Shown here: in pieces, positions 1 to 64,000 of the stretch
Layout: every line of letters starts with the position of its first letter
Position numbering within the stretch: the stretch's first letter is position 1
Source: Narcine bancroftii
Lineage: Eukaryota
DNA: 64,000 nucleotides
Assembly: GCF_036971445.1 (NCBI RefSeq)
Contig: NC_091469.1
Location: forward strand, 157,976,001 to 158,040,000
Direction: 5' to 3'
Position numbers and translations under genes: made by a program
Notes under the pieces: model-generated
Seen by the model: only the letters and a program-made list of their open reading frames with translations
Database searches by the model: none
Told to the model about the DNA's origin: nothing

Positions 1-1471
1 AGGAGGGGAGGAATTAATAAATCTTTAAATGATTTATAGAATTCTATTGGGAATCCATCCTCTCCTGGTGTTTTATTATTTTGTAGTTTTTTTATTATCT
101 CTTGTATTTCTACTATTTCAAATGGTTCTGTTAATTTATTCTGTTCCTCTATTTGTAATTTTGGTAGTTCAATTTTAGTTAAAAATTCATCTATTTTGTC
201 TTCTTTCCCATCGTTTTCAGTTTGGTATAATTGTTTGTAGAATTCTCTGAAGTTTTCATTAATCTCCGTTGGATTATATGTGATTTGTTTGTCTTTTTTC
301 CTTGATGCCAATACCATTTTCTTAGCTTGTTCTGTCTTAAGCTGCCATGCTAGAATTTTGTGCGTTTTTTCTCCTAGTTCATAATATTTCTGTTTTGTCT
401 TCATTATGTTCTTCTCCACCTTATATGTTTGAGTGTTTCATATTTTATTTTTTTATCTGCCAATTCTCTTCTTTTAGTTGTATCTTCCTTCATTGCTAAT
501 TCTTTTTCTATATTTACTATTTCCCTTTCCAACTGCTCTGTTTCCTGATTATAGTCCTTCTTCATCTTGGTTACATAACTTATTATTTGCCCTCTGATGA
601 ACGCTTTCATTGCGTCCCATAGTATAAACTTATCTTTCACTGATTCCGTATTTATTTCAAAGTACATTTTAATTTGTCTTTCAATGAATTCTCTAAAATC
701 CTGCCTTTTAAGTAGCATGGAGTTTAATCTCCATCTATACATTCTTGGAGGGATGTCCTCTAATTCTATTGTCAATATCAGGGGTGAGTGGTCCGATAAT
801 ATTATAGCTTCATATTCTGTTTTTCTAACTCTGTCTTGCATGTGAACTGATAACAGGAATAGGTCCATTCTTGAGTATGTTTTATGTCTACTCGAATAAT
901 ATGAATATTCCTTTTCCTTTGGGTGTTGTTTCCTCCATATATCCAAAAGTTGCATTTCTTGCATCGATTTAATTATAAATTTGGTTACTTTGTTCTTTCT
1001 GTTAATTTTTTCCCCAGTTTTATCCATGTTTGAATCCAAATTAAGGTTGAAATTCCCTCCTATTAGTATGTTCCCTTGCGTGTCTGCTATCTTCAAAAAA
1101 ATATCTTGCATAAATTTTTCATCTTCTTCGTTAGGCGAATATACATTGAGTAAATTCCAAAACTCCGAATATATCTGACATTTTATCATTACATATCTCC
1201 CTGCTGGATCTATTATTTTCTCTTCTATTTTAATTGGTACATTTTTACTGATTAATATAGCTACTTCTCTAGCTTTTGAATTATATGACGCTGCTGTTAC
1301 ATGTCCTATCCAATCTCTCTTTAATTTCTTGTGCTCCATTTCAGTTAAATGTGTTTCTTGCACGAATGCTATATCAATTTTTTCTTTTTTCAGTAAATTT
1401 AGCAGTTTCTTCCTTTTGATTTGGTTATGTATTCCGTTAATATTTAAAGTCATATAGTTCAACGTAGCCAT
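1..1471 (-). pseudogene. L1 ORF2, endonuclease domain and linker; frameshift near 435
   Basis: Motifs TLNING, VQETH, NVYSPN, GGNFN (catalytic GDFN Asp changed to Asn), SRMD and SDHSP. L1-like sequence continues to base 1 in another frame. Confidence 0.9.
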
Positions 1472-1899
1472 ATCATACTTTGTTTATCTTTCCTTTCCGT
1501 TTCTCCATCATCACCTTTCCTTCTTATCCATTTCTGCTTTCTTGTTTTGAACACTTTATAAGACAACATTTCTAAAACATCAAACATTTCCCTTATTCTC
1601 CTATTTAAAACTTCTTTAACCCCATTCTCCCCTCCCCCTCCTGAGTTGCCCTTTATCCCTTGTCGGGCAACCACATCTCCCCTCTCCATTTGGATTTGCG
1701 AATTCACTCGCAAGCGTCAACTGATTTCGCAGTGACCGTAACTCCTCCCCACGCAGCCCCCCCAGAAAAGATTTTAATTTTCATATATAACAAAGGTCAC
1801 TCTCTTAATTCCCTCCTTACTTCCTCTCTTCCCTTTCTTTCCCTTATTAATTCTTATCGATACTCTATATATTTTCTTTTAAATACGGATACACTCATG

Positions 1900-1904
1900 T
1901 ACAC

Positions 1905-1985
<81 letters not shown>

Positions 1986-2003
1986 CACATACACACATAC
2001 ATA
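1900..2003. repeat. (CA)n(TA)n compound microsatellite in the L1 ORF1-ORF2 spacer
   Basis: Directly visible. Confidence 0.95.
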
Positions 2004-2038
2004 TAGTTCGTGGTCATTTTTACTCTCGTTACATGTCT

Positions 2039-3266
2039 TCATCTCTGCTTGTTTTGTAGTTGTTCTGCAAATTTTCGTGCTTCCTCTGGATCCGAGAATA
2101 GTCTGTTTTGATGCCCTGGAATAACTATTTTAAGTACCGCTGGGTACTTTAGCATAAATTTATATCCTTTTTTCCATAGGATCGCTTTTGCTGTATTAAA
2201 CTCCTTTCTCTTCTTCAGGAGTTCAAAACTTATGTCTGGATAGAAAAAAATTTTTTGACCTTTGTATTCCAGTGGCTTTTTGTCTTCTCTTATTTTCTTC
2301 ATTGCTTTCTCCAATATATTTTCTCTTGTTGTATATCTTAAGAATTTTACTAAAATGGATCTTGGTTTTTGTTGTGGCTGTGGTTTCGGGGCTAATGTTC
2401 TATGTGCCCTTTCTATTTCCATTTCTTCCTGTAATTCTGGTCTTCCTAGGACCCTGGGGATCCAATCTTTTATAAATTCTCTCATATTCTTGCCTTCTTC
2501 ATCTTCCTTAAGGCCCACTATCTTTATATTATTTCTTCTATTATAGTTTTCCATTATATCTATCTTCTGAGCTAACAACTCTTTAACTTTTTTATTAGAT
2601 TCTTCTAATTTCTCTTTTAAGTCCTCTACTTCCATTTCTATGGCTGTTTCTCGTTCTTCCACCTTGTCCACTATTTTTACCTATATCTGACATTACCATC
2701 TCTATTCTATTCATTTTTTCTTCTGCACTTTTAATTCTTCTTTTTATTTCACTAAATTCTTGTAATTGCCATTCTTTTACTGATTCCATATATTCTTTCA
2801 AAAAAAATATATCCATTGTCTTGCCTTTCCCTTCTTCTTCCATTTCTCTATGTTCTTCTTCTTCTTCTTCCTCTGGGTTGGTCATCTGTTGTTTCCTTGT
2901 TTTCTTTTTACTCTCTTCTTTCTTATTCTCATTGTTTTCTATGTTCTCTTCCTGTTGTTGTGTTGTAGCTGTCATTCTCAGCTGTGGAGATCGACTCCTC
3001 AGCTGTTCCCCCCTCTCATCAGTGTTTTTTTTTTCATGTGCATCGCGCATGCGCGAAGAGTTGCGCATGCGTGGTTGCGCATTTTTACTTGGCTCCGCGA
3101 GCCATTTTTGTAGTCCCGAGCTCGGGACTTCCACTGACCTTAGGGAGCGGGCTTCTCTCTCCACGGCGGGCCTCCTCGGACAGGTAAGGCCTTCACCTTC
3201 TTCTTCCGACGTTCTTTCTTCTTCTCTTCTTCCCGTTGCTTTTGACTTTTCTTTCTTCGCTGCCAT
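2039..3266 (-). pseudogene. L1 ORF1p (coiled coil, RRM, CTD), frameshifted near 2675
   Basis: ORFs 2595..3266 and 2039..2671 join into one L1 ORF1-like protein. Confidence 0.88.
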
Positions 3267-3792
3267 TTTCTTCCCACCTTTACTTTCACTTTGTTTTAAT
3301 TTTTATGTTTGTGCCTTTGTGTTTTGTGTGTTTTTTTGAAACTTTTCCGGAGAGGGCTGGAGTTCCCCGACCGGCCACTACTCCATCACGTGACTCCCGT
3401 TCATACTTATATTGAAACTAAAGGTATTATGATCATTGGACCCAAGGCATTTCCCTACACACACTCCGTCACCTATCCTTTCTCATTCCATAATAAGAGA
3501 TCCAGTGTTGGATTCTTTCTGGTTGGTATTTATATGTTGATTTAGAAAACTTTTATGAACGCATTTGAGAAGCTCTCACCCACCCAGCCACTTTCCAGTA
3601 TGTGGAAAATTCAAGTCTTCTACCTCTTCCTCTTTCTCTCTTGGCCCATTCCAGTATTCCTTCCTTTCTCACCACGGTCTCCTCCCCTACGTTCTTTTGT
3701 ACCTCTCCTACTGTCATTTGTCCAGTAGCCCCACCTTAGTCCTTCCCCATTCACGGGGGCGTTATGGGCTGTGAGGGAGGGAAGGGTTAGAT

Positions 3793-4164
3793 CAGTGGTT
3801 TTCAAACTGCCCCCTAAACTCACATTCCACTTTAAGTAATTCCTCTGCATCGGTGCTCTGTGATTAGTAAGGGATTGCTTAAGGTGGGATATGAGTGGGA
3901 AGGGAAGGTTGAGAATCACTGCTCTAGACCCAATTGTAACTGAAATATTTTGCTTGAGAAGAATTGTCATTGACCCATTTCCTCTGGAGTTCTGCAACCC
4001 TGCACATAACGAGTCAATGAGGGACGATTAAAACAGTGGTTTCAAACGTTTTCTTTCCACGCACATCCCACCTTAAGCGATCCCTTACTAATCACAGAGC
4101 CCTGATGGCAGAGGGAATATTTAGAGTGGGATGTGAGTTTAGGGGGGCAGTTTGAAAACCACTG
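3793..4164. mobile_element. Composite hAT (Charlie-like) MITE
   Basis: TIRs CAGTGGTTTTCAAACTGCCCCC...GGGGGCAGTTTGAAAACCACTG with a perfect 8-bp TSD GGTTAGAT (3785-3792 and 4165-4172). Confidence 0.9.
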
Positions 4165-4916
4165 GGTTAGATTGATGGACAGCTTTATCTGTGTCGACAC
4201 AACATTGTGTGCCGAAGGGCTTGTAATGTACTGAACACGAAATACTGTTCTTTTTGTATTTATTAACTTCCCTTCCCACCAGTCTCGAAAAAGAGTCCCA
4301 ACGTGAAAAATTGACCGTCCTCTTCTCTCCCTGGAAGTTGCCTGTCCTGTTGAGACCCTCTATGTTCTCTTTGTTCAGAATCCCAGCACCTGCAGTTCCC
4401 GGCTTCCTTTAGTACATTTATTACTTGACACTGAAATACGAAGTTGCACAAATAGGAATATGTCGGGATAGGAAGTGTTTAGAAGCATGTGGATCATGTT
4501 CAGGTAAATGGGACCACTCCGGAATGACATCTTGGATGCATTGGGCGACAAAGCCTGTTCCATGCTCTTTGACTCTTCACTGTTTCTTCATTTTCCAAAT
4601 TAAAAAAAAAGGAACTGTTGTAATTAGTCACTCTCATTAGTCATTAGGAAGTTATTTCATTACCAAGAAGGGTTACAGATAAGAAAACAAAACAGGCCCT
4701 TTGGCTCACCATGTGCACATCAACGTTCACGAACCCACCTTTCACCTTAATCACCTTGGTTCGTGGTCGTGGAAATATAGATCCCTCTTAAAAGTTGTGA
4801 AAGCATGTCATAGAATCATAGTGTCATACAAGTTTAGCTTAACTTGCAAGCACTGACCAAAATGTCCCTAGTTCCATGTCCCTGCATTTAACACTTACCC
4901 CTCTCCATGTATACGC

Positions 4917-5730
4917 TGTCGGACTCTGGCTTTACCTTACTCTTAATTTAGTCTATGTGTGGTCTGAGTCCAGCGTGTTCTTTGAATGAAGTGATAGGAG
5001 AAGGTATTCGGTTCAACAGTCAATTTATTACACAGCACAAGAATAAAACTTAACAGAGCTCTGGGTCAGTCATTAGTTCATAGGTCACCTGCACAGTGAG
5101 CTACTCCCCAAGACTGACCCCTATTGTCCAGTTGGCTCAGTTTATATAGGTCAACCTTATCATACAGAACAAAAGTTGGCTTCCTTTGCTAGATTTCATT
5201 ATCATACAGAACAAAAGTTGTCTTCCTTTGCTAGATCTTTTTGCATAAGGGTTATCACAAGTCATCTCCTGTTTTGCAGATATCTGGGGTGTAGCACTCC
5301 CATCTTAATCCTCCAGGCCAGACTATCCTGTTGTGTTGATCAGAAATTAATTCATCCCCAGATATTTCTAATCACCATTCTGCTCCTGTCTGGCCAATTT
5401 CTGCTGTTCTCTTTAACACCTCCTCCTGCCTTAATCTTCCTCCTAGACTGGTTTTCCATTCCCTTTGTTTCTTGCAGGCCATTCTTTGTTCTGGTCTGGC
5501 CTGTGTCTCCTGTGCTACTCACCACCTCCTTCAGTTTGAGCATTCCTCCTAAATCGTTTTATGCATTTCCTCTCCCTGTATTTGGGAGCAGACAATTTTG
5601 CTCAGCCAACTTTGCTCCATGCTGTGATTGCCACTTAATCACATTCCTCTTTTTCCCTGAACCATGCAGTAAATATAAACTTATTAATTAATCATTTCTT
5701 TCATAATCTTTTAAACCCTAGATTCCAACA
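4917..5730 (-). mobile_element. Solo LTR of the same ERV family as the provirus at 6697-15390
   Basis: Reverse complement of the proviral LTR, TG...CA ends, 4-bp TSD ACGC (4913-4916 and 5731-5734). Confidence 0.96.
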
Positions 5731-5845
5731 ACGCCCAAATCTTTTGTGTACTTTACAGCAGTACCTGCCTCAACCACTTCCTTCGGCAGTCCAGTTCCAC
5801 ATGCCCATATCCTCTTTATAAAAAAAAAAGTTACCCCTCAGGTTC

Positions 5846-6082
5846 CTGTATAGCGCAATGTTGATACAGCACCAGCGATCGGGACTGGGGTTCAAATCCC
5901 ACACTCTCTGTAAGGAGTTGGTACCTTCTCCCCATGTCTGCATGGGTTTCTTGCAGGGATCTCTGGTTTCCTTCCAATGTTTGAAATGTACCAGAGGTTG
6001 TAGGTTAATTGGGCGGCACAGGCTCGTGGGCCAAGATGGCCTTTTACTGTTATGTATGTCTAAATTTTTTAAAATTTAATTT
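5846..6082 (+). mobile_element. tRNA-derived V-SINE (HE1-like)
   Basis: B-box-like GGTTCAAATCCC, V-domain-like core (ttctccccatgtctgcatgggttt...ggtttcc) and a LINE-like tail. Confidence 0.75.
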
Positions 6083-6167
6083 AAATCTTTCCCCCTTTGC
6101 CTTAATGTCCTCTGTCAATTCCCCTACTCTGGGCAAAAGACTATCTGCTTTCCCTTGATCTTCTCTC

Positions 6168-6696
6168 TTTTAAAAATATATACTTTATTTAATATAAAAC
6201 CACTTAGCCAACATATCACAATATTTTAAACTTAATCCAAATACATGGTATTTTATAAAAAAGACAAAAGTACAGAAATACAAAAGAAGGAATAACCTCT
6301 TCTAAATTTCCACCCCCATCCCCCTCTCCCCAGTCCCTTACAAACGAAAAAAATAGAGATGTGAAAACCACAACAGGAGCAACTTCACTTTCCGATACTT
6401 TAAAACATAGAAATATTTATCGGGACCGATCGGAGAAAAGGAATGTTCTAGATTCATTTCAATTTTAATGCTAACAGTTTGTAAATATGGGCTCCATATT
6501 TCACAAAATGATGATATTTATCTCTTGAATTGTAAGTAATTTTCTCAAGTGGGATCCAACTCCAAACTTCTGCAGGCCATCTGTCCATTCCCAGATCCAT
6601 ATTCTACTTCCAAGTTACAGCAATACATTTTCGAGCTATTGTCAAGGCAATTTGAACAAATTTTACTTGATACGCATTCAGTTTTAATTTAGGTTT
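6168..6696 (-). mobile_element. L1 3' end fragment flanking the provirus
   Basis: Similar to the L1 ORF2 C-terminus/3' UTR fragments at 46845-47760 and 57100-57790; T-run and TTTATT at its left end. Confidence 0.65.
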
Positions 6697-7507
6697 TGTT
6701 GGAATCTAGGGGTTAAAACAGTATGAAATAAATGATTAATTAATGAGTGTATATTTACTGCATGGTTCAGGGAAAAAGGAATGTGATTAAGTGGCAATCA
6801 CAGTATGGAGCAAAGTTGGCTGAGCAAAATTGTCTGCTCCAAAATACAGGGAGAGGAAATGCATAAAACGATTTAGGAGGAATGCTCAAACTAAAGGAGG
6901 TGGTGAGTAGCACAGGAGACACAGGCCAGATCAGAACAAAGAATGGCCTGTAAGAAACAAAGGGAATGGAAAACAAGTCTAGGAGGAAGATTAAGGCAGG
7001 AGGAGGTGTTAAAGAGAACAGCAGAAATTGGCCGGACAAGAACAGAATGGTGATTAGAAATATCTGGGGATGAATTAATTTCTGATCAACACAACAGGAT
7101 AGTCTGGCCTGGAGGATTAAGATGGGAGTGCTACACCCCAGATATCTGCAAAACAGGAGATGACTTGTGATAACATTATGCAAAAAGATCTAGCAAAGGA
7201 AGACAACTTTTGTTCTGTATGATAATGAAATCTAGCAAAGGAAGCCAACTTTTGTTCTGTATGATAAGGTTGACCTATATAAACTGAACCAACTGGACAA
7301 TAGGGGTCAGTCTTGGGGAGTAGCTCACTGTGCAGGTGACCTATGAACTAATGACTGACCCAGAGCTCTGTTAAGTTTTATTCTTGTGCTGTGTAATAAA
7401 TTGACTGTTGAACCGAATACCTTCTCCTATCACTTCATTCAAAGAACGCGCTGGACTCAGACTACACATAGACTAAATTAAGAGTAAGTTAAAGCCAGAG
7501 TCCGACA
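6697..7507 (+). repeat. 5' LTR (811 bp)
   Basis: TGTTGG...CCGACA ends; TATATAAA at 7276-7283; AATAAA at 7395-7400; 42-bp tandem duplication at 7189-7267 containing TGATAA. Confidence 0.97.
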
Positions 7508-7510
7508 ATT

Positions 7511-7528
7511 TGGTGACCCCGACGTGAT
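7511..7528 (+). promoter_or_regulatory. Primer-binding site, tRNA-Trp
   Basis: TGGTGACCCCGACGTGAT is the 18-nt complement of the vertebrate tRNA-Trp(CCA) 3' end. Confidence 0.93.
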
Positions 7529-7615
7529 GAAGATGGAGAAGTGATGGAAGAAAAAGTTACGAAACACCGGTCGATTGTGGTGTGGTGATAACAACAAGTG
7601 ACCATCCTACAAAGG

Positions 7616-7624
7616 GAGGTAAGC
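7616..7624 (+). promoter_or_regulatory. Probable retroviral major splice donor
   Basis: GAG|GTAAGC about 90 nt downstream of the PBS. Confidence 0.55.
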
Positions 7625-7722
7625 AGACGCCTGTTTTAACGAAGTTCTGCTATTTGCAAAGATAAATTGTGTGTTGTCACTACTCTGCAAAAGCCCTCGT
7701 TAAAGCCAAAGAATAAAACAAA

Positions 7723-7998
7723 AGGGGGTTGGAGTCCCCCTAGTAGAACGGGGTTGGAGTCCCTGTAGTAGAAGGGGGTTGGAGTCCTCCTAGTAGAACG
7801 GGGTTGGAGTCCCCTGTAGTAGAAGGGGGTTGGAGTCCTCCTAGTAGAACAGGGTTGGAGTCCCCTGTAGTAAAAGGGGGTTGGAGTCCTCCTAGTAGAA
7901 TGGGGTTGGAGTCCCCTGTAGTAAAAAGGGGGTTGGAGTCCTCCTAGTAGAAAGGGGGTTGGAGTCCTCCTAGTACAACGGGGTTGGAGTCCCCTCGT
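7723..7998 (+). repeat. Leader tandem array of about 11 alternating ~25-bp units (GGGGTTGGAGTCCCCTGTAGTAGAA / GGGGGTTGGAGTCCTCCTAGTAGAAC)
   Basis: Directly visible. Confidence 0.93.
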
Positions 7999-8039
7999 AG
8001 CGATCTCGAGAGATAGGTTTAGACACTTGGCCAATTAGA

Positions 8040-8350
8040 ATAAGGTGTATGGTGATGGTTATTTGTTTCTGTAGTGTGTAATAAGTATTTGATTAAGGAT
8101 CGTGTACCATAGTAGTGTATAAGTATCTGTATAAGGTGCATTGTGATAGTTATTTGTTTTTATAGTGTGTAATAAGTATTTGATTAAGGATCGTATACCA
8201 TAGTAGTGTATAATCAGTATCTGTATAAGGTGTATTGTGTTATAGTTATTTGTTTCTATAGTGGATAAGTATCTGTTTAAGAATCGTCTAGTGTATCATA
8301 ATAGTTTATAATAAGTATTTGTTTAAGAATTGTGTACAGTGTGCCGCTGG
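8040..8350 (+). repeat. Second leader tandem array, about 3 degenerate ~90-bp AT/GT-rich units
   Basis: TAAGGTG..TTATTTGTTT..TAAGTATTTG..TAAGGATCGT repeats. Confidence 0.8.
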
Positions 8351-8460
8351 TGTTTATAATAACGTGGGAAGGGACGAAGTATATTGCAGGGTGTCAAAAT
8401 CCTACCAGGGGAGAGACCCAGTGAAGTACGAAGTCTAAAGGGTTAAAGATCAGAACGGAG

Positions 8461-10005
8461 ATGGAAGGAGTAAATAGGGATGTAGGGCAAGAGCTCGGGG
8501 GAGACAGAGGGGTTCCCCCATCTGTTAACTGACAGTGGGAAAAAACAAGGAATCAATTACTGGGAGGATTACCGAAGGGAGAGGAGGTACAGGCTATGGC
8601 ACGGTACGAACAGATATGGAAAGAGCTGCAGAGTCAGGGGAAGGTACCACGAGGGTTTGAAAAAATCCGGCTGGTACTGTACTTAGGAGAAGCAGAGAGG
8701 GAAGCAGCCAAGGAGGTACAGGAACATGAGGCAAAGGGACAAGGATCTATATGGAATAGAAGAAGGCTTAAACAACAGAGAGAAGTGAAGGAACAGAGAA
8801 GGGCAGATTTACACAATATGACATTGGCTTGCATGGCTGTGGAAGCGAACCTTCAACATGATATTAAAAAGGGATCCCATATCACTAAGGAGAATACGGG
8901 GGAGGTTAAGCCGTCAGCCCCGCTATATCCAAAGTTACCGGAGACATTGCCACCACCTTATCCTATTCCCCAGATGTCAGTGATGCAGATAAATGAGGGA
9001 ATAGTGAATGTCACTGAATTAGCAGGTCACGAACTCCAGGAGGCGAAGGAGAGACTTAAGAGAATTATGCAGGAAAGGGTGGAGGAAATGAAGGAGTTAA
9101 CAAAGGAAATACAGAATGGTGTATGTAAAGTGAGGGAAACTAGTATGCGACTGGTAAAAACAAATGAGAAAGAGCAAGAACAGACACTTGAGAATGCCTT
9201 CTCGGTAGGAATGTCAGAGGATCACACCACCCCCACTCCTCACAATAGACAAAAGGAGTCAGAGGATGAGGAGATCTCGACTCTTTTGAGTCAGTGTAGG
9301 GAGAGTTGGACGGATAAAGCAGGAGTACACCCAGCCACAGATCCCTTGCAGACTACACTCTTTAGGGCTGCAGTAACGAGTGGACTGCCAGCTGTAGTTA
9401 GGGAGGCATTAGAGAATAACCCTGATATTCCTGGCTGCTCGAGTGAGCAATGGGAAAAACATTTGACCCATCACATGAAACGTTACAGGGCTAAGCAAAA
9501 GGAGGACAAACATACTATGGAGTCGGCACAAGTGCAACTCCTTAAGCTTCAATTGGAAGAGGCTAGGAAAAAGGCAAACGAGGCAAAAAAGATTTCCTCA
9601 AAGGGTGCGAACCAGATGATTCAGCAGCCAACGCAGCCACCACAAGGGAATAATATGAGTTGGCACCCGGCCCCATATTGGGCACCAGGTCCCACCTATG
9701 TGGCCAGAATGGGAGGTCCAATGGGGGGATTCCGAGTAAGAGGGAGAGGTCGGGGTGCTCCACGAATGCAACCAGCCGTATGTTTTGTATGCGGTCAGCC
9801 AGGACACTGGAAGAGAGACTGCCCCCTAGCTTGGGATCCTCGGGACACTGGGGGAAGGGGATATGGACCACCACAAAATGAGCATTGGATCCAGCCCCAG
9901 AAATCGTCAGTGCCACCCCCAGTACATCAGGCACCCTATGCGGCTCTAGCTCCAAAGAGACAATTCCCTTTGCTGACAGAGGAGGAGCAATATTGCCCAC
10001 AGTGA
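8461..10005 (+). pseudogene. gag: ERV gag (probable start ATG 8461, premature TGA 8530-8532; open 8596-10005)
   Basis: Late motifs PSAP, LYPKL and PPPY; capsid-CTD-like segment; one CCHC knuckle CFVCGQPGHWKRDC. Confidence 0.88.
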
Positions 10006-13000
10006 CGGAGCCCGAGCACCCACGAGCAGGCTATGTTGGCAGACCCTTTCCTGCAGATTAAAGTAACGGACATGGAAGTATCCTTTTTAGTGGATACGGG
10101 AGCCAGATTTTCAAAACTCACTGGCACTGAATTTCAAGATAAAACATCATCCTCTAGCGTCCAGCTGATAGGGTTCTCGGGTACACCAGAAAATCTGCCG
10201 TTTTCTACACCACTAGTCACTTCTGTGGCGGGACAGACTTTTACTCATCAATACATTTTGTCAGCCAGGTGCCCTACCAATCTCTTGGGCAGAGACCTGT
10301 TGGTCAAGTGCGGAGCATCGATCCTTTGTGGACCCAGCGGAATAGAGGTCACCTTTCCAAATGGATATTCTATGAACTGTTCATTAACTACACTGCATTC
10401 CGGTTCTCAGATGTTGTTGGCGGCAGCTGGAGGATCCGCGTCTGAGGGACAATGGGCTGACATTTACTGGGGGCTGTTGGAACCAGAGGACCCACAGAAG
10501 GGAGGGCTGATAAAGCTTTATAATCAATGGAAGCCGTGGATCCAGACGTTACACCCGTATACCCCTCCCTCGGACCCTCCCCATATGACCCTCTTTTACG
10601 ATAGGGAAGGGGATGAAATGTATCAGCATGCCTTTTATGAAGAGGTAGAGGGCATGCTATGGGAAATTAATTCGGACTACATAGTGGTAGGAAAGGAGGG
10701 AGTGGCCGCTGCGGTGGCACTGACATCTGAACAGCTGGAATGGTATGAGATGGCAGGTGAGGCCATTCCTCATGTCACCCTTGCAATTGGCACTACTCAC
10801 CAGGCAAAAATTTGGGACCGATGTGTCGGAACTTGATGTCCCTTAGTGACTGATCGGACACCCAATTACCGACAGTGCAGTTCTCCTCATCTGGTCAGGC
10901 ATACAGAATTTTGTCCCCGACATATGATCGAGTCCTCCTTGAGCATAGACAGATTGAACGCTTTCATGGTAGAGAGAAGATGGATCACCCCGACTCGGCC
11001 CCTATGCTAGATTCTCTCCCTGAGAACCTGTGGTCAGTGGGACCAGCAGATGTGGGTTTTTGTCAGCAGGTTGATCCCATAACCTTCGAACTGTCAGATT
11101 ACACCCCTATTTGGCAGATGCAGTATCCCCACAAACCTGAAGCTGAGGAAGGTTTGGCAAAGACCATTGATGGCCTTATCTATTCAGGGGTGTTGGAACA
11201 TTCGCGTTCTAGTTGGAATACACCCATTTTACCTGTTCCTAAACAAGACACGGGCAAATATCGGATGGCCCATGACTTAAGGCGCATCAATGGTATTGTG
11301 AGAACACCCACAGTTCCAGCACCAAACTCATATACTGCCATGACTGCTTTAACCCCCAACCACAAGTGGTTCTCTTGCATAGATTTAGCGAATGCTTTCT
11401 TTTGCTTGCCGCTGGCAGAACCATTAAGAGATGTGTTTTCGTTCACGTATAGAGGTAGAAAGTTGCGGTATACTAGGCTTCCACAGGGCTTTATTTTATC
11501 TCCAGGGATTTTCAATCAGGTGTTGAAAGAACAGCTGGGGGGGCTAGCACTGCCAGGTGGGGTAGTTCTGATCCAGTATGTAGATGACATCCTATTAGCA
11601 GCACCTGATCATACTTCCTGTTTGGAGGCCACCAGTCTCCTGCTAGTGCAGCTGTTCAAGGCAGGCTTTAAAGTCTCTCGCTCAAAGCTGCAATGCTGCA
11701 GGCAGGTGGTCACCTTTTTAGGGAGAATGGTCTCAGCGAAAGGCACAGGGATTTCCCCTGCACATCGAACAGCGATACCACATCATCCAAAACCTAAGAC
11801 AGTAAAAGAGATGCTTTCGTTTTTGGGTTTGTCAGGTTATAGTAGGCAGTTTATCCCATCGTATGGTGAGTTGACACATCCACTGCGAACTTTGGTGAAT
11901 GAGCAGGGGATGAGGAATCTGGGAGCTACACTTGATTGGACTGCACAGGCTGAGATGAGTTTTATTCTATTGAAGCAAGCTCTTACAACAGCTACAGATT
12001 TGGCGATTCCAAATTATAAACTACCTTTCTTTTTGGATGTTTCTGAAAAAGCACACACAATTGATGGTGTTCTTTTTCAGAAAAAAAGGGGGTGGAAGAG
12101 GTGTGCTCATGTATGTGAGTATCACACTAGACCCAACGGAAGACAGACACCCACCATGTATGAGACATGCAGCGGGAGTAGCAAAGATTTTACAAAAGGT
12201 GGCACACATAGTAATGGGACATGGCCTGATGGTATTAACAACACATAGCATTGTAGCATTTGTGAGCTCGACAGCATTTACAATGACTTCACTAAGGCAG
12301 ACGAGACTAGAAAAGATCCTGAATGCTCCAAATGTTACATTTACCCATGAAGGCATTAACATGGCAGACAATATGGGAGAGGGAGAACCACACTGTTGTG
12401 AGAAGAGGGTAGTGAAGGATATTAAAATAAGACCTGACTTACAGGCTACACCCTTAAGAGAACCAGATGAAACCTTGTTTACAGATGGGTGCTGTTACAG
12501 ACACCCCACAGATGGATTGAAAGCTGCCTAAGCGGTGGTACGAAAAACTACAGGAGGATTTGAAGAAATCATTACAGGGACAGTGAGAGGAAAGGAGTCA
12601 GCACAACTCGCAGAACTACAGGGAATGATAGCAGCATTAGAATGGGCAGAAGGGAAGGAGGTCAATATATATACAGACTCGGCATATGTGGTAGGGACAA
12701 TACAGGTTGAACTTAGTCAATGGATTAGAAGTGGGTTTTTAACAGCAGCAATGACCCCAATTAAACACGAGAAGGATGTTAGGAAACTGGCTGAGGCCCT
12801 CCTGAAACCAAGGGCATTAGTAGTTCTTAAATGTAAAGGACATGATAGAACAGATACGATGGTGGCTCGGGGAAATCAGGAAGCGGACATGGCCGCTAAA
12901 AGGGCAGCAGGATACGGCCCTCAGTTTATTATGATACAGACAGACAGAACAGCACATGACTTATTACCACCGTGTAGGGTAGAAGTAATAGTACAGGAAC

Positions 13001-14136
13001 AAGCAAAGGCATCACCTCAGGAAAGGATGGTATGGGAGGAAAGGGGGGCAACCAAGGATCAAGGACTATGGAGATCGATAGACGGGAGGCCAGTTTTACC
13101 ATCTGGACTCATGAAACCCCTCCTCGAGGAGGCGCATGGGCTAACACACTGTGGAAAGAAGCAGATGATAAGGTACTTGATACATTGGTGGCACCCCTTC
13201 CTGCCGGCGATGGTGGAGAACCATATTAGAGAGTGTGAGGTATGTATAGCTTTCAATGTAAAGGCGACTGTAAAGCCACATGAAGGTCAGTTCCCGCTAC
13301 CTAAGTTACCAGGGCAGGAGATCGTACTTGATTATACGGACATGATTGAGAGGGTAAGTGGCTATCGATACCTCTTAGTAGCAGTAGATGTGTTCACAGG
13401 GTGGCCGGAGGCAATCCCTGCCAAAAGAGAAGATGCAAGGACGGTATGTAAATTCCTGATCAACCAGTATATTCCGAGACACGGATTTCCTAGAAAAATT
13501 AGGTCTGATAATGGAAGTCATTTTAAGAATAATGATCTACAGGAGGTAGAAGCAATATTGGGATTGAAACATGCCTTTGGAACGGTGTACCATCCGCAAT
13601 CCCAAGGGAAAGTGGAGAGGATGAACCAAACAATAAAAGGTAAGATCGGGAAAGTACAGGCACGGGCCAAACTAAATTGGGTGGATGCGTTGCCCCTGGC
13701 ATTAATGTCAATAAGGAGTTCGGTAAGTTCTGTGACAGGATTTACTCCATATGAACTACAAACAGGGCATCAGTTTCCAGGACCGGGAGCCGGAATTCAG
13801 ACAACGAAGAATGAGGTAAGCTCAATGGGATGCAAGCTTTATTATGAAAAACTAACGGCTCTGGTGTCAGATTTTTCACAACAGGTCACAAGTCCCAACA
13901 GAGAAGGGGAAACACCGATACCTTCAGTCGCGGAGTGGGTTCTGCTAAAGGTCATCAAAAGAAAGTGGTCGGAGCCCAGGTGGACAGGACCCTACAGAGT
14001 GGTGGAGAGGACGTCCCACGCGGTTCGACTACAAGGAAAAGGCGAGACGTGGTATCATTGGAGTCAGTGTGCAGCATCGGACCCACCGACACGGACACTG
14101 GAACAGATTCGAACGGAGGTGACTGAGAACCTGTGA
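10006..14136 (+). pseudogene. pol: ERV pro-pol: protease, 2H-phosphoesterase-like domain, RT, RNase H, integrase; disrupted
   Basis: Protease FLVDTGA/NLLGRDLL; RT LPQG and YVDD; RNase H FTDG/SAQLAEL/YTDSAY/GNQEAD; integrase HHCC plus D,D(SDNG),E(KVERMN). Lesions: frameshifts near 10808 and 12085, stops at 10851 and 12529. Confidence 0.95.
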
Positions 14137-14245
14137 AGCAACCACGGACTAAGAACACTTAACGTCCCTTTTTAAAGAGACTATTGGACTACAGTGACTG
14201 TGTATCAGTGGTTGACGGCATAATCAATTTATTGGCATCAAAACA

Positions 14246-14533
14246 ATGAAGGGAGCTGAGATGAATACTATGTGGGGACTATGGGTGATGTTGTTCCTAG
14301 CCCTTGAAGCATCTGGAGAAGGAAACAACTGTACAAAGTGTTTATGATCAGCCTGGGAGGCCCATAATGAACCGAAACAGTACTTTGCGGATTTGACTGA
14401 CGTTCCTGAACACTGTGTTGGGGCCCCCACTGAACTGAAGTGTGTTCATAATGGCCAAGTTTGTGAGGTTAAGTTTAACAAGGGGTCGGAGATGCCGGTC
14501 CTTGCAAAAACTCCTGAGGTCTTGGTCCCATAA
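14246..14533 (+). pseudogene. env: Truncated env remnant (signal peptide and Cys-rich SU N-terminus)
   Basis: MKGAEMNTMWGLWVMLFLALEASGEGNNCTKCL*SAWEAH...CVGAPTELKCVHNGQVC. Lies between pol and the PPT; internal TGA at 14345. Confidence 0.6.
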
Positions 14534-14567
14534 GTTAACTGGTGGTTGGTCTCATTTTCATGAGACC

Positions 14568-14578
14568 AAAAGGGGGAC
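14568..14578 (+). promoter_or_regulatory. Polypurine tract
   Basis: AAAAGGGGGAC immediately before the 3' LTR. Confidence 0.85.
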
Positions 14579-15390
14579 TGTTGGAATCTAGGGGTTAAAA
14601 CAGTATGAAATAAATGATTAATTAATGAGTGTATATTTACTGCATGGTTCAGGGAAAAAGGAATGTGATTAAGTGGCAATCAGAGTATGGAGCAAAGTTG
14701 GCTGAGCAAAATTGTCTGCTCCAAAATACAGGGAGAGGAAATGCATAAAACGATTTAGGAGGAATGCTCAAACTAAAGGAGGTGGTGAGTAGCACAGGAG
14801 ACACAGGCCAGATCAGAACAAAGAATGGCCTGTAAGAAACAAAGGGAATGGAAAACAAGTCTAGGAGGAAGATTAAGGCAGGAGGAGGTGTTAAAGAGAA
14901 CAGCAGAAATTGGCCGGACAAGAACAGAATGGTGATTAGAAATATCTGGGGATGAATTAATTTCTGATCAACACAACAGGATAGTCTGGCCTGGAGGATT
15001 AAGATGGGAGTGCTACACCCCAGATATCTGCAAAACAGGAGATGACTTGTGATAACCCTTATGCAAAAAGATCTAGCAAAGGAAGACAACTTTTGTTCTG
15101 TATGATAATGAAATCTAGCAAAGGAAGCCAACTTTTGTTCTGTATGATAAGGTTGACCTATATAAACTGAACCAACTGGACAATAGGGGTCAGTCTTGGG
15201 GAGTAGCTCACTGTGCAGGTGACCTATGAACTAATGAGTGACCCAGAGCTCTGTTAAGTTTTATTCTTGTGCTGTGTAATAAATTGACTGTTGAACCGAA
15301 TACCTTCTCCTATCACTTCATTCAAAGAACGCGCTGGACTCAGACTACACATAGACTAAATTAAGAGTAAGTTAAAGCCAGAGTCCGACA
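14579..15390 (+). repeat. 3' LTR (812 bp)
   Basis: By eye it differs from the 5' LTR at only about 3 sites. Confidence 0.97.
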
Positions 15391-15854
15391 GTTTTAATCC
15401 ATGTCTGTCTCTCCTCGTCTACTAATTTTGGCAGCCTTGCCCTTTACTCTAACAGGAAAGTACTGGCCTCAAACTCCCTCCAACTCACTTTTAAAAGCCT
15501 CCCACTAGCCTGACCATCTCCCCTCCCCATCTGTGAACAGATGCTCCCAGTTGACCTTTACTAGTTCCTGCCTGATGCCATCAGAATGAGACTTTCCTAA
15601 TTTAGGATGAATGTGTGCCAGTCCAATCCTGTTCCACAAGTACTTTAAAACATGGTCTCTGGTACCATGGAGACACATCACCTTCATTTCACAATAGGTT
15701 GACTGTGCCCCTTCTCTAGGGCCATCCAGGCATCGTTTTTGAGAACTTTCCTGAAGACATGTAACAAATTCTGCCCAGTCTATGCCTTTGTGCTATGACA
15801 GGCCCACTCAATATTAGAGAAAGTAAACCATTCTTCCAACCCCTATTTAAATGA

Positions 15855-16520
15855 GAATCAGAATTTATTGTCATGTCCCAAAATGTGTTGCCTTGCGGCA
15901 GCGTTACGGCGTGGGTTTTGCTATACCTTGCATTTGAAATAAGCAAACGGTGCAAGAATTTAAGAGAACATGAGATAGTGTCTGCGGTTCGGTGTCCATT
16001 CAGAAATCTGATGGCAGCGGGGACTTCTGGCTGCTCACCTTCAGGCTCCTGACGGTAGCAGTGTGAAGAGGGCATGGCCTGGGTGGGCGGTGGGGGGAGG
16101 TCCTTGAGGTTAGAGGATGCTTTCTTCAGACTCCGCCTCTTGTAGATGCTCTGGATGAAGTGAAGACTGATGCCCGTAATGTTGCTGACCGATTTAGCAA
16201 TGCTCTGGTGTGTTTTCCTGTGCTGTACATTGGCACCTCCATACCAGACAGTGATGCAATGAGTCAGAATGCTCTCCGTGGTATGCCTGTAGAAATTTGC
16301 AAAAGTCTTGGAGACATTTAAAATGTCTTCAAACTCCTCATGAAGTATAGCCACTGGCAAACCTTCTCCTTGATTGCAATGACATGGAGGCTCCAAGACA
16401 GATCCTCAGAGATGCTGACCCCCCCCCCCCCCCCCCACCAGGAGTTTGAAGTTCTTGATCCTCTCCACTGCTGACCTCTCGATGAGGACTGGTTCCTGTT
16501 CTCCTGACTTCCTCCTGAAA
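15855..16520 (-). mobile_element. Rex1/Babar- or L2-like LINE 3' fragment
   Basis: FYRHTTESILTHCITVWYG (DUF1891-like RT C-terminus); tail AGAATCAGAATTTATT. Confidence 0.7.
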
Positions 16521-17026
16521 TTTCCCTGGCACCATTGAATTACCTAAATGTTGGATCCTGACCAACTCTCCACAACTACCTCCTTTCACTGTAATCCAGT
16601 TTAACCTGTGAAGTGAACAGCTCTGAGGATTCTAACGATCAAATGAGAATTCATTGCCCTCCATTTGGATGATGACCATTGACCCCCAGATTCCTATCCA
16701 ATTTTCAATCTCAGCTTGTTCTGTTCATCTATATTTAAGCATTTGCGTAGTGCCTTGGATTTGTGCTAACACCTCACTGTTCTCAATGTACCAGAGGAGC
16801 CCACCACTGAATGGATGTGTGCTGCCCCCATTCTTCCATCAAAATGCATCACCTTCCATGATCAGGATTAGCTTCCATCTGCCAATGTTTTACCATCTGA
16901 TTTTGCTATCACCCTATAGCAGAAGTTTGCCCTCCTCACTGTGTACACCAACCACCAATATTCATGTCATATGTGAAATTTCTAATTTGATGTGTATGTA
17001 GGTCCAACTCCAATTTTGTACGTAAG

Positions 17027-17485
17027 ACCATAAGACGTTGGAGCAGAACTAGGCTATTCGTCGAGTCTGCCCTGCCATTTCGTTATGAACTGATCCATTC
17101 TCCCACTCAGCCCCACTTCTCGGCCTTCTCCCCATAACTTTTGACGCCCTGGCTAATCAAGAACCTATCAATCTCTGCCTTAAATACACCCAATGACCCG
17201 GCCGCCACCACTGCCCATGGCAACAAATCCCACAGATTCACCACACTCTGGCTGAAGAAATTCCTCCACCTCTCTATTCCAAATGGACACCCTTCAATCC
17301 TGATGTCATGTCCTCTTGTCCTAGATTCTCCCACCATGCCTTTCAACATTCTAGATGTTTCACTGAGATTCCCCCTCCACCCCCCACCCACACCCCCCCA
17401 TCTCCTAAATTCCAAGAAACTCAGGACAAGAGCTGTCAACATTCCTCGTATGATAACCCTTTCCTTCCCGGAGTCATCCTTGTGA
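17027..17485 (-). mobile_element. CR1 LINE 3' end
   Basis: RTRGH...FFSQSVVNLWDLLP...FKAEIDRFL. Confidence 0.85.
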
Positions 17486-17600
17486 GCATCCAGACAGCAG
17501 CGAATTCGAACTGGGCTGCTGTCACTATAAATAACACTGTTCAAACCTCTATGGTGACTGTACTAACCCAATTTTAATTGGCCTTGTTTTGTCCTCAGAG

Positions 17601-17865
17601 TGGCGGGATGTATAGCATAGCGGTTAGCACAACCCCTTTACAGCGCCAATGACCATGGCTGGGGTTCAAATCCCACGCTGTCCATAAGGAGTTTGTATGT
17701 TCTCCCCGTGTCTGCATGGGTTTACCCCAGGGGGCCAAGTTTCCTTCCACTGTTCAAAATCTATTGGGGGTGTAAGTTAATTGGGTATAAATTGGACGGC
17801 ATGGACTCCTGGGCCGAAATGGCCCATTACCGTGCTATATGTCTACATTTTTACAAAAATTTAAA
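17601..17865 (+). mobile_element. V-SINE (HE1-like)
   Basis: A/B-box-like tRNA head, V-domain core and tail, as at 5846. Confidence 0.8.
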
Positions 17866-18471
17866 GAGGGGAGAGATGGATTCACCACAAGAGAATGAGA
17901 GACCAGTTTTCCCACCACGATGCCCACTCTCCCCTCTCTCTCCTCCCTAAAACTGTCCGCCAATCTGCTACATTTAACTCATCTATCATGCATGCAGTGG
18001 ACCTCCATCACATGGCAGAATTCCTCATCTTGCCTATGAACCCAGTAACTTTGAAGAGAGTGCAGTAAACAGGGGTTGGGCCATCAGTGTCATTGTTCTG
18101 GCTACCCCACATAGTCGAGGGTGATGGCCTTCGTTCTGCCGATCCACCAAGCGAAGATGCCTGTGCGTGTATTTGTTTAACGTGTACATGATGTTGCACT
18201 CCAAGAAGCCCACGATACTTCACAAAGCAACCAACTAATTTCAATGGCATGGAAACCACGATGTCGGGAGCTGATGGATTTGTTGCAGCCGATGTCCGCC
18301 TTCACAGCCCTTGACTTCAGAGTAACGTCATCCGCCTGTTCCACCGTTGAGGTCTTGGATGGATTGTTCTTTGTTAGGAACCTCACCTTCATCCTTCCTG
18401 CCATGGGTGGCCCTACCAGGAGCACACGGCATCACTCTTGGGATCTCAAGACCACACAAGCTTCTCTACCA

Positions 18472-18786
18472 TGTAATGGATAAATATTGGGAGGAATTTG
18501 GTAAGATTAGAGTGGGTTACATACATACACACATTTTAAAACAGATCTTATTTGAAATACTAAGAATTCATATTCAGTAACGTTGCAGAAACTTTGGAGA
18601 ATGATAAACACTTTTTTCAAGTCGGTGCTAATTGGAATGATGTCATGAAATGAATAGACCATTGTCTTGAAGGAAACAAATTGGCTGTTTGCAAGTACCT
18701 ACAGAGTGCTCACAGAAAGGTCACTCTTAGGTTTTGCTTACCTAAGACAACAGCTTGCAAGTGAGAGTCACGTGGGCTTTCTGGCA

Positions 18787-18824
<38 letters not shown>

Positions 18825-19483
18825 AAGCTCAACAAGCTCTCTCAGCTAGTGTTTCTGACACTGAAAGCAGCTGAATAGTGCAAGCCAGGAAGAGCTGGTT
18901 GGAAACAGAAAGTCCCAGAGCAGTGGATGGCTGGAAGTGCAATCTGTCTGATGTTTCTCTTGGAATAAGCAGAACAGAAAGGAACTCTGTAGTAGCCTGA
19001 AGAAAGGGGTTACCATCTGGAGAACCCTGATGGGGCAAGATTGATCAGCGAGACATTGAGGTGACTAATGGTGGTACCTCAGTTGTGGAGATCCTGGAAC
19101 AACAACTATCTCTCTCTGCAAACCCTATAAGAACCTTCCTGAGCAGTAAACATTTACCTTTCGAGCACCAAAGCCTGGTGAACTATATACATGTTAAATT
19201 CTGTGCACAATATGGTGATTGCCTGAAACCAGAAAACTTGGAAGAAGGAGAAGTGAGATTGAACTGTGAACCAAAGAACTTTTCTTAAATTTACACACAC
19301 ATCATACATGTGCACTTAGAATTAGAAGGGGGTTAATTTGGATTAGTTAAGTATAGAGATAAGTTAATGTTTGATTCTGTTTTCATGTTTAAAGATAATT
19401 AAAAACAACTTTTGTTTAAGTAACTACTTGTCTTGGTGAATGTCTATTGCTGCTGGGTTTTGGGGTCCTCTGGGCTCGTAACA
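18472..19483 (+). mobile_element. Solo LTR (~1 kb), family shared with 59579-60579
   Basis: TGTAA...TAACA ends; homologous along its length to the inverted copy at 59579-60579; TSD degenerate. Confidence 0.72.
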
Positions 19484-19976
19484 GACACGACAAGGTGACA
19501 ATTCCCGGAGAAGGCCAACACGGTGGCCCAGGATAGATAGCATTTTATCTTACGGCACTTCTATTTTGTTATTATTTTAAATTAAATTAAAATCAGTTTT
19601 AAATTTGATTTTTAAAAAAATTTAAAATTGAGGGATGCAGCCCACAAGCCCTTGTCACCCAAATACCCCCATTAACCAATGACTCTTGTTCGTTTTAGAA
19701 TTTTACATTGGAAAACTAATGATCGATGGTTATTATCATTATGACCCAAGTTCTTGGTAAATGGAATTGGTATGATGGGTTTCTGATGGCAGTGTGGATA
19801 TAATTGCTGATTCGGACTCTATTGCATGTGGCTATAAAATGTCTTCCTTCTGGTCACTAATTACAACAGACCTGATATTTGTGAAGGAAATTAAGAAACA
19901 TTGAGCAACTTCCGAGTTTCTATGCCAAGAAATAACAAGCAGTAGCCAAAGAGGACTCCACAATGAAGTACTGAGA

Positions 19977-20031
19977 ATGAACTCTCTTGCGGTTTATCTC
20001 TGCATGGTCTTGCTGTCAGTCGTCGTTCAGG
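19977..20031 (+). CDS. Siglec-15-like Ig receptor gene A, exon 1 (signal peptide)
   Basis: MNSLAVYLCMVLLSVVVQ(G); phase-1 donor G|GTTACAG is conserved in the paralog at 52289; alternative phase-1 donor at 20037. Confidence 0.7.
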
Positions 20032-20289
20032 GTTACAGTAGGTATTTTCTATTCACCTTGTTTTTGTCTCTTCTTCTCTCCTTTGGCTTGAATTTCCACC
20101 ACACTAATGGTGCTCCACCTCTTTGGACTTTGGTTAAGTCTGGCCTAGCCGAGATGGGGGTTGCTGGAGCTTTGAGTGCCTTTGAGAAGAAAGTTGGGGG
20201 AGGGGGTGGTAGGGGGGAGCAGGGTGTGTTAAGCCACATTCTTGAAATACTACACTCTTGGTGAAGGTGATCTGGTGGCAGAGCAGGTG

Positions 20290-20610
20290 GAGAAAAATGT
20301 ATACAGATTTTGAGCTTTGTAATAGAGGAAAAAGAGGGATGAGAACGAGCGAGAGAGGGAAGAAAGAGAAAGCAGGAGAAGAGTGAAAGTGAAAGCAAAA
20401 AAGAAAGAGAGAATGGATAGAGAAAACAAGGGAGAAAGTGAGAGAAAGATCTTGAAGGAGAAGATAGAAGAGAAAGAGGGTAAAAGAAAGAAAGAGTGAA
20501 CGAAAGGAAGAAAGTGAAAGTGAGAGAGAGAAAAGGAATGAAAGAGAGAGAAGAGAATGAGAGAGAGATTGAAAGGGAGAGAGAGAGAGAGAGAGAAACA
20601 ATAAACACAT
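20290..20610. repeat. GA-rich low-complexity tract in intron 1
   Basis: Almost purely purine. Confidence 0.9.
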
Positions 20611-20733
20611 GAGAAAAAGGTTGGCATGAGTAGGCGGTAATGTGGAGTTGGGGTTTGAATGCAGATGCTGGATTATTGAGTGAACCAGGAGAAGCTGGAG
20701 GACTCCATGGGTCAGTTAGTATCTATGGAGAGG

Positions 20734-22880
20734 ACATAAGAAATAGGAGCAGGAGTCGGCCATCAGGCCCATCGAGCCTCTCCGCCATTCAATAAGGTAA
20801 TGGCTGATCAGATTATTGACTCAACTCCACCTACCTGCCTTTTCCCCATAATCCCTTAATTCCATTTTTATGTAAAAATCTATCTAGCTGAATCTTAAAT
20901 ATGTTTAATGAAGTCGCCTCAACTGCTTCCCTGGGCAGAGAATTCCACAGATTCACAACTCTCTGGGAAAAACAGTTTTTCCTCATCTCCATCTTAAATC
21001 TACTCCCCTGAATATTAACACTCTGTCCCCTAGTTCTGGTCTCTTCTACCAGTGAAAACAATTTTCCTGCCTCTATCTTATCCCTTTCATAATTTTATAT
21101 GCTTCAATAAGATCTCCTCTCATTCAAGTGAGTATAATCCCAGGCGATTGAGTCTCTCCTCGTAGGTCAACTCCATCATCTCTGGGATCAACCTGGTGAA
21201 CCTCCTCTGGACTGCTTCCAAGGCCAGTATATTCTTCCTCAAGTCTGGAGACCAGAACTGCACACAGTTCTCCAAGTGCGGCCTCACCAGTACCTTGTAT
21301 GGTTGCAGCACGACCTCTCTCTCTGCTCTCAAATTTCATTCCTCTAGCGATGAAGGCCAACATTCCATTTGCCTTCTTAATAACTTGTTGCACCTGCAAC
21401 CCAACCTTTTGTGATTCATGCACAAGCCCTCCCAAGTCCTTCTGCTCTACAGCAGGCTGCAGTTTCTCCTAAATAATAATCTGCTCTTCTATTTTTCCTG
21501 CCAAAGTGGATGACCTCGCATTTACTAATGTTGTACTCCATCTGCCAGACCTTTGCTCATTCACCTAACTTAACTATATCATTCTGCAGTCTCTCCACAT
21601 CCTCTGTACTTTTCCACTCAGTTTAGTATCATCCACAAATTTGGCTTCACTACTCTCTGTCCCCTCTTCCAAATCATCAATATAAATGGTGAACAGCTGT
21701 GGGCCCAGCACCAACCCCTGTTGTACCCCACTTACCCCCATTTATCCCGACTCTCTGCCTTCTGTCAGTTAACCAATCCTCAATCCATGCCAATCTACTT
21801 CCCCTGACTCCATTCATCTGTATCTTATTTGATACATCTCTTGTGCGGCACCTTATCAAATGCCTTCTGGAAATTCAAATATACAACATCAACCTGTTCC
21901 CCTCTATCTACCACACCCACAATATCCCCAAAGAACTCCAGCAAGCTTGTTAAACAAGACCTGCCCTTTCTCAATCCATGCTGCATCTGCCTGATGGAAC
22001 CCTTTCATTCTAAATGTCTCGCTATTATCCTTTATGACACCTTCAAACATTTTCCCGTCCTCAGCCGTTAAGCTAAATGGCCGATAGTTACCCGTCTTCT
22101 GCCTACATCCCTTTTTCAAAAGTGGAGTGACATTTGCTGTTTTCCAATCTGCCGGGACCTGCCCAGAATCCAGAGAATTTTAGAAATGACTACCAACGCA
22201 TTGACTATATCTCCGCCATTTCCTTCTGTACCCTGGGATGCCTCCCATCAGGACCAGGGGATTTGTCTGCTTTCAGTCCCATTAGTTTGCTCATCACTAT
22301 CTCTTTTGTAACAATTATTTTATCGAGGCCCTCACCTCCCTTTGCCTCCCTACCACCACTCTTTGCCATGCTGGACATGTCTTCCACTGTGAAGAGTGAC
22401 ACAATATATCTGTTCAATGCCTCGGTCATTTCCCCATTACTCAATATTAATGTCCCTTTCTCATCTTCCAAGGGATCCATGTTGACTCAGGCCACCCTCT
22501 TCCGTTTTATATATTTATAAAATGTTTTGCTATCTGTTTTTATATTTGGTGCTAATTTCCCTTCATGATCCTTCCTTTTCCTTATTTCCCGTTTAGTTCT
22601 CCTTTGTTGCCTTTTAAAGCTTTCCCAGTCCTTCAGTTCCCCACTACTCTTGGCTACTTTGTACACATGAGCTTTTAATTTTATACTTTCCTTTATTTCC
22701 TTAGTTAACCAAGGCTGACTCTTCCCTCTCTTACTGCCCTTATTTTTAAATGGGAATATATTTTTGTTGAGTACCTTGAAAAATCTCTTTGAAAGTCTTC
22801 CACTGTTCTGCCAACTGGCCTCTGCTCCCAGTCCACGCTGACCAATTCCTCCCTCATCCTCTCCCCTGTTCAACCATCAT
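20734..22880 (-). mobile_element. CR1 LINE, 5'-truncated and decayed ORF2
   Basis: KSPGPDG, GNYRP, LVRPHLENCVQFWSP and TRGQ...FSQRVVNLWNSLP. Confidence 0.9.
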
Positions 22881-23419
22881 TTATACAATTAACTCTTCCT
22901 ACTAACGTTATTGGTAAGTCCTTCCATCTATTTAAATAATTTTTAATTTTAGCCAATAATGGAAAATAATTCAACGCAAATAAATTATCTTAATTATTGT
23001 CAATAAAATAATATCCAAATATTTAATTCAGTCAGACCATCTAAACTTCACAATCTTCCTACATAACGAAAAATCCATCTCCGTCAGAGCTTGACGATGT
23101 AGATGCCTTATCTGCGTTTGGTCGCATTCAGTGCAGCAGATTAGATTGGATGGAGTTGCTATGGATGGAAGTGATGAGGGGGGTGAAAGGGGAGACATTG
23201 GGGCACATTTTGAATCTTGTACATTTGCAGTGGGAAGTGACAAAGGGGGTGATCCGTTGTGCAGGGAGGGACAAATGGATCAATGAAGAGGCTAATCCTT
23301 ATGGGATTAGATAGAGATGCCAACTAGTAGTGGGATCACGTTGACATTGGCTGAAGCATCCAAGAGTGGCTTATCAGATGGGAAAGTGAAGACATAGAGG
23401 GCTCTCTTTGTCCTTAACA

Positions 23420-24460
23420 CCATAGGACATAGGAGAAGAATTAGCCCATTCAGCCCATTGAGTCTGCCCCACCGTTCCATCATGGCAAATTTACTCTACT
23501 TTTTGACCCATTCTCATGCCTTCTCCCCTGATACACCATCAATAATCACAAAAGTCTGAAGCGATGAAACTATCAGGGTTTTATTAACTATAGACTGGAA
23601 CAGCCATCAGCCTCATTGACTGATCGAGAGAGAGTGGAATGGGGAGCATGCAAGGGGCTGTGGGTAGGATCGGTCTCGGGAGGCGTGTCCAGCTGGCAGC
23701 AGCCAATCATAGCGTAACAGTGGTTTACCTCATCTCATAACCCTTGATTCCCTTCCTGATCAAAAATATCTACCTTCGCTTTAATATTCCCAATGACTCG
23801 GCATCCACAGCCATTCCTGGCAACAAATTCCTCAAATTCTCTATCCTCCAAGTAAAGAAATTCTTCCCCATCTCTGTTCTAAAAGGAAGTATTTGTATTC
23901 TATGGCTCTGCCCTCTGGTCGCAGGCTCCCCCATCACTGGAAACATCCTCTCCACAACCACTTTATCATCAGTATTCAATAGGTTTTAATGAGATTCCCC
24001 CCCCCCCCCCCATTCTTCTAAATTCCAGCAAGTACAATTCCAACACCTTCAAACTCTTCTGAAGTGAAAACCCTTTCACTCTAGGGATCATCCTTGTAAA
24101 CCTCCTCTGGACCCTCTCCAAATCCAACACATCCTTCTTTAGATCTGGAGCCCAACAGCATGGTTGGCACTACGCTGTTACAGCACCAGTGATCCGGACC
24201 TGGGTACGAATCCCACGCTGTCTGCAAGGAGTTGGTACGTTCTCCCTGTACCTGCGTGGGTTTTCCCCAGAGGGCTCCGGTTTCCTCCCACCCTTCAAAA
24301 TCGTACCGGGGGTGTAATTGGGCGGCATGGACTCGTGGGCCAAAAGGGCCTGTTACTGTGCTGTAGGTCTAAATTTTTAAAACTGCTCACAATACTCCAA
24401 GTGCGGTCTGACCAATGCCTTAACATCATATCCTTGCTTTGATATTCTATTCCTCTCAAA
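23420..24460 (-). mobile_element. CR1 3' fragment interrupted by a ~200-bp TG..CA element (23529-23732) and a V-SINE (24156-24380, +)
   Basis: CR1 C-terminal ORF 23770..23979; SINE core similar to the other copies. Confidence 0.7.
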
Positions 24461-26034
24461 ATAAATGCGAGCATTCCATTTGCTTTCCTTACCAGTGCAG
24501 CACAGAAAAAGGGCTTTCAGCCCTTTTAGTCTGTGCCAAACTATTCTTCTGTCTAGTTCCACTGATTCTACATGCAAAGTTGGCCTTTAGTGAGTCCGCG
24601 CACCAGATTTTATTTAGTGGGAGTGCGGGCGAGATGGGCCAAACAGTCTCTTGCTCCTCATTCATGGCCTGTTTGTTCTCACTGCCATAGCGAGGGTTGC
24701 AAGGAGACATGTCAGAGTCACACAGCGTAGAGATCTGGCCCCACATCCCACACCGACCAAAATGTCCCAGCTGCACTGGTCCCTCCTGCCTGCTTTTGGC
24801 TCAGATCCCTCTAAACTCATCCTATCCATGTATCCGTTTGAATGTTTTTGCAACGCTACAATAGCAGCTCCTCTGGCAGCCCATTCTAGACACTCACCAC
24901 CCTCTGTGTGAAAAAAATTGCCCCTCAGCTACCTGTTAAATTTTCCACCCCTGATCTTTAACCGATGTCCTCTGGTCACTGATGTCTCTGGAGGAGGGGG
25001 CGATGGTTGAACATTCTAGGTTGCTCGTTAGCAGCAAATAAGTTCTCAGAATTATCTCTGAGTCACGGACTATCAATCAATCTATTTGACTCACAACTTG
25101 ATATACCTGATGGAGGTGCCTGAAATTCTGGTGTGGACCGAGGGAGGCTGTTGCCATTGGTGGAAGGGATAAGAGCTGAGACTGTAGGATAAAGGTTAAT
25201 TGGCCAAGGGGCATTACCCCATCAGGCGCAGGTTGGGCTGTAACATGGGATCAGGGCTGGGAGTGGGAGTATTCAAAAGGGCCTGGATACTTTTACGAAA
25301 GCAAGGAATTTTTTGGGCGGTGGGAGAGTGCTCTGGCATGGAGCCTGAATGGGCTAAATGGCCTTCCTGGCTGTAACCAGCCCATGACCCGGAGAGAGTT
25401 CCAACAGCTTGTTTGCTCGTGAATGCCGAGAATGTCCAACCATTTTCCTGCAGAAAACGGAGCAGCAAAACTATAAAAACCATTAACACCTGGAGAACAG
25501 ACAATATTGAAAAACATCCCAAAGCACCTGATTGAATCCCAGCCGGTAACACTCCCATGTATCCATTGTTGTACAAATGCCTGAGCCCCTCCCGCTTCAG
25601 ACCTTAACCACTCCCCTGCAAACCAGACAAAGGATGAAACTTGCGACAGTGACATCACTAGGGTTGGTGTCACCCAGCGGGGTAACTCGTGGTGTCACCC
25701 TCCACCCTCCCACGATGGACCACCTCCCGTACCAGACCATACTGACGTATGTACTAACGCTCCTCGTAAATTGTACTTCCCATAGATCGCTGAATGTACC
25801 GGCGATCACTGTGAGATAAACAACTTGCAAAATTAAAATTACACCTTTAAATTACAATATCATTCTACTTCATTCTCAAGAAAGTTATTGATTCAGGTTC
25901 ACAAATACTAATTACCACAAAATTGTAGCTAAAATGACAGAATATTTGACAAAAGCAGCGACTATAACAACACCAGCGGCAATGAAAACAACAGCGCGCA
26001 GATGAAACCACGCGATTCGAAGCATTGTGATACT

Positions 26035-26282
26035 TTTAAAATTTAGACACACGGTAGGGTAACAGGCCATTTCGGCCTACGAGGCCGTGCTGCCCAATTA
26101 CACCCCATTAACCTACAACATTTCGAACGGTGGGAGGAAACCGGAGCCCCCGGGGAAAACCCACGCAGACACGGGGAGAACGTACAAACTCCTTACAGAC
26201 AGCGCGGGATTCGAAACCTGGTCCCGATCGCTGGCGCTGTAAGGGCATTGCGCTAATAGCTACGCTAACTGTGGCACCCACA
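26035..26282 (-). mobile_element. V-SINE (HE1-like), well preserved
   Basis: CpG-rich inverted copy with tRNA head and V-domain core. Confidence 0.82.
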
Positions 26283-26659
26283 ATGTCATAATCCCAAATT
26301 CTAAGCTTGACTCGGTGCACCTGAGAACATTTCCACCATGTTCAACCCGTTGACTTCTGACATTACATGCAATTTTCACATCATCTTTTCCCTCCTCCAC
26401 TCCTCTATCTGCTCTGGCACCCTAGTTCTCATCCCCCTGCTAACCTACTTTAAACTCCCCAGAGCAGCACAAGCAAGCCTTCCTGCAAGGATATCAGTTC
26501 TCCTCCAGTTCAGATGCAAACTGTCCCATCGGCACAGGTCCCACCTTCCCTGGGAGAGAGGCCAATACCTGAAGCCCTCCCCCATGCACCAGGTTTTTAG
26601 CTGTGGGTTAAGCTGCATCATCCTCCTATCTCTGACCTCAAATCTTTCCCTCTCTGCAG

Positions 26660-27043
26660 ATGTTCTGTTTCCCAATGGGACGATGTCTGCGGCTGATAAG
26701 GTGTTTGCCGTGGAAGGAGGCTTTGCCGTGTTGCCGTGTACTTTTACCCACAACTGCATTAATCAGACCATCACCGGTTCAGTGATGTGGTACCGGAGGA
26801 AATTCTGGGATCAAAACCTTGTGTTTGACTGTACATTTCATGGCCCCAGCCTCTCCTGGTGTGATAAAGAGGCGCAAGAGGCCGGAGGTGGTCGCTTCAG
26901 ATTCGTGGGGGACCTCAGCCAGAGAGATGCCTCCATCATGGTGGAGGATCTGCGGCAGGAAGATAACGCCAAATATCGTTGCGGACTGGAGCTCAACGTT
27001 GGAAAGTTTCAATCTGAGTTAATAACGCACTTGTTTGTAAGAG
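26660..27043 (+). CDS. Gene A exon 2, V-set Ig domain (Siglec-15-like)
   Basis: ctctctgcag| acceptor and G|gtgagg donor; 384 bp, phase 1-1. AVLPCTFTH...W...VFDC..C...GRFRFVGD...DASI...L..ED...YRC resembles the Siglec-15 V domain. Confidence 0.9.
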
Positions 27044-27214
27044 GTGAGGAATACTGTTCAAGTTTGCAACTACTCCAGAGGTCACAGAGCATACGTCTCC
27101 CCTGTCCAACGCTGATAAATAAATGTATACCAGTCCTGTGTCTCGTCCGGATGGAGATGTTTAATTACAATTTCGCGATACAGCACGGTAACAGGCCACG
27201 CCGTGCAAATTCAT

Positions 27215-29090
27215 ACAACTATATAAACATATACAGCACAGAAACAGGCCAGTTTGGCCCTATTAGTCCGTGCCAAACATCTTCTCCCACCAAGTCCCAC
27301 TGAGCTGCTTTTGATCCATAATCCTCCACACCCCTCCCATCCATATTCCTATCCAACCTATCCTTGAACATTAACATTGATCTCGCTTCTACCACCACTG
27401 CTGGAAGTTTATTCCATACTCCCTCTGTGCGAAGAAATTCCCTTAAACATTTCCCCTTTTAGTTTCAGTCCATGCCCTTTTGTTTGAACTTCCCCCCACT
27501 CTCAGTGGAAAAAGCCTGTCCACATTCACTCTATCTGTCCCCCTTATAATTTTGAATACCTCTATCAAATCACCCCTCAACCTTCTACACTCCAGGGAAT
27601 CAAGTCTCGGCCTGTAACTTAAACCCTGAAACCCCGGCCACATTCTCATAAACCTCCTCTGCACTCTCTCTATACTGTTTATATCCTTCCTGTAATTTGG
27701 AGACCAAAACTGCACACAATATTCCAAATTTGGCCTCACCGATGCCTTCTACAATTTCAACATAACATCCCAACTCCCGTGTTTTATACTCCGATTTATG
27801 AAAGTCATCATACTAAATGCCTTCTTCACCACCCTGTCCACATGTGATTCAACTTTCAGAGAATTATGTACCATGACTCCTTAATCCCTTTGTTCCACCA
27901 TTTAACGTGTATGCCCTATTTTGATTAGTCCTACCAAAATGTAGCAACTCCATCTTTCAACCCACTCTTCTAACTGTCCAATATCACCCTCTAAGCTTTG
28001 ATAATCTTCCTCACTGTCCACAACACCACCAACCTTTGTATCATCTGCAAATTTACTAATCCAATTTGCCACCCTATCATCTAGATCGTTAATATATATG
28101 ACAAACAACAATGGACCCAGTACCGATCCATGAGACACTCCACTCGACAGCGGCCTCCAATTTGACAAACAATTTTCCACCACTACTCTCTGGCATCTCC
28201 CATCCAACCACTGTTGAATCCATTTCACTATTTCATCATTAATACCTAATGCTTCCACCTTCCTTCCTAACCTCTATGGGGAACCTTATCAAAAGCCTTC
28301 CTGAAGTCCAAATAGACAACATCCTCATCAACCTTTTTAGTAACTTCCTCGAAAAACTCTAAAAGATTTGTTAGACATGATCTGCCATGTACAAAACCAT
28401 GCTGTCTACTCCAAATCAATTCCTGTCTTTCCCAATAGTTATATATACCATCTCTAAGAACACTTTCCATTAATTTACACACCACCAATGTCAGACTTAT
28501 AGGCTTATAATTACTAGGTCTACTTTTAGATCTTTTTTTGAACAGCGGAACAACATGAGCTACCCTCCAGTCCTCCGGGACTTTCCCCGTGGCCAGTGAC
28601 ATTTTAAATATTTCTGTCAACGTCCCCACTATTTGTTCACCAACCTTCCTCAGGGTCCTAGGGACTATTTTGTCAGGACCTGAAGATTATCCACCTTGAT
28701 CTTTTTCAATATAGCCAACACTACCTCCTCATTAATCCTTATATTATCCATGAGCTCCCTACCATATTTCTTCACTTCATCTGGCTCAATAATCTTTTCC
28801 TTAGTGAATACTGACTTCTCATGGAGCCAATTTCCCCCCGCTCCCCCCATCTTCAAGGGGTCCAATTTTATCACTCACTGTTCTTTAACTTTTAATGTAC
28901 ATATAGAAACCCTTTGGATTTATTTTTAATAAAGCAGTTTCATTTCTCCTTTTAGCCTTTCTAATTTCTTCTTAAGATATTTTTTATAAACACTCCTTAT
29001 ATTCCTCAAGCAATTCATCTATTCCCTACTGTTTATGCCTGTTGTACACATTCCTCTTCCTCCGAACCAATTTCCCAATATCTTTTGAAA
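27215..29090 (-). mobile_element. CR1 LINE, decayed RT region
   Basis: QHGF..GRSCLTNL, DFRKAFDKVPH, GSVLGPLLF, FADD and RPNLEYCVQFWSP. Confidence 0.9.
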
Positions 29091-29430
29091 ACCTACAATT
29101 AACCTACAATCCCCTTGAATGTTTTAAAGGGTGGGGGAAACTGGAGCACCCAGGGAAAACCCACGCAGACACGGGGAGAATGTGCAAACTCCTTACAGAC
29201 AGCACAGAGTCAAACCTATGTCAGTGCCGTCTGTCTCAAATGATGAACAGAAGCAGGATCTGGGGATGCCCAGATTCACTGTTGCTCCCTCTCTCCCTCT
29301 GCAGGGCAGTACTGAGGGAACACCACAGTGTCAGAAGTGCCCCATCCCCATGCAGTGTTTTGGAACCATCCTTCGATCTGTCCTCTCCCCTGCACCCATC
29401 CTGACCCACCTTCCCTTGTCCTTCACTGTC

Positions 29431-29576
29431 NNNNNNNNNNNNNNNNNNNNNNNNNNNNNNNNNNNNNNNNNNNNNNNNNNNNNNNNNNNNNNNNNNNNNN
29501 NNNNNNNNNNNNNNNNNNNNNNNNNNNNNNNNNNNNNNNNNNNNNNNNNNNNNNNNNNNNNNNNNNNNNNNNNNNN
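29431..29576. other. Assembly gap (146 N)
   Basis: Run of N. Confidence 1.
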
Positions 29577-29596
29577 TAGAATCAAGTCAATCCACT

Positions 29597-31352
29597 CATA
29601 ACATAACATAACATAACAATTACAGCACGGAAACAGGCCATTAGGCCCTTCTAGTCCGCACCGAACCAAACACCCCTTTCTAGTCCCACCTCCCTGCACA
29701 ATGCCCATAACCCTCCATCTTCTTCTCATCCATATACCTGTCCAACCTTTTCTTAAATAATACAATTGACTCCGCCGCCACTATTTCTCCCGGAAGCTCA
29801 TTCCACACGGCTACCACTCTCTGAGTAAAGAAGTTCCCCCTCATGTTACCTCTAAACCTCTGCCCCTTAATTCTTAACTCATGTCCTCTTGTTTTAATCT
29901 TTCCCCCTCTTAACGGAAATAGTCTATCCACATCCACTCTGTCTATCCCTTTCATAATCTTAAATACTTCTATCAAATCCCCTCTCAACCTTCTACGCTC
30001 CAAAGAATAAAGACCTAATCTGTCCAATCTCTCCCTGTACTCTAGATGCTTAAACCCAGGTAACATTCTGGTAAACCTTCTCTGCACTCTCTCTACTCTG
30101 TTTATATCCTTCCTATAATTAGGCGACCAGAACTGCACACAGAACTCCAAATTAGGCCGCACCAACGTCTTATACAATCTCAACATCACCTCCCAACTCC
30201 TATATTCCATGCAATGATTGATAAAGGCCAGCATACTAAAAGCCTTCTTCACCACTCTATTCACGTGAGTTTCTACCTTCAGGGAACGATGTACCGTTAC
30301 TCCTAAATCTTTCTGCTCTTCTGTATTCATCAATGCTCTCCCATTTACCACGTATGTCCTATTCTGATTCTTCTTACCAAAATGAAGCACCTCACACTTA
30401 TCAGCATTAAATTCCATCTGCCATTTTTCAGCCCACTTTTCTAAGCAGCCCAAATCCCTCTGCAATCCTTGAAAACCTTCTTCATTATCCACTATTCCAC
30501 CTATCTTAGTATCGTCTGCATATTTACTAATCCAATTCACCACCCCATCATCTAGATCATTAATGTATATAACGAACAACAATGGGCCCAATACAGATCC
30601 TTGAGGCACACCACTGGTCACCGGCCTCCAACCTGACAGACAATTATCCACTACCACTCTCTGGCCTCTCCCTTTCAGCCAATGTTCAATCCATTTGACT
30701 ATCTTAAAATTTATACCTAAAGACTGCACCTTCCTAACTAACCTACCATGTGGTACCTTATCGAAGGCCTTACTGAAGTCCATATAGACAACATCCACTG
30801 CGCTACCCTCATCCACATTCCTAGTCACCTCTTCAAAAAATTCAATCAGATTGGTCAAACATGACCTTCCTCCCACAAATCCATGTTGAGTGCTCCTGAT
30901 CAGACCCTGTCTATCCAGATGTTTATAAGTACTATCTCTAAGAATTTTCTCCATTAATTTACCTACCACAGACGTCAAACTTACAGGCCGATAGTTGCCA
31001 GGCTTCCTCCTTGAACCCTTTTTAAATAACGGAACCACATGCACAATGCGCCAATCCTCCAGCACTATCCCCATATCTAATGACATTTGGAAAATTACCG
31101 CCAGAGCCTCTGCTATTTCCTCCCTCACTTCTCTCAATGTCCTGGGGAAGATCCCGTCTGGTCCCGGAGACTTATCCACCTTTATATTCTTCAAAAGCTT
31201 TAAAACTACACCTTTTGTAATCTCTATATTCCCCATATTTACCCAATTTGCTTTTTTTTATCTCACATCTCCCAGTATCCTTCTCCTTAGTGAATACCGA
31301 AGAAAAGAAACTGTTCAATATCTCCCCCATTTCTCTAGGCTCCACACAAAAA
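29597..31352 (-). mobile_element. Young 5'-truncated CR1 LINE with an uninterrupted 518-aa RT/C-terminal frame (29680..31236)
   Basis: KSPGPDG, YRPVSLT, DFSKAFD, GVPQGSVLGP and YADD; (TTATG)n 3' tail. Confidence 0.95.
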
Positions 31353-31387
31353 TCACTGATGCATTCATGTGTCTGTTCTTCCCTCAG

Positions 31388-31756
31388 CTCCTGACCACAG
31401 GGTATCAGTGGTGACTGGAGCAGAGGGAGCATCAGCCACCTTACCCTGTATCTTCTCACAGACTCCATTTTACACCGTACACATGGTCACCTGGATGACG
31501 AAAGATCCCTACCGACACGTTGTTACATTCAGACATCAATCTAATGGATTGTGGGCAGTGGAAAGAGGTGCAACTCGGTACGAGCTCATCGGGGACCCTA
31601 AACAGGGAAATGCCTCAACCCAGATAAACCAGCTGAGTGTGCAAGACAGTCATATTTACCTGTGTTTAGTGGAGTTTCATATGCCAATCTACCTTCAGAA
31701 AAAGCAGCCATTTTCCCAAATATCCCAGCGTGATGTCCGGCTGCAGGTCCTATCCG
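31388..31756 (+). CDS. Gene A exon 3, second V-set Ig domain
   Basis: cttccctcag| acceptor and G|gtaaga donor; 369 bp, phase 1-1. ATLPCIF..VTW..RYELIGDPKQGNAS..I..L...DS..YLCLVEF..VRLQV. Confidence 0.9.
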
Positions 31757-31896
31757 GTAAGAACCTGTTACCACATTCTGGGGCGCACAGTGAAGTGGTA
31801 AAGGAGAGAGGGGAACAGAAGCAGGGAAGCCCATCTCTCAGCTGGGTCAGTCTCACCTCTGAGACATCGTTCCATAGCACTGTTCCAATTATGCTT

Positions 31897-32672
31897 GGAA
31901 GAGTGGGCTGAAAGTTGGCAGATGGAGTTTAATGTAGATAAGTGTGAGGTGCTTCATTTTGGGAGGAATAACCAAAACAGGACGTATGCAGTGAAGGGGA
32001 AGGGATTGAGGAATGCAGAGGAACAGAGGAATAACAGTTCAGCGTTCCTTGAAGGTGGATTCCCATGTAGATAGGGTGGTGAAGAAGGCTTTTGGAATGC
32101 AGGCCTTTATAAATCATAGCATAGAATATAGGAGCTGGGAGGTGATGTTGAGACTGTTCAAGGTATTGGTGAGGCCAAGTTTGGAGTATTGTGTGCAATT
32201 CTGGTCTCCAAATTATAGGAAGGATATAAATAAGGTGGAGAGGGTGCAGAGAAGATTTAGTAAAATGTTGCCTGGATTGCAGTATCTAGAATACGGAGAA
32301 AGATTGAGTCGACTGGGTCTTTATTTATTGGAACGTAGAAGGTTGAAGGGGGATCTGATAGAGGTATTTAAAATTATGAAGGGATTGGAACGAGGGGTCA
32401 TAAGTTAAGGGTTAGGGGGCATAACTTTAGGAGTAATATGAGAGGGGGCTTCTTCACTCAGAGAGGGGTGGCTGAGTGGAATAACCTTCCGGAAGAGGTG
32501 GTTGCAGCAGGGTCAATTCTATCATTTAAGAGGAGGTCAGATGAGTATATGGATGTGAGGGGGTTGGAGGGTCATGGGCAGGGAGCAGGTAGGTGAACTA
32601 GTGGAGTTTCACTTAAATCGGTGTGGACTAGAGATGGCCTGTTTCCGTACTGTAAATGCTATATGGTTATAT
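31897..32672 (+). mobile_element. CR1 3' fragment
   Basis: ORF 32013..32408 contains LVRPSLEYCVQFWSP...RRRLKGDLIEVFKI. Confidence 0.88.
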
Positions 32673-32926
32673 GATGTCAAACCAAAGTGCAGACTATCCC
32701 CTCAAGTGCTGATCAAGCCTCTGGAGAATCCTTCAGCATGTTGTACCGTTTAATTAAGAGGGAGCACCAGATCATTGGATAAGCATGCGTATGACCCATA
32801 GGTGGATGGTCTGGAGGATTACCAGTGGTTACAGAGAGTCACTGGAATGTCACAGAACTGGACTGAGAGTGGTGGGTGCCCGGAATGCATTGCCAGGGGT
32901 GGTGGAGGACACTGTTAAAATAGGAT

Positions 32927-35900
32927 TGCGGCGTGCGCGCTATCACGAAGTGTGGAAGGAAGACACACACACGAGGAGTCGAAGTCGAAGACTGATCTAT
33001 TGCACTGGCAGCTCTGCTTTTATATGGGGCCCCTGGCTCTGACATCAGGGCCCAGCGTCTTCGGAGTCCCAGCCTCGGGTTGGCCACCATTCCCGCCAGA
33101 GGTCCCCATCTTCCCACCGTGTGGAGGTCATCTGGGATGACAGTCGGTGTCACCCCCTGGTCCGCCCAGTTGCCATGTTTGTCGGCCATTTTGTGGGCTG
33201 GTTTGCATCTCCATGCACTGGCCGCTGCATGACCTCCCCTCCCTAGAACCAATGACCAGCCCATTGTCCGTAGCCTTCAGTGGCCTGCCCCTGTGTCATG
33301 GGGTGGACTGGAGACCATCTTGTTACAGTCCAGATATGCTACCATCAGGTAGTTGGCGGTAAAAGTTTCCTCCTTACTGCCGATGTCAAGGTCAAAGGTG
33401 GAACCATTGTTTCTAGGGCCCCTCGTAGGGTCATTGTAAGGGTGGTCTGTATGTGCCTCTCCTCACGAACACATTCTGGCAAGTCTTTAGGTCCTTCGGG
33501 ACGCTATGTTTGGACTGGCTGTATGGTGGGGATTGCATGGGACCAACAACCCCAGCTTTCGCTGCAGGCTCTTGAGGGTTATCGTGGGGTCTTCTGGGCA
33601 TTTATTGGGGGCCAGGAACTTCCCGGGGATGATTAAAGGTGCACCGTAGACCATCTCTTCCGCTCCACCAACCCGTTGGCCTGAGGGTGATATGCCATGG
33701 TGTGGTGGAGCTGTGATGCTCAGAGGTGAAGTATGCACACTGCCCCCCCCCCACCCCCGTCCAAGGTTAGGTGCTCCAGGACCCCGAAACAAGACACCCA
33801 TGTGTCAACGAATGCCCTGATGCAGGTTTCTGTAGTGGTATCAGCCCGCGGGCCCTCCTCCGGCCACCTTGTAGAGTTGTCCACCATGGTTAAGAGGTCT
33901 CTTGCCCCATGGGAAACTGGCAACGGACCCACTATGACGATGTGTATATAGCTGAACCCACGCTGTGCTGGCTCAAAAGTCTGTGTGGGCGCTCTCGTGT
34001 CAACCTGCACTTTGGAGGACTGACAGTTCAGGCAGATTTTGACCCAACTGGCTGGCCTGTTTATGGAGCCCATGCCAGACAAACTTGTTGGCCACCATTT
34101 TAACCATGGCACAGATGGCAGGGCGCACCAGGTTGGAACAATGGAGCAGGGGCTGCTGGTGGAAACGTCGCATAGCAGCGTCAGGTTACCTGGACTGACA
34201 GAGTCGTCCTCCTCCCTGAGACCGGAGACAGTTGATCTGTTGTGAGGATCTCAGGGTCTTGCTGCTGCGCTTTGGTGAGGGCCACGTAATCCACCCCATG
34301 TATTGATTCGATCACAGGGGGAGTGACAGAGTGTTGGCTATCATGTTGCTTTCCCAGCGATATGCTGAATATCTGGGGTAAACTTGGACACGTAGGACAA
34401 GTGTCTCCATTGTTGGGCCGACCAAGGGTCCGATACCTTATGGAAGGTGAAAGTCAGCGGTTTGTGATCAGTGAACACCCTGAATTCCCGGCCTTCCAAA
34501 AAGTAATGGAAATGTCTTTCCGCCAGATACAGCGCTAATAGCTCTCGGTCAAAAGCACCGTATTTGAACTTGGGGATGGGGGGAGGGGCCTGCTGAAAAA
34601 GGCCAGGGGTTACCACTGGCAGTTAGGGCAATAGGTGCCTCCGGTCTCCGGTGGACCAGGAGTGTGGCAGATGCCAGCATGTCTTTGGCATTCTGGAACG
34701 CCCTGGAAGACTCATTGTCCCAAGTAATGTCATTTGACTTGTCTGACATTAGTGCAAAGAGGAGGCGCATAATGCTTGCCGCTGCCAGCATGAATCTGTG
34801 GTAAAAGTTTATTATACTGGCAAATTCCTGCAGCTCTTTTACTGTGCGTGGCTTAGTGAAATGCTGGACCGACTCGACCTTCTCGGGCAGGGTTGTAGCC
34901 CTGTGTCTGTTAATCCTGTGCCTCAAGAAATTAATGGTGTCCAGACTGAACTGGCATTTTGCGGGGATGGCGTTCAACCCAAACTCACTCAAACGGGTGC
35001 ACTGTTGTCTCTGGTGGGCAGTCTGGTCCTTGCAGCTGTGGCTGGCAATGAGGATATCGTCCAAATAAATGAATGCAAATGGGAGGTACCGGCCCACTGT
35101 TTGCTGAAAAGTTAGACCAAAGGAAATGCAGAGAAATTCAAGGGGGTTATGATTACAGTCTTGGGGACATCCTGGCAGTGAACTGGGATTTAGTGGTACC
35201 CCCGGATGAGGTCCACCTTGGAGAACACCTGTGCCCCATGGAGGTTGGGGGAAAAGTCTTGGATGTGAGGCACAGGTTATCTGTTGGGCACGGTGATCTT
35301 GTTGAGGCAGCTGTTGTCACCGCATGGTCTCCAACTCCCAGCTGATTTGGACACTATGTGGAGGGGGTGCCCAGGAACTGTCGGAATGCCGCACAATCCC
35401 CAGCTCCTCCATTTTTTTAAATACCTCCTTCATCAGGCTGAACTTTTTGAGAGGGAGTTGGCATGCCTTGGCGTGGAGTGGGGCCTATCCCCTCCCCTCG
35501 GTCAACCTCCCCTGGTACCTTACCCTGTGCTTTGGCTCAGTCGTGGAGAACTGTGGGGCTTCTATTGAGGGGAGCTCCACCAGGATGTGGGCGAAAATTC
35601 ATTGGCTGAGAGGGTTATAGAGTCCAGGTTGGGGGGGGGGGGGGTGCGCGGGAAGCTCGGCTTCCCCCAGGGGCAGAGTCAGAAAGGTTCTGGTGTGCAC
35701 CAACACAGTCGCCAGAGGTTGACAAGCAGGCAGTGGGCCCAAAGGAAGTTGCATGGGGGAAGGTCCATTTAAAGTGGCCGTTGCCGAACTGAAGGGGGAT
35801 GGTGTGAGTACGAAAAGTCAAAATGGAGGAGCTGTTGGCTGTCCTCAGTGCTGGGCCCTGCATGTTGCTGCGGGTGTCGAGGGCTGCAGGGGTTTGGATG

Positions 35901-37007
35901 CTTATCTTGGCGCCCGTGTCAACCAGGAAATGCCTGGCCAACAAGGAGTCCTAGACATAGTGGAGACTATCACGTGGTCCAACCGCCGCACCCATCAATG
36001 ACGGATGGCCAGGGCAATTCCCGAAAGCCTGCAGGGTGGGTGGCATTGACGGGCCTTCGCACCCCATCGCTGATGATAGTAGCAAAGCTGTTCCGGGGTG
36101 TTCATTTGCCTTTCCCCTGGCCTTGATCCCATTGGGAGTTGTTCATAGGGCTTGCTGATGTGGTGTACAGCAGCACTGGTGCTCTTCTTTGCTCTCTGAA
36201 GCATGTCCACCTGGGCAGCGACCTCCCTGAGGGGCGCTGAAATTCTCGTCTTTGAGCAAGAGCCGTATATCTTCGGGCAGCTGGTCCAGAAAGATCTGCT
36301 CGAAGAGCAGGTAAGGTTTGTGGCCCTCTGTTAGAGCAAGCTTCTCGCTCATTGAGGCAGATGGGGCCCTGTCCCCCAATCTGTCCATATACAGCAATCG
36401 GGTGGCGTAGGAACGCCCGGAAGTGCGGATTAGTAGCTCTTTGAGGACTGCATATTTGCCTTGCTCCGGAGGCTGCCATAGGAAATCTACAACCCTTGCT
36501 GCTGTGTCCTGATCGAGGGCATCACGACATAGAAGTAACAGGTGTTAGCGGCGGCGATGTGGCAAAGCTTGAACTGAGCCTTGGCCTGCTCGAACCACAC
36601 GTAATGGCTGTGACACCCAGAATGTTGGAAGCCTGAGAGAGACTGAGTGTTTGGTCATTGGTTCCACTTGATCCGTCATCTTCGGGTCCAACTGCCAGTT
36701 GGACCTGTCTGGGTCACCAATGTAGCATGCAAAGTGCGGAAAGAAGACACACACGAGGAGTTGAAGTCAAAGATTGATTTATTGAACTTGGCAGCTCTGT
36801 TTATGAGCCCCTGGTGCTGATGTCAGGGTCCCATGTCATCGGAGCACTGACCTCAGGTTGGCTGGCATTCCTGCCAGTGTTCCCCATCTTCCCATTGTGT
36901 GGAAGTCACATGGGACGACGGCTGGTGTCACCTTTGTGTCCACGCGGTCGCTGCGTCCGTCGGCCATTTTGTGGGCCAGTCCGTGTCTCTGTGCGCGTGC
37001 CACTACA
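32927..37007 (-). mobile_element. Decayed Ty3/Gypsy LTR retrotransposon (LTRs 32927-33229 and 36721-37007)
   Basis: Diverged ~290-bp LTRs; PPT beside 33230; PBS TGGTGACCC(A)GAC beside 36720. Fragments of gag (LPTFW..P), protease (FLVDTGA), RT (YLDDILIAS), RNase H (FDRELLA..TDHKPL) and integrase (VGPLP..TRWPE). Imperfect TSD GGAT/GGCT. Confidence 0.9.
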
Positions 37008-37147
37008 GGCTCATTTAAAAGACTCTCCATAGGTACATTGATGTAAGAAAAATAGAGGGTTACTGGTGTGAGTGAGGGAAGGGCTAGATTGTGTGACAGG
37101 TTTATATAGGTCGGCAAAATGTCATGGGCTGAAGGGTCTGTTATATC

Positions 37148-37397
37148 AAATTTAAACATACAGCACAGTAACAGGCCATTTTGCTCCATGAGCCCATGCC
37201 ACCCTATTTACACCCGATTAATGTACACCCCCGTTACGTTTTGAAGGGTGGGAGGAAACCTGAGTTCCCAGGGAAAACCCATGCAGACACGGAGAAAGTT
37301 CAAACTCTTTACAGACGGTGCGGGATTCCAACCCCGGTCCCGATCGCTGGCGCTGTAACTAGCATTGCGCTAACCACTACCTCAACCCTTGCTGCTC
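37148..37397 (-). mobile_element. V-SINE (HE1-like)
   Basis: Same core as 26035-26282. Confidence 0.78.
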
Positions 37398-38823
37398 CTA
37401 TTCTATTAAAAACCCAATGCTGGAGAAATTCAGCAGGTCAGAGTACTTTATATAGCAGAGATACATAATCAACGTTTTGGGCTTGAGCCCCTTCTTCAAG
37501 GCACCTTGTTTCACTTCCATTATATTCCATGTTCTATGATTGAACAAATCACATTGATCAAGGCAGAGTGGTTGATCTATGGATTTCAGGGGGGTATTTG
37601 CTTAGGTTCCCCATGCAATGTTAATTCAGAAAGTAAGGAATCACAGAATCCAAGGGGGCCTTCCTTTGTGGATACTGAATTGGCTTGCCCAGAGATGGCA
37701 GAGGGTGGTTGTAGATGGTCCCTATCCTGCGTGAAGAATCAGTGACCAGTGGTATTCGGCAGGGATCTATTCTGGGACCCCTCGTCTTTGCAATGGCCCA
37801 GGTGAGAGGGAGTGGAAGGGAGGGTTAGTAAGTATGAAAAAATGGGTGATATTGTGGATAGTCTGGAGGGTTGCCAGTGGTTATACAGAGGGCCATTGGT
37901 AGGACGCAGAGCTGGACTGTGGTGGCAGGTGAATTTTAGCTTGGAAAAGTGTGACGTAGTTCGCTTCAGTTGGTCAAATCTGAAGGCAGAATACCAGGTT
38001 AACGGGAGGGCTCTGAGCAGTGTGGAGGAAGTGAGAGATCCTGGGGCCCATGTCCACAGGACACTCAAAGCTGCTGCACAGGTTGAGAGTGCTGTTAAGA
38101 AGTCGTATGGTGTGCTGGCCTTCATTAGAATACCTGACTGTAAAAGCCACCTATTCTACCCCAATGCGGCTGTCGGGTGGCCACCTGAAAGTGGAGAACC
38201 CGGACAGGAGGAGCACTTACCTAATCCTCCTCCTGTAGGTATGTTCTTCAGCTCTGAGAATCTCCTGTTGCACCTGAAAGCAGCACCAGGCAAAGCGGCT
38301 AGCTTTGGTGCCTGACAGTCCCCTGGCATGGGGTGGCACTGAGCTGGGGTGGCTCAGTCCCGTAGTCCCGCGACGGGGGGCTGTCAGGCAGCGAGCAGGG
38401 GGCTGTCGGCAGCGGGGAGGGGGGCTGTCAGGCAGCGGGGAGGCAAGCTGTCAGGCGGCTGCCCCTGCCCTGACTCAGGAGCCGGTGTTTGCTCTGCTTC
38501 GGACCTTTCAGGCGGCAGAACACCGCCTTCAGCGCTGCCACCTGAACATCCCTTCGCAGACACCCGCAGCCGTTCTGGAGCCGTATTCTCCAGGCGATTC
38601 CACCTGAAAGCAGCTATTGACTGTGGGATTGAATTCAAGACTCGAGTTAATGTTGCAGCTGTACAAGACCCCATTCGAAATATTGTGTTCCATTCTGGTC
38701 ATTGAATGCACAGCAGTATGAAAGTTTTCTGATGACATTACTACAGGATTAACTTTGTTTTTCCTGTCATAGTCTTCATTTCTTCACCTGAGTCAGGGTT
38801 GACGTCTCTCCTTGTCTCTGCAG

Positions 38824-38917
38824 TCACCGTGCTTCTTCCCGTTGTGATTTTGTGTATTCCACTTGGATTGAAAGCTTTTGGCCTTTTTGTCATGTGCATC
38901 GTTTTCTTCAGTAACAG
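38824..38917 (+). CDS. Gene A exon 4, transmembrane helix with central Lys
   Basis: ttgtctctgcag| acceptor and AG|gtatgt donor, phase 1-2. VTVLLPVVILCIPLGLKAFGLFVMCIVFFSN; Lys codon at 38871-38873. Confidence 0.82.
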
Positions 38918-39882
38918 GTATGTAATTTCACTGAAAACACTTACTTTTACGTGAGTCAATTTAAGGAGGGACCTTAGTGTGTGTTTGGAAGTTATTCAAC
39001 TTTTACAGCACCCCGGATGAACCAACAACCTTTCCCCTCAAGCGGCAATGTCACGATCAGATTGGTGATTGAAGACATTGTGTAAAAAATAACTTGGGCT
39101 TTCAACATTATAACTTGGATCTATGGAACCTATTGGTTGTTGAGACCAAGGCAACACAGTGATGTCACGGCGAGGGTGACTTTTCCTGCACCCAGCACAT
39201 AGAATTTACCTGGTCAGCACAAACCGTGTGCTCGATGTATATGCAGTTTCAGTCAGGTGGTTCCAAGCAGAGCAGGAGCCCAGACAATGTCGCCTCTCCC
39301 CATCCCACTGACAACAAGACTGGTTGGAAAGCCCTCGCCTCTACTCCATCTGGGACCATCCTCGTCAGTCCAGGCCCACATTCCTGGGTCCTGATTAAAT
39401 CTCTCCCACCACTCCCTTCACTGCAATCCGCTTGATCCGTCCAAGGATATTAACAATCAAATGTGGTTTGATTGAATTCTATTTCCATAATCATTGTTGA
39501 TCATCAGTTTCCCGTTCAATTTCCAATCTCAGTTTGTTCCCGTTTCAGCATGTTGGATGCAGACCAAGATCCCTGCGTTCCTCAACCCTCCCCTGGACTC
39601 TGCTATTCTTTGTGTAGGACCATCACTGGTTAGTCCTTTTACTTAACTAGAACGAACTTCCTTCCTGCCTGTCCTTGCCACCATCAATATTCACGACATT
39701 TGCGAAGCTACACATTTTATGCGAATGTGGGCCCTTGTGAATGTCAAATGTTGACATTGAATGAAGAGTTCTAGTGAAGCCTCGGTCCAAGTCCCTTTGC
39801 AGTTCGAAGTCAACGGAGATGCCAGGTGTGGTTATTGTCTAGTGACCAAGGGTCGTTTTAACTGGCATTGTTCTGTCCGCAG

Positions 39883-39991
39883 AAAGAGGCGGGGCAGATC
39901 CATCGCAGGAGGCGGAGGAGAGCAGATTTCTAACAACAGTGTGTACCCTCCCCATCCCAAAACCACGCGCCCATCTGAACAGCACTTTTGA
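39883..39991 (+). CDS. Gene A exon 5, short cytoplasmic tail and stop
   Basis: ttttaac branch point and ttctgtccgcag| acceptor, phase 2. Gives RKRRGRSIAGGGGEQISNNSVYPPHPKTTRPSEQHF*, with a basic stop-transfer cluster directly after the TM. Confidence 0.72.
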
Positions 39992-40435
39992 GTGGAATCC
40001 TTGCTTGTCACCGATGATTTGGAACGAGTGGCTCAAGGAGCAGAAAAGCGAGTGCAAAATAGCTCCATGAATCCAGCCCATTAGAGTCTTAAATGGTGCC
40101 GGACTGGCAGATACTCTGCTCTATATTAACACATTAATACACGTTTAATTTACTTTGGACAAGACGTGGTTGTCTGAATGACCCAGTAGTCTGCTGAGAT
40201 TAAAAGAGTGCGGGAGATGGGGCACGGCACTGCTTAGAACATAGAACATCACAGCACAATACATGCCCTTTGGCCCTCGATGTTGTGCCAACCGATATAT
40301 ATCCTACCAAATGTAAATACTAATCTCTTCCTATCCCATAACCCTCTATTTTTCTTTCATCCATGTGCCTCTTGAATGTCCCTATTGATCCAGCCTCCAC
40401 CACCACCCTCAGCAAAGCCATTCCAGGCCCTTACT

Positions 40436-40590
40436 TTTCTTTGGCTTGGCTTCGCGGACGAAGATTTATGGAGGGGGTAAAAGTCCACGTCAGCTGCAGG
40501 CTCGTTTGTGGCTGACAAGTCCGATGCGGGACAGGCAGACACGGTTGCAGCGGTTTCAGGGGAAAATTGGTTGGTTGGGGTTTGGGTGTT
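40436..40590 (-). mobile_element. Very short RTE-clade LINE 3' end inserted into a CR1 3' end
   Basis: Near identical to 58545-58699; perfect 10-bp TSD GGCCCTTACT (40426-40435 and 40591-40600). Confidence 0.9.
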
Positions 40591-42614
40591 GGCCCTTACT
40601 ACTGTCTGCTTAAATAAACTTGCCTCTGAGGTCTCCCCTCAACCCCTCCCTTTACTCTGCTCACATGCCATCTGGTGTTTGCTGGGAAAAATGCGCTGGC
40701 CGTCCACCCTACCTATGCCTCTCAGGATTTTGTCGACCTCTATTAAATCTCCTCTCATGCTTCTTTGCTCCAAAGAGAAAAAGTCCCAGCTCTGTTTAAA
40801 AGGAGCACAGGAACATAGACTACCGCTTGTGTCAAAGGGTGGGGGAGGAATTGGTCCCACTGTGTGAACAGGGTTGGCAGGGAGCTGGGACTCCAGAGGA
40901 AGGAGTGCTGTACAACTGGGCCCGGGTTTGCATAAAGCTGGGCCTCGGTGTGTCAGTGCGTTATTTGGAACATGGGAAGCTGGCGCTGTGAGAATGAGTG
41001 CGGAACCCTGGACACTGGTGCATCAGCCATAGAAAACTGCAGCATGGAAAACAGGTCATTCAGCCCTTCCAGTCTGCGGTGACCATTGTTCAGCTGGTCC
41101 CCAATAACCTGCTCCTGTTCCATCACCCTCCAGGCTTCTCCCATCCATGTATCTATCCCATTTATTCTTAAAGCTCAAGATCGAGTCTGCACCCACCACA
41201 TCAGGTGAGAGGAGATTTTACAGAGGTCAACCAGATTCTGAGAGTGGACAGACAGCACCTGTTTCCCAGGGCAGGACGAAGAGAGCGAATCTCAGCAGTG
41301 TGTGAATCCAAGGGGATTCGACACAAACTGATTGTGTACGATTGAGGGATTTTTCTCCATCATCGAACCTCTATGTATTTCAAAGTGGACTGAGGCTGGT
41401 GCCGGGTCATACGACCTACCCCGACTTTTCCAATTTAAGCCAGTCACTGAGAGTGACTTCACAGAGCCGCAATGGAGAGTACCGTCATTGCAACACCACT
41501 CAAGTGCATACATTGGTCTTTCCCAGTGGTTCTCAACCTTCATTCCCCCACGCACCTTAACTTAAGTAATCACTTACTAACCATAGAGCACCTATGGCAT
41601 CCAAAACCACTAGTCTTACCGAACCAACAATCTACAATGCCCTTTGCTCAGAATTGTAACCCTGACGGCGGCCATTCGGCCCTGTTCCATCATTCTAGTT
41701 CTTTTATGGCTATCATTTGTTCTACCTTGCCTTAGAGGCCACATAATAATGAGTACTCAAATGAGACAACTACCACGGAGCTATCAGGCCTGATAGATCT
41801 GTGATTGTTGCCCCCTTCGATTATCTATCCAAAGCTGATCAGTTAGATTCAAAACTGGCTTGCCAATAAGCAACGGATGGCGATGGGAGAGGGTTGCCTT
41901 TGTCATTGGATGCCTGTGACCAGTGGCGTTCCACAGAGGTCGGTGATGGAAATCTTGCCGTTTGAATGACTTTGGATGTGAATACGGAAGGCAGCATCAG
42001 TGTGTACAGAGATGATGTGAAGAGCAGTAGAGCCATTGACCGTGAAAAACCGCAATGCTGGAGTAACTCAGCAGGTCAAACGGTGTTCGAGGCAGTAGGG
42101 AGAAGGAGCTCAGGCTACAGCGTTCCACTGATGTGTTGGTGAAATGGGCTGAGAAATGCCAGATGGCATTTAATCAAGGTAAGTATGAGGCCAGCACATG
42201 CATCGGTCACGGTAGCGCCCTAGAGATGTTGAGAAACTGATGGACCTTGGCGTCCAAGTCCAAAGATACTTGAAGATTGCAGTGCAGCAGATAATTTTGA
42301 GAAGGATTTTGGATTTCATTCCTCAGGCCAATAAATACAAGAGCAGGGAAGTTATGCTCCAACTTTAGAGAATGTTATAGAGCACAGATGAAATGCTGCA
42401 CCACACTATAAGGAAGATGGGAGAGGGTGCAAGGAGACTCATCAGCGTTAGATCTGGAATGCATCATTTAAATTAGGAGAAGAGGCCAGATGGATGAAAA
42501 ATGTTTTCTCCAAAAGAAGAGAAAATTATGTAGGGGGGGGGGGGCACGATTCATCTTTGACAAGTGTGAGGTGCTTCGCTTTGGGTTGCCGAACCTGGGT
42601 AGGATTTTCACAGG

Positions 42615-43670
42615 GCTATTCCCTTCTCGTGATTTCTCAGTCTCTGTGGCCTCTTTTTCCAAGATGAGGTCTTTCAGTCCAGATCGTTTGAAATGATTGC
42701 CTTCATCCACAAAAGTGGCTTCCCCTCCACTACCATCACCTCAGCCCTCACCCACATCTCCTCCATTTTCTGCTCGTCTGCCCTGGTCCCTTCTGCCCAC
42801 GGATGTAGCCAACGCAGGATTCCCCTTGTCCTCACCTACCACCCCACCAGCCTCTGCAACCAGCACATTTCCGCCACCCCACAACAGGATCCCACTGCCA
42901 GACACCTCTTTCCCTCTCCTCCCCTCTCTGCCTTCTGTAGGGACCGCTCCTTCCATGACTCCCTTGTCTACTCATCCCTCCTCACCAATCACCCGTCACC
43001 TCCCCCCAACCCCCCTCCGCATCTACCCCTGTGAGGGCAGGAAATATCACACCACCATTTTGGGCCCCCAAACAGTCCTTTCAAATGAAGAAACATGTCC
43101 CTTGTGTATCCCCGAGAGTTCATTACTGCATCCGGTGCTCCCGTTGTGGCCTTCTCTACATCGGAGAGACTGGGCGCAGGCTGAGACATCGCTTCACTGA
43201 GCATCCTCACTCTGTCCACATCCGTGACAGCAAGCTCCCAGTGGCCAGCCACTTCAATTCCACTCCCCACTCCCACTCTGACATGGCCTCGTGTACTATC
43301 CCACCAAGACTATCCATAAATTTCCCATCTGGGCACTCTCCAGCCGAATAGCATTACCATCGACTTCTCCGGTTTCTGCCAGCCCACTCCCCGTTCTCCC
43401 TCCCTTCCTTTCCCCTTTGACTTCTTCTCTCCTGCTCTCCAACCCCTTCCCTCTCCATTCACAGAGCCATCCTCCCTTCTACACCAGTTACCTCCTGCCT
43501 GTGGGACTGCGGTCCTCCCCCTGCCCCCCCCCACCACTTTGTTCGGGCGCTTCCTGACACTTTTTCATATCTTGATGAAGGGCTCAAGCCTGAAACATTG
43601 GTTATGCATCTTTATCTTTGCTCTATACAGTGTTTGACCTGCCAAGTTTTCACAGCATTGTGTTTTGAGG
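42615..43670 (+). mobile_element. Penelope-like element 3' part (RT C-terminus and GIY-YIG endonuclease), decayed
   Basis: IPLVLTYHP...; VHYCIRCSRCGLLYIGETGRRLRHRFTEH...VASHFN. Confidence 0.85.
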
Positions 43671-43993
43671 CCAATGGGTACACATGCTTACTTCACTGCC
43701 AGTAGCAACCCAGAGATGGTGGTGGAGGCTGAAACATTAGGGGCATTTAAGAAAGACTTAGACAGGCACATGGATGGAAGAAAAATAGAGGGTTATGGGT
43801 AGGGATGTTTTAGTATATTTTGTAAGGAATATATGGGTCGGCACAACATCAAGGGCCGAAGGGCCTGTACTGTGCTCTAGTGTTCTATGTTCTACATTTG
43901 GTGGAATGTGCCCCCCACAAAAAAAATAGCTGGTCAAAGCTCAGTGAATAACTGGGAGTCAGAGATTATCACTTTCCTCTTCAGGACCACATG

Positions 43994-46185
43994 TGTTGAG
44001 TTTGGAAGAGTATCTGGTTCGGTGGGCTCATAGAGAGACGAGTCTGGACACGAGTGTTACAATCACAGATAACTTTAATGAACACACAGAGACAAACAGG
44101 GGAGAACGTCAAATGGTACTCGATTACTCTATGACTAAACAACACTGTACATATTCACATCGGACCCAGGTTGGACTCTGATACCAGTGGCCGCCTATAG
44201 TCCACACACTCAGACACTCTACCGACAGGAACTTTCACACACACTCCCTGAACCAGGGTGAGGGTCTCTGCAAGTACTGATCTATCGCAATACTACAGTT
44301 CAGCTTCAGTGTAGAGCACACCTTACACTGCCAGCGATGACCACAGCAGCGACCTGGCGTGGAGCTATGTTCGGGGCTTGGGTCACGAGGCAGAGAGAAA
44401 GAATGTGCTGTGCATCGATGTTATATACAGTTTTGATCTGGGTGTTTAGCCAATAATGACCCTAGATAATTTAAACGAGCCAACAGCAAGATGTGTACTA
44501 ATGAGTGGCCAGAGTCCAACCTTGATTTACAGGTGATGTGACTTCCAAATAAGTTTTAGATGGGGAGGGCACATGACCACCCACAATACACACATTCCAG
44601 GCAGACAGGGGGACCAGATGTTTCTCCACAATCCACACATATAACATTCCACAACACCCCCCCCCCCCCCCCCCCCCGCCACAAGAAGTCACGTCACTCT
44701 GCAATCACTGCAAAGAAAATCAATAACTGGCGCATGGGGCTTCCATCAACAAAGCTCTCTCCACAGAGCATACAGGTCTCTGTGAGACACCGGCAGGATG
44801 ATGTTGTCGAGCTTCGCCTCAGCCCTGCAAACTTGAGTGGGTGTTCACCGCTCCATGTACTCCGATCCCTCCAGGAGCGCAATGCCTTCCAGGACTGCTT
44901 TGCCGGTCACTAGTCCCATGAGGGCCAGAACCACCCCTCCAAGGTCAGGGTGTGCAGTGGTGACTAAATACCCCACCAAGGCACTAGTCACCTTCGTGCT
45001 CCTCTGGGAAATAGTGCTCACGGGCAACCCCATAGATACTCACAATCATTGCCCACTTCCTAACAACCCATGTCCCCAGGCCAACGGTGTGTTACTGCTG
45101 CCCATCGTGTAGGCCTTATTCTAGGAAGGCAGGGCACCTGCTCCGGATCACAGTCACCACCCATTCCTATAGGTTGGTGCCATCATCAACACCTTCTGTG
45201 GGGCACCTGCAAGGCTTTGGCAATCATCTGTTGTTCAGCCAGACAACCCAGGGTGCTCACTTCCCGATGAAAGAGGCAGACATTGGAGGCCCCCTTGTTC
45301 CACAGCTGTGGCAGCGACATGGCTAGGTGTTCGCCCGGCCGCTGGTGGTATTGGTCCCCTAGCCTGATTAAATCCTTAGCAGAGTGGACCTGGAGCTCCC
45401 TAATTTTACAGTGACTGCATGCATGCCCACCTAAGATTCCCCCCAACTTTGATGACCTCTTGGAGGGTTGGCGGGGTGCCCTCGTGGCAGGTCTGGGTCT
45501 GCACGACCACTGTGCAAAGGCTCGGACATGCAGGGGAGGAGGGTGTGTGTCATAAGATACAGTTTCCTCAGAGTTAATACCATCCATCCACACATACCCA
45601 TCCCCCAACCACGTGTCAATCCCCTCCCCCCAATGTTGAACAATGGCTTGGACTTCGCTTGGGTCGAGCTGCCAGCCAGACCAGTGAGCTGCTTGTGGCT
45701 GCTGTGTTTCAATCATCTTGGAGGCTGTTTCCATGACTTTCATTTCCAAGTTGGCCACTCGCTCTTGGGCAATCTGCACGGCCTCCTGTAGTGCACAACA
45801 GAGATGTTGCAGGGATTCAATCTCCCTATCTTCTGGGTGCCCTGTTTATTTAAATCGGACATGATACCCTGCTGACACCTAAGTAGGGATATCAGTAACC
45901 ACCAAGACTCCCCTTGGCCTTGGAAAATCCCGATTTCTCCAGAAGGGAGACCACATGGTGCCCTATCTTCTCTCCATGGGGATCCAGCCTGTCGGTCCAA
46001 TCAACAGTCATGGCATGGCTTGCCAGCCACGCCACCCAATGAATGAACCCCTGATGATTGTCGGTCCACCCGGGGATTTTGTATTCTGACCCTGGGGTTC
46101 CTTTCCTAGCTGTGGGTCACCTCCTGCTGCCCCCATTTGTGAAGCAGGTAGACAATAACACATGTACCCTACAGGCCCCCCCCAC

Positions 46186-46220
<35 letters not shown>

Positions 46221-46843
46221 ATTATCACAATCTTCCACATGGTTAGTACTCCACGTGTGTCCAGCCGAAACTCTTTGAAACCTGCTCACAGTGCCAATTG
46301 TTGCGTTTCGAAGAGTATCAGATTCAGTAGGGTTTACAGAAAGATGAGTCTGGACACAAGTGTTACAATCACAGATAACTTTAATGAACACACAGGAGAG
46401 AAACAGGGGAGAACGACAACCAGTACTCGATTACTATATTATTCAAACTATGATATCAACACTTACATTGGACCTAGGTTAACACCAGCGGCCGCCTATA
46501 CTCGACACGCTCACGCACTCTACAGAGACTTTCGCGCGCACTTCCAGTTCCCCATCCCATTGGGGGTGCGGCTCTCTGCTAGCACTGATTTATCGCAGTA
46601 CTACGGCTCAGCTGAAGTGTAGTGCACACCTTACACTTCCAGTGATGACCACAGTAGCGACCTGGTGTGGAGCCTGGTGGTCTGGGGCCTGGAGCACAAG
46701 GCAGAGGCGGAGAATGTGCTGTGCGTTGATGTGCTATACAGTTCTGATCTGGGCGCCTCGCCAATAATGACCCTAGATTATTTAAAGGAGCCAACAGCAA
46801 GGTGGCCGGAGCCTGACCTTGATTGACAGGTGATGTGACTTCC
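43994..46843 (-). mobile_element. Class III (ERV-L-like) gag-only LTR element; 3' LTR 43994-44656, 5' LTR 46299-~46843 (truncated by an L1 fragment)
   Basis: Diverged direct repeats with TG..CA ends; G-run PPT at 44657-44677; PBS TGGCACTGTGAGCAGGTT (46279-46296) matches tRNA-Ser(CGA) at 16/18; ERV-L Gag-like motifs in the internal region. Confidence 0.8.
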
Positions 46844-46844
46844 T

Positions 46845-47760
46845 TTTCCTTTCTAAAATATGTTAATTGAGGTTTTACACTATAAACAATTGAACAGCCC
46901 AGTTACACAATGTGCTGCAAGAGTTGAGAAAGAAAAACAAAATCAAAACATTATACAATATTCTCATAAAAAGGAAATCCTGAGCACAGAACACAACAGT
47001 AACAATAAAATAAGAATTTTTTGGAAAATTTTACTTTCCATTTGCATCAATACAAACGTAGAATTCTTCATCGTTTAACAATACAATGTAATAAAAACGA
47101 TACAAAAAGATATAACATTATTTTTTCTTTTTATCCCCCTCCCCCAAAAGAAAAAAAAAGAGAGAAAAAAGAGAAAACACCTGAATTTATTTTCATTCCC
47201 TATTCCTAACATATTGTTCTATCCTCTCTATATTAACTGGGAGGAGCGGGTGTTAAGGACGATGTGGATGGGCTCTCGCTGATGAAATCCAGATATGGTT
47301 TCCAAATCATATAAAAATTCTCAGGTTGATTCCTTAAATTATAAGTAATCTTTTGCAGTGGTTTACAGGTTTGAATTTCTGTACGCCATCTATCCAACTG
47401 TATAAAATTATCTGACGTCCACGTTACTGCCATACAGTTCTGTGCTACATTCAAATATTTTTGTTGATATTTGTCTAACTTCAATTTAGTATTAGTGTCA
47501 TATTCTGGGATCTTTTGGTATCTGTGTCTTCATAATCTGTCCCAATAATATATTGAAGTCTTCCCAAAATTCTCCCACAAGACCAAACTGCATGTAATAA
47601 GGTTCCTGTTTCTTTGTTACATCTGAAACATTTGTCAGAACAATTTGAATTAAGTCCATGTAATTTATACGGAGTGTGGTATAATTGGTGTAAAAAATTA
47701 TATTGCACCATTTCATATCTAACATTAATTGTATTAGTTACACTCTCCTGGCACAATAAA
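46845..47760 (-). mobile_element. L1 3' fragment (zf-RVT and 3' UTR)
   Basis: QYNFLHQLY..P..L...CFRC...GTLLHAVWSC. Confidence 0.82.
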
Positions 47761-47838
47761 ATAAGATTTAACACAAACAAAAACCCAGAAAGAAAAAATT
47801 TTGAAACCCCTTCCTTGAGGCAAGGTTGAACATTCTCG

Positions 47839-48219
47839 TGTATGAGTCAAGTGTCACCGACTGGGAGAGGGACAACACAGCGCCAAAAATTCCAGAACCA
47901 CCTTAAATCGTGACATTGGAGCGAGTGGACAGAACCAGCGCTAACAGCTCCTGTCTTGTGACAGCTGGACACAACAGCCTCCTATCTACTGGCAACTAGC
48001 CATGACAGCTATGAGGCACAGTGACTCAGCGCACCTGTAGGTCAACAGAGAAGCCCTGGCCTATGTCATGAGGTTGTTAGCACTTCTGATGTCATGATGT
48101 CGGGTCACATGTTGTGTGTCTATATTAAGCCGGATAACACTGTAATAAACACTTTTCTCTTCGCTGGCTGACAACTTTAGGTGTGGTCTCATTATTTCAA
48201 CATGATGGCATAGAGCACA
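47839..48219 (+). mobile_element. Possible small solo LTR
   Basis: TG..CA ends with TATATTAA followed by AATAAA; no clear TSD. Confidence 0.35.
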
Positions 48220-48459
48220 AAAATGTCCGCCAAAACATTATGATAATCGTCCATCAAAGGGCCCCATGTCTTTTGGAATTTAACATTTGAATCCTTGATA
48301 GTAATATCTAATTTTTTCTGAGGTTAAACAAGACATAATATCCCTTAACCATTGTGCATGTGTAGGTGGAGTATTATCTTTCCATTTAATCAAAATTGCA
48401 TGTCTGGCTAACAATGATATAAAAGATAAAATATGGCTTTGAACTGAAGTCATCAACAT

Positions 48460-50632
48460 CTTTAAAAATGTTTTTTAAATTTTTCACACTATGAACCATA
48501 TCAATCAAAATACACACAAACATTTCCCTCATAAATATACACAGTGGCATTTTCTCCCCTTCTTTCCCCCCCCTCCCTCCTTCCCACCCCCCTCCAAACC
48601 CATTAAACGTTCAACATATACAATACAATAAACCCATTAAACAATGTCATCACACAATGAAAATAAACAAGAAAATGGTGTCATCTACTTTTACACACTG
48701 GATCAGGTTATTTTGTCTTCTTCTCATTCTATCGTTTTAGGGGGTGGTGGTCTGCGGTAGGCCCTCTCTGTTGTGTTTCATGTACGGTTCCCAAATTTGT
48801 TCAAATAATGTGACTTTATTTTTTAAATTATATGTTATTTTTTTCCATTGGAATACATTTATTCATTTCTATGTATCATTGCTGTATTCTCAGGCTCTCT
48901 TCTGATTTCCAAGTTGACATTATACATTTTTTTGCTACAGCTAAGGCTATCATAATAAATCTTTTTTGCACTTCATCCAGTTTGAGGCCTAATTCTTTAC
49001 TTCTTATATTACTTAGAGGAAAGATCTCTGGATTTTTTGGTGTTGCTTTTTGTGACTTTATTTAATATCTGATTTAGATTTTCCCAAAACTTTTTCAGTT
49101 TCTCACATGCCCAAATTGCATGTAATGTTGTTCCCTTTTCCTTCTTACAGCGAAAACATCTATCTGATAATGTTGGATCCCATTTAAACTTTTGATCCTC
49201 TTCATTAGGTGCATATATATTGATCTGAATATATCTGACATTTTATCATTACATACCTCCCTGCTGGATCTATTATTTCCTCCTCTATTTTGATTGGTAG
49301 AATTTTATTTATTAATATAGCTACACCTCTGGCTTTTGAATTATATGATGCTGCCGCTACATGCCCTACCCAGTCTCTCCTTAATTTATTATGTTCTACT
49401 TCAGTTTCCTGCACAAATGCTATGTCTATTTTTTCTTTTCTCAGGAAATTTAATAGCCTTTTTCATTTAATTTGGTTATGTATTCCATTAATATTTATAG
49501 TCATATAGTTCAACATGGCCAACTCATATTCTGTTTACAGCTCATTTCTGCTTCCTCACCACCACCTTCCCCCTTTTCCCCATTTTCATCTCTCAGTTTT
49601 CCCTTTTTGAACTCAATGTATGACAACACTTTTAAAACTTTTAATACTTCAACAACTCCCACATCTCTTGAGACTAACCTTTTTGTCACTTTCTTCCAAT
49701 TTTCTTCTTGTCATTCACTTCCATTTCTACCGCCATTACACGTTCTTCCACATTTTCTAATCTTTTCCCTATTTCTGTCATGACCAGCTCTATTCTACTC
49801 ACTTTTTCTTCTGTACTTCTCATTTTTCTTTTCATTTCACTAAGTTCTAATGTCAACCATTCTTTTAATACTTTCATTTGTTCTTGAAATTTTTAAAATC
49901 TATGTACTGTCCATCTATGTTACCTTCTATTCCTCTGTGCAGAGCTTGGTCTTCTTCTCCCTCTTCTCTGTGTCTGCATCTGTGTTTGTGTCTTCTACTT
50001 CTCTTCCTTGTATCTGTGTCTTTTCTGACTTTCTTGTTGAGCTGCTTGCCTCACTTTGCTGAGTGTCTTCTTGCATGGCCTTTTGCTGTTGGTCCTCTTT
50101 TTCTGGGCTAGTCATTCATTGGGCCTCCTGTTGCTGTTCTTCTTTCCTATCACTCCCTTTCCTGTTGCTTTCCTCTTCTTCCAGCTGAGAGCCCTGATGT
50201 CGGGCATCCCTCAGCTGGTCGCGCTGGTCCTCAGCTGGGTCCCCCTCCCATCAGTGTTTTCTTTTTCCTTAGTGTGCGCATTGCACACTTCTGTTTGGCT
50301 CAGAGAGCCATTTTTGCAGTCCAGCAGTCGAAGGGTCGCGACTCTGTGGGGTCGTCAACAACCTTGGGGACCAGGCTCTTTTATCCATGATGGCTCCCTG
50401 TTTATTCATGCAGGTAAGGCCTTCTCCTTTCTCTTCTGGCATCTTTCTTCTTTTTTTCCCATTGTTTTTACTTTTTCCTTCTTGGGTGCCATTTTCTTTC
50501 TTTTCTCCACAACTTTATCTTTTATTTGTTGTGTTTTGTGTTTCTTGAACTTTGTATTTTCTTCACTTTATTTCTTCTTTTCTGGAGAGGGCTGGTATTC
50601 TCCTACTAGCCACTACTCCATCACATGACTCC
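48460..50632 (-). mobile_element. Internally deleted L1 that keeps both its 5' and 3' ends
   Basis: 5' end homologous to 3300-3398; ORF1 N-terminus; endonuclease N-terminus fused near 49195 directly to zf-RVT and the 3' UTR. Confidence 0.75.
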
Positions 50633-51160
50633 TCCCTGAAATAGATTTAATATCCCATTTATATATAAGATCTTCTGTTACTCTCGCTCCAACTTTGTGA
50701 AGTTCAATTTCCACCCATGAAGGATTGTCTCTTCCATCAAAGAGGGAAGTGACAAATTTCATCTGGGCTTCCCAATAGTAATATTTAAAATGTGGGAGTT
50801 GCAACTCTCCCCCCACCCATCCCCATATGGTATTGCCAAGTTGAGTTTTCCATGGAGACTCTGGCTAACTTACCTTTCCAAAGAAAGGTAATTTATTCAA
50901 ATTTTGAAAAAAATTCTGTGGTAATGGTATTGGAAGAGTGTGAAAGAGGCATTGCATACATGGAAATACATTCATTTTAATACAGTTAACTCTTCCAATT
51001 AAAGTTATCGGAAGAGTTATACATTTATTTAAATCCTCTTCAACTTTTTTAAGCAAGGCAAGGTAGTTAATTTTGTACAATATTTTAAATCATTATCCAT
51101 TTTGATTCCCCAAATACTTTATCCAATTCTTCAGCCATTTAAATTTTGTATTTCTTTGAT
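50633..51160 (-). mobile_element. L1 ORF2 internal fragment
   Basis: NY..LL..V..DL....LPITLIGRVNCIKMN; GGELQLP..YY. Confidence 0.75.
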
Positions 51161-51184
51161 GAGTCAATGAAGGATGATTAAAAT

Positions 51185-51314
51185 AGTGGTTTTCAAACTT
51201 TTTATTTCCACCCACATACAAACTTAAGCAATCCCTGACTAATCACAGAGCACCGATGGCATAGGGAATACTTCAAGGGGAATGTGAGTTTGGGGGGAAG
51301 TTTGAAATCCACTG
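51185..51314. mobile_element. Single ~130-bp hAT MITE unit (others at about 41523-41611 and 51922-52047)
   Basis: Matches one half of the composite element at 3793-4164. Confidence 0.75.
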
Positions 51315-52288
51315 GTTTAGAGGAAACATGAGGGGGATCTTCTTCACACAGGGAGCAGTGGAAGTGTGGAACGAGCTGCCAGCTGAGGTGGTGAATGCGC
51401 GCTCAAATTTAACATTTAACAATTTAGTCAGGTATATGGATGGGAGAGGTATGGAGGACTATGGACTGAGAGCAGATCAATAGGACTAGACCAAAAAACT
51501 GACTCAGCACAGGCTAGAAGGGCTAAAGAGGCCTGTTTTTGTGCTGTGGTGTTCTATAGTTCAAAAATCAAGCGCACCTCTAGAGTATAGAGCAGTGGTT
51601 TTCAAAGTTTTCTTTCCACTCACATATCACAGGTGCTCCAATGCCCTAAGCTTTTCCCCTGTCACCCTTAACCCATGCCCTCTGGTTTGTATCTCACCTA
51701 CCCTCATTGAAAAAGCCTATCTATATTTACTCTGTCTATCCCCCTCATAATGTTGTGTACCTCTATCAAATCTCCCCTCATTCTTCTATGCTCCAGGGAA
51801 TAAAGTCCTAATTTATTGGCTTCATATTTCACCCTTCAGTACCAGAATCATAATTTATTGTCATGGACATGTCACATAATTCAGCGTTACAGGAGTATTA
51901 CTGGTGTAAACATTGTTAGAACAGTGGTCCTTGGCCTTTTTCTTTCCACCCACGTTCCACCTTAAGCAATCCCTGACTAATCATAGAGCCCTGATGGCAG
52001 AGGGATGACTTACAGTGGGATGTGGGTGGGAAGGTTGAGACCCGCTGATTTATGGCCTCCATAAGAGTGTGGGTATGCCAGACGGAATGTACCTGGCGGC
52101 TACCAGGCTGATGCTGACCACTTCCCTCCGTGCGGCCCCTGCAGGGACGGGTTCGGGGACGGGGCGTGTTCTGGCCCCTCTCGCTCTCTGACGGGTGGCC
52201 CCCCGACTTTGCCGAGTTGCGCAGGACGGATCCGAGCAGTTCCGTGGAAATCGGCTGGGTTGCTACCACCAACTTCGATATCCTGGCG

Positions 52289-52343
52289 ATGAGCTCCCTC
52301 CTGGGTTCCCTCTGCGCAGTCCTGATGTCCGTCCCAGGCCAAG
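52289..52343 (+). CDS. Paralogous receptor gene B, exon 1 (signal peptide) in a CpG-rich island; no downstream exons found in the window
   Basis: MSSLLGSLCAVLMSVPGQ(G) aligns without gaps to gene A exon 1, including the G|GTTACAG donor context. Confidence 0.62.
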
Positions 52344-53029
52344 GTTACAGGAGGTGTCTTCCATTCACCCAACTCTCTCCCTCTGGTCGTCTCTGCCTCA
52401 CTCTCTGAACTTTGCCCGACCCGGAGTTGTCAGTCCAATTTGGGGTCTATCCCGCAGCCGCTGCCGTCAGAGGGGGAGGGGAGGAATCATTGGGATCCAA
52501 GGGTTTCTAAAGACTCGATTTAGCAGGTCGGATGTGAAGATGGGTTTGTTTGCAGCTTCGCCGCTGAGCGGCACTGTTGGTTGGAGGGGCCGAGTGGCCA
52601 GTTGACCTGATTCGGGTGTCGGGGTGTCTCAGCCGCAACGGCTAGTGGCTAACCATTGCGAAGGGGGCTGCTCCTATTGCCGGGGATGGGGGGGTGGGAG
52701 GTGAGAACCCAGAATGGGGGGGGGGGGGGAATTGGCAGAATAAGACAAATGTGTCCACTGAGAGTTGTGGCTTCAGAATGCAGGGGCGGGGGAGCATGGT
52801 TGCCGGGGCAGGCGGGGTGGGGGAAGCACTGCCTGGATTGTCCCTATAGAGAGCCAATGTCAAGTGGTCGCCTGGGCTTCTTCCTTTGGTGACCAGATGT
52901 GACTCAGGGTCTTTCCAAGAACTGGTATTTCACACAAGCTGTGGCCCAGAAAGTCCAACCAACCGCCCCTCATCCAGGGAATAAAACCAGCAACATTATA
53001 TGTCAAAAAAAGTTTTGGAGAATGGATAA

Positions 53030-54275
53030 GAACATAAGAAATAAGGGTAAGAGTCGAACCTGCTTCCCCATTCAATGAGATCATGGCTGATCTGATCATC
53101 AACTCAACTCCATCGACCTGCCTTTCCCTCATATTCCTTAATTCCTTTATTATGTAAAAATCCATCTAACTGAACCTTAAATACGTTTAATGAAGTCGCC
53201 TCAACCACTTCCCTGGGCAGAGAATTCCACAGATTCACTTCTCTCTAGGAAAACATCTCCGTCTTAAATCTACTCCCTTGAATCTTGACGCTCTGTCCCC
53301 TCGTTCTGATCTCACCTACCAGTGAAAACAATTTTCCTGCCTCTAGCTTATCCCTTTCATAATTTTATATGCTTCTATAAGATCTCCTCTCATTCTTCTG
53401 AATTCGAGTGAGTATAATCCCAGGTGATTGAGTCTCTCCTCATAGGTCAACCCCCTCATCTCTGAGATCCACCTGGTGAACCTCCTCTGGACTGCTTCCT
53501 TGGCTAGTACATCCTTCCTCAAATCTGGAGACCAGAACCGCACACAGTTCTCCAGGTGCAGCCTCACCAGTACCTTGTACGGATGCAGCACGACCTCCCT
53601 GCTCTTGAATCCAATTCCTCTAGTGATGAAGGCCAACATTCCACTTGCCTTCTTAATAACCAGTTATACCTGCAACCCAAATTTTTGCGATTCATGCACA
53701 AGCCCTCCCAAGTCCTTCTGCACCACAGTGTGCTGCAGTTTTTCACCAGTTAAATAATAATTTACTCTTCTAGTTTTCTTACCAAAGTGGATGACCTTGC
53801 ACTTACTAACATTGTACTTCATCTGCCAGACCTTTACCCATTCACCTAACTTAACTATATCCTTCTTCAGCCTCTTCCCATCCTCTGTACAATTTACTTT
53901 TCCACTCAATTTAGTATCATCCACAAATTTGGCTTCACTACACTCTGTACCCTCTTCCAAATCATCAATATAAATGGTGATCAACTGTGGGCCCAGCACC
54001 AACCCCTGTTGCACCCCACTTACCCCCATTTATCAAGACTCTCTGCCTTCTGTCAGTTAACTAATCCTCAATCCATGCCAATGTACCTCCCCAACTCCAT
54101 TCATCTGTATCTTATTGATAAGTCTCTTGTGCAGCACCTTATCAAATGCTTTCTGGAAATCCAAATATACAATATCAACCTGTTCCCCTCTATCTACCAC
54201 ACCCACTATATCCCCAAAGAACTCCAGCATTTGTCAATCAAGACCTACCCTTTCTCAATCCATGCTGTGTCTGCC
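53030..54275 (-). mobile_element. CR1 LINE 3' part, same subfamily as 20734-22880
   Basis: High nucleotide similarity to 20734-21990; RT motifs. Confidence 0.88.
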
Positions 54276-56625
54276 TTTTTTTAAAATCTTTATTTAAAAT
54301 TTTATGACATGAATAAAATAAAAATAACATTTAAATAAATAATAAAAAATAAGATAATACAAATTAGAATACTACATCATTAAACTACACAAATTAACCC
54401 CCCCCAATAATTATAACACATTAATCATCTAATTTAAAATTAGTCCAACCCTCCCCCCAAAATAAAGAGTGAAGAATTAATTAACAATGTTGTAAATAAA
54501 ATAGAAAAAACCCCACTTACAAAAAAAAGGATAAAACTTAACAACAAAAAAAATGACTAACAACAAAAAAAATCAATACTAAAATAATACCCTTAAACAT
54601 ATATTTAAATCAAACATAATACATGTATTTAACAAATGAAATCCACTTTAAAACTAAGTTCAAATATTAAAATCATATATCAACCACAAAAAATACAAAA
54701 AATCATAATTAATAATACATAAATACAGAATTTCCATTAATACCAAGTTTCCTTTATAATTCATCGAGAGAACAAAAACATCCCTTAGAAAAACAATCAG
54801 ATAAACTTTTTATTCCCTTCCCCTCCCCTTATTTAAAAAAAAGAAAAAAAAAGAAAAAAGTTCAAACTCTTATAAAATTCTCCATATTCTTCATTTATAA
54901 CATCTTCAAAATTCTCTATCGAAATTAACTTAATTTTATTAAACTCTTCTCCCTCAATGTATTTGTACTTGGTTTTCTTCTTTTTCTTATCACTCTTCCC
55001 CTCATCTTCCTCTTCATCTAATTCAACATCCTCAATTTTTGACTTATTATCTTCTGTGACATCATCCTCTTAAAAAAGAAAGAAAAAAGAGAAAAAAAAA
55101 CCCAAAAAAAGAGAAAAAAAAGAGAGAAAAAACCTCCGAATTCTCTCTCAATTACAATCAGAAAACAAAAAGAGTTTAAAAAAAAATTTTTATTAAAAAA
55201 AAATAATAAAAAAAACCCTTCACTTCTTAACCCAAAAATTAAAAAGAAAAAAAAAACAGGTCAGAGGTCACGACTACCTCCTCCTGTTTAAACCGCCCAA
55301 AGCGGTAACTCCCCCAAAATATTGGGTGTGAGATAACTCCCAGGTAGCTGATGACTTCTGGAAACTAGTGCCCACCAAGTTCCCTCTCCCAACTCCCATT
55401 TCATTAAACTATCATCATTATTTAAACTATTTAAACTCTTCTCAAAAAAAAAAATAAAAGATTTATTTTTTTAAATCAATGTTACCACTTTGGTCACCAT
55501 TGCTTCCATTTCTTTTAAAAAACTGGATCCCACCTTACATCTCTACTCTCTTTGGAGACCTTGAAGGACTACATTGTTCCTAAAACTGCATGATTAGTAG
55601 AGACTGAGCAAAGTCCATAACCTCTTTAGGATTGTCAAAGAACTTTAGCTAATTTCCATCCTAAAAAATCTTCAGTACTGCAGGATACCTGAATGTTGCC
55701 TTATGTCTTTTTTTCCACAACCGTTCTTTCACAGAATTAAATTTGCGTCGTTGAAACATAATTTCTTGACTCAAATCTTGATAGAAGAAAACAGGATTAT
55801 TCTGAACCATCAAAGGAGATCTATTTTGCTGGGCATTTCTAATAGCCGTACGTAAAATTGTCTCTCTGTCACAATAGTTTAAACAACGGATCAAAACAGA
55901 TCTTAGATTCTGTCCTGAAAAAGATTTTCTTCTTAAAACTCTATAAGCACGTTCCAGTATTAAACGTTAAGGGAATTTATCCTGTCCTAACACTCGTGGA
56001 ATCCATTCAGTAAAAAAATTTCTTGGATCTGGTCCTTCTATGCCTTCTGGCAAACCAACAATTTTCACGTTGTTCCGTCTAGATTGATTCTCCAAATAAT
56101 CAAACTTTTTTGCTAAATTTTTATTTTGGATCTGCAATGTTTCAATTATTCTATTTTCATCTTGCAGTTGATCCTGTGCATCGACTAAACCTTGATCACA
56201 CATTTCAAATCTTTCAATGGTTTCAAGCTTAAAAGCTCCATTAATGGCTTCCGCCATCGCATTAATCTTAGAAATAAACAGGTTCACAAAATTAGCTAAG
56301 TGACTCGATACAGAATATATCTTATCTTCAAGATCCTTAACAGACATTTCAACAGAAGTAGATTCAGGCATAATGGGGTCTTGCTGTTCCTTAGAGACCA
56401 CGGGATCTTCTGTCCCTTCCCTTAATTTAGTATCTTTTCTAGCAGTTTGACTTCGTATAAAAATCCCTCTCAAAGTCCCCCCAGCAATGCCAGGAGACTG
56501 AAGATCAGAGTTATCTTTAAGCCAAATCTCTTTAATCATCTTCACTGAATCGATGTCTGGAAAAATCGTTGTAATTGAAGATGCTATGCATCCCAGGTAC
56601 CCACTATTCTCCATTAAAAAAGAAT
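54276..56625 (-). mobile_element. L1-derived ORF1-only (HAL1-like) element with a long T-rich 3' region and poly(A) end
   Basis: ORF1 fragments YLENQSRRNNVKIVGLPEG and FFYQDLS...FRYPAVLK; no ORF2; AATAAA plus A-run on the minus strand at 54276-54293. Confidence 0.72.
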
Positions 56626-57099
56626 CTTACCCCTAATATCTCCTCTCAACTTCCCTCCTCTCTGGATGTGCTCTGGTGTTTCCTACACCTATCCTGGGAA
56701 AAGGGTACTGGGTGTCTACCCTATCTAGGCCTCTCATATCTCATAGACTTCTAATAAGTCACCTCTCATCCTTCTTCACTCTAAAGAGAAAAACCCCAGC
56801 TCTGCTAAGCTTGCCTCATAAGACACATTCTCCAATTGCGGCAACATCCTTTGCATCCTCTCCAGAACTTCCACATCCTTCCTGTAATGAGGTGACCAGA
56901 ACTGAACCCCTAATGTCCCAAGTGTGTTCTAACTGGAGTTTTATAGAGCTGCAACATCACTTCTCGCTTGATAGAAGGGGACTTAAAGGAAGTCGATGAG
57001 ATTATGAGAGGCATAGATGGGGTGGACAACCAGTGCCTTTATCCTGGGGTGTGAGTAGGACACACTGGATGACTTCTTGACTCTTAAGCTCAACCCCCG

Positions 57100-59090
57100 A
57101 TTTTTCTTTTTGGAAAATTTATTTTTTTCATTTGTATCAAATATTAGCATCTTTCTCCGTCCTGACTTAAATACATCATAATAAAAACAATGGAAAATGA
57201 TGCATAGTTTCATTTTTATCCCCATCCCTCCCCCTCCTCCAAAAAGATAGAAAGAAGAAAAACACACCTGAATAATTTTACATCAATCAACATTTATATT
57301 TTATCACATATTAATTCTGTCTTGAACATATTAATTGGGAGGAGTGGGTGTAGTGGGATGGATTTTTATCAACCAAATCCATACATGATTTCCAAATCCT
57401 ATAAAAAAAATTCTGGTTGGTTCCTTAAATTATAAGGAATTTTTTCTAATGGTATACAATGTTGTATTTCCACATGCCATCTATCCACCCTACAATATTG
57501 TCCGACTTCCCTGTTACTGCCATACACTTCTTCGCCACCGCTATTGCTACACTCCCAAACTTTCGTTGATCCTGGTCTAGCTTCAATTTAGTATCTATTT
57601 CATGTAATTCACCGAGCAAAAATGTTCTGGGATCTTTTGGTATTTGTATCTTCATAATTCTTCCCAATAAGTCACACAAATCGTCCCCAAACTTTCCAAC
57701 CTTTTCACCCAACCAAACTGCATGCAGTCAAGTACCGAGTTCCTTGTTACACCTGAAACACTTGTCGGAGCCATTTGCATTGAGTCTGTCTTTTGGCCTG
57801 GAAGTCAGCCTGAAGAAAACGGAGGTCCTCCATCAGCCAGCTCCCCACCATGACTACCAGCCTCCCCACATCTCCATCGGGCACACAAAACTCAAAACGG
57901 TCAACCAGTTTACCTATCTCGGCTGCACCATTTCATCAGATGCAAGGATCGACAACGAGATAGACAACAGACTCGCCAAGGCAAATAGCGCCTTTGGAAG
58001 ACTACACAAAAGAGCCTGGAAAAACAACCAACTGAAAAACCTCACAAAGATAAGCGTATACAGAGCCGTTGTCATACCCACACTCCTGTTTGGCTCCGAA
58101 TCATGGGTCCTCTACCGGCATCACCTACGGCTCCTAGAACGCTTCCACCAGTGTTGTCTCCGCTCCATCCTCAACATTCATTGGAGCGACTTCATCCCTA
58201 ACATCGAAGTACTCGAGATGGCAGAGGCCGACAGCATCGAGTCCACGCTGCTGAAGATACAGCTGCGCTGGGTGGGTCTCGTCTCCAGAATGGAGGATCA
58301 TCGCCTTCCCAAGATCGTGTTATATGGCGAGCTCTCCACTGGCCACCGTGACAGAGGTGCACCAAAGAAAAGGTACAAGGACTGCCTAAAGAAATCTCTT
58401 GGTGCCTGCCACATTGACCACCGCCAGTGGGCTGATATCGCCTCAAACCGTGCATCTTGGCGCCTCACAGTTCGGCGCGCAGCAACCTCCTTTGAAGAAG
58501 ACCACAGAGCCCACCTCACTTACAAAAGTCAAAGGAGGAAAAACCCAACACTCAACCCCAACCAACCAATTTTCCCCTGCAACCGCTGCAACCGTGTCTG
58601 CCTGTCCCGCATCGGACTTGTCAGCCACAATCGAGCCTGCAGCTGACGTGGACTTTTACCCCCTCCATAAATCTTCGTCCGCGAAGCCAAGCCAGAAGTA
58701 TAACTGGGGCAAAAAAAATGATATTGTACCATTTGGTATCTGACATTAATTGTATTAGTTACACTCACATGACACATTCTTGACCATACCTCTTCTTTAA
58801 TTTGCATGTTTAAATCTTTTTCCCACCTTTGTTTTGACTTATATACATCCTTTTTTTGCATTATATGTCTTGAAATTTTATATCCGTATTAGTAATAAGT
58901 TTCTTTATAAATGTATCAGTTATTAAATATTGAAATTGGCTATGTTCCTGAAGTCTAAAATTCTCACCTAGATTCTTTATTAAATATGATTTGAGCTGAA
59001 AATATGAAAAAAATGGTATTATTTGGTATATTATATCTCTTTAATTTGCTCCCATCAACAACAATTTTTTATCCTCTTGGTCCCATGAAT
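57100..59090 (-). mobile_element. L1 3' fragment split by an RTE insertion
   Basis: Homologous to 47230-47750 on both sides of the RTE. Confidence 0.78.
57791..58699 (+). mobile_element. RTE-clade (BovB-like) LINE, 5'-truncated, open ORF2 C-terminus
   Basis: FGLEVSLKKTEV..FTYLG..RLAKANSAFGRL..LLFGSESW..QLRW.G..RM...RLPK..LYGEL..C-terminal C2H2-like motif. Confidence 0.92.
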
Positions 59091-59099
59091 TCTTGAAAG

Positions 59100-59460
59100 T
59101 CAGCACACCTTAAACCTCCTTAACTCACTTCAATACTCACTCGAGAGAGGGGCCTTGATGACGTTGGCTGCCTTTGTGAGACAGCGCCTCACACTGATGC
59201 CTGCACTAGCTGAGATGTTGGAGGCTGTGATGAGCGTGGCTGGAGGTTTTTAACCTCTCCAGCCTTCTGTGTTCCTGTCCACTTGTATTGCCAAACCAGG
59301 CTCTGATGCAACCTGGCAGGGTACTTTCCACTGTCCACATGACAGAGAATCCGGTGCCATGCCTAATGTCCCCAGATTTATTGAAATGTTGGGGCATTGG
59401 TATGCTTTCTATGTGGTTGTCTTGAAGTGCTGGCTTCAGGAAAGGTCCTCTGAAATATGG
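59100..59460 (-). mobile_element. Rex1/L2-like LINE fragment
   Basis: VESTLPGCIRAWFGN, similar to 15855-16520. Confidence 0.55.
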
Positions 59461-59578
59461 AGAGGAGCAGGAGAGGGGAACCTCATCCCTCAGCAGGCCA
59501 GTCTGTTGCGGCGGTGGGGGGGGGGGGGGGTTGGAAGGTGGGCATGAGGGGGGGACCTGGAGTGGGTAATATAACCTC

Positions 59579-60579
59579 TGTTACGAGCCCAAAGGACCCC
59601 AAAACCCAGCAGCAATAGATGCTCACCAAGACAAATGGTTACTTAAACAAAAGTTGGTTTTAATTATCTTTAAACATGAAAATAGAAACAAACTCTAACT
59701 GATATATTATTATTAACTTACTTAACCTAACCCTACCCCCTTCTAATTCTAAGTGCACATGTGTGTAATGTGTGGTAAGTTTAGAAAAGTTCTTTGGTTC
59801 ACAGTCCCATCTCAATGGTTGCAGGCACAGAATTTAACATTGATAAAGTTCACCAGGATTTGGTGCTCGAAAGGCAAATGTTTACCACTCAGGAAGGTTT
59901 TTGTAAGTTTGCAGAGAGAGATATGTTGATCCAGAATTTCCACAACTGAGGTACCACCATTAGCCACCTCAATGTCTTGCGGACGAAACTTGTCCCTTCA
60001 GGGTTCTCCAGATGATAACCTCTTTCTTTCAGGTCACCACAGGGTTCCTTTTTGTTTCTTTTATTCCAAGTGAAACACCAGCCTGAACCACAAGCGTAGG
60101 CCTTCCTCCACACTCACGAGCTTCTGTTTCAGTTCCAACAAACTTCCTGTTTGACACTTAGTCAGAGACTGCTCTCTGTCTGTCTGTCTATCTCTCTGAG
60201 ACTCACTCCAAGACCACTTGCAAAACACCACCTGACCTTCTCCATCAAACAATAGGAGTCATTCTTCTGGTTCATCTGTTGTTTTTAGGTAAACGAGAAC
60301 CCATCAGTAACCTCTCTGAGCCTTCTTCAAAACTCTGCAGAAAGGTCTCTGCTGTGGCTTTAAAAAGGTAATAGTCCATCATTCCATAATGTTAGTTCAA
60401 GGAACACCTTCTTGTGAAGTCTCCACAGGCAGTCTTCACAGTTTCTGCAAAGTCACTGTCTGTGGACATGAAGTTTCCAGTATTTTCAAATAAGCTTTGT
60501 TTTAAAGTGTGTATGTATGTTACCTTCTCTAACTTTTCCCAATTAATTTCCCAAAAATATTTCGACATACTCTGTCATG
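59579..60579 (-). mobile_element. Solo LTR (~1 kb), inverted homolog of 18472-19483
   Basis: Starts TGTTACGAGCCC, the reverse complement of the end of the other copy. Confidence 0.72.
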
Positions 60580-60743
60580 GCTCTCATGGTACCAAGGGTT
60601 GCTGCAGGGTCAGGAGTTGTCAGACCAAGGTCAAGGCTACCCCTTCAAATGGCTGGACACTTTGAATGTCGGCATTGAAGGATGTTACATCAATAATGCC
60701 TTGGGTAGAGTGACTGAACAGTATCATCCTGAACTTTTGAAAG

Positions 60744-61306
60744 TGTGAGAAACAGAAGGACCTTCACAGAATTTGCTCGAGACAAAGATTGAGAACGAAG
60801 AACATTTATTATACAACAATGCAAAGTTGGGTGCTTTCCCCTTACCCTGGGAATACACACACACACTGGGGCTCACCCAACTTTTATACAGTTGATTTAA
60901 GTATAGAAGTACCCTCCCCCTTACATTCTTCTGCCTCCTGGATGAGTTTGGCATTAGGCAATCCTGTCTGCCTACGTGCTGTTTCTGTGAACTTGGAGGA
61001 CCAGGGGGTATCCTGTCGGTGTCCCATCATGTCATTGTCCTTATTCACACCTTCCCGACCCTCAGGTTCTTATATCCAGAACTTGCTAATTCTGTCTAAG
61101 GCTTACTAATTACATATGTGGAACTTGCTGACTCTCTCTAAGGCTAAGAAGACCCTTATCTTATTCATTCAGACTAACTTTACTTCCTACTTCCTACATT
61201 CTATTATCTTTTATCCTATTCATACTGGCTTTATTCATTACACATATAGCCATACTAGCTTTCTTCATCTCTCATATTTTTATATTAGTTTTACTCATCT
61301 CTCACA
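60744..61306 (-). mobile_element. Solo LTR (563 bp) of another family
   Basis: TGTGAGA...TCTCACA inverted termini, perfect 4-bp TSD AAAG, and TATAAAA then AATAAA on the minus strand. Confidence 0.82.
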
Positions 61307-61700
61307 AAAGGGAGATAACGTTTGACTGATCAATTTTAATCAGATTATAACTGCAGACGCTGGAACTTTGAATGGACTATGAGGAGCCCAGCTGGCCTGG
61401 CAGCTTCCATGACCAGTCAACGTTCAGGCTCAGGACTGTTCTGCAAGATTAAAGTATGGAGGGGAGCTAGAAAGTATAAAGAGGGAGGAAGGACTGGGGA
61501 AAAATTAAGATGTGATAGAATTCTGTACAAATGAAGGTGGAAACGGTGGAGACAAGTGTCCACTGAAGAGGTGCTGAGGGTTAAGCGCAGTAGAACGGGA
61601 GCAGTTAAAGAACAGATAGAAACAGTGGCTTGTGAACGTGACACGCGACGAAAAGGAAGCAGTGGATGTGGTGCATTGAAGTTCTCATAAGGATTTAGAT

Positions 61701-62069
61701 CAGTGGTTCTCAACCTTTTTCTTTCCACTCACAAACCACATTAAGTATTCCCTATGCCATCGGTGCTCTGTGATTAGTGAGGGATTGCTTAAGGCAGTAT
61801 GTGTGTGGGAAGAAAAAGTTTAAAAACCACTGTTTTAATCGTCCCTCATTGACTCGTCATGTGCATGGTTTCATAACTCTAAAGGAAATGGGCCAATGAC
61901 AATTTTTCTCAAGCAAAATATTTCAGTAACAATTGGGTCTAGAGCAGTGATTCTCAACCTTCCCTTCTCACTCACAAACCACCTTAAGCAATCCCTTACT
62001 AATCAGAGAGCATCAATGGCAGAGGGATTACTTAGAGTGATACATGAACGGGAAGGTTGAGAATCACTG
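61701..62069. mobile_element. Composite hAT MITE, inverted relative to 3793-4164
   Basis: Two ~130-bp TIR units around the same spacer; near-TSD ATTTAGAT/ATTTGAAT. Confidence 0.85.
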
Positions 62070-63719
62070 ATTTGAATTAAGGTCCCACACAAAGGCTGCT
62101 GAGCACGATGACAGCAGGTGGAATCAGGAGAAATGTATTAACAGGGATTGAGAATCTATTATTCAACAGGAAGCAGTAAGAAATGAATCGATCCCTCTTA
62201 GGGTGACATACAGTGACCAACAGGTCGATGGCCAATCTCCAGCCAATCACAATCTGCGTCAGCGAAGTGGGTGATTGGGGACAACCGTCCTCGTTCCCAG
62301 CTCATTGTTGAGACGAGTGGACAGGAGGATGTAAAGATGAATCATGGTGTTTGATGAGAGAGTGGATGGGAGCGATCCAGTGAAATGCGTAAGCTATCCA
62401 AAGAGGTGAATTCACGAAAAGAAAATTCATTGTTAAATGGTGAGTGATTTGGGTGTTTCGATTTTCAAGGAACCCCATATATACTTGGTTATGTCACTAA
62501 AGACAAACACACAGTCTTTTCTTAGTTCTTAGGCCATTTACCCCAGACAATTATGAAAAGATTTGATCGTATCTCAACTAAAGGTGTAATCGGTGTTGGG
62601 GTGTGCTGTGAAGATTCACTCACTGCTTCTCTGAGATCAAGGAGGGATGGAGAATACTAGGACGAGTGCATAAAAAAAGAAAGTGAATCTCAATGAAACA
62701 TTCAATATTTTTACAAGGCTCGAAAGAATGGACGGAAAGGTGAGAGGAAGGTTCCACCTGTTTAGAGTCCAGTACCTGGGGATAGATTAAGCGATTAGTT
62801 CTGAGATTGGGAGGAAATTCAAGATTCAATTTACTGTCATTGTAATATAAATGTCATATTATACAAAATTGCCTTTTGCCTGCTGTAAGGCAGACAGATT
62901 CGCCATTGGCAGAAATTGTCTGAAGCGCCTCTTACAGTCAGAGAGAGCGAAGCAAAAAAGAGCTCCCCCCACAACCCAGAGTCACCGAGTGTCCATGGAT
63001 TCACCGCCAGTGCTTCCACAGCCACACAGAGTCCAATCCCAAACATTGGCCGTCCGAGCTCCAGATCTGAACCTCTGGCACGATCAGGAACTCTTCAGCG
63101 CCTTCGGCACCCTCTTGAATCCCAGTTCTGAGACCTGGCCCCACTTCAGCCAGTTTCGAGCCAGTCTCTAGCAGCCTGCAACCCGCAGCCTGGCGCGAGT
63201 CCCCTAACAGCAGTCTCTCCAGCAGCCCCCAGCCTCCGTGGGTTCCCCACCTCGAGTCGCCAGCAGCCCCCTGCATGCGTACCATTCGGCTGCAGAGCCC
63301 CCTCACTGGCCCATCACCTTGGTCACCGTCCCATGGGTCGTCTCCTCTGCTTCTCCTTCTCTGATGGGATGGTCTCCTTGTTTTCCGGTGACCTGTGCGA
63401 CCGCGGGGTCAGCACCCAAGATGGCGGTGCCTCTGGCTTCCCTGGAATCTGCAACTCCTCATGTCTGCTGCCAATCAGAGGTGGGGCCATCTTGGGTGCA
63501 CACACCATCTTCCCCGCGGTCGTGGGATTTTAAATAAAACCACTGTTGGCTCCTTTAATGGGCTGTTCAAAGGCCATGCTGAGCTGACGGCAGTTCACTG
63601 GGCGGTTGGAACCCATGGGAGCACTGTATCCGCACTTCTGGTTCCCTGGACCAGCGGCAGCTCCCTGTTACAGTGGCTCTGGCCGCGCCGCCATTTCCTC
63701 TCCCCCCCCCTAAATTCTT

Positions 63720-64000
63720 TAGGCAATAGAGAAGCCTATTGTAATTCTTTGAAGAAACAGGCTAGATAAATGAGAAGTGGTGGATGTTGTGTATTTTCAG
63801 AAAGCCTTTGTAAAGGCTCTGCACAAGAGGCTACTTTAACAAGATAAGAGCCCACGGTAAAACAGGAAACGTATTAGCATAAGTGGAGCATTGGCTGATA
63901 GGCAGGAATCAGAGAGTCGGAATTCAGGGATCATATTCTGGTTGGCTGCTAGTTGCTTGTGTTCCACGGCGGTTGTTGGGGCCACTTCTGTTCATGCCGG
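63720..64000 (+). mobile_element. CR1 RT fragment running off the right edge
   Basis: Decayed VDVVY..FQKAF.K..H.RL and W...R.QRV motifs. Confidence 0.65.

What the first reader, a model, noticed from the sequence alone, without database searches (positions are those of the whole stretch)
19977..39991. Siglec-15-like activating receptor with a V-V ectodomain and no sialic-acid-binding arginine
Seen: five exons splice in compatible phases (1,1,1,2) to a 1011-nt CDS, with signal, V, V, TM and a 36-aa tail. Domain 1 has the Siglec-15 pattern, including the extra Cys pair (VFDC...WC). The TM has LGLKAF, like the LGFKAL Lys that couples Siglec-15 to DAP12. Canonical Siglec-15 is V+C2 and needs the Arg in YFCRVEF; here both domains lack it (YRCGLEL and YLCLVEF). 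Domain 1 has a fifth, probably unpaired Cys (HNCIN). The tail has one Tyr (SVYPPH) and no canonical ITIM/ITSM. Inference: a lineage-specific DAP12/FcRgamma-type activating receptor with a non-sialic ligand, possibly a disulfide-linked dimer.
Basis: partly seen in the sequence, partly recalled or inferred. Interest (0 to 1): 0.75.

Follow-up and report, generated by a model that had tools for sequence, protein, structure and literature searches.

The report
Arginine-less ray Siglec-15-like activating receptor
This spliced electric-ray gene encodes a two-domain relative of the sugar-sensing immune receptor Siglec-15 that has lost two residues Siglec-15 uses to grip sialic acid, so it likely switches immune cells on in response to some other ligand, and in sharks and rays the arginine loss falls mostly on the predicted "on" members of a predicted on/off receptor family.

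Summary
The gene is real and spliced; one junction needs correcting (exon 1 ends at 20037; 1017 nt, 338 aa, identical to RefSeq XP_069798484, Narcine bancroftii, auto-named JAML-like). Assembled contigs of 4 runs join exon 1 to 2 and 2 to 3 directly, so no hidden Arg-bearing exon; 2 runs also show a form skipping V2. The V-V layout is not lineage-specific: it is the standard layout of a shark, ray and chimaera family with Lys-transmembrane and ITIM-type members, clustered here over about 2.5 Mb. V2 never has the arginine (Leu in 69 of 71). The gene-specific change is in V1, whose best structural match is Siglec-15 (Z 18.4): Arg143-equivalent to Gly, Trp44-equivalent to Gly (Trp in all 46 other covered members), plus a new N-glycan site there. 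Across the family the arginine is kept in 18 of 18 ITIM-type but 22 of 33 Lys-type V1 domains; the tree-corrected test is underpowered. DAP12 coupling, ligand and dimer are untested. This scan noted the family before in skates and sharks; nine literature searches found no description. Verdict: new variant of paired Siglec-like receptors, moderate interest.

The parts
19977..20037 (+). Exon 1, coding part: signal peptide (61 nt, phase 1)
   Evidence: Loose ends of exon-2 contigs in runs X1, X2, X4 end in this exon at 20037; matches P0001
26660..27043 (+). Exon 2: V1, Siglec-15-like V-set domain
   Evidence: Covered end to end by contigs in 4 of 4 runs; Pfam V-set; model's best match 7zoz
26674..26682 (+). 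N26-G27-T28: Gly in place of the A-strand Trp (TGG in paralogs, GGG here) and a new N-glycosylation sequon
   Evidence: DNA alignment with 5 paralog exons; Trp in 46 of 46 other family V1 rows that cover the column
26755..26757 (+). Cys53, fifth Cys of V1, in the BC loop, two residues before the N55 sequon
   Evidence: Only BC-loop Cys among 66 V1 rows; partner not shown
26983..26985 (+). Gly129 (GGA) at the position of the essential Arg143 of Siglec-15
   Evidence: Arg in 51 of 66 family V1 rows
31388..31756 (+). Exon 3: V2, family-typical second V-set domain, alternatively skipped
   Evidence: Joined to exon 2 in X1, X3 and one X2 contig; skipped in X4 and one X2 contig; Pfam V-set
38824..38917 (+). 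Exon 4: transmembrane helix with Lys288 (codon 38871-38873)
   Evidence: Hydropathy; joined to exon 2 in X4; motif alignment with Siglec-15
39549..39628 (+). Alternative exon of RefSeq isoform X1 (shifts exon 5 to another frame, 391 aa, no ITIM)
   Evidence: Reproduces P0007 exactly; not tested in reads here
39883..39991 (+). Exon 5, coding part: short cytoplasmic tail with one Tyr and stop
   Evidence: matches P0001
52289..52349 (+). Leader exon of the next, broken paralog (its V1, V2 and Lys-TM exons lie beyond the window)
   Evidence: tblastn, translation; V1 L009 has a TGA and a 1-nt insertion

Best explanation
The gene encodes a spliced type I membrane protein with two V domains and a transmembrane lysine; it is likely the activating half of a chondrichthyan paired-receptor family built on a Siglec-15-like tip domain, and is predicted not to bind sialic acid. 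Shown: exon structure, splicing, the V2-skipping form, the family, the cluster with Lys-TM and ITIM-type paralogs, loss of the Arg143- and Trp44-equivalent residues. Inferred from Siglec-15 biochemistry: V1 is the ligand-binding tip, V2 a dispensable stalk; Lys288 would pair with the Asp of an ITAM adaptor (DAP12 by analogy) and signal through Syk; with Arg and Trp gone and an N-glycan predicted at N26 beside the old pocket, host sialoglycans would no longer trigger it. Most likely role (inferred): recognition of a non-sialic, probably microbial or parasite, ligand, opposite ITIM-type paralogs 1.3-1.9 Mb away that keep the Arg and would read host sialic acid as 'self'.
For: Splicing in 4 of 4 runs of one study. 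V1 model pLDDT 84, best match Siglec-15 7zoz by Foldseek (TM 0.78) and VIA-align (Z 18.4, rmsd 2.2, 120 aligned; next 16.1). R143A abolishes binding and W44 contacts the Neu5Ac N-acetyl in human Siglec-15 (PMC10264397, passages); TM Lys is needed for DAP12 binding (PMC7226832, PMC6941304, passages). V1 keeps 28 well-conserved columns and departs at 5, among them these two. Of 70 family representatives 35 have the Lys-TM, 21 Tyr-motif tails, 14 neither; Lys and ITIM types intermix within lineages on the tree, as in Siglec-5/14 (PMC6288428, passages). Arg kept in 18 of 18 ITIM-type and 22 of 33 Lys-type V1 (Fisher p 0.005, rows not independent; 5 of 70 had no residue there); at least 7 separate changes on a 55-row tree. 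In this genome 3 of 3 Lys-TM V-V units and the 1 Lys-TM V-V-C2 unit lack the Arg; the 6 other V-V units keep it in the distal V1. In the sister V-V-C2 subfamily 9 of 10 Lys-TM V1 lack it, 5 of 6 others keep it. Pairwise dN/dS against paralogs 0.29-0.59 (15 pairs).
Against: No binding or signalling data. DAP12/DAP10 was not found in this genome (weak searches); only FcRgamma- and CD3zeta-type TM exons were. Independent-pairs test of Arg loss against signalling type is not significant (never the opposite way, but 4-6 pairs only). Two thirds of Lys-type members keep the Arg. Neutral-TM relatives without Arg exist in the V-V-C2 subfamily (P0249, P0086), and great-ape Siglec-5 and -14 lost it together. 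Private changes in V1 give pN/pS 0.64, no lower than the broken neighbour (0.52). Four Arg-bearing inhibitory-side V1 exons in this genome lack one or both core Cys (L005-L008), so they may not be working sialic-acid sensors. Tissue of expression unknown.
Confidence: 0.55

Rival explanations
1. An activating paralog in decay: still transcribed, but its binding face is drifting and it has no ligand, as for null-prone Siglec-14/16 or human Siglec-XII.
For: Private loss of several near-invariant residues (W27G, P52N, N105D, R129G), a lone BC-loop Cys, V1 private pN/pS 0.64 (34 nonsynonymous, 15 synonymous), a broken Lys-TM paralog next door, long terminal branch.
Against: Intact frame over 338 codons, both disulfide pairs and 28 conserved columns kept, V2 private pN/pS 0.40, pairwise dN/dS under 0.6 in all 15 pairs, spliced contigs in 4 of 4 runs.
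Confidence: 0.25
2. It still binds an acidic glycan, by another site such as the basic-aromatic YRRKFW stretch after strand C.
For: The sequence shows three basic residues next to the C-C' loop; G-strand aromatic F137 is kept. Inference only.
Against: In Siglec-15 the single R143A change abolishes sialic-acid-dependent binding; here the Trp is gone too.
Confidence: 0.08
3. It belongs to a described non-Siglec family with the same layout (skate MDIR, TIM, PILR, or JAML as RefSeq labels it).
For: RefSeq name 'junctional adhesion molecule-like'; V2 scores about equally against Siglec-15-like and PILR-like/lamprey profiles (51.6, 51.2) and hits TIM structures first; deep nodes of the V-domain tree are unresolved.
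Against: V1 carries the C'-C'' Cys pair described as unique to Siglec-15 and matches 7zoz best by profile and fold; V1 scores 80 bits against Siglec-15-like, 25 against TIM-like profiles; no MDIR-named protein among 76 hits; MDIRs are described as CD300/TREM/pIgR-like (PMC3031540, passage).
Confidence: 0.05

Closest known systems
Siglec-15 (human, PDB 7zoz; bony-vertebrate SIGLEC15)
   Same: V1 fold and sequence pattern (LPCTFTH, B-F disulfide, C'-C'' Cys pair), TM Lys in LG[LF]K, short tail without ITIM.
   Different: Second domain is V, not C2; Arg143 and Trp44 equivalents are Gly; multigene cluster with ITIM-type paralogs; the mammalian neighbours ATP5F1A and SLC14A (recalled) map to C8, the cluster to C1.
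Paired CD33-related Siglecs (Siglec-5/14, 11/16) and Arg-mutant Siglec-XII, ape Siglec-V/XIV
   Same: Similar ectodomains on opposite signalling modules in one cluster; lineage-wise mixing of activating and inhibitory copies; Arg loss is known among Siglecs.
   Different: Built on a Siglec-15-type V domain (F-strand Cys where CD33 has Phe), no C2 domains; Arg loss here is skewed to Lys-TM members, whereas apes lost it in both partners.
Multi-V 'Siglec-15-like' database records of lungfish, salamanders, gar and the chondrichthyan V-V-C2 subfamily
   Same: Tandem Siglec-15-like V domains with Lys-TM or Tyr-motif tails (P0110, P0082, P0102, P0112, P0106, P0105).
   Different: Separate clades on the V-domain tree; several keep a C2 domain.
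Skate MDIRs (Cannon et al. 2006; paper not held, known here only from a passage in PMC3031540)
   Same: Chondrichthyan multigene family of activating and inhibitory V-domain receptors.
   Different: Described as CD300/TREM/pIgR-like; none among the family's hits; sequences not compared directly.

Membership tests
Siglec-15 | N-terminal V-set domain with B-F disulfide and C'-C'' Cys pair | tested here: met
   C47/C128 and C78/C88 align with C64/C142 and C95/C104; best fold match 7zoz
Siglec-15 | Essential Arg on strand F (R143) | tested here: not met
   Gly129
Siglec-15 | A-strand Trp contacting sialic acid (W44) | tested here: not met
   Gly27
Siglec-15 | Ectodomain of one V-set plus one C2-set domain | tested here: not met
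   V-V, or V alone when exon 3 is skipped; no C2 exon
Siglec-15 | Transmembrane Lys | tested here: met
   Lys288 in LGLKA, same motif as mammalian and bird-like records
Siglec-15 | Association with DAP12 | not testable with these tools
   No DAP12 sequence found in the genome by two weak searches
Siglec-15 | Binding of sialylated glycans | not testable with these tools
   Predicted absent from residue loss only
Siglec-15 | Orthology: clade with bony-vertebrate Siglec-15 and conserved neighbours | tested here: inconclusive
   Family V1 is its own clade (100/99); its link to bony Siglec-15 is unresolved. A mammalian Siglec-15 query finds its best matches only in the C1 cluster (24 of 26 matches), but ATP5F1A and SLC14A lie on C8; flanking genes were not identified
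Paired Siglec receptors (Siglec-5/14 type) | Clustered genes with similar ectodomains and opposite TM/tail modules | tested here: met
   35 Lys-TM and 21 Tyr-motif members among 70; both kinds in this genome's cluster
Paired Siglec receptors (Siglec-5/14 type) | Concerted evolution of activating and inhibitory ectodomains | tested here: inconclusive
   Signalling type changes at least 10 times on the ectodomain tree, but this gene has no close inhibitory twin (V1 about 50-55% identical to paralogs); conversion tracts not mapped
CD33-related Siglecs | V domain without the F-strand Cys, followed by C2 domains | tested here: not met
   F-strand Cys present where CD33 has Phe; no C2
MDIR (skate) | Sequence similarity to MDIR/CD300-type V domains | tested here: inconclusive
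   No MDIR-named hit among 76; MDIR sequences and paper not available
JAML (RefSeq label) | Closest sequence and structure match is JAML | tested here: not met
   JAML 34.3 bits against 72.8 for Siglec-15

The most novel reading that the evidence does not exclude
Cartilaginous fishes built their own paired-Siglec system from a Siglec-15-like domain, and it shows a rule: inhibitory members keep sialic-acid ('self') sensing while activating members repeatedly discard it and take new ligands; the electric ray is the end point, with all four Lys-TM genes found in its cluster Arg-less, and this gene has closed the old pocket with two substitutions and a glycan.
Probability: 0.33. Interest if true: 0.75.

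Novelty: new variant of a known kind. Interest (0 to 1): 0.5.

Why it matters
Siglec-15 is treated as a single, conserved, Arg-dependent receptor. A chondrichthyan-wide family with activating and inhibitory forms would be an independent replicate of paired-Siglec evolution. Its at least seven Arg changes give natural variants to test a standing idea: that activating partners escape host sialic acid and are redirected to pathogens. This gene is a clean test case: expressed, intact, with Arg-bearing paralogs in the same genome as controls. As a single gene it is one divergent member of that family, not a new kind of system.

Tried and rejected
Whole-protein fold on an 8-row alignment gave pLDDT 38 and was not used. 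A complex prediction for two copies of V1 gave no verdict (score 0.05); it says nothing about a dimer. No run on record as RNA was listed; the four holders are guessed RNA, judged here by their spliced ends. DAP10 family search and a degenerate DAP12-like TM pattern (motif recalled) found nothing credible: 8 matches, none in an exon-like frame; not evidence of absence. Synteny: an F-BAR search gave no match near the cluster; 200 kb upstream held a repeat array and no recognisable gene. The idea that this gene and the Rhinoraja YRCGLEL protein share one Arg-to-Gly event was rejected: they are not sisters. An Arg-bearing exon hidden in intron 2 was rejected by direct exon 2-3 joins and by no third Ig exon in six frames. 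The second SVYPPH match at 51731 lies in a repeat fragment and is chance. The MDIR paper was not held; the one supplementary file of the elephant shark paper had no hit for DAP12, TYROBP, SIGLEC or MDIR. CD33-related, CD300 and TREM sequences with names were not available for the tree; only unnamed look-alikes served as outgroups.
Full report
1. Observation. One junction is off: contigs from coded runs X1, X2 and X4 continue from exon 2 into exon 1 ending at 20037, not 20031. The corrected frame is 1017 nt, 338 aa, identical to P0001 = XP_069798484.1, Narcine bancroftii, auto-named 'junctional adhesion molecule-like isoform X2'. Contigs of all 4 runs (one study; guessed RNA) cover 26660-27043 exactly and stop at both splice sites. 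X1 and X3 go on into exon 3; X4 goes on into exon 4; the two X2 contigs give a mixed end in which 30 of 30 letters come from the exon 3 or exon 4 start. So no extra exon lies between V1 and V2, and a V2-skipping form (215 aa, in frame) exists. RefSeq has a further isoform with exon 39549-39628. The exon 3-4 and 4-5 joins were not seen in reads here.

2. What it is. Both domains are V-set. A profile of 8 relatives finds Siglec-15 (7zoz) first among solved structures, 72.8 bits, in V1; CD33 scores 39, JAML 34. The V1 model (80-row alignment, pLDDT 84) matches 7zoz first by Foldseek (TM 0.78) and by VIA-align (Z 18.4, rmsd 2.2 over 120 residues; sialoadhesin 16.1); the model was built with Siglec-15 rows in its alignment, so this is not fully independent. 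V1 has the C'-C'' Cys pair that the structure paper calls unique to Siglec-15 (PMC10264397, passages). V2 lacks that pair, and its origin is open: 62.5 bits against the second V of a sister chondrichthyan subfamily, about 51 against Siglec-15-like and PILR-like/lamprey profiles, 41 against TIM-like. On a 93-row V-domain tree V1 and V2 each fall in a well supported chondrichthyan clade (100/99, 99/99); deeper links are unresolved.

3. The family. The homolog search gave 76 proteins: 70 from 15 sharks and rays, then coelacanth and mammalian Siglec-15 records. Heptranchias and a Callorhinchus V2-TM(Lys) record extend it to chimaeras. V-V is therefore the family's layout, not a novelty of this gene. 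Of the 70, 35 have a Lys-TM with a short tail, 21 a neutral TM with TYA[ST][IL]/IYAAV tails, 14 neither (mostly partial models). In the genome the relatives sit on C1 between about 157.36 and 159.93 Mb: nine V-V units and three V-V-C2 units by my count. Multi-V Siglec-15-like records also exist in lungfish, salamanders and gar.

4. The arginine. V2 has Leu at the Arg column in 69 of 71 domains (2 gaps), so its lack of Arg is ancestral. In V1 Arg is the norm (51 of 66 rows). This gene has Gly (GGA), and also Gly for the A-strand Trp that is present in all 46 other rows covering the column; human W44 contacts the N-acetyl of Neu5Ac and R143A abolishes binding. The neighbouring change makes a sequon, N26-G-T; two other members have a sequon at that position while keeping the Trp. 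The G-strand aromatic is kept. Across the family Arg is kept in 18 of 18 ITIM-type and 22 of 33 Lys-type V1 (Fisher p 0.005; 11 of 14 unclassified; 5 rows had no residue there). The rows are related: a 55-row tree needs at least 7 changes, none on an ITIM-type tip, but the independent-pairs test has only 4-6 pairs and is not significant. In the V-V-C2 subfamily 9 of 10 Lys-TM V1 lack Arg (probably one orthologous gene, so one event) and 5 of 6 others keep it; P0249 and P0086 are neutral-TM exceptions. In this genome all 4 Lys-TM units found lack it, one of them broken, and the 6 other V-V units keep it in the distal V1, though 4 of those lack a core Cys.

5. Mechanism. Shown: structure, splicing, residue losses, family and cluster. 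Inferred: Lys288 sits in the same motif as Siglec-15 Lys274, which binds the Asp of DAP12 (PMC6941304, PMC7226832, passages), so the protein would activate through an ITAM adaptor; V2 can be skipped and would be a stalk; V1 would not bind sialic acid and would see another ligand, as a counter to ITIM paralogs, by analogy with Siglec-5/14 'counter-traps' (PMC6288428, passages). FcRgamma- and CD3zeta-type TM exons are in the genome; DAP12 was not found by weak searches. The main rival is decay: V1 private pN/pS is 0.64, similar to the broken neighbour's 0.52, while V2 is 0.40 and all 15 pairwise dN/dS values are 0.29-0.59. Cys53 is unique among 66 rows and has no partner in V2; a dimer is possible, though the N55 sequon two residues away could shield it (inference).

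6. Known or new. It fails the Siglec-15 membership tests for Arg, Trp and the C2 domain, so it is Siglec-15-like, not Siglec-15; orthology is unresolved. Nine searches of the held literature (listings only) showed no paper on this family; passages of PMC8455134 and PMC13262535 mention Siglecs only generally. Subscription papers, including the MDIR paper and the 2007 Siglec-15 paper, were not seen, and their supplements may bear on this. Earlier unreviewed notes of this scan describe the same family in skate and shark genomes; they are not independent support.

7. Verdict. A real, expressed, Arg-less Lys-TM member of an apparently undescribed chondrichthyan paired Siglec-15-like family. New variant of a known kind; interest 0.5.

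Noticed in passing
window 6697-15394 (+), and 4917-5740: Retrovirus-like element: terminal repeats 6697-7511 and 14579-15394 are 99.4% identical, enclosing gag- and pol-like ORFs in several pieces (recognised by eye, no family search); a third, inverted copy of the repeat at 4917-5740 (97%).
   Followed up: no
window about 32950-36980 (intron 3): Decayed LTR-retrotransposon-like remnant on the minus strand with 76% alike flanking repeats; several LINE fragments fill the other introns.
   Followed up: no
window 52289-52349; L009, L013, L063: Next paralog: leader in the window, V1 with a TGA and a 1-nt insertion, V2 71-76% identical to this gene's V2, Lys-TM exon; its V1 also lacks the Arg. dS to this gene is 0.66 for V1 but 0.29 for V2, a hint of exon exchange.
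   Followed up: partly
window 31404 (exon 3): Runs X1 and X3 read C where the genome has T, Val154 to Ala; likely an allele.
   Followed up: no
L005, L006, L007, L008: Four V1 exons on the inhibitory side of the cluster lack the B-strand Cys, the F-strand Cys or both while keeping the Arg.
   Followed up: no
L042-L044; P0105, P0237-P0247: A V-V-C2 gene with a near-invariant Lys-TM (LIPLIKFLLL) is conserved across rays and sharks and lacks the Arg in 9 of 10 records: an old Arg-less receptor, perhaps more interesting than this gene.
   Followed up: partly
L096-L105 (G000:C1:157.15-157.25 Mb): At least 100 kb that is wholly repetitive lies just upstream of the cluster, possibly a satellite array.
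   Followed up: no
P0082, P0110, P0102, P0112, P0106: Multi-V Siglec-15-like records in lungfish (one with seven V domains), salamanders (V-V with Tyr motifs) and gar suggest wider, undescribed expansions.
   Followed up: partly
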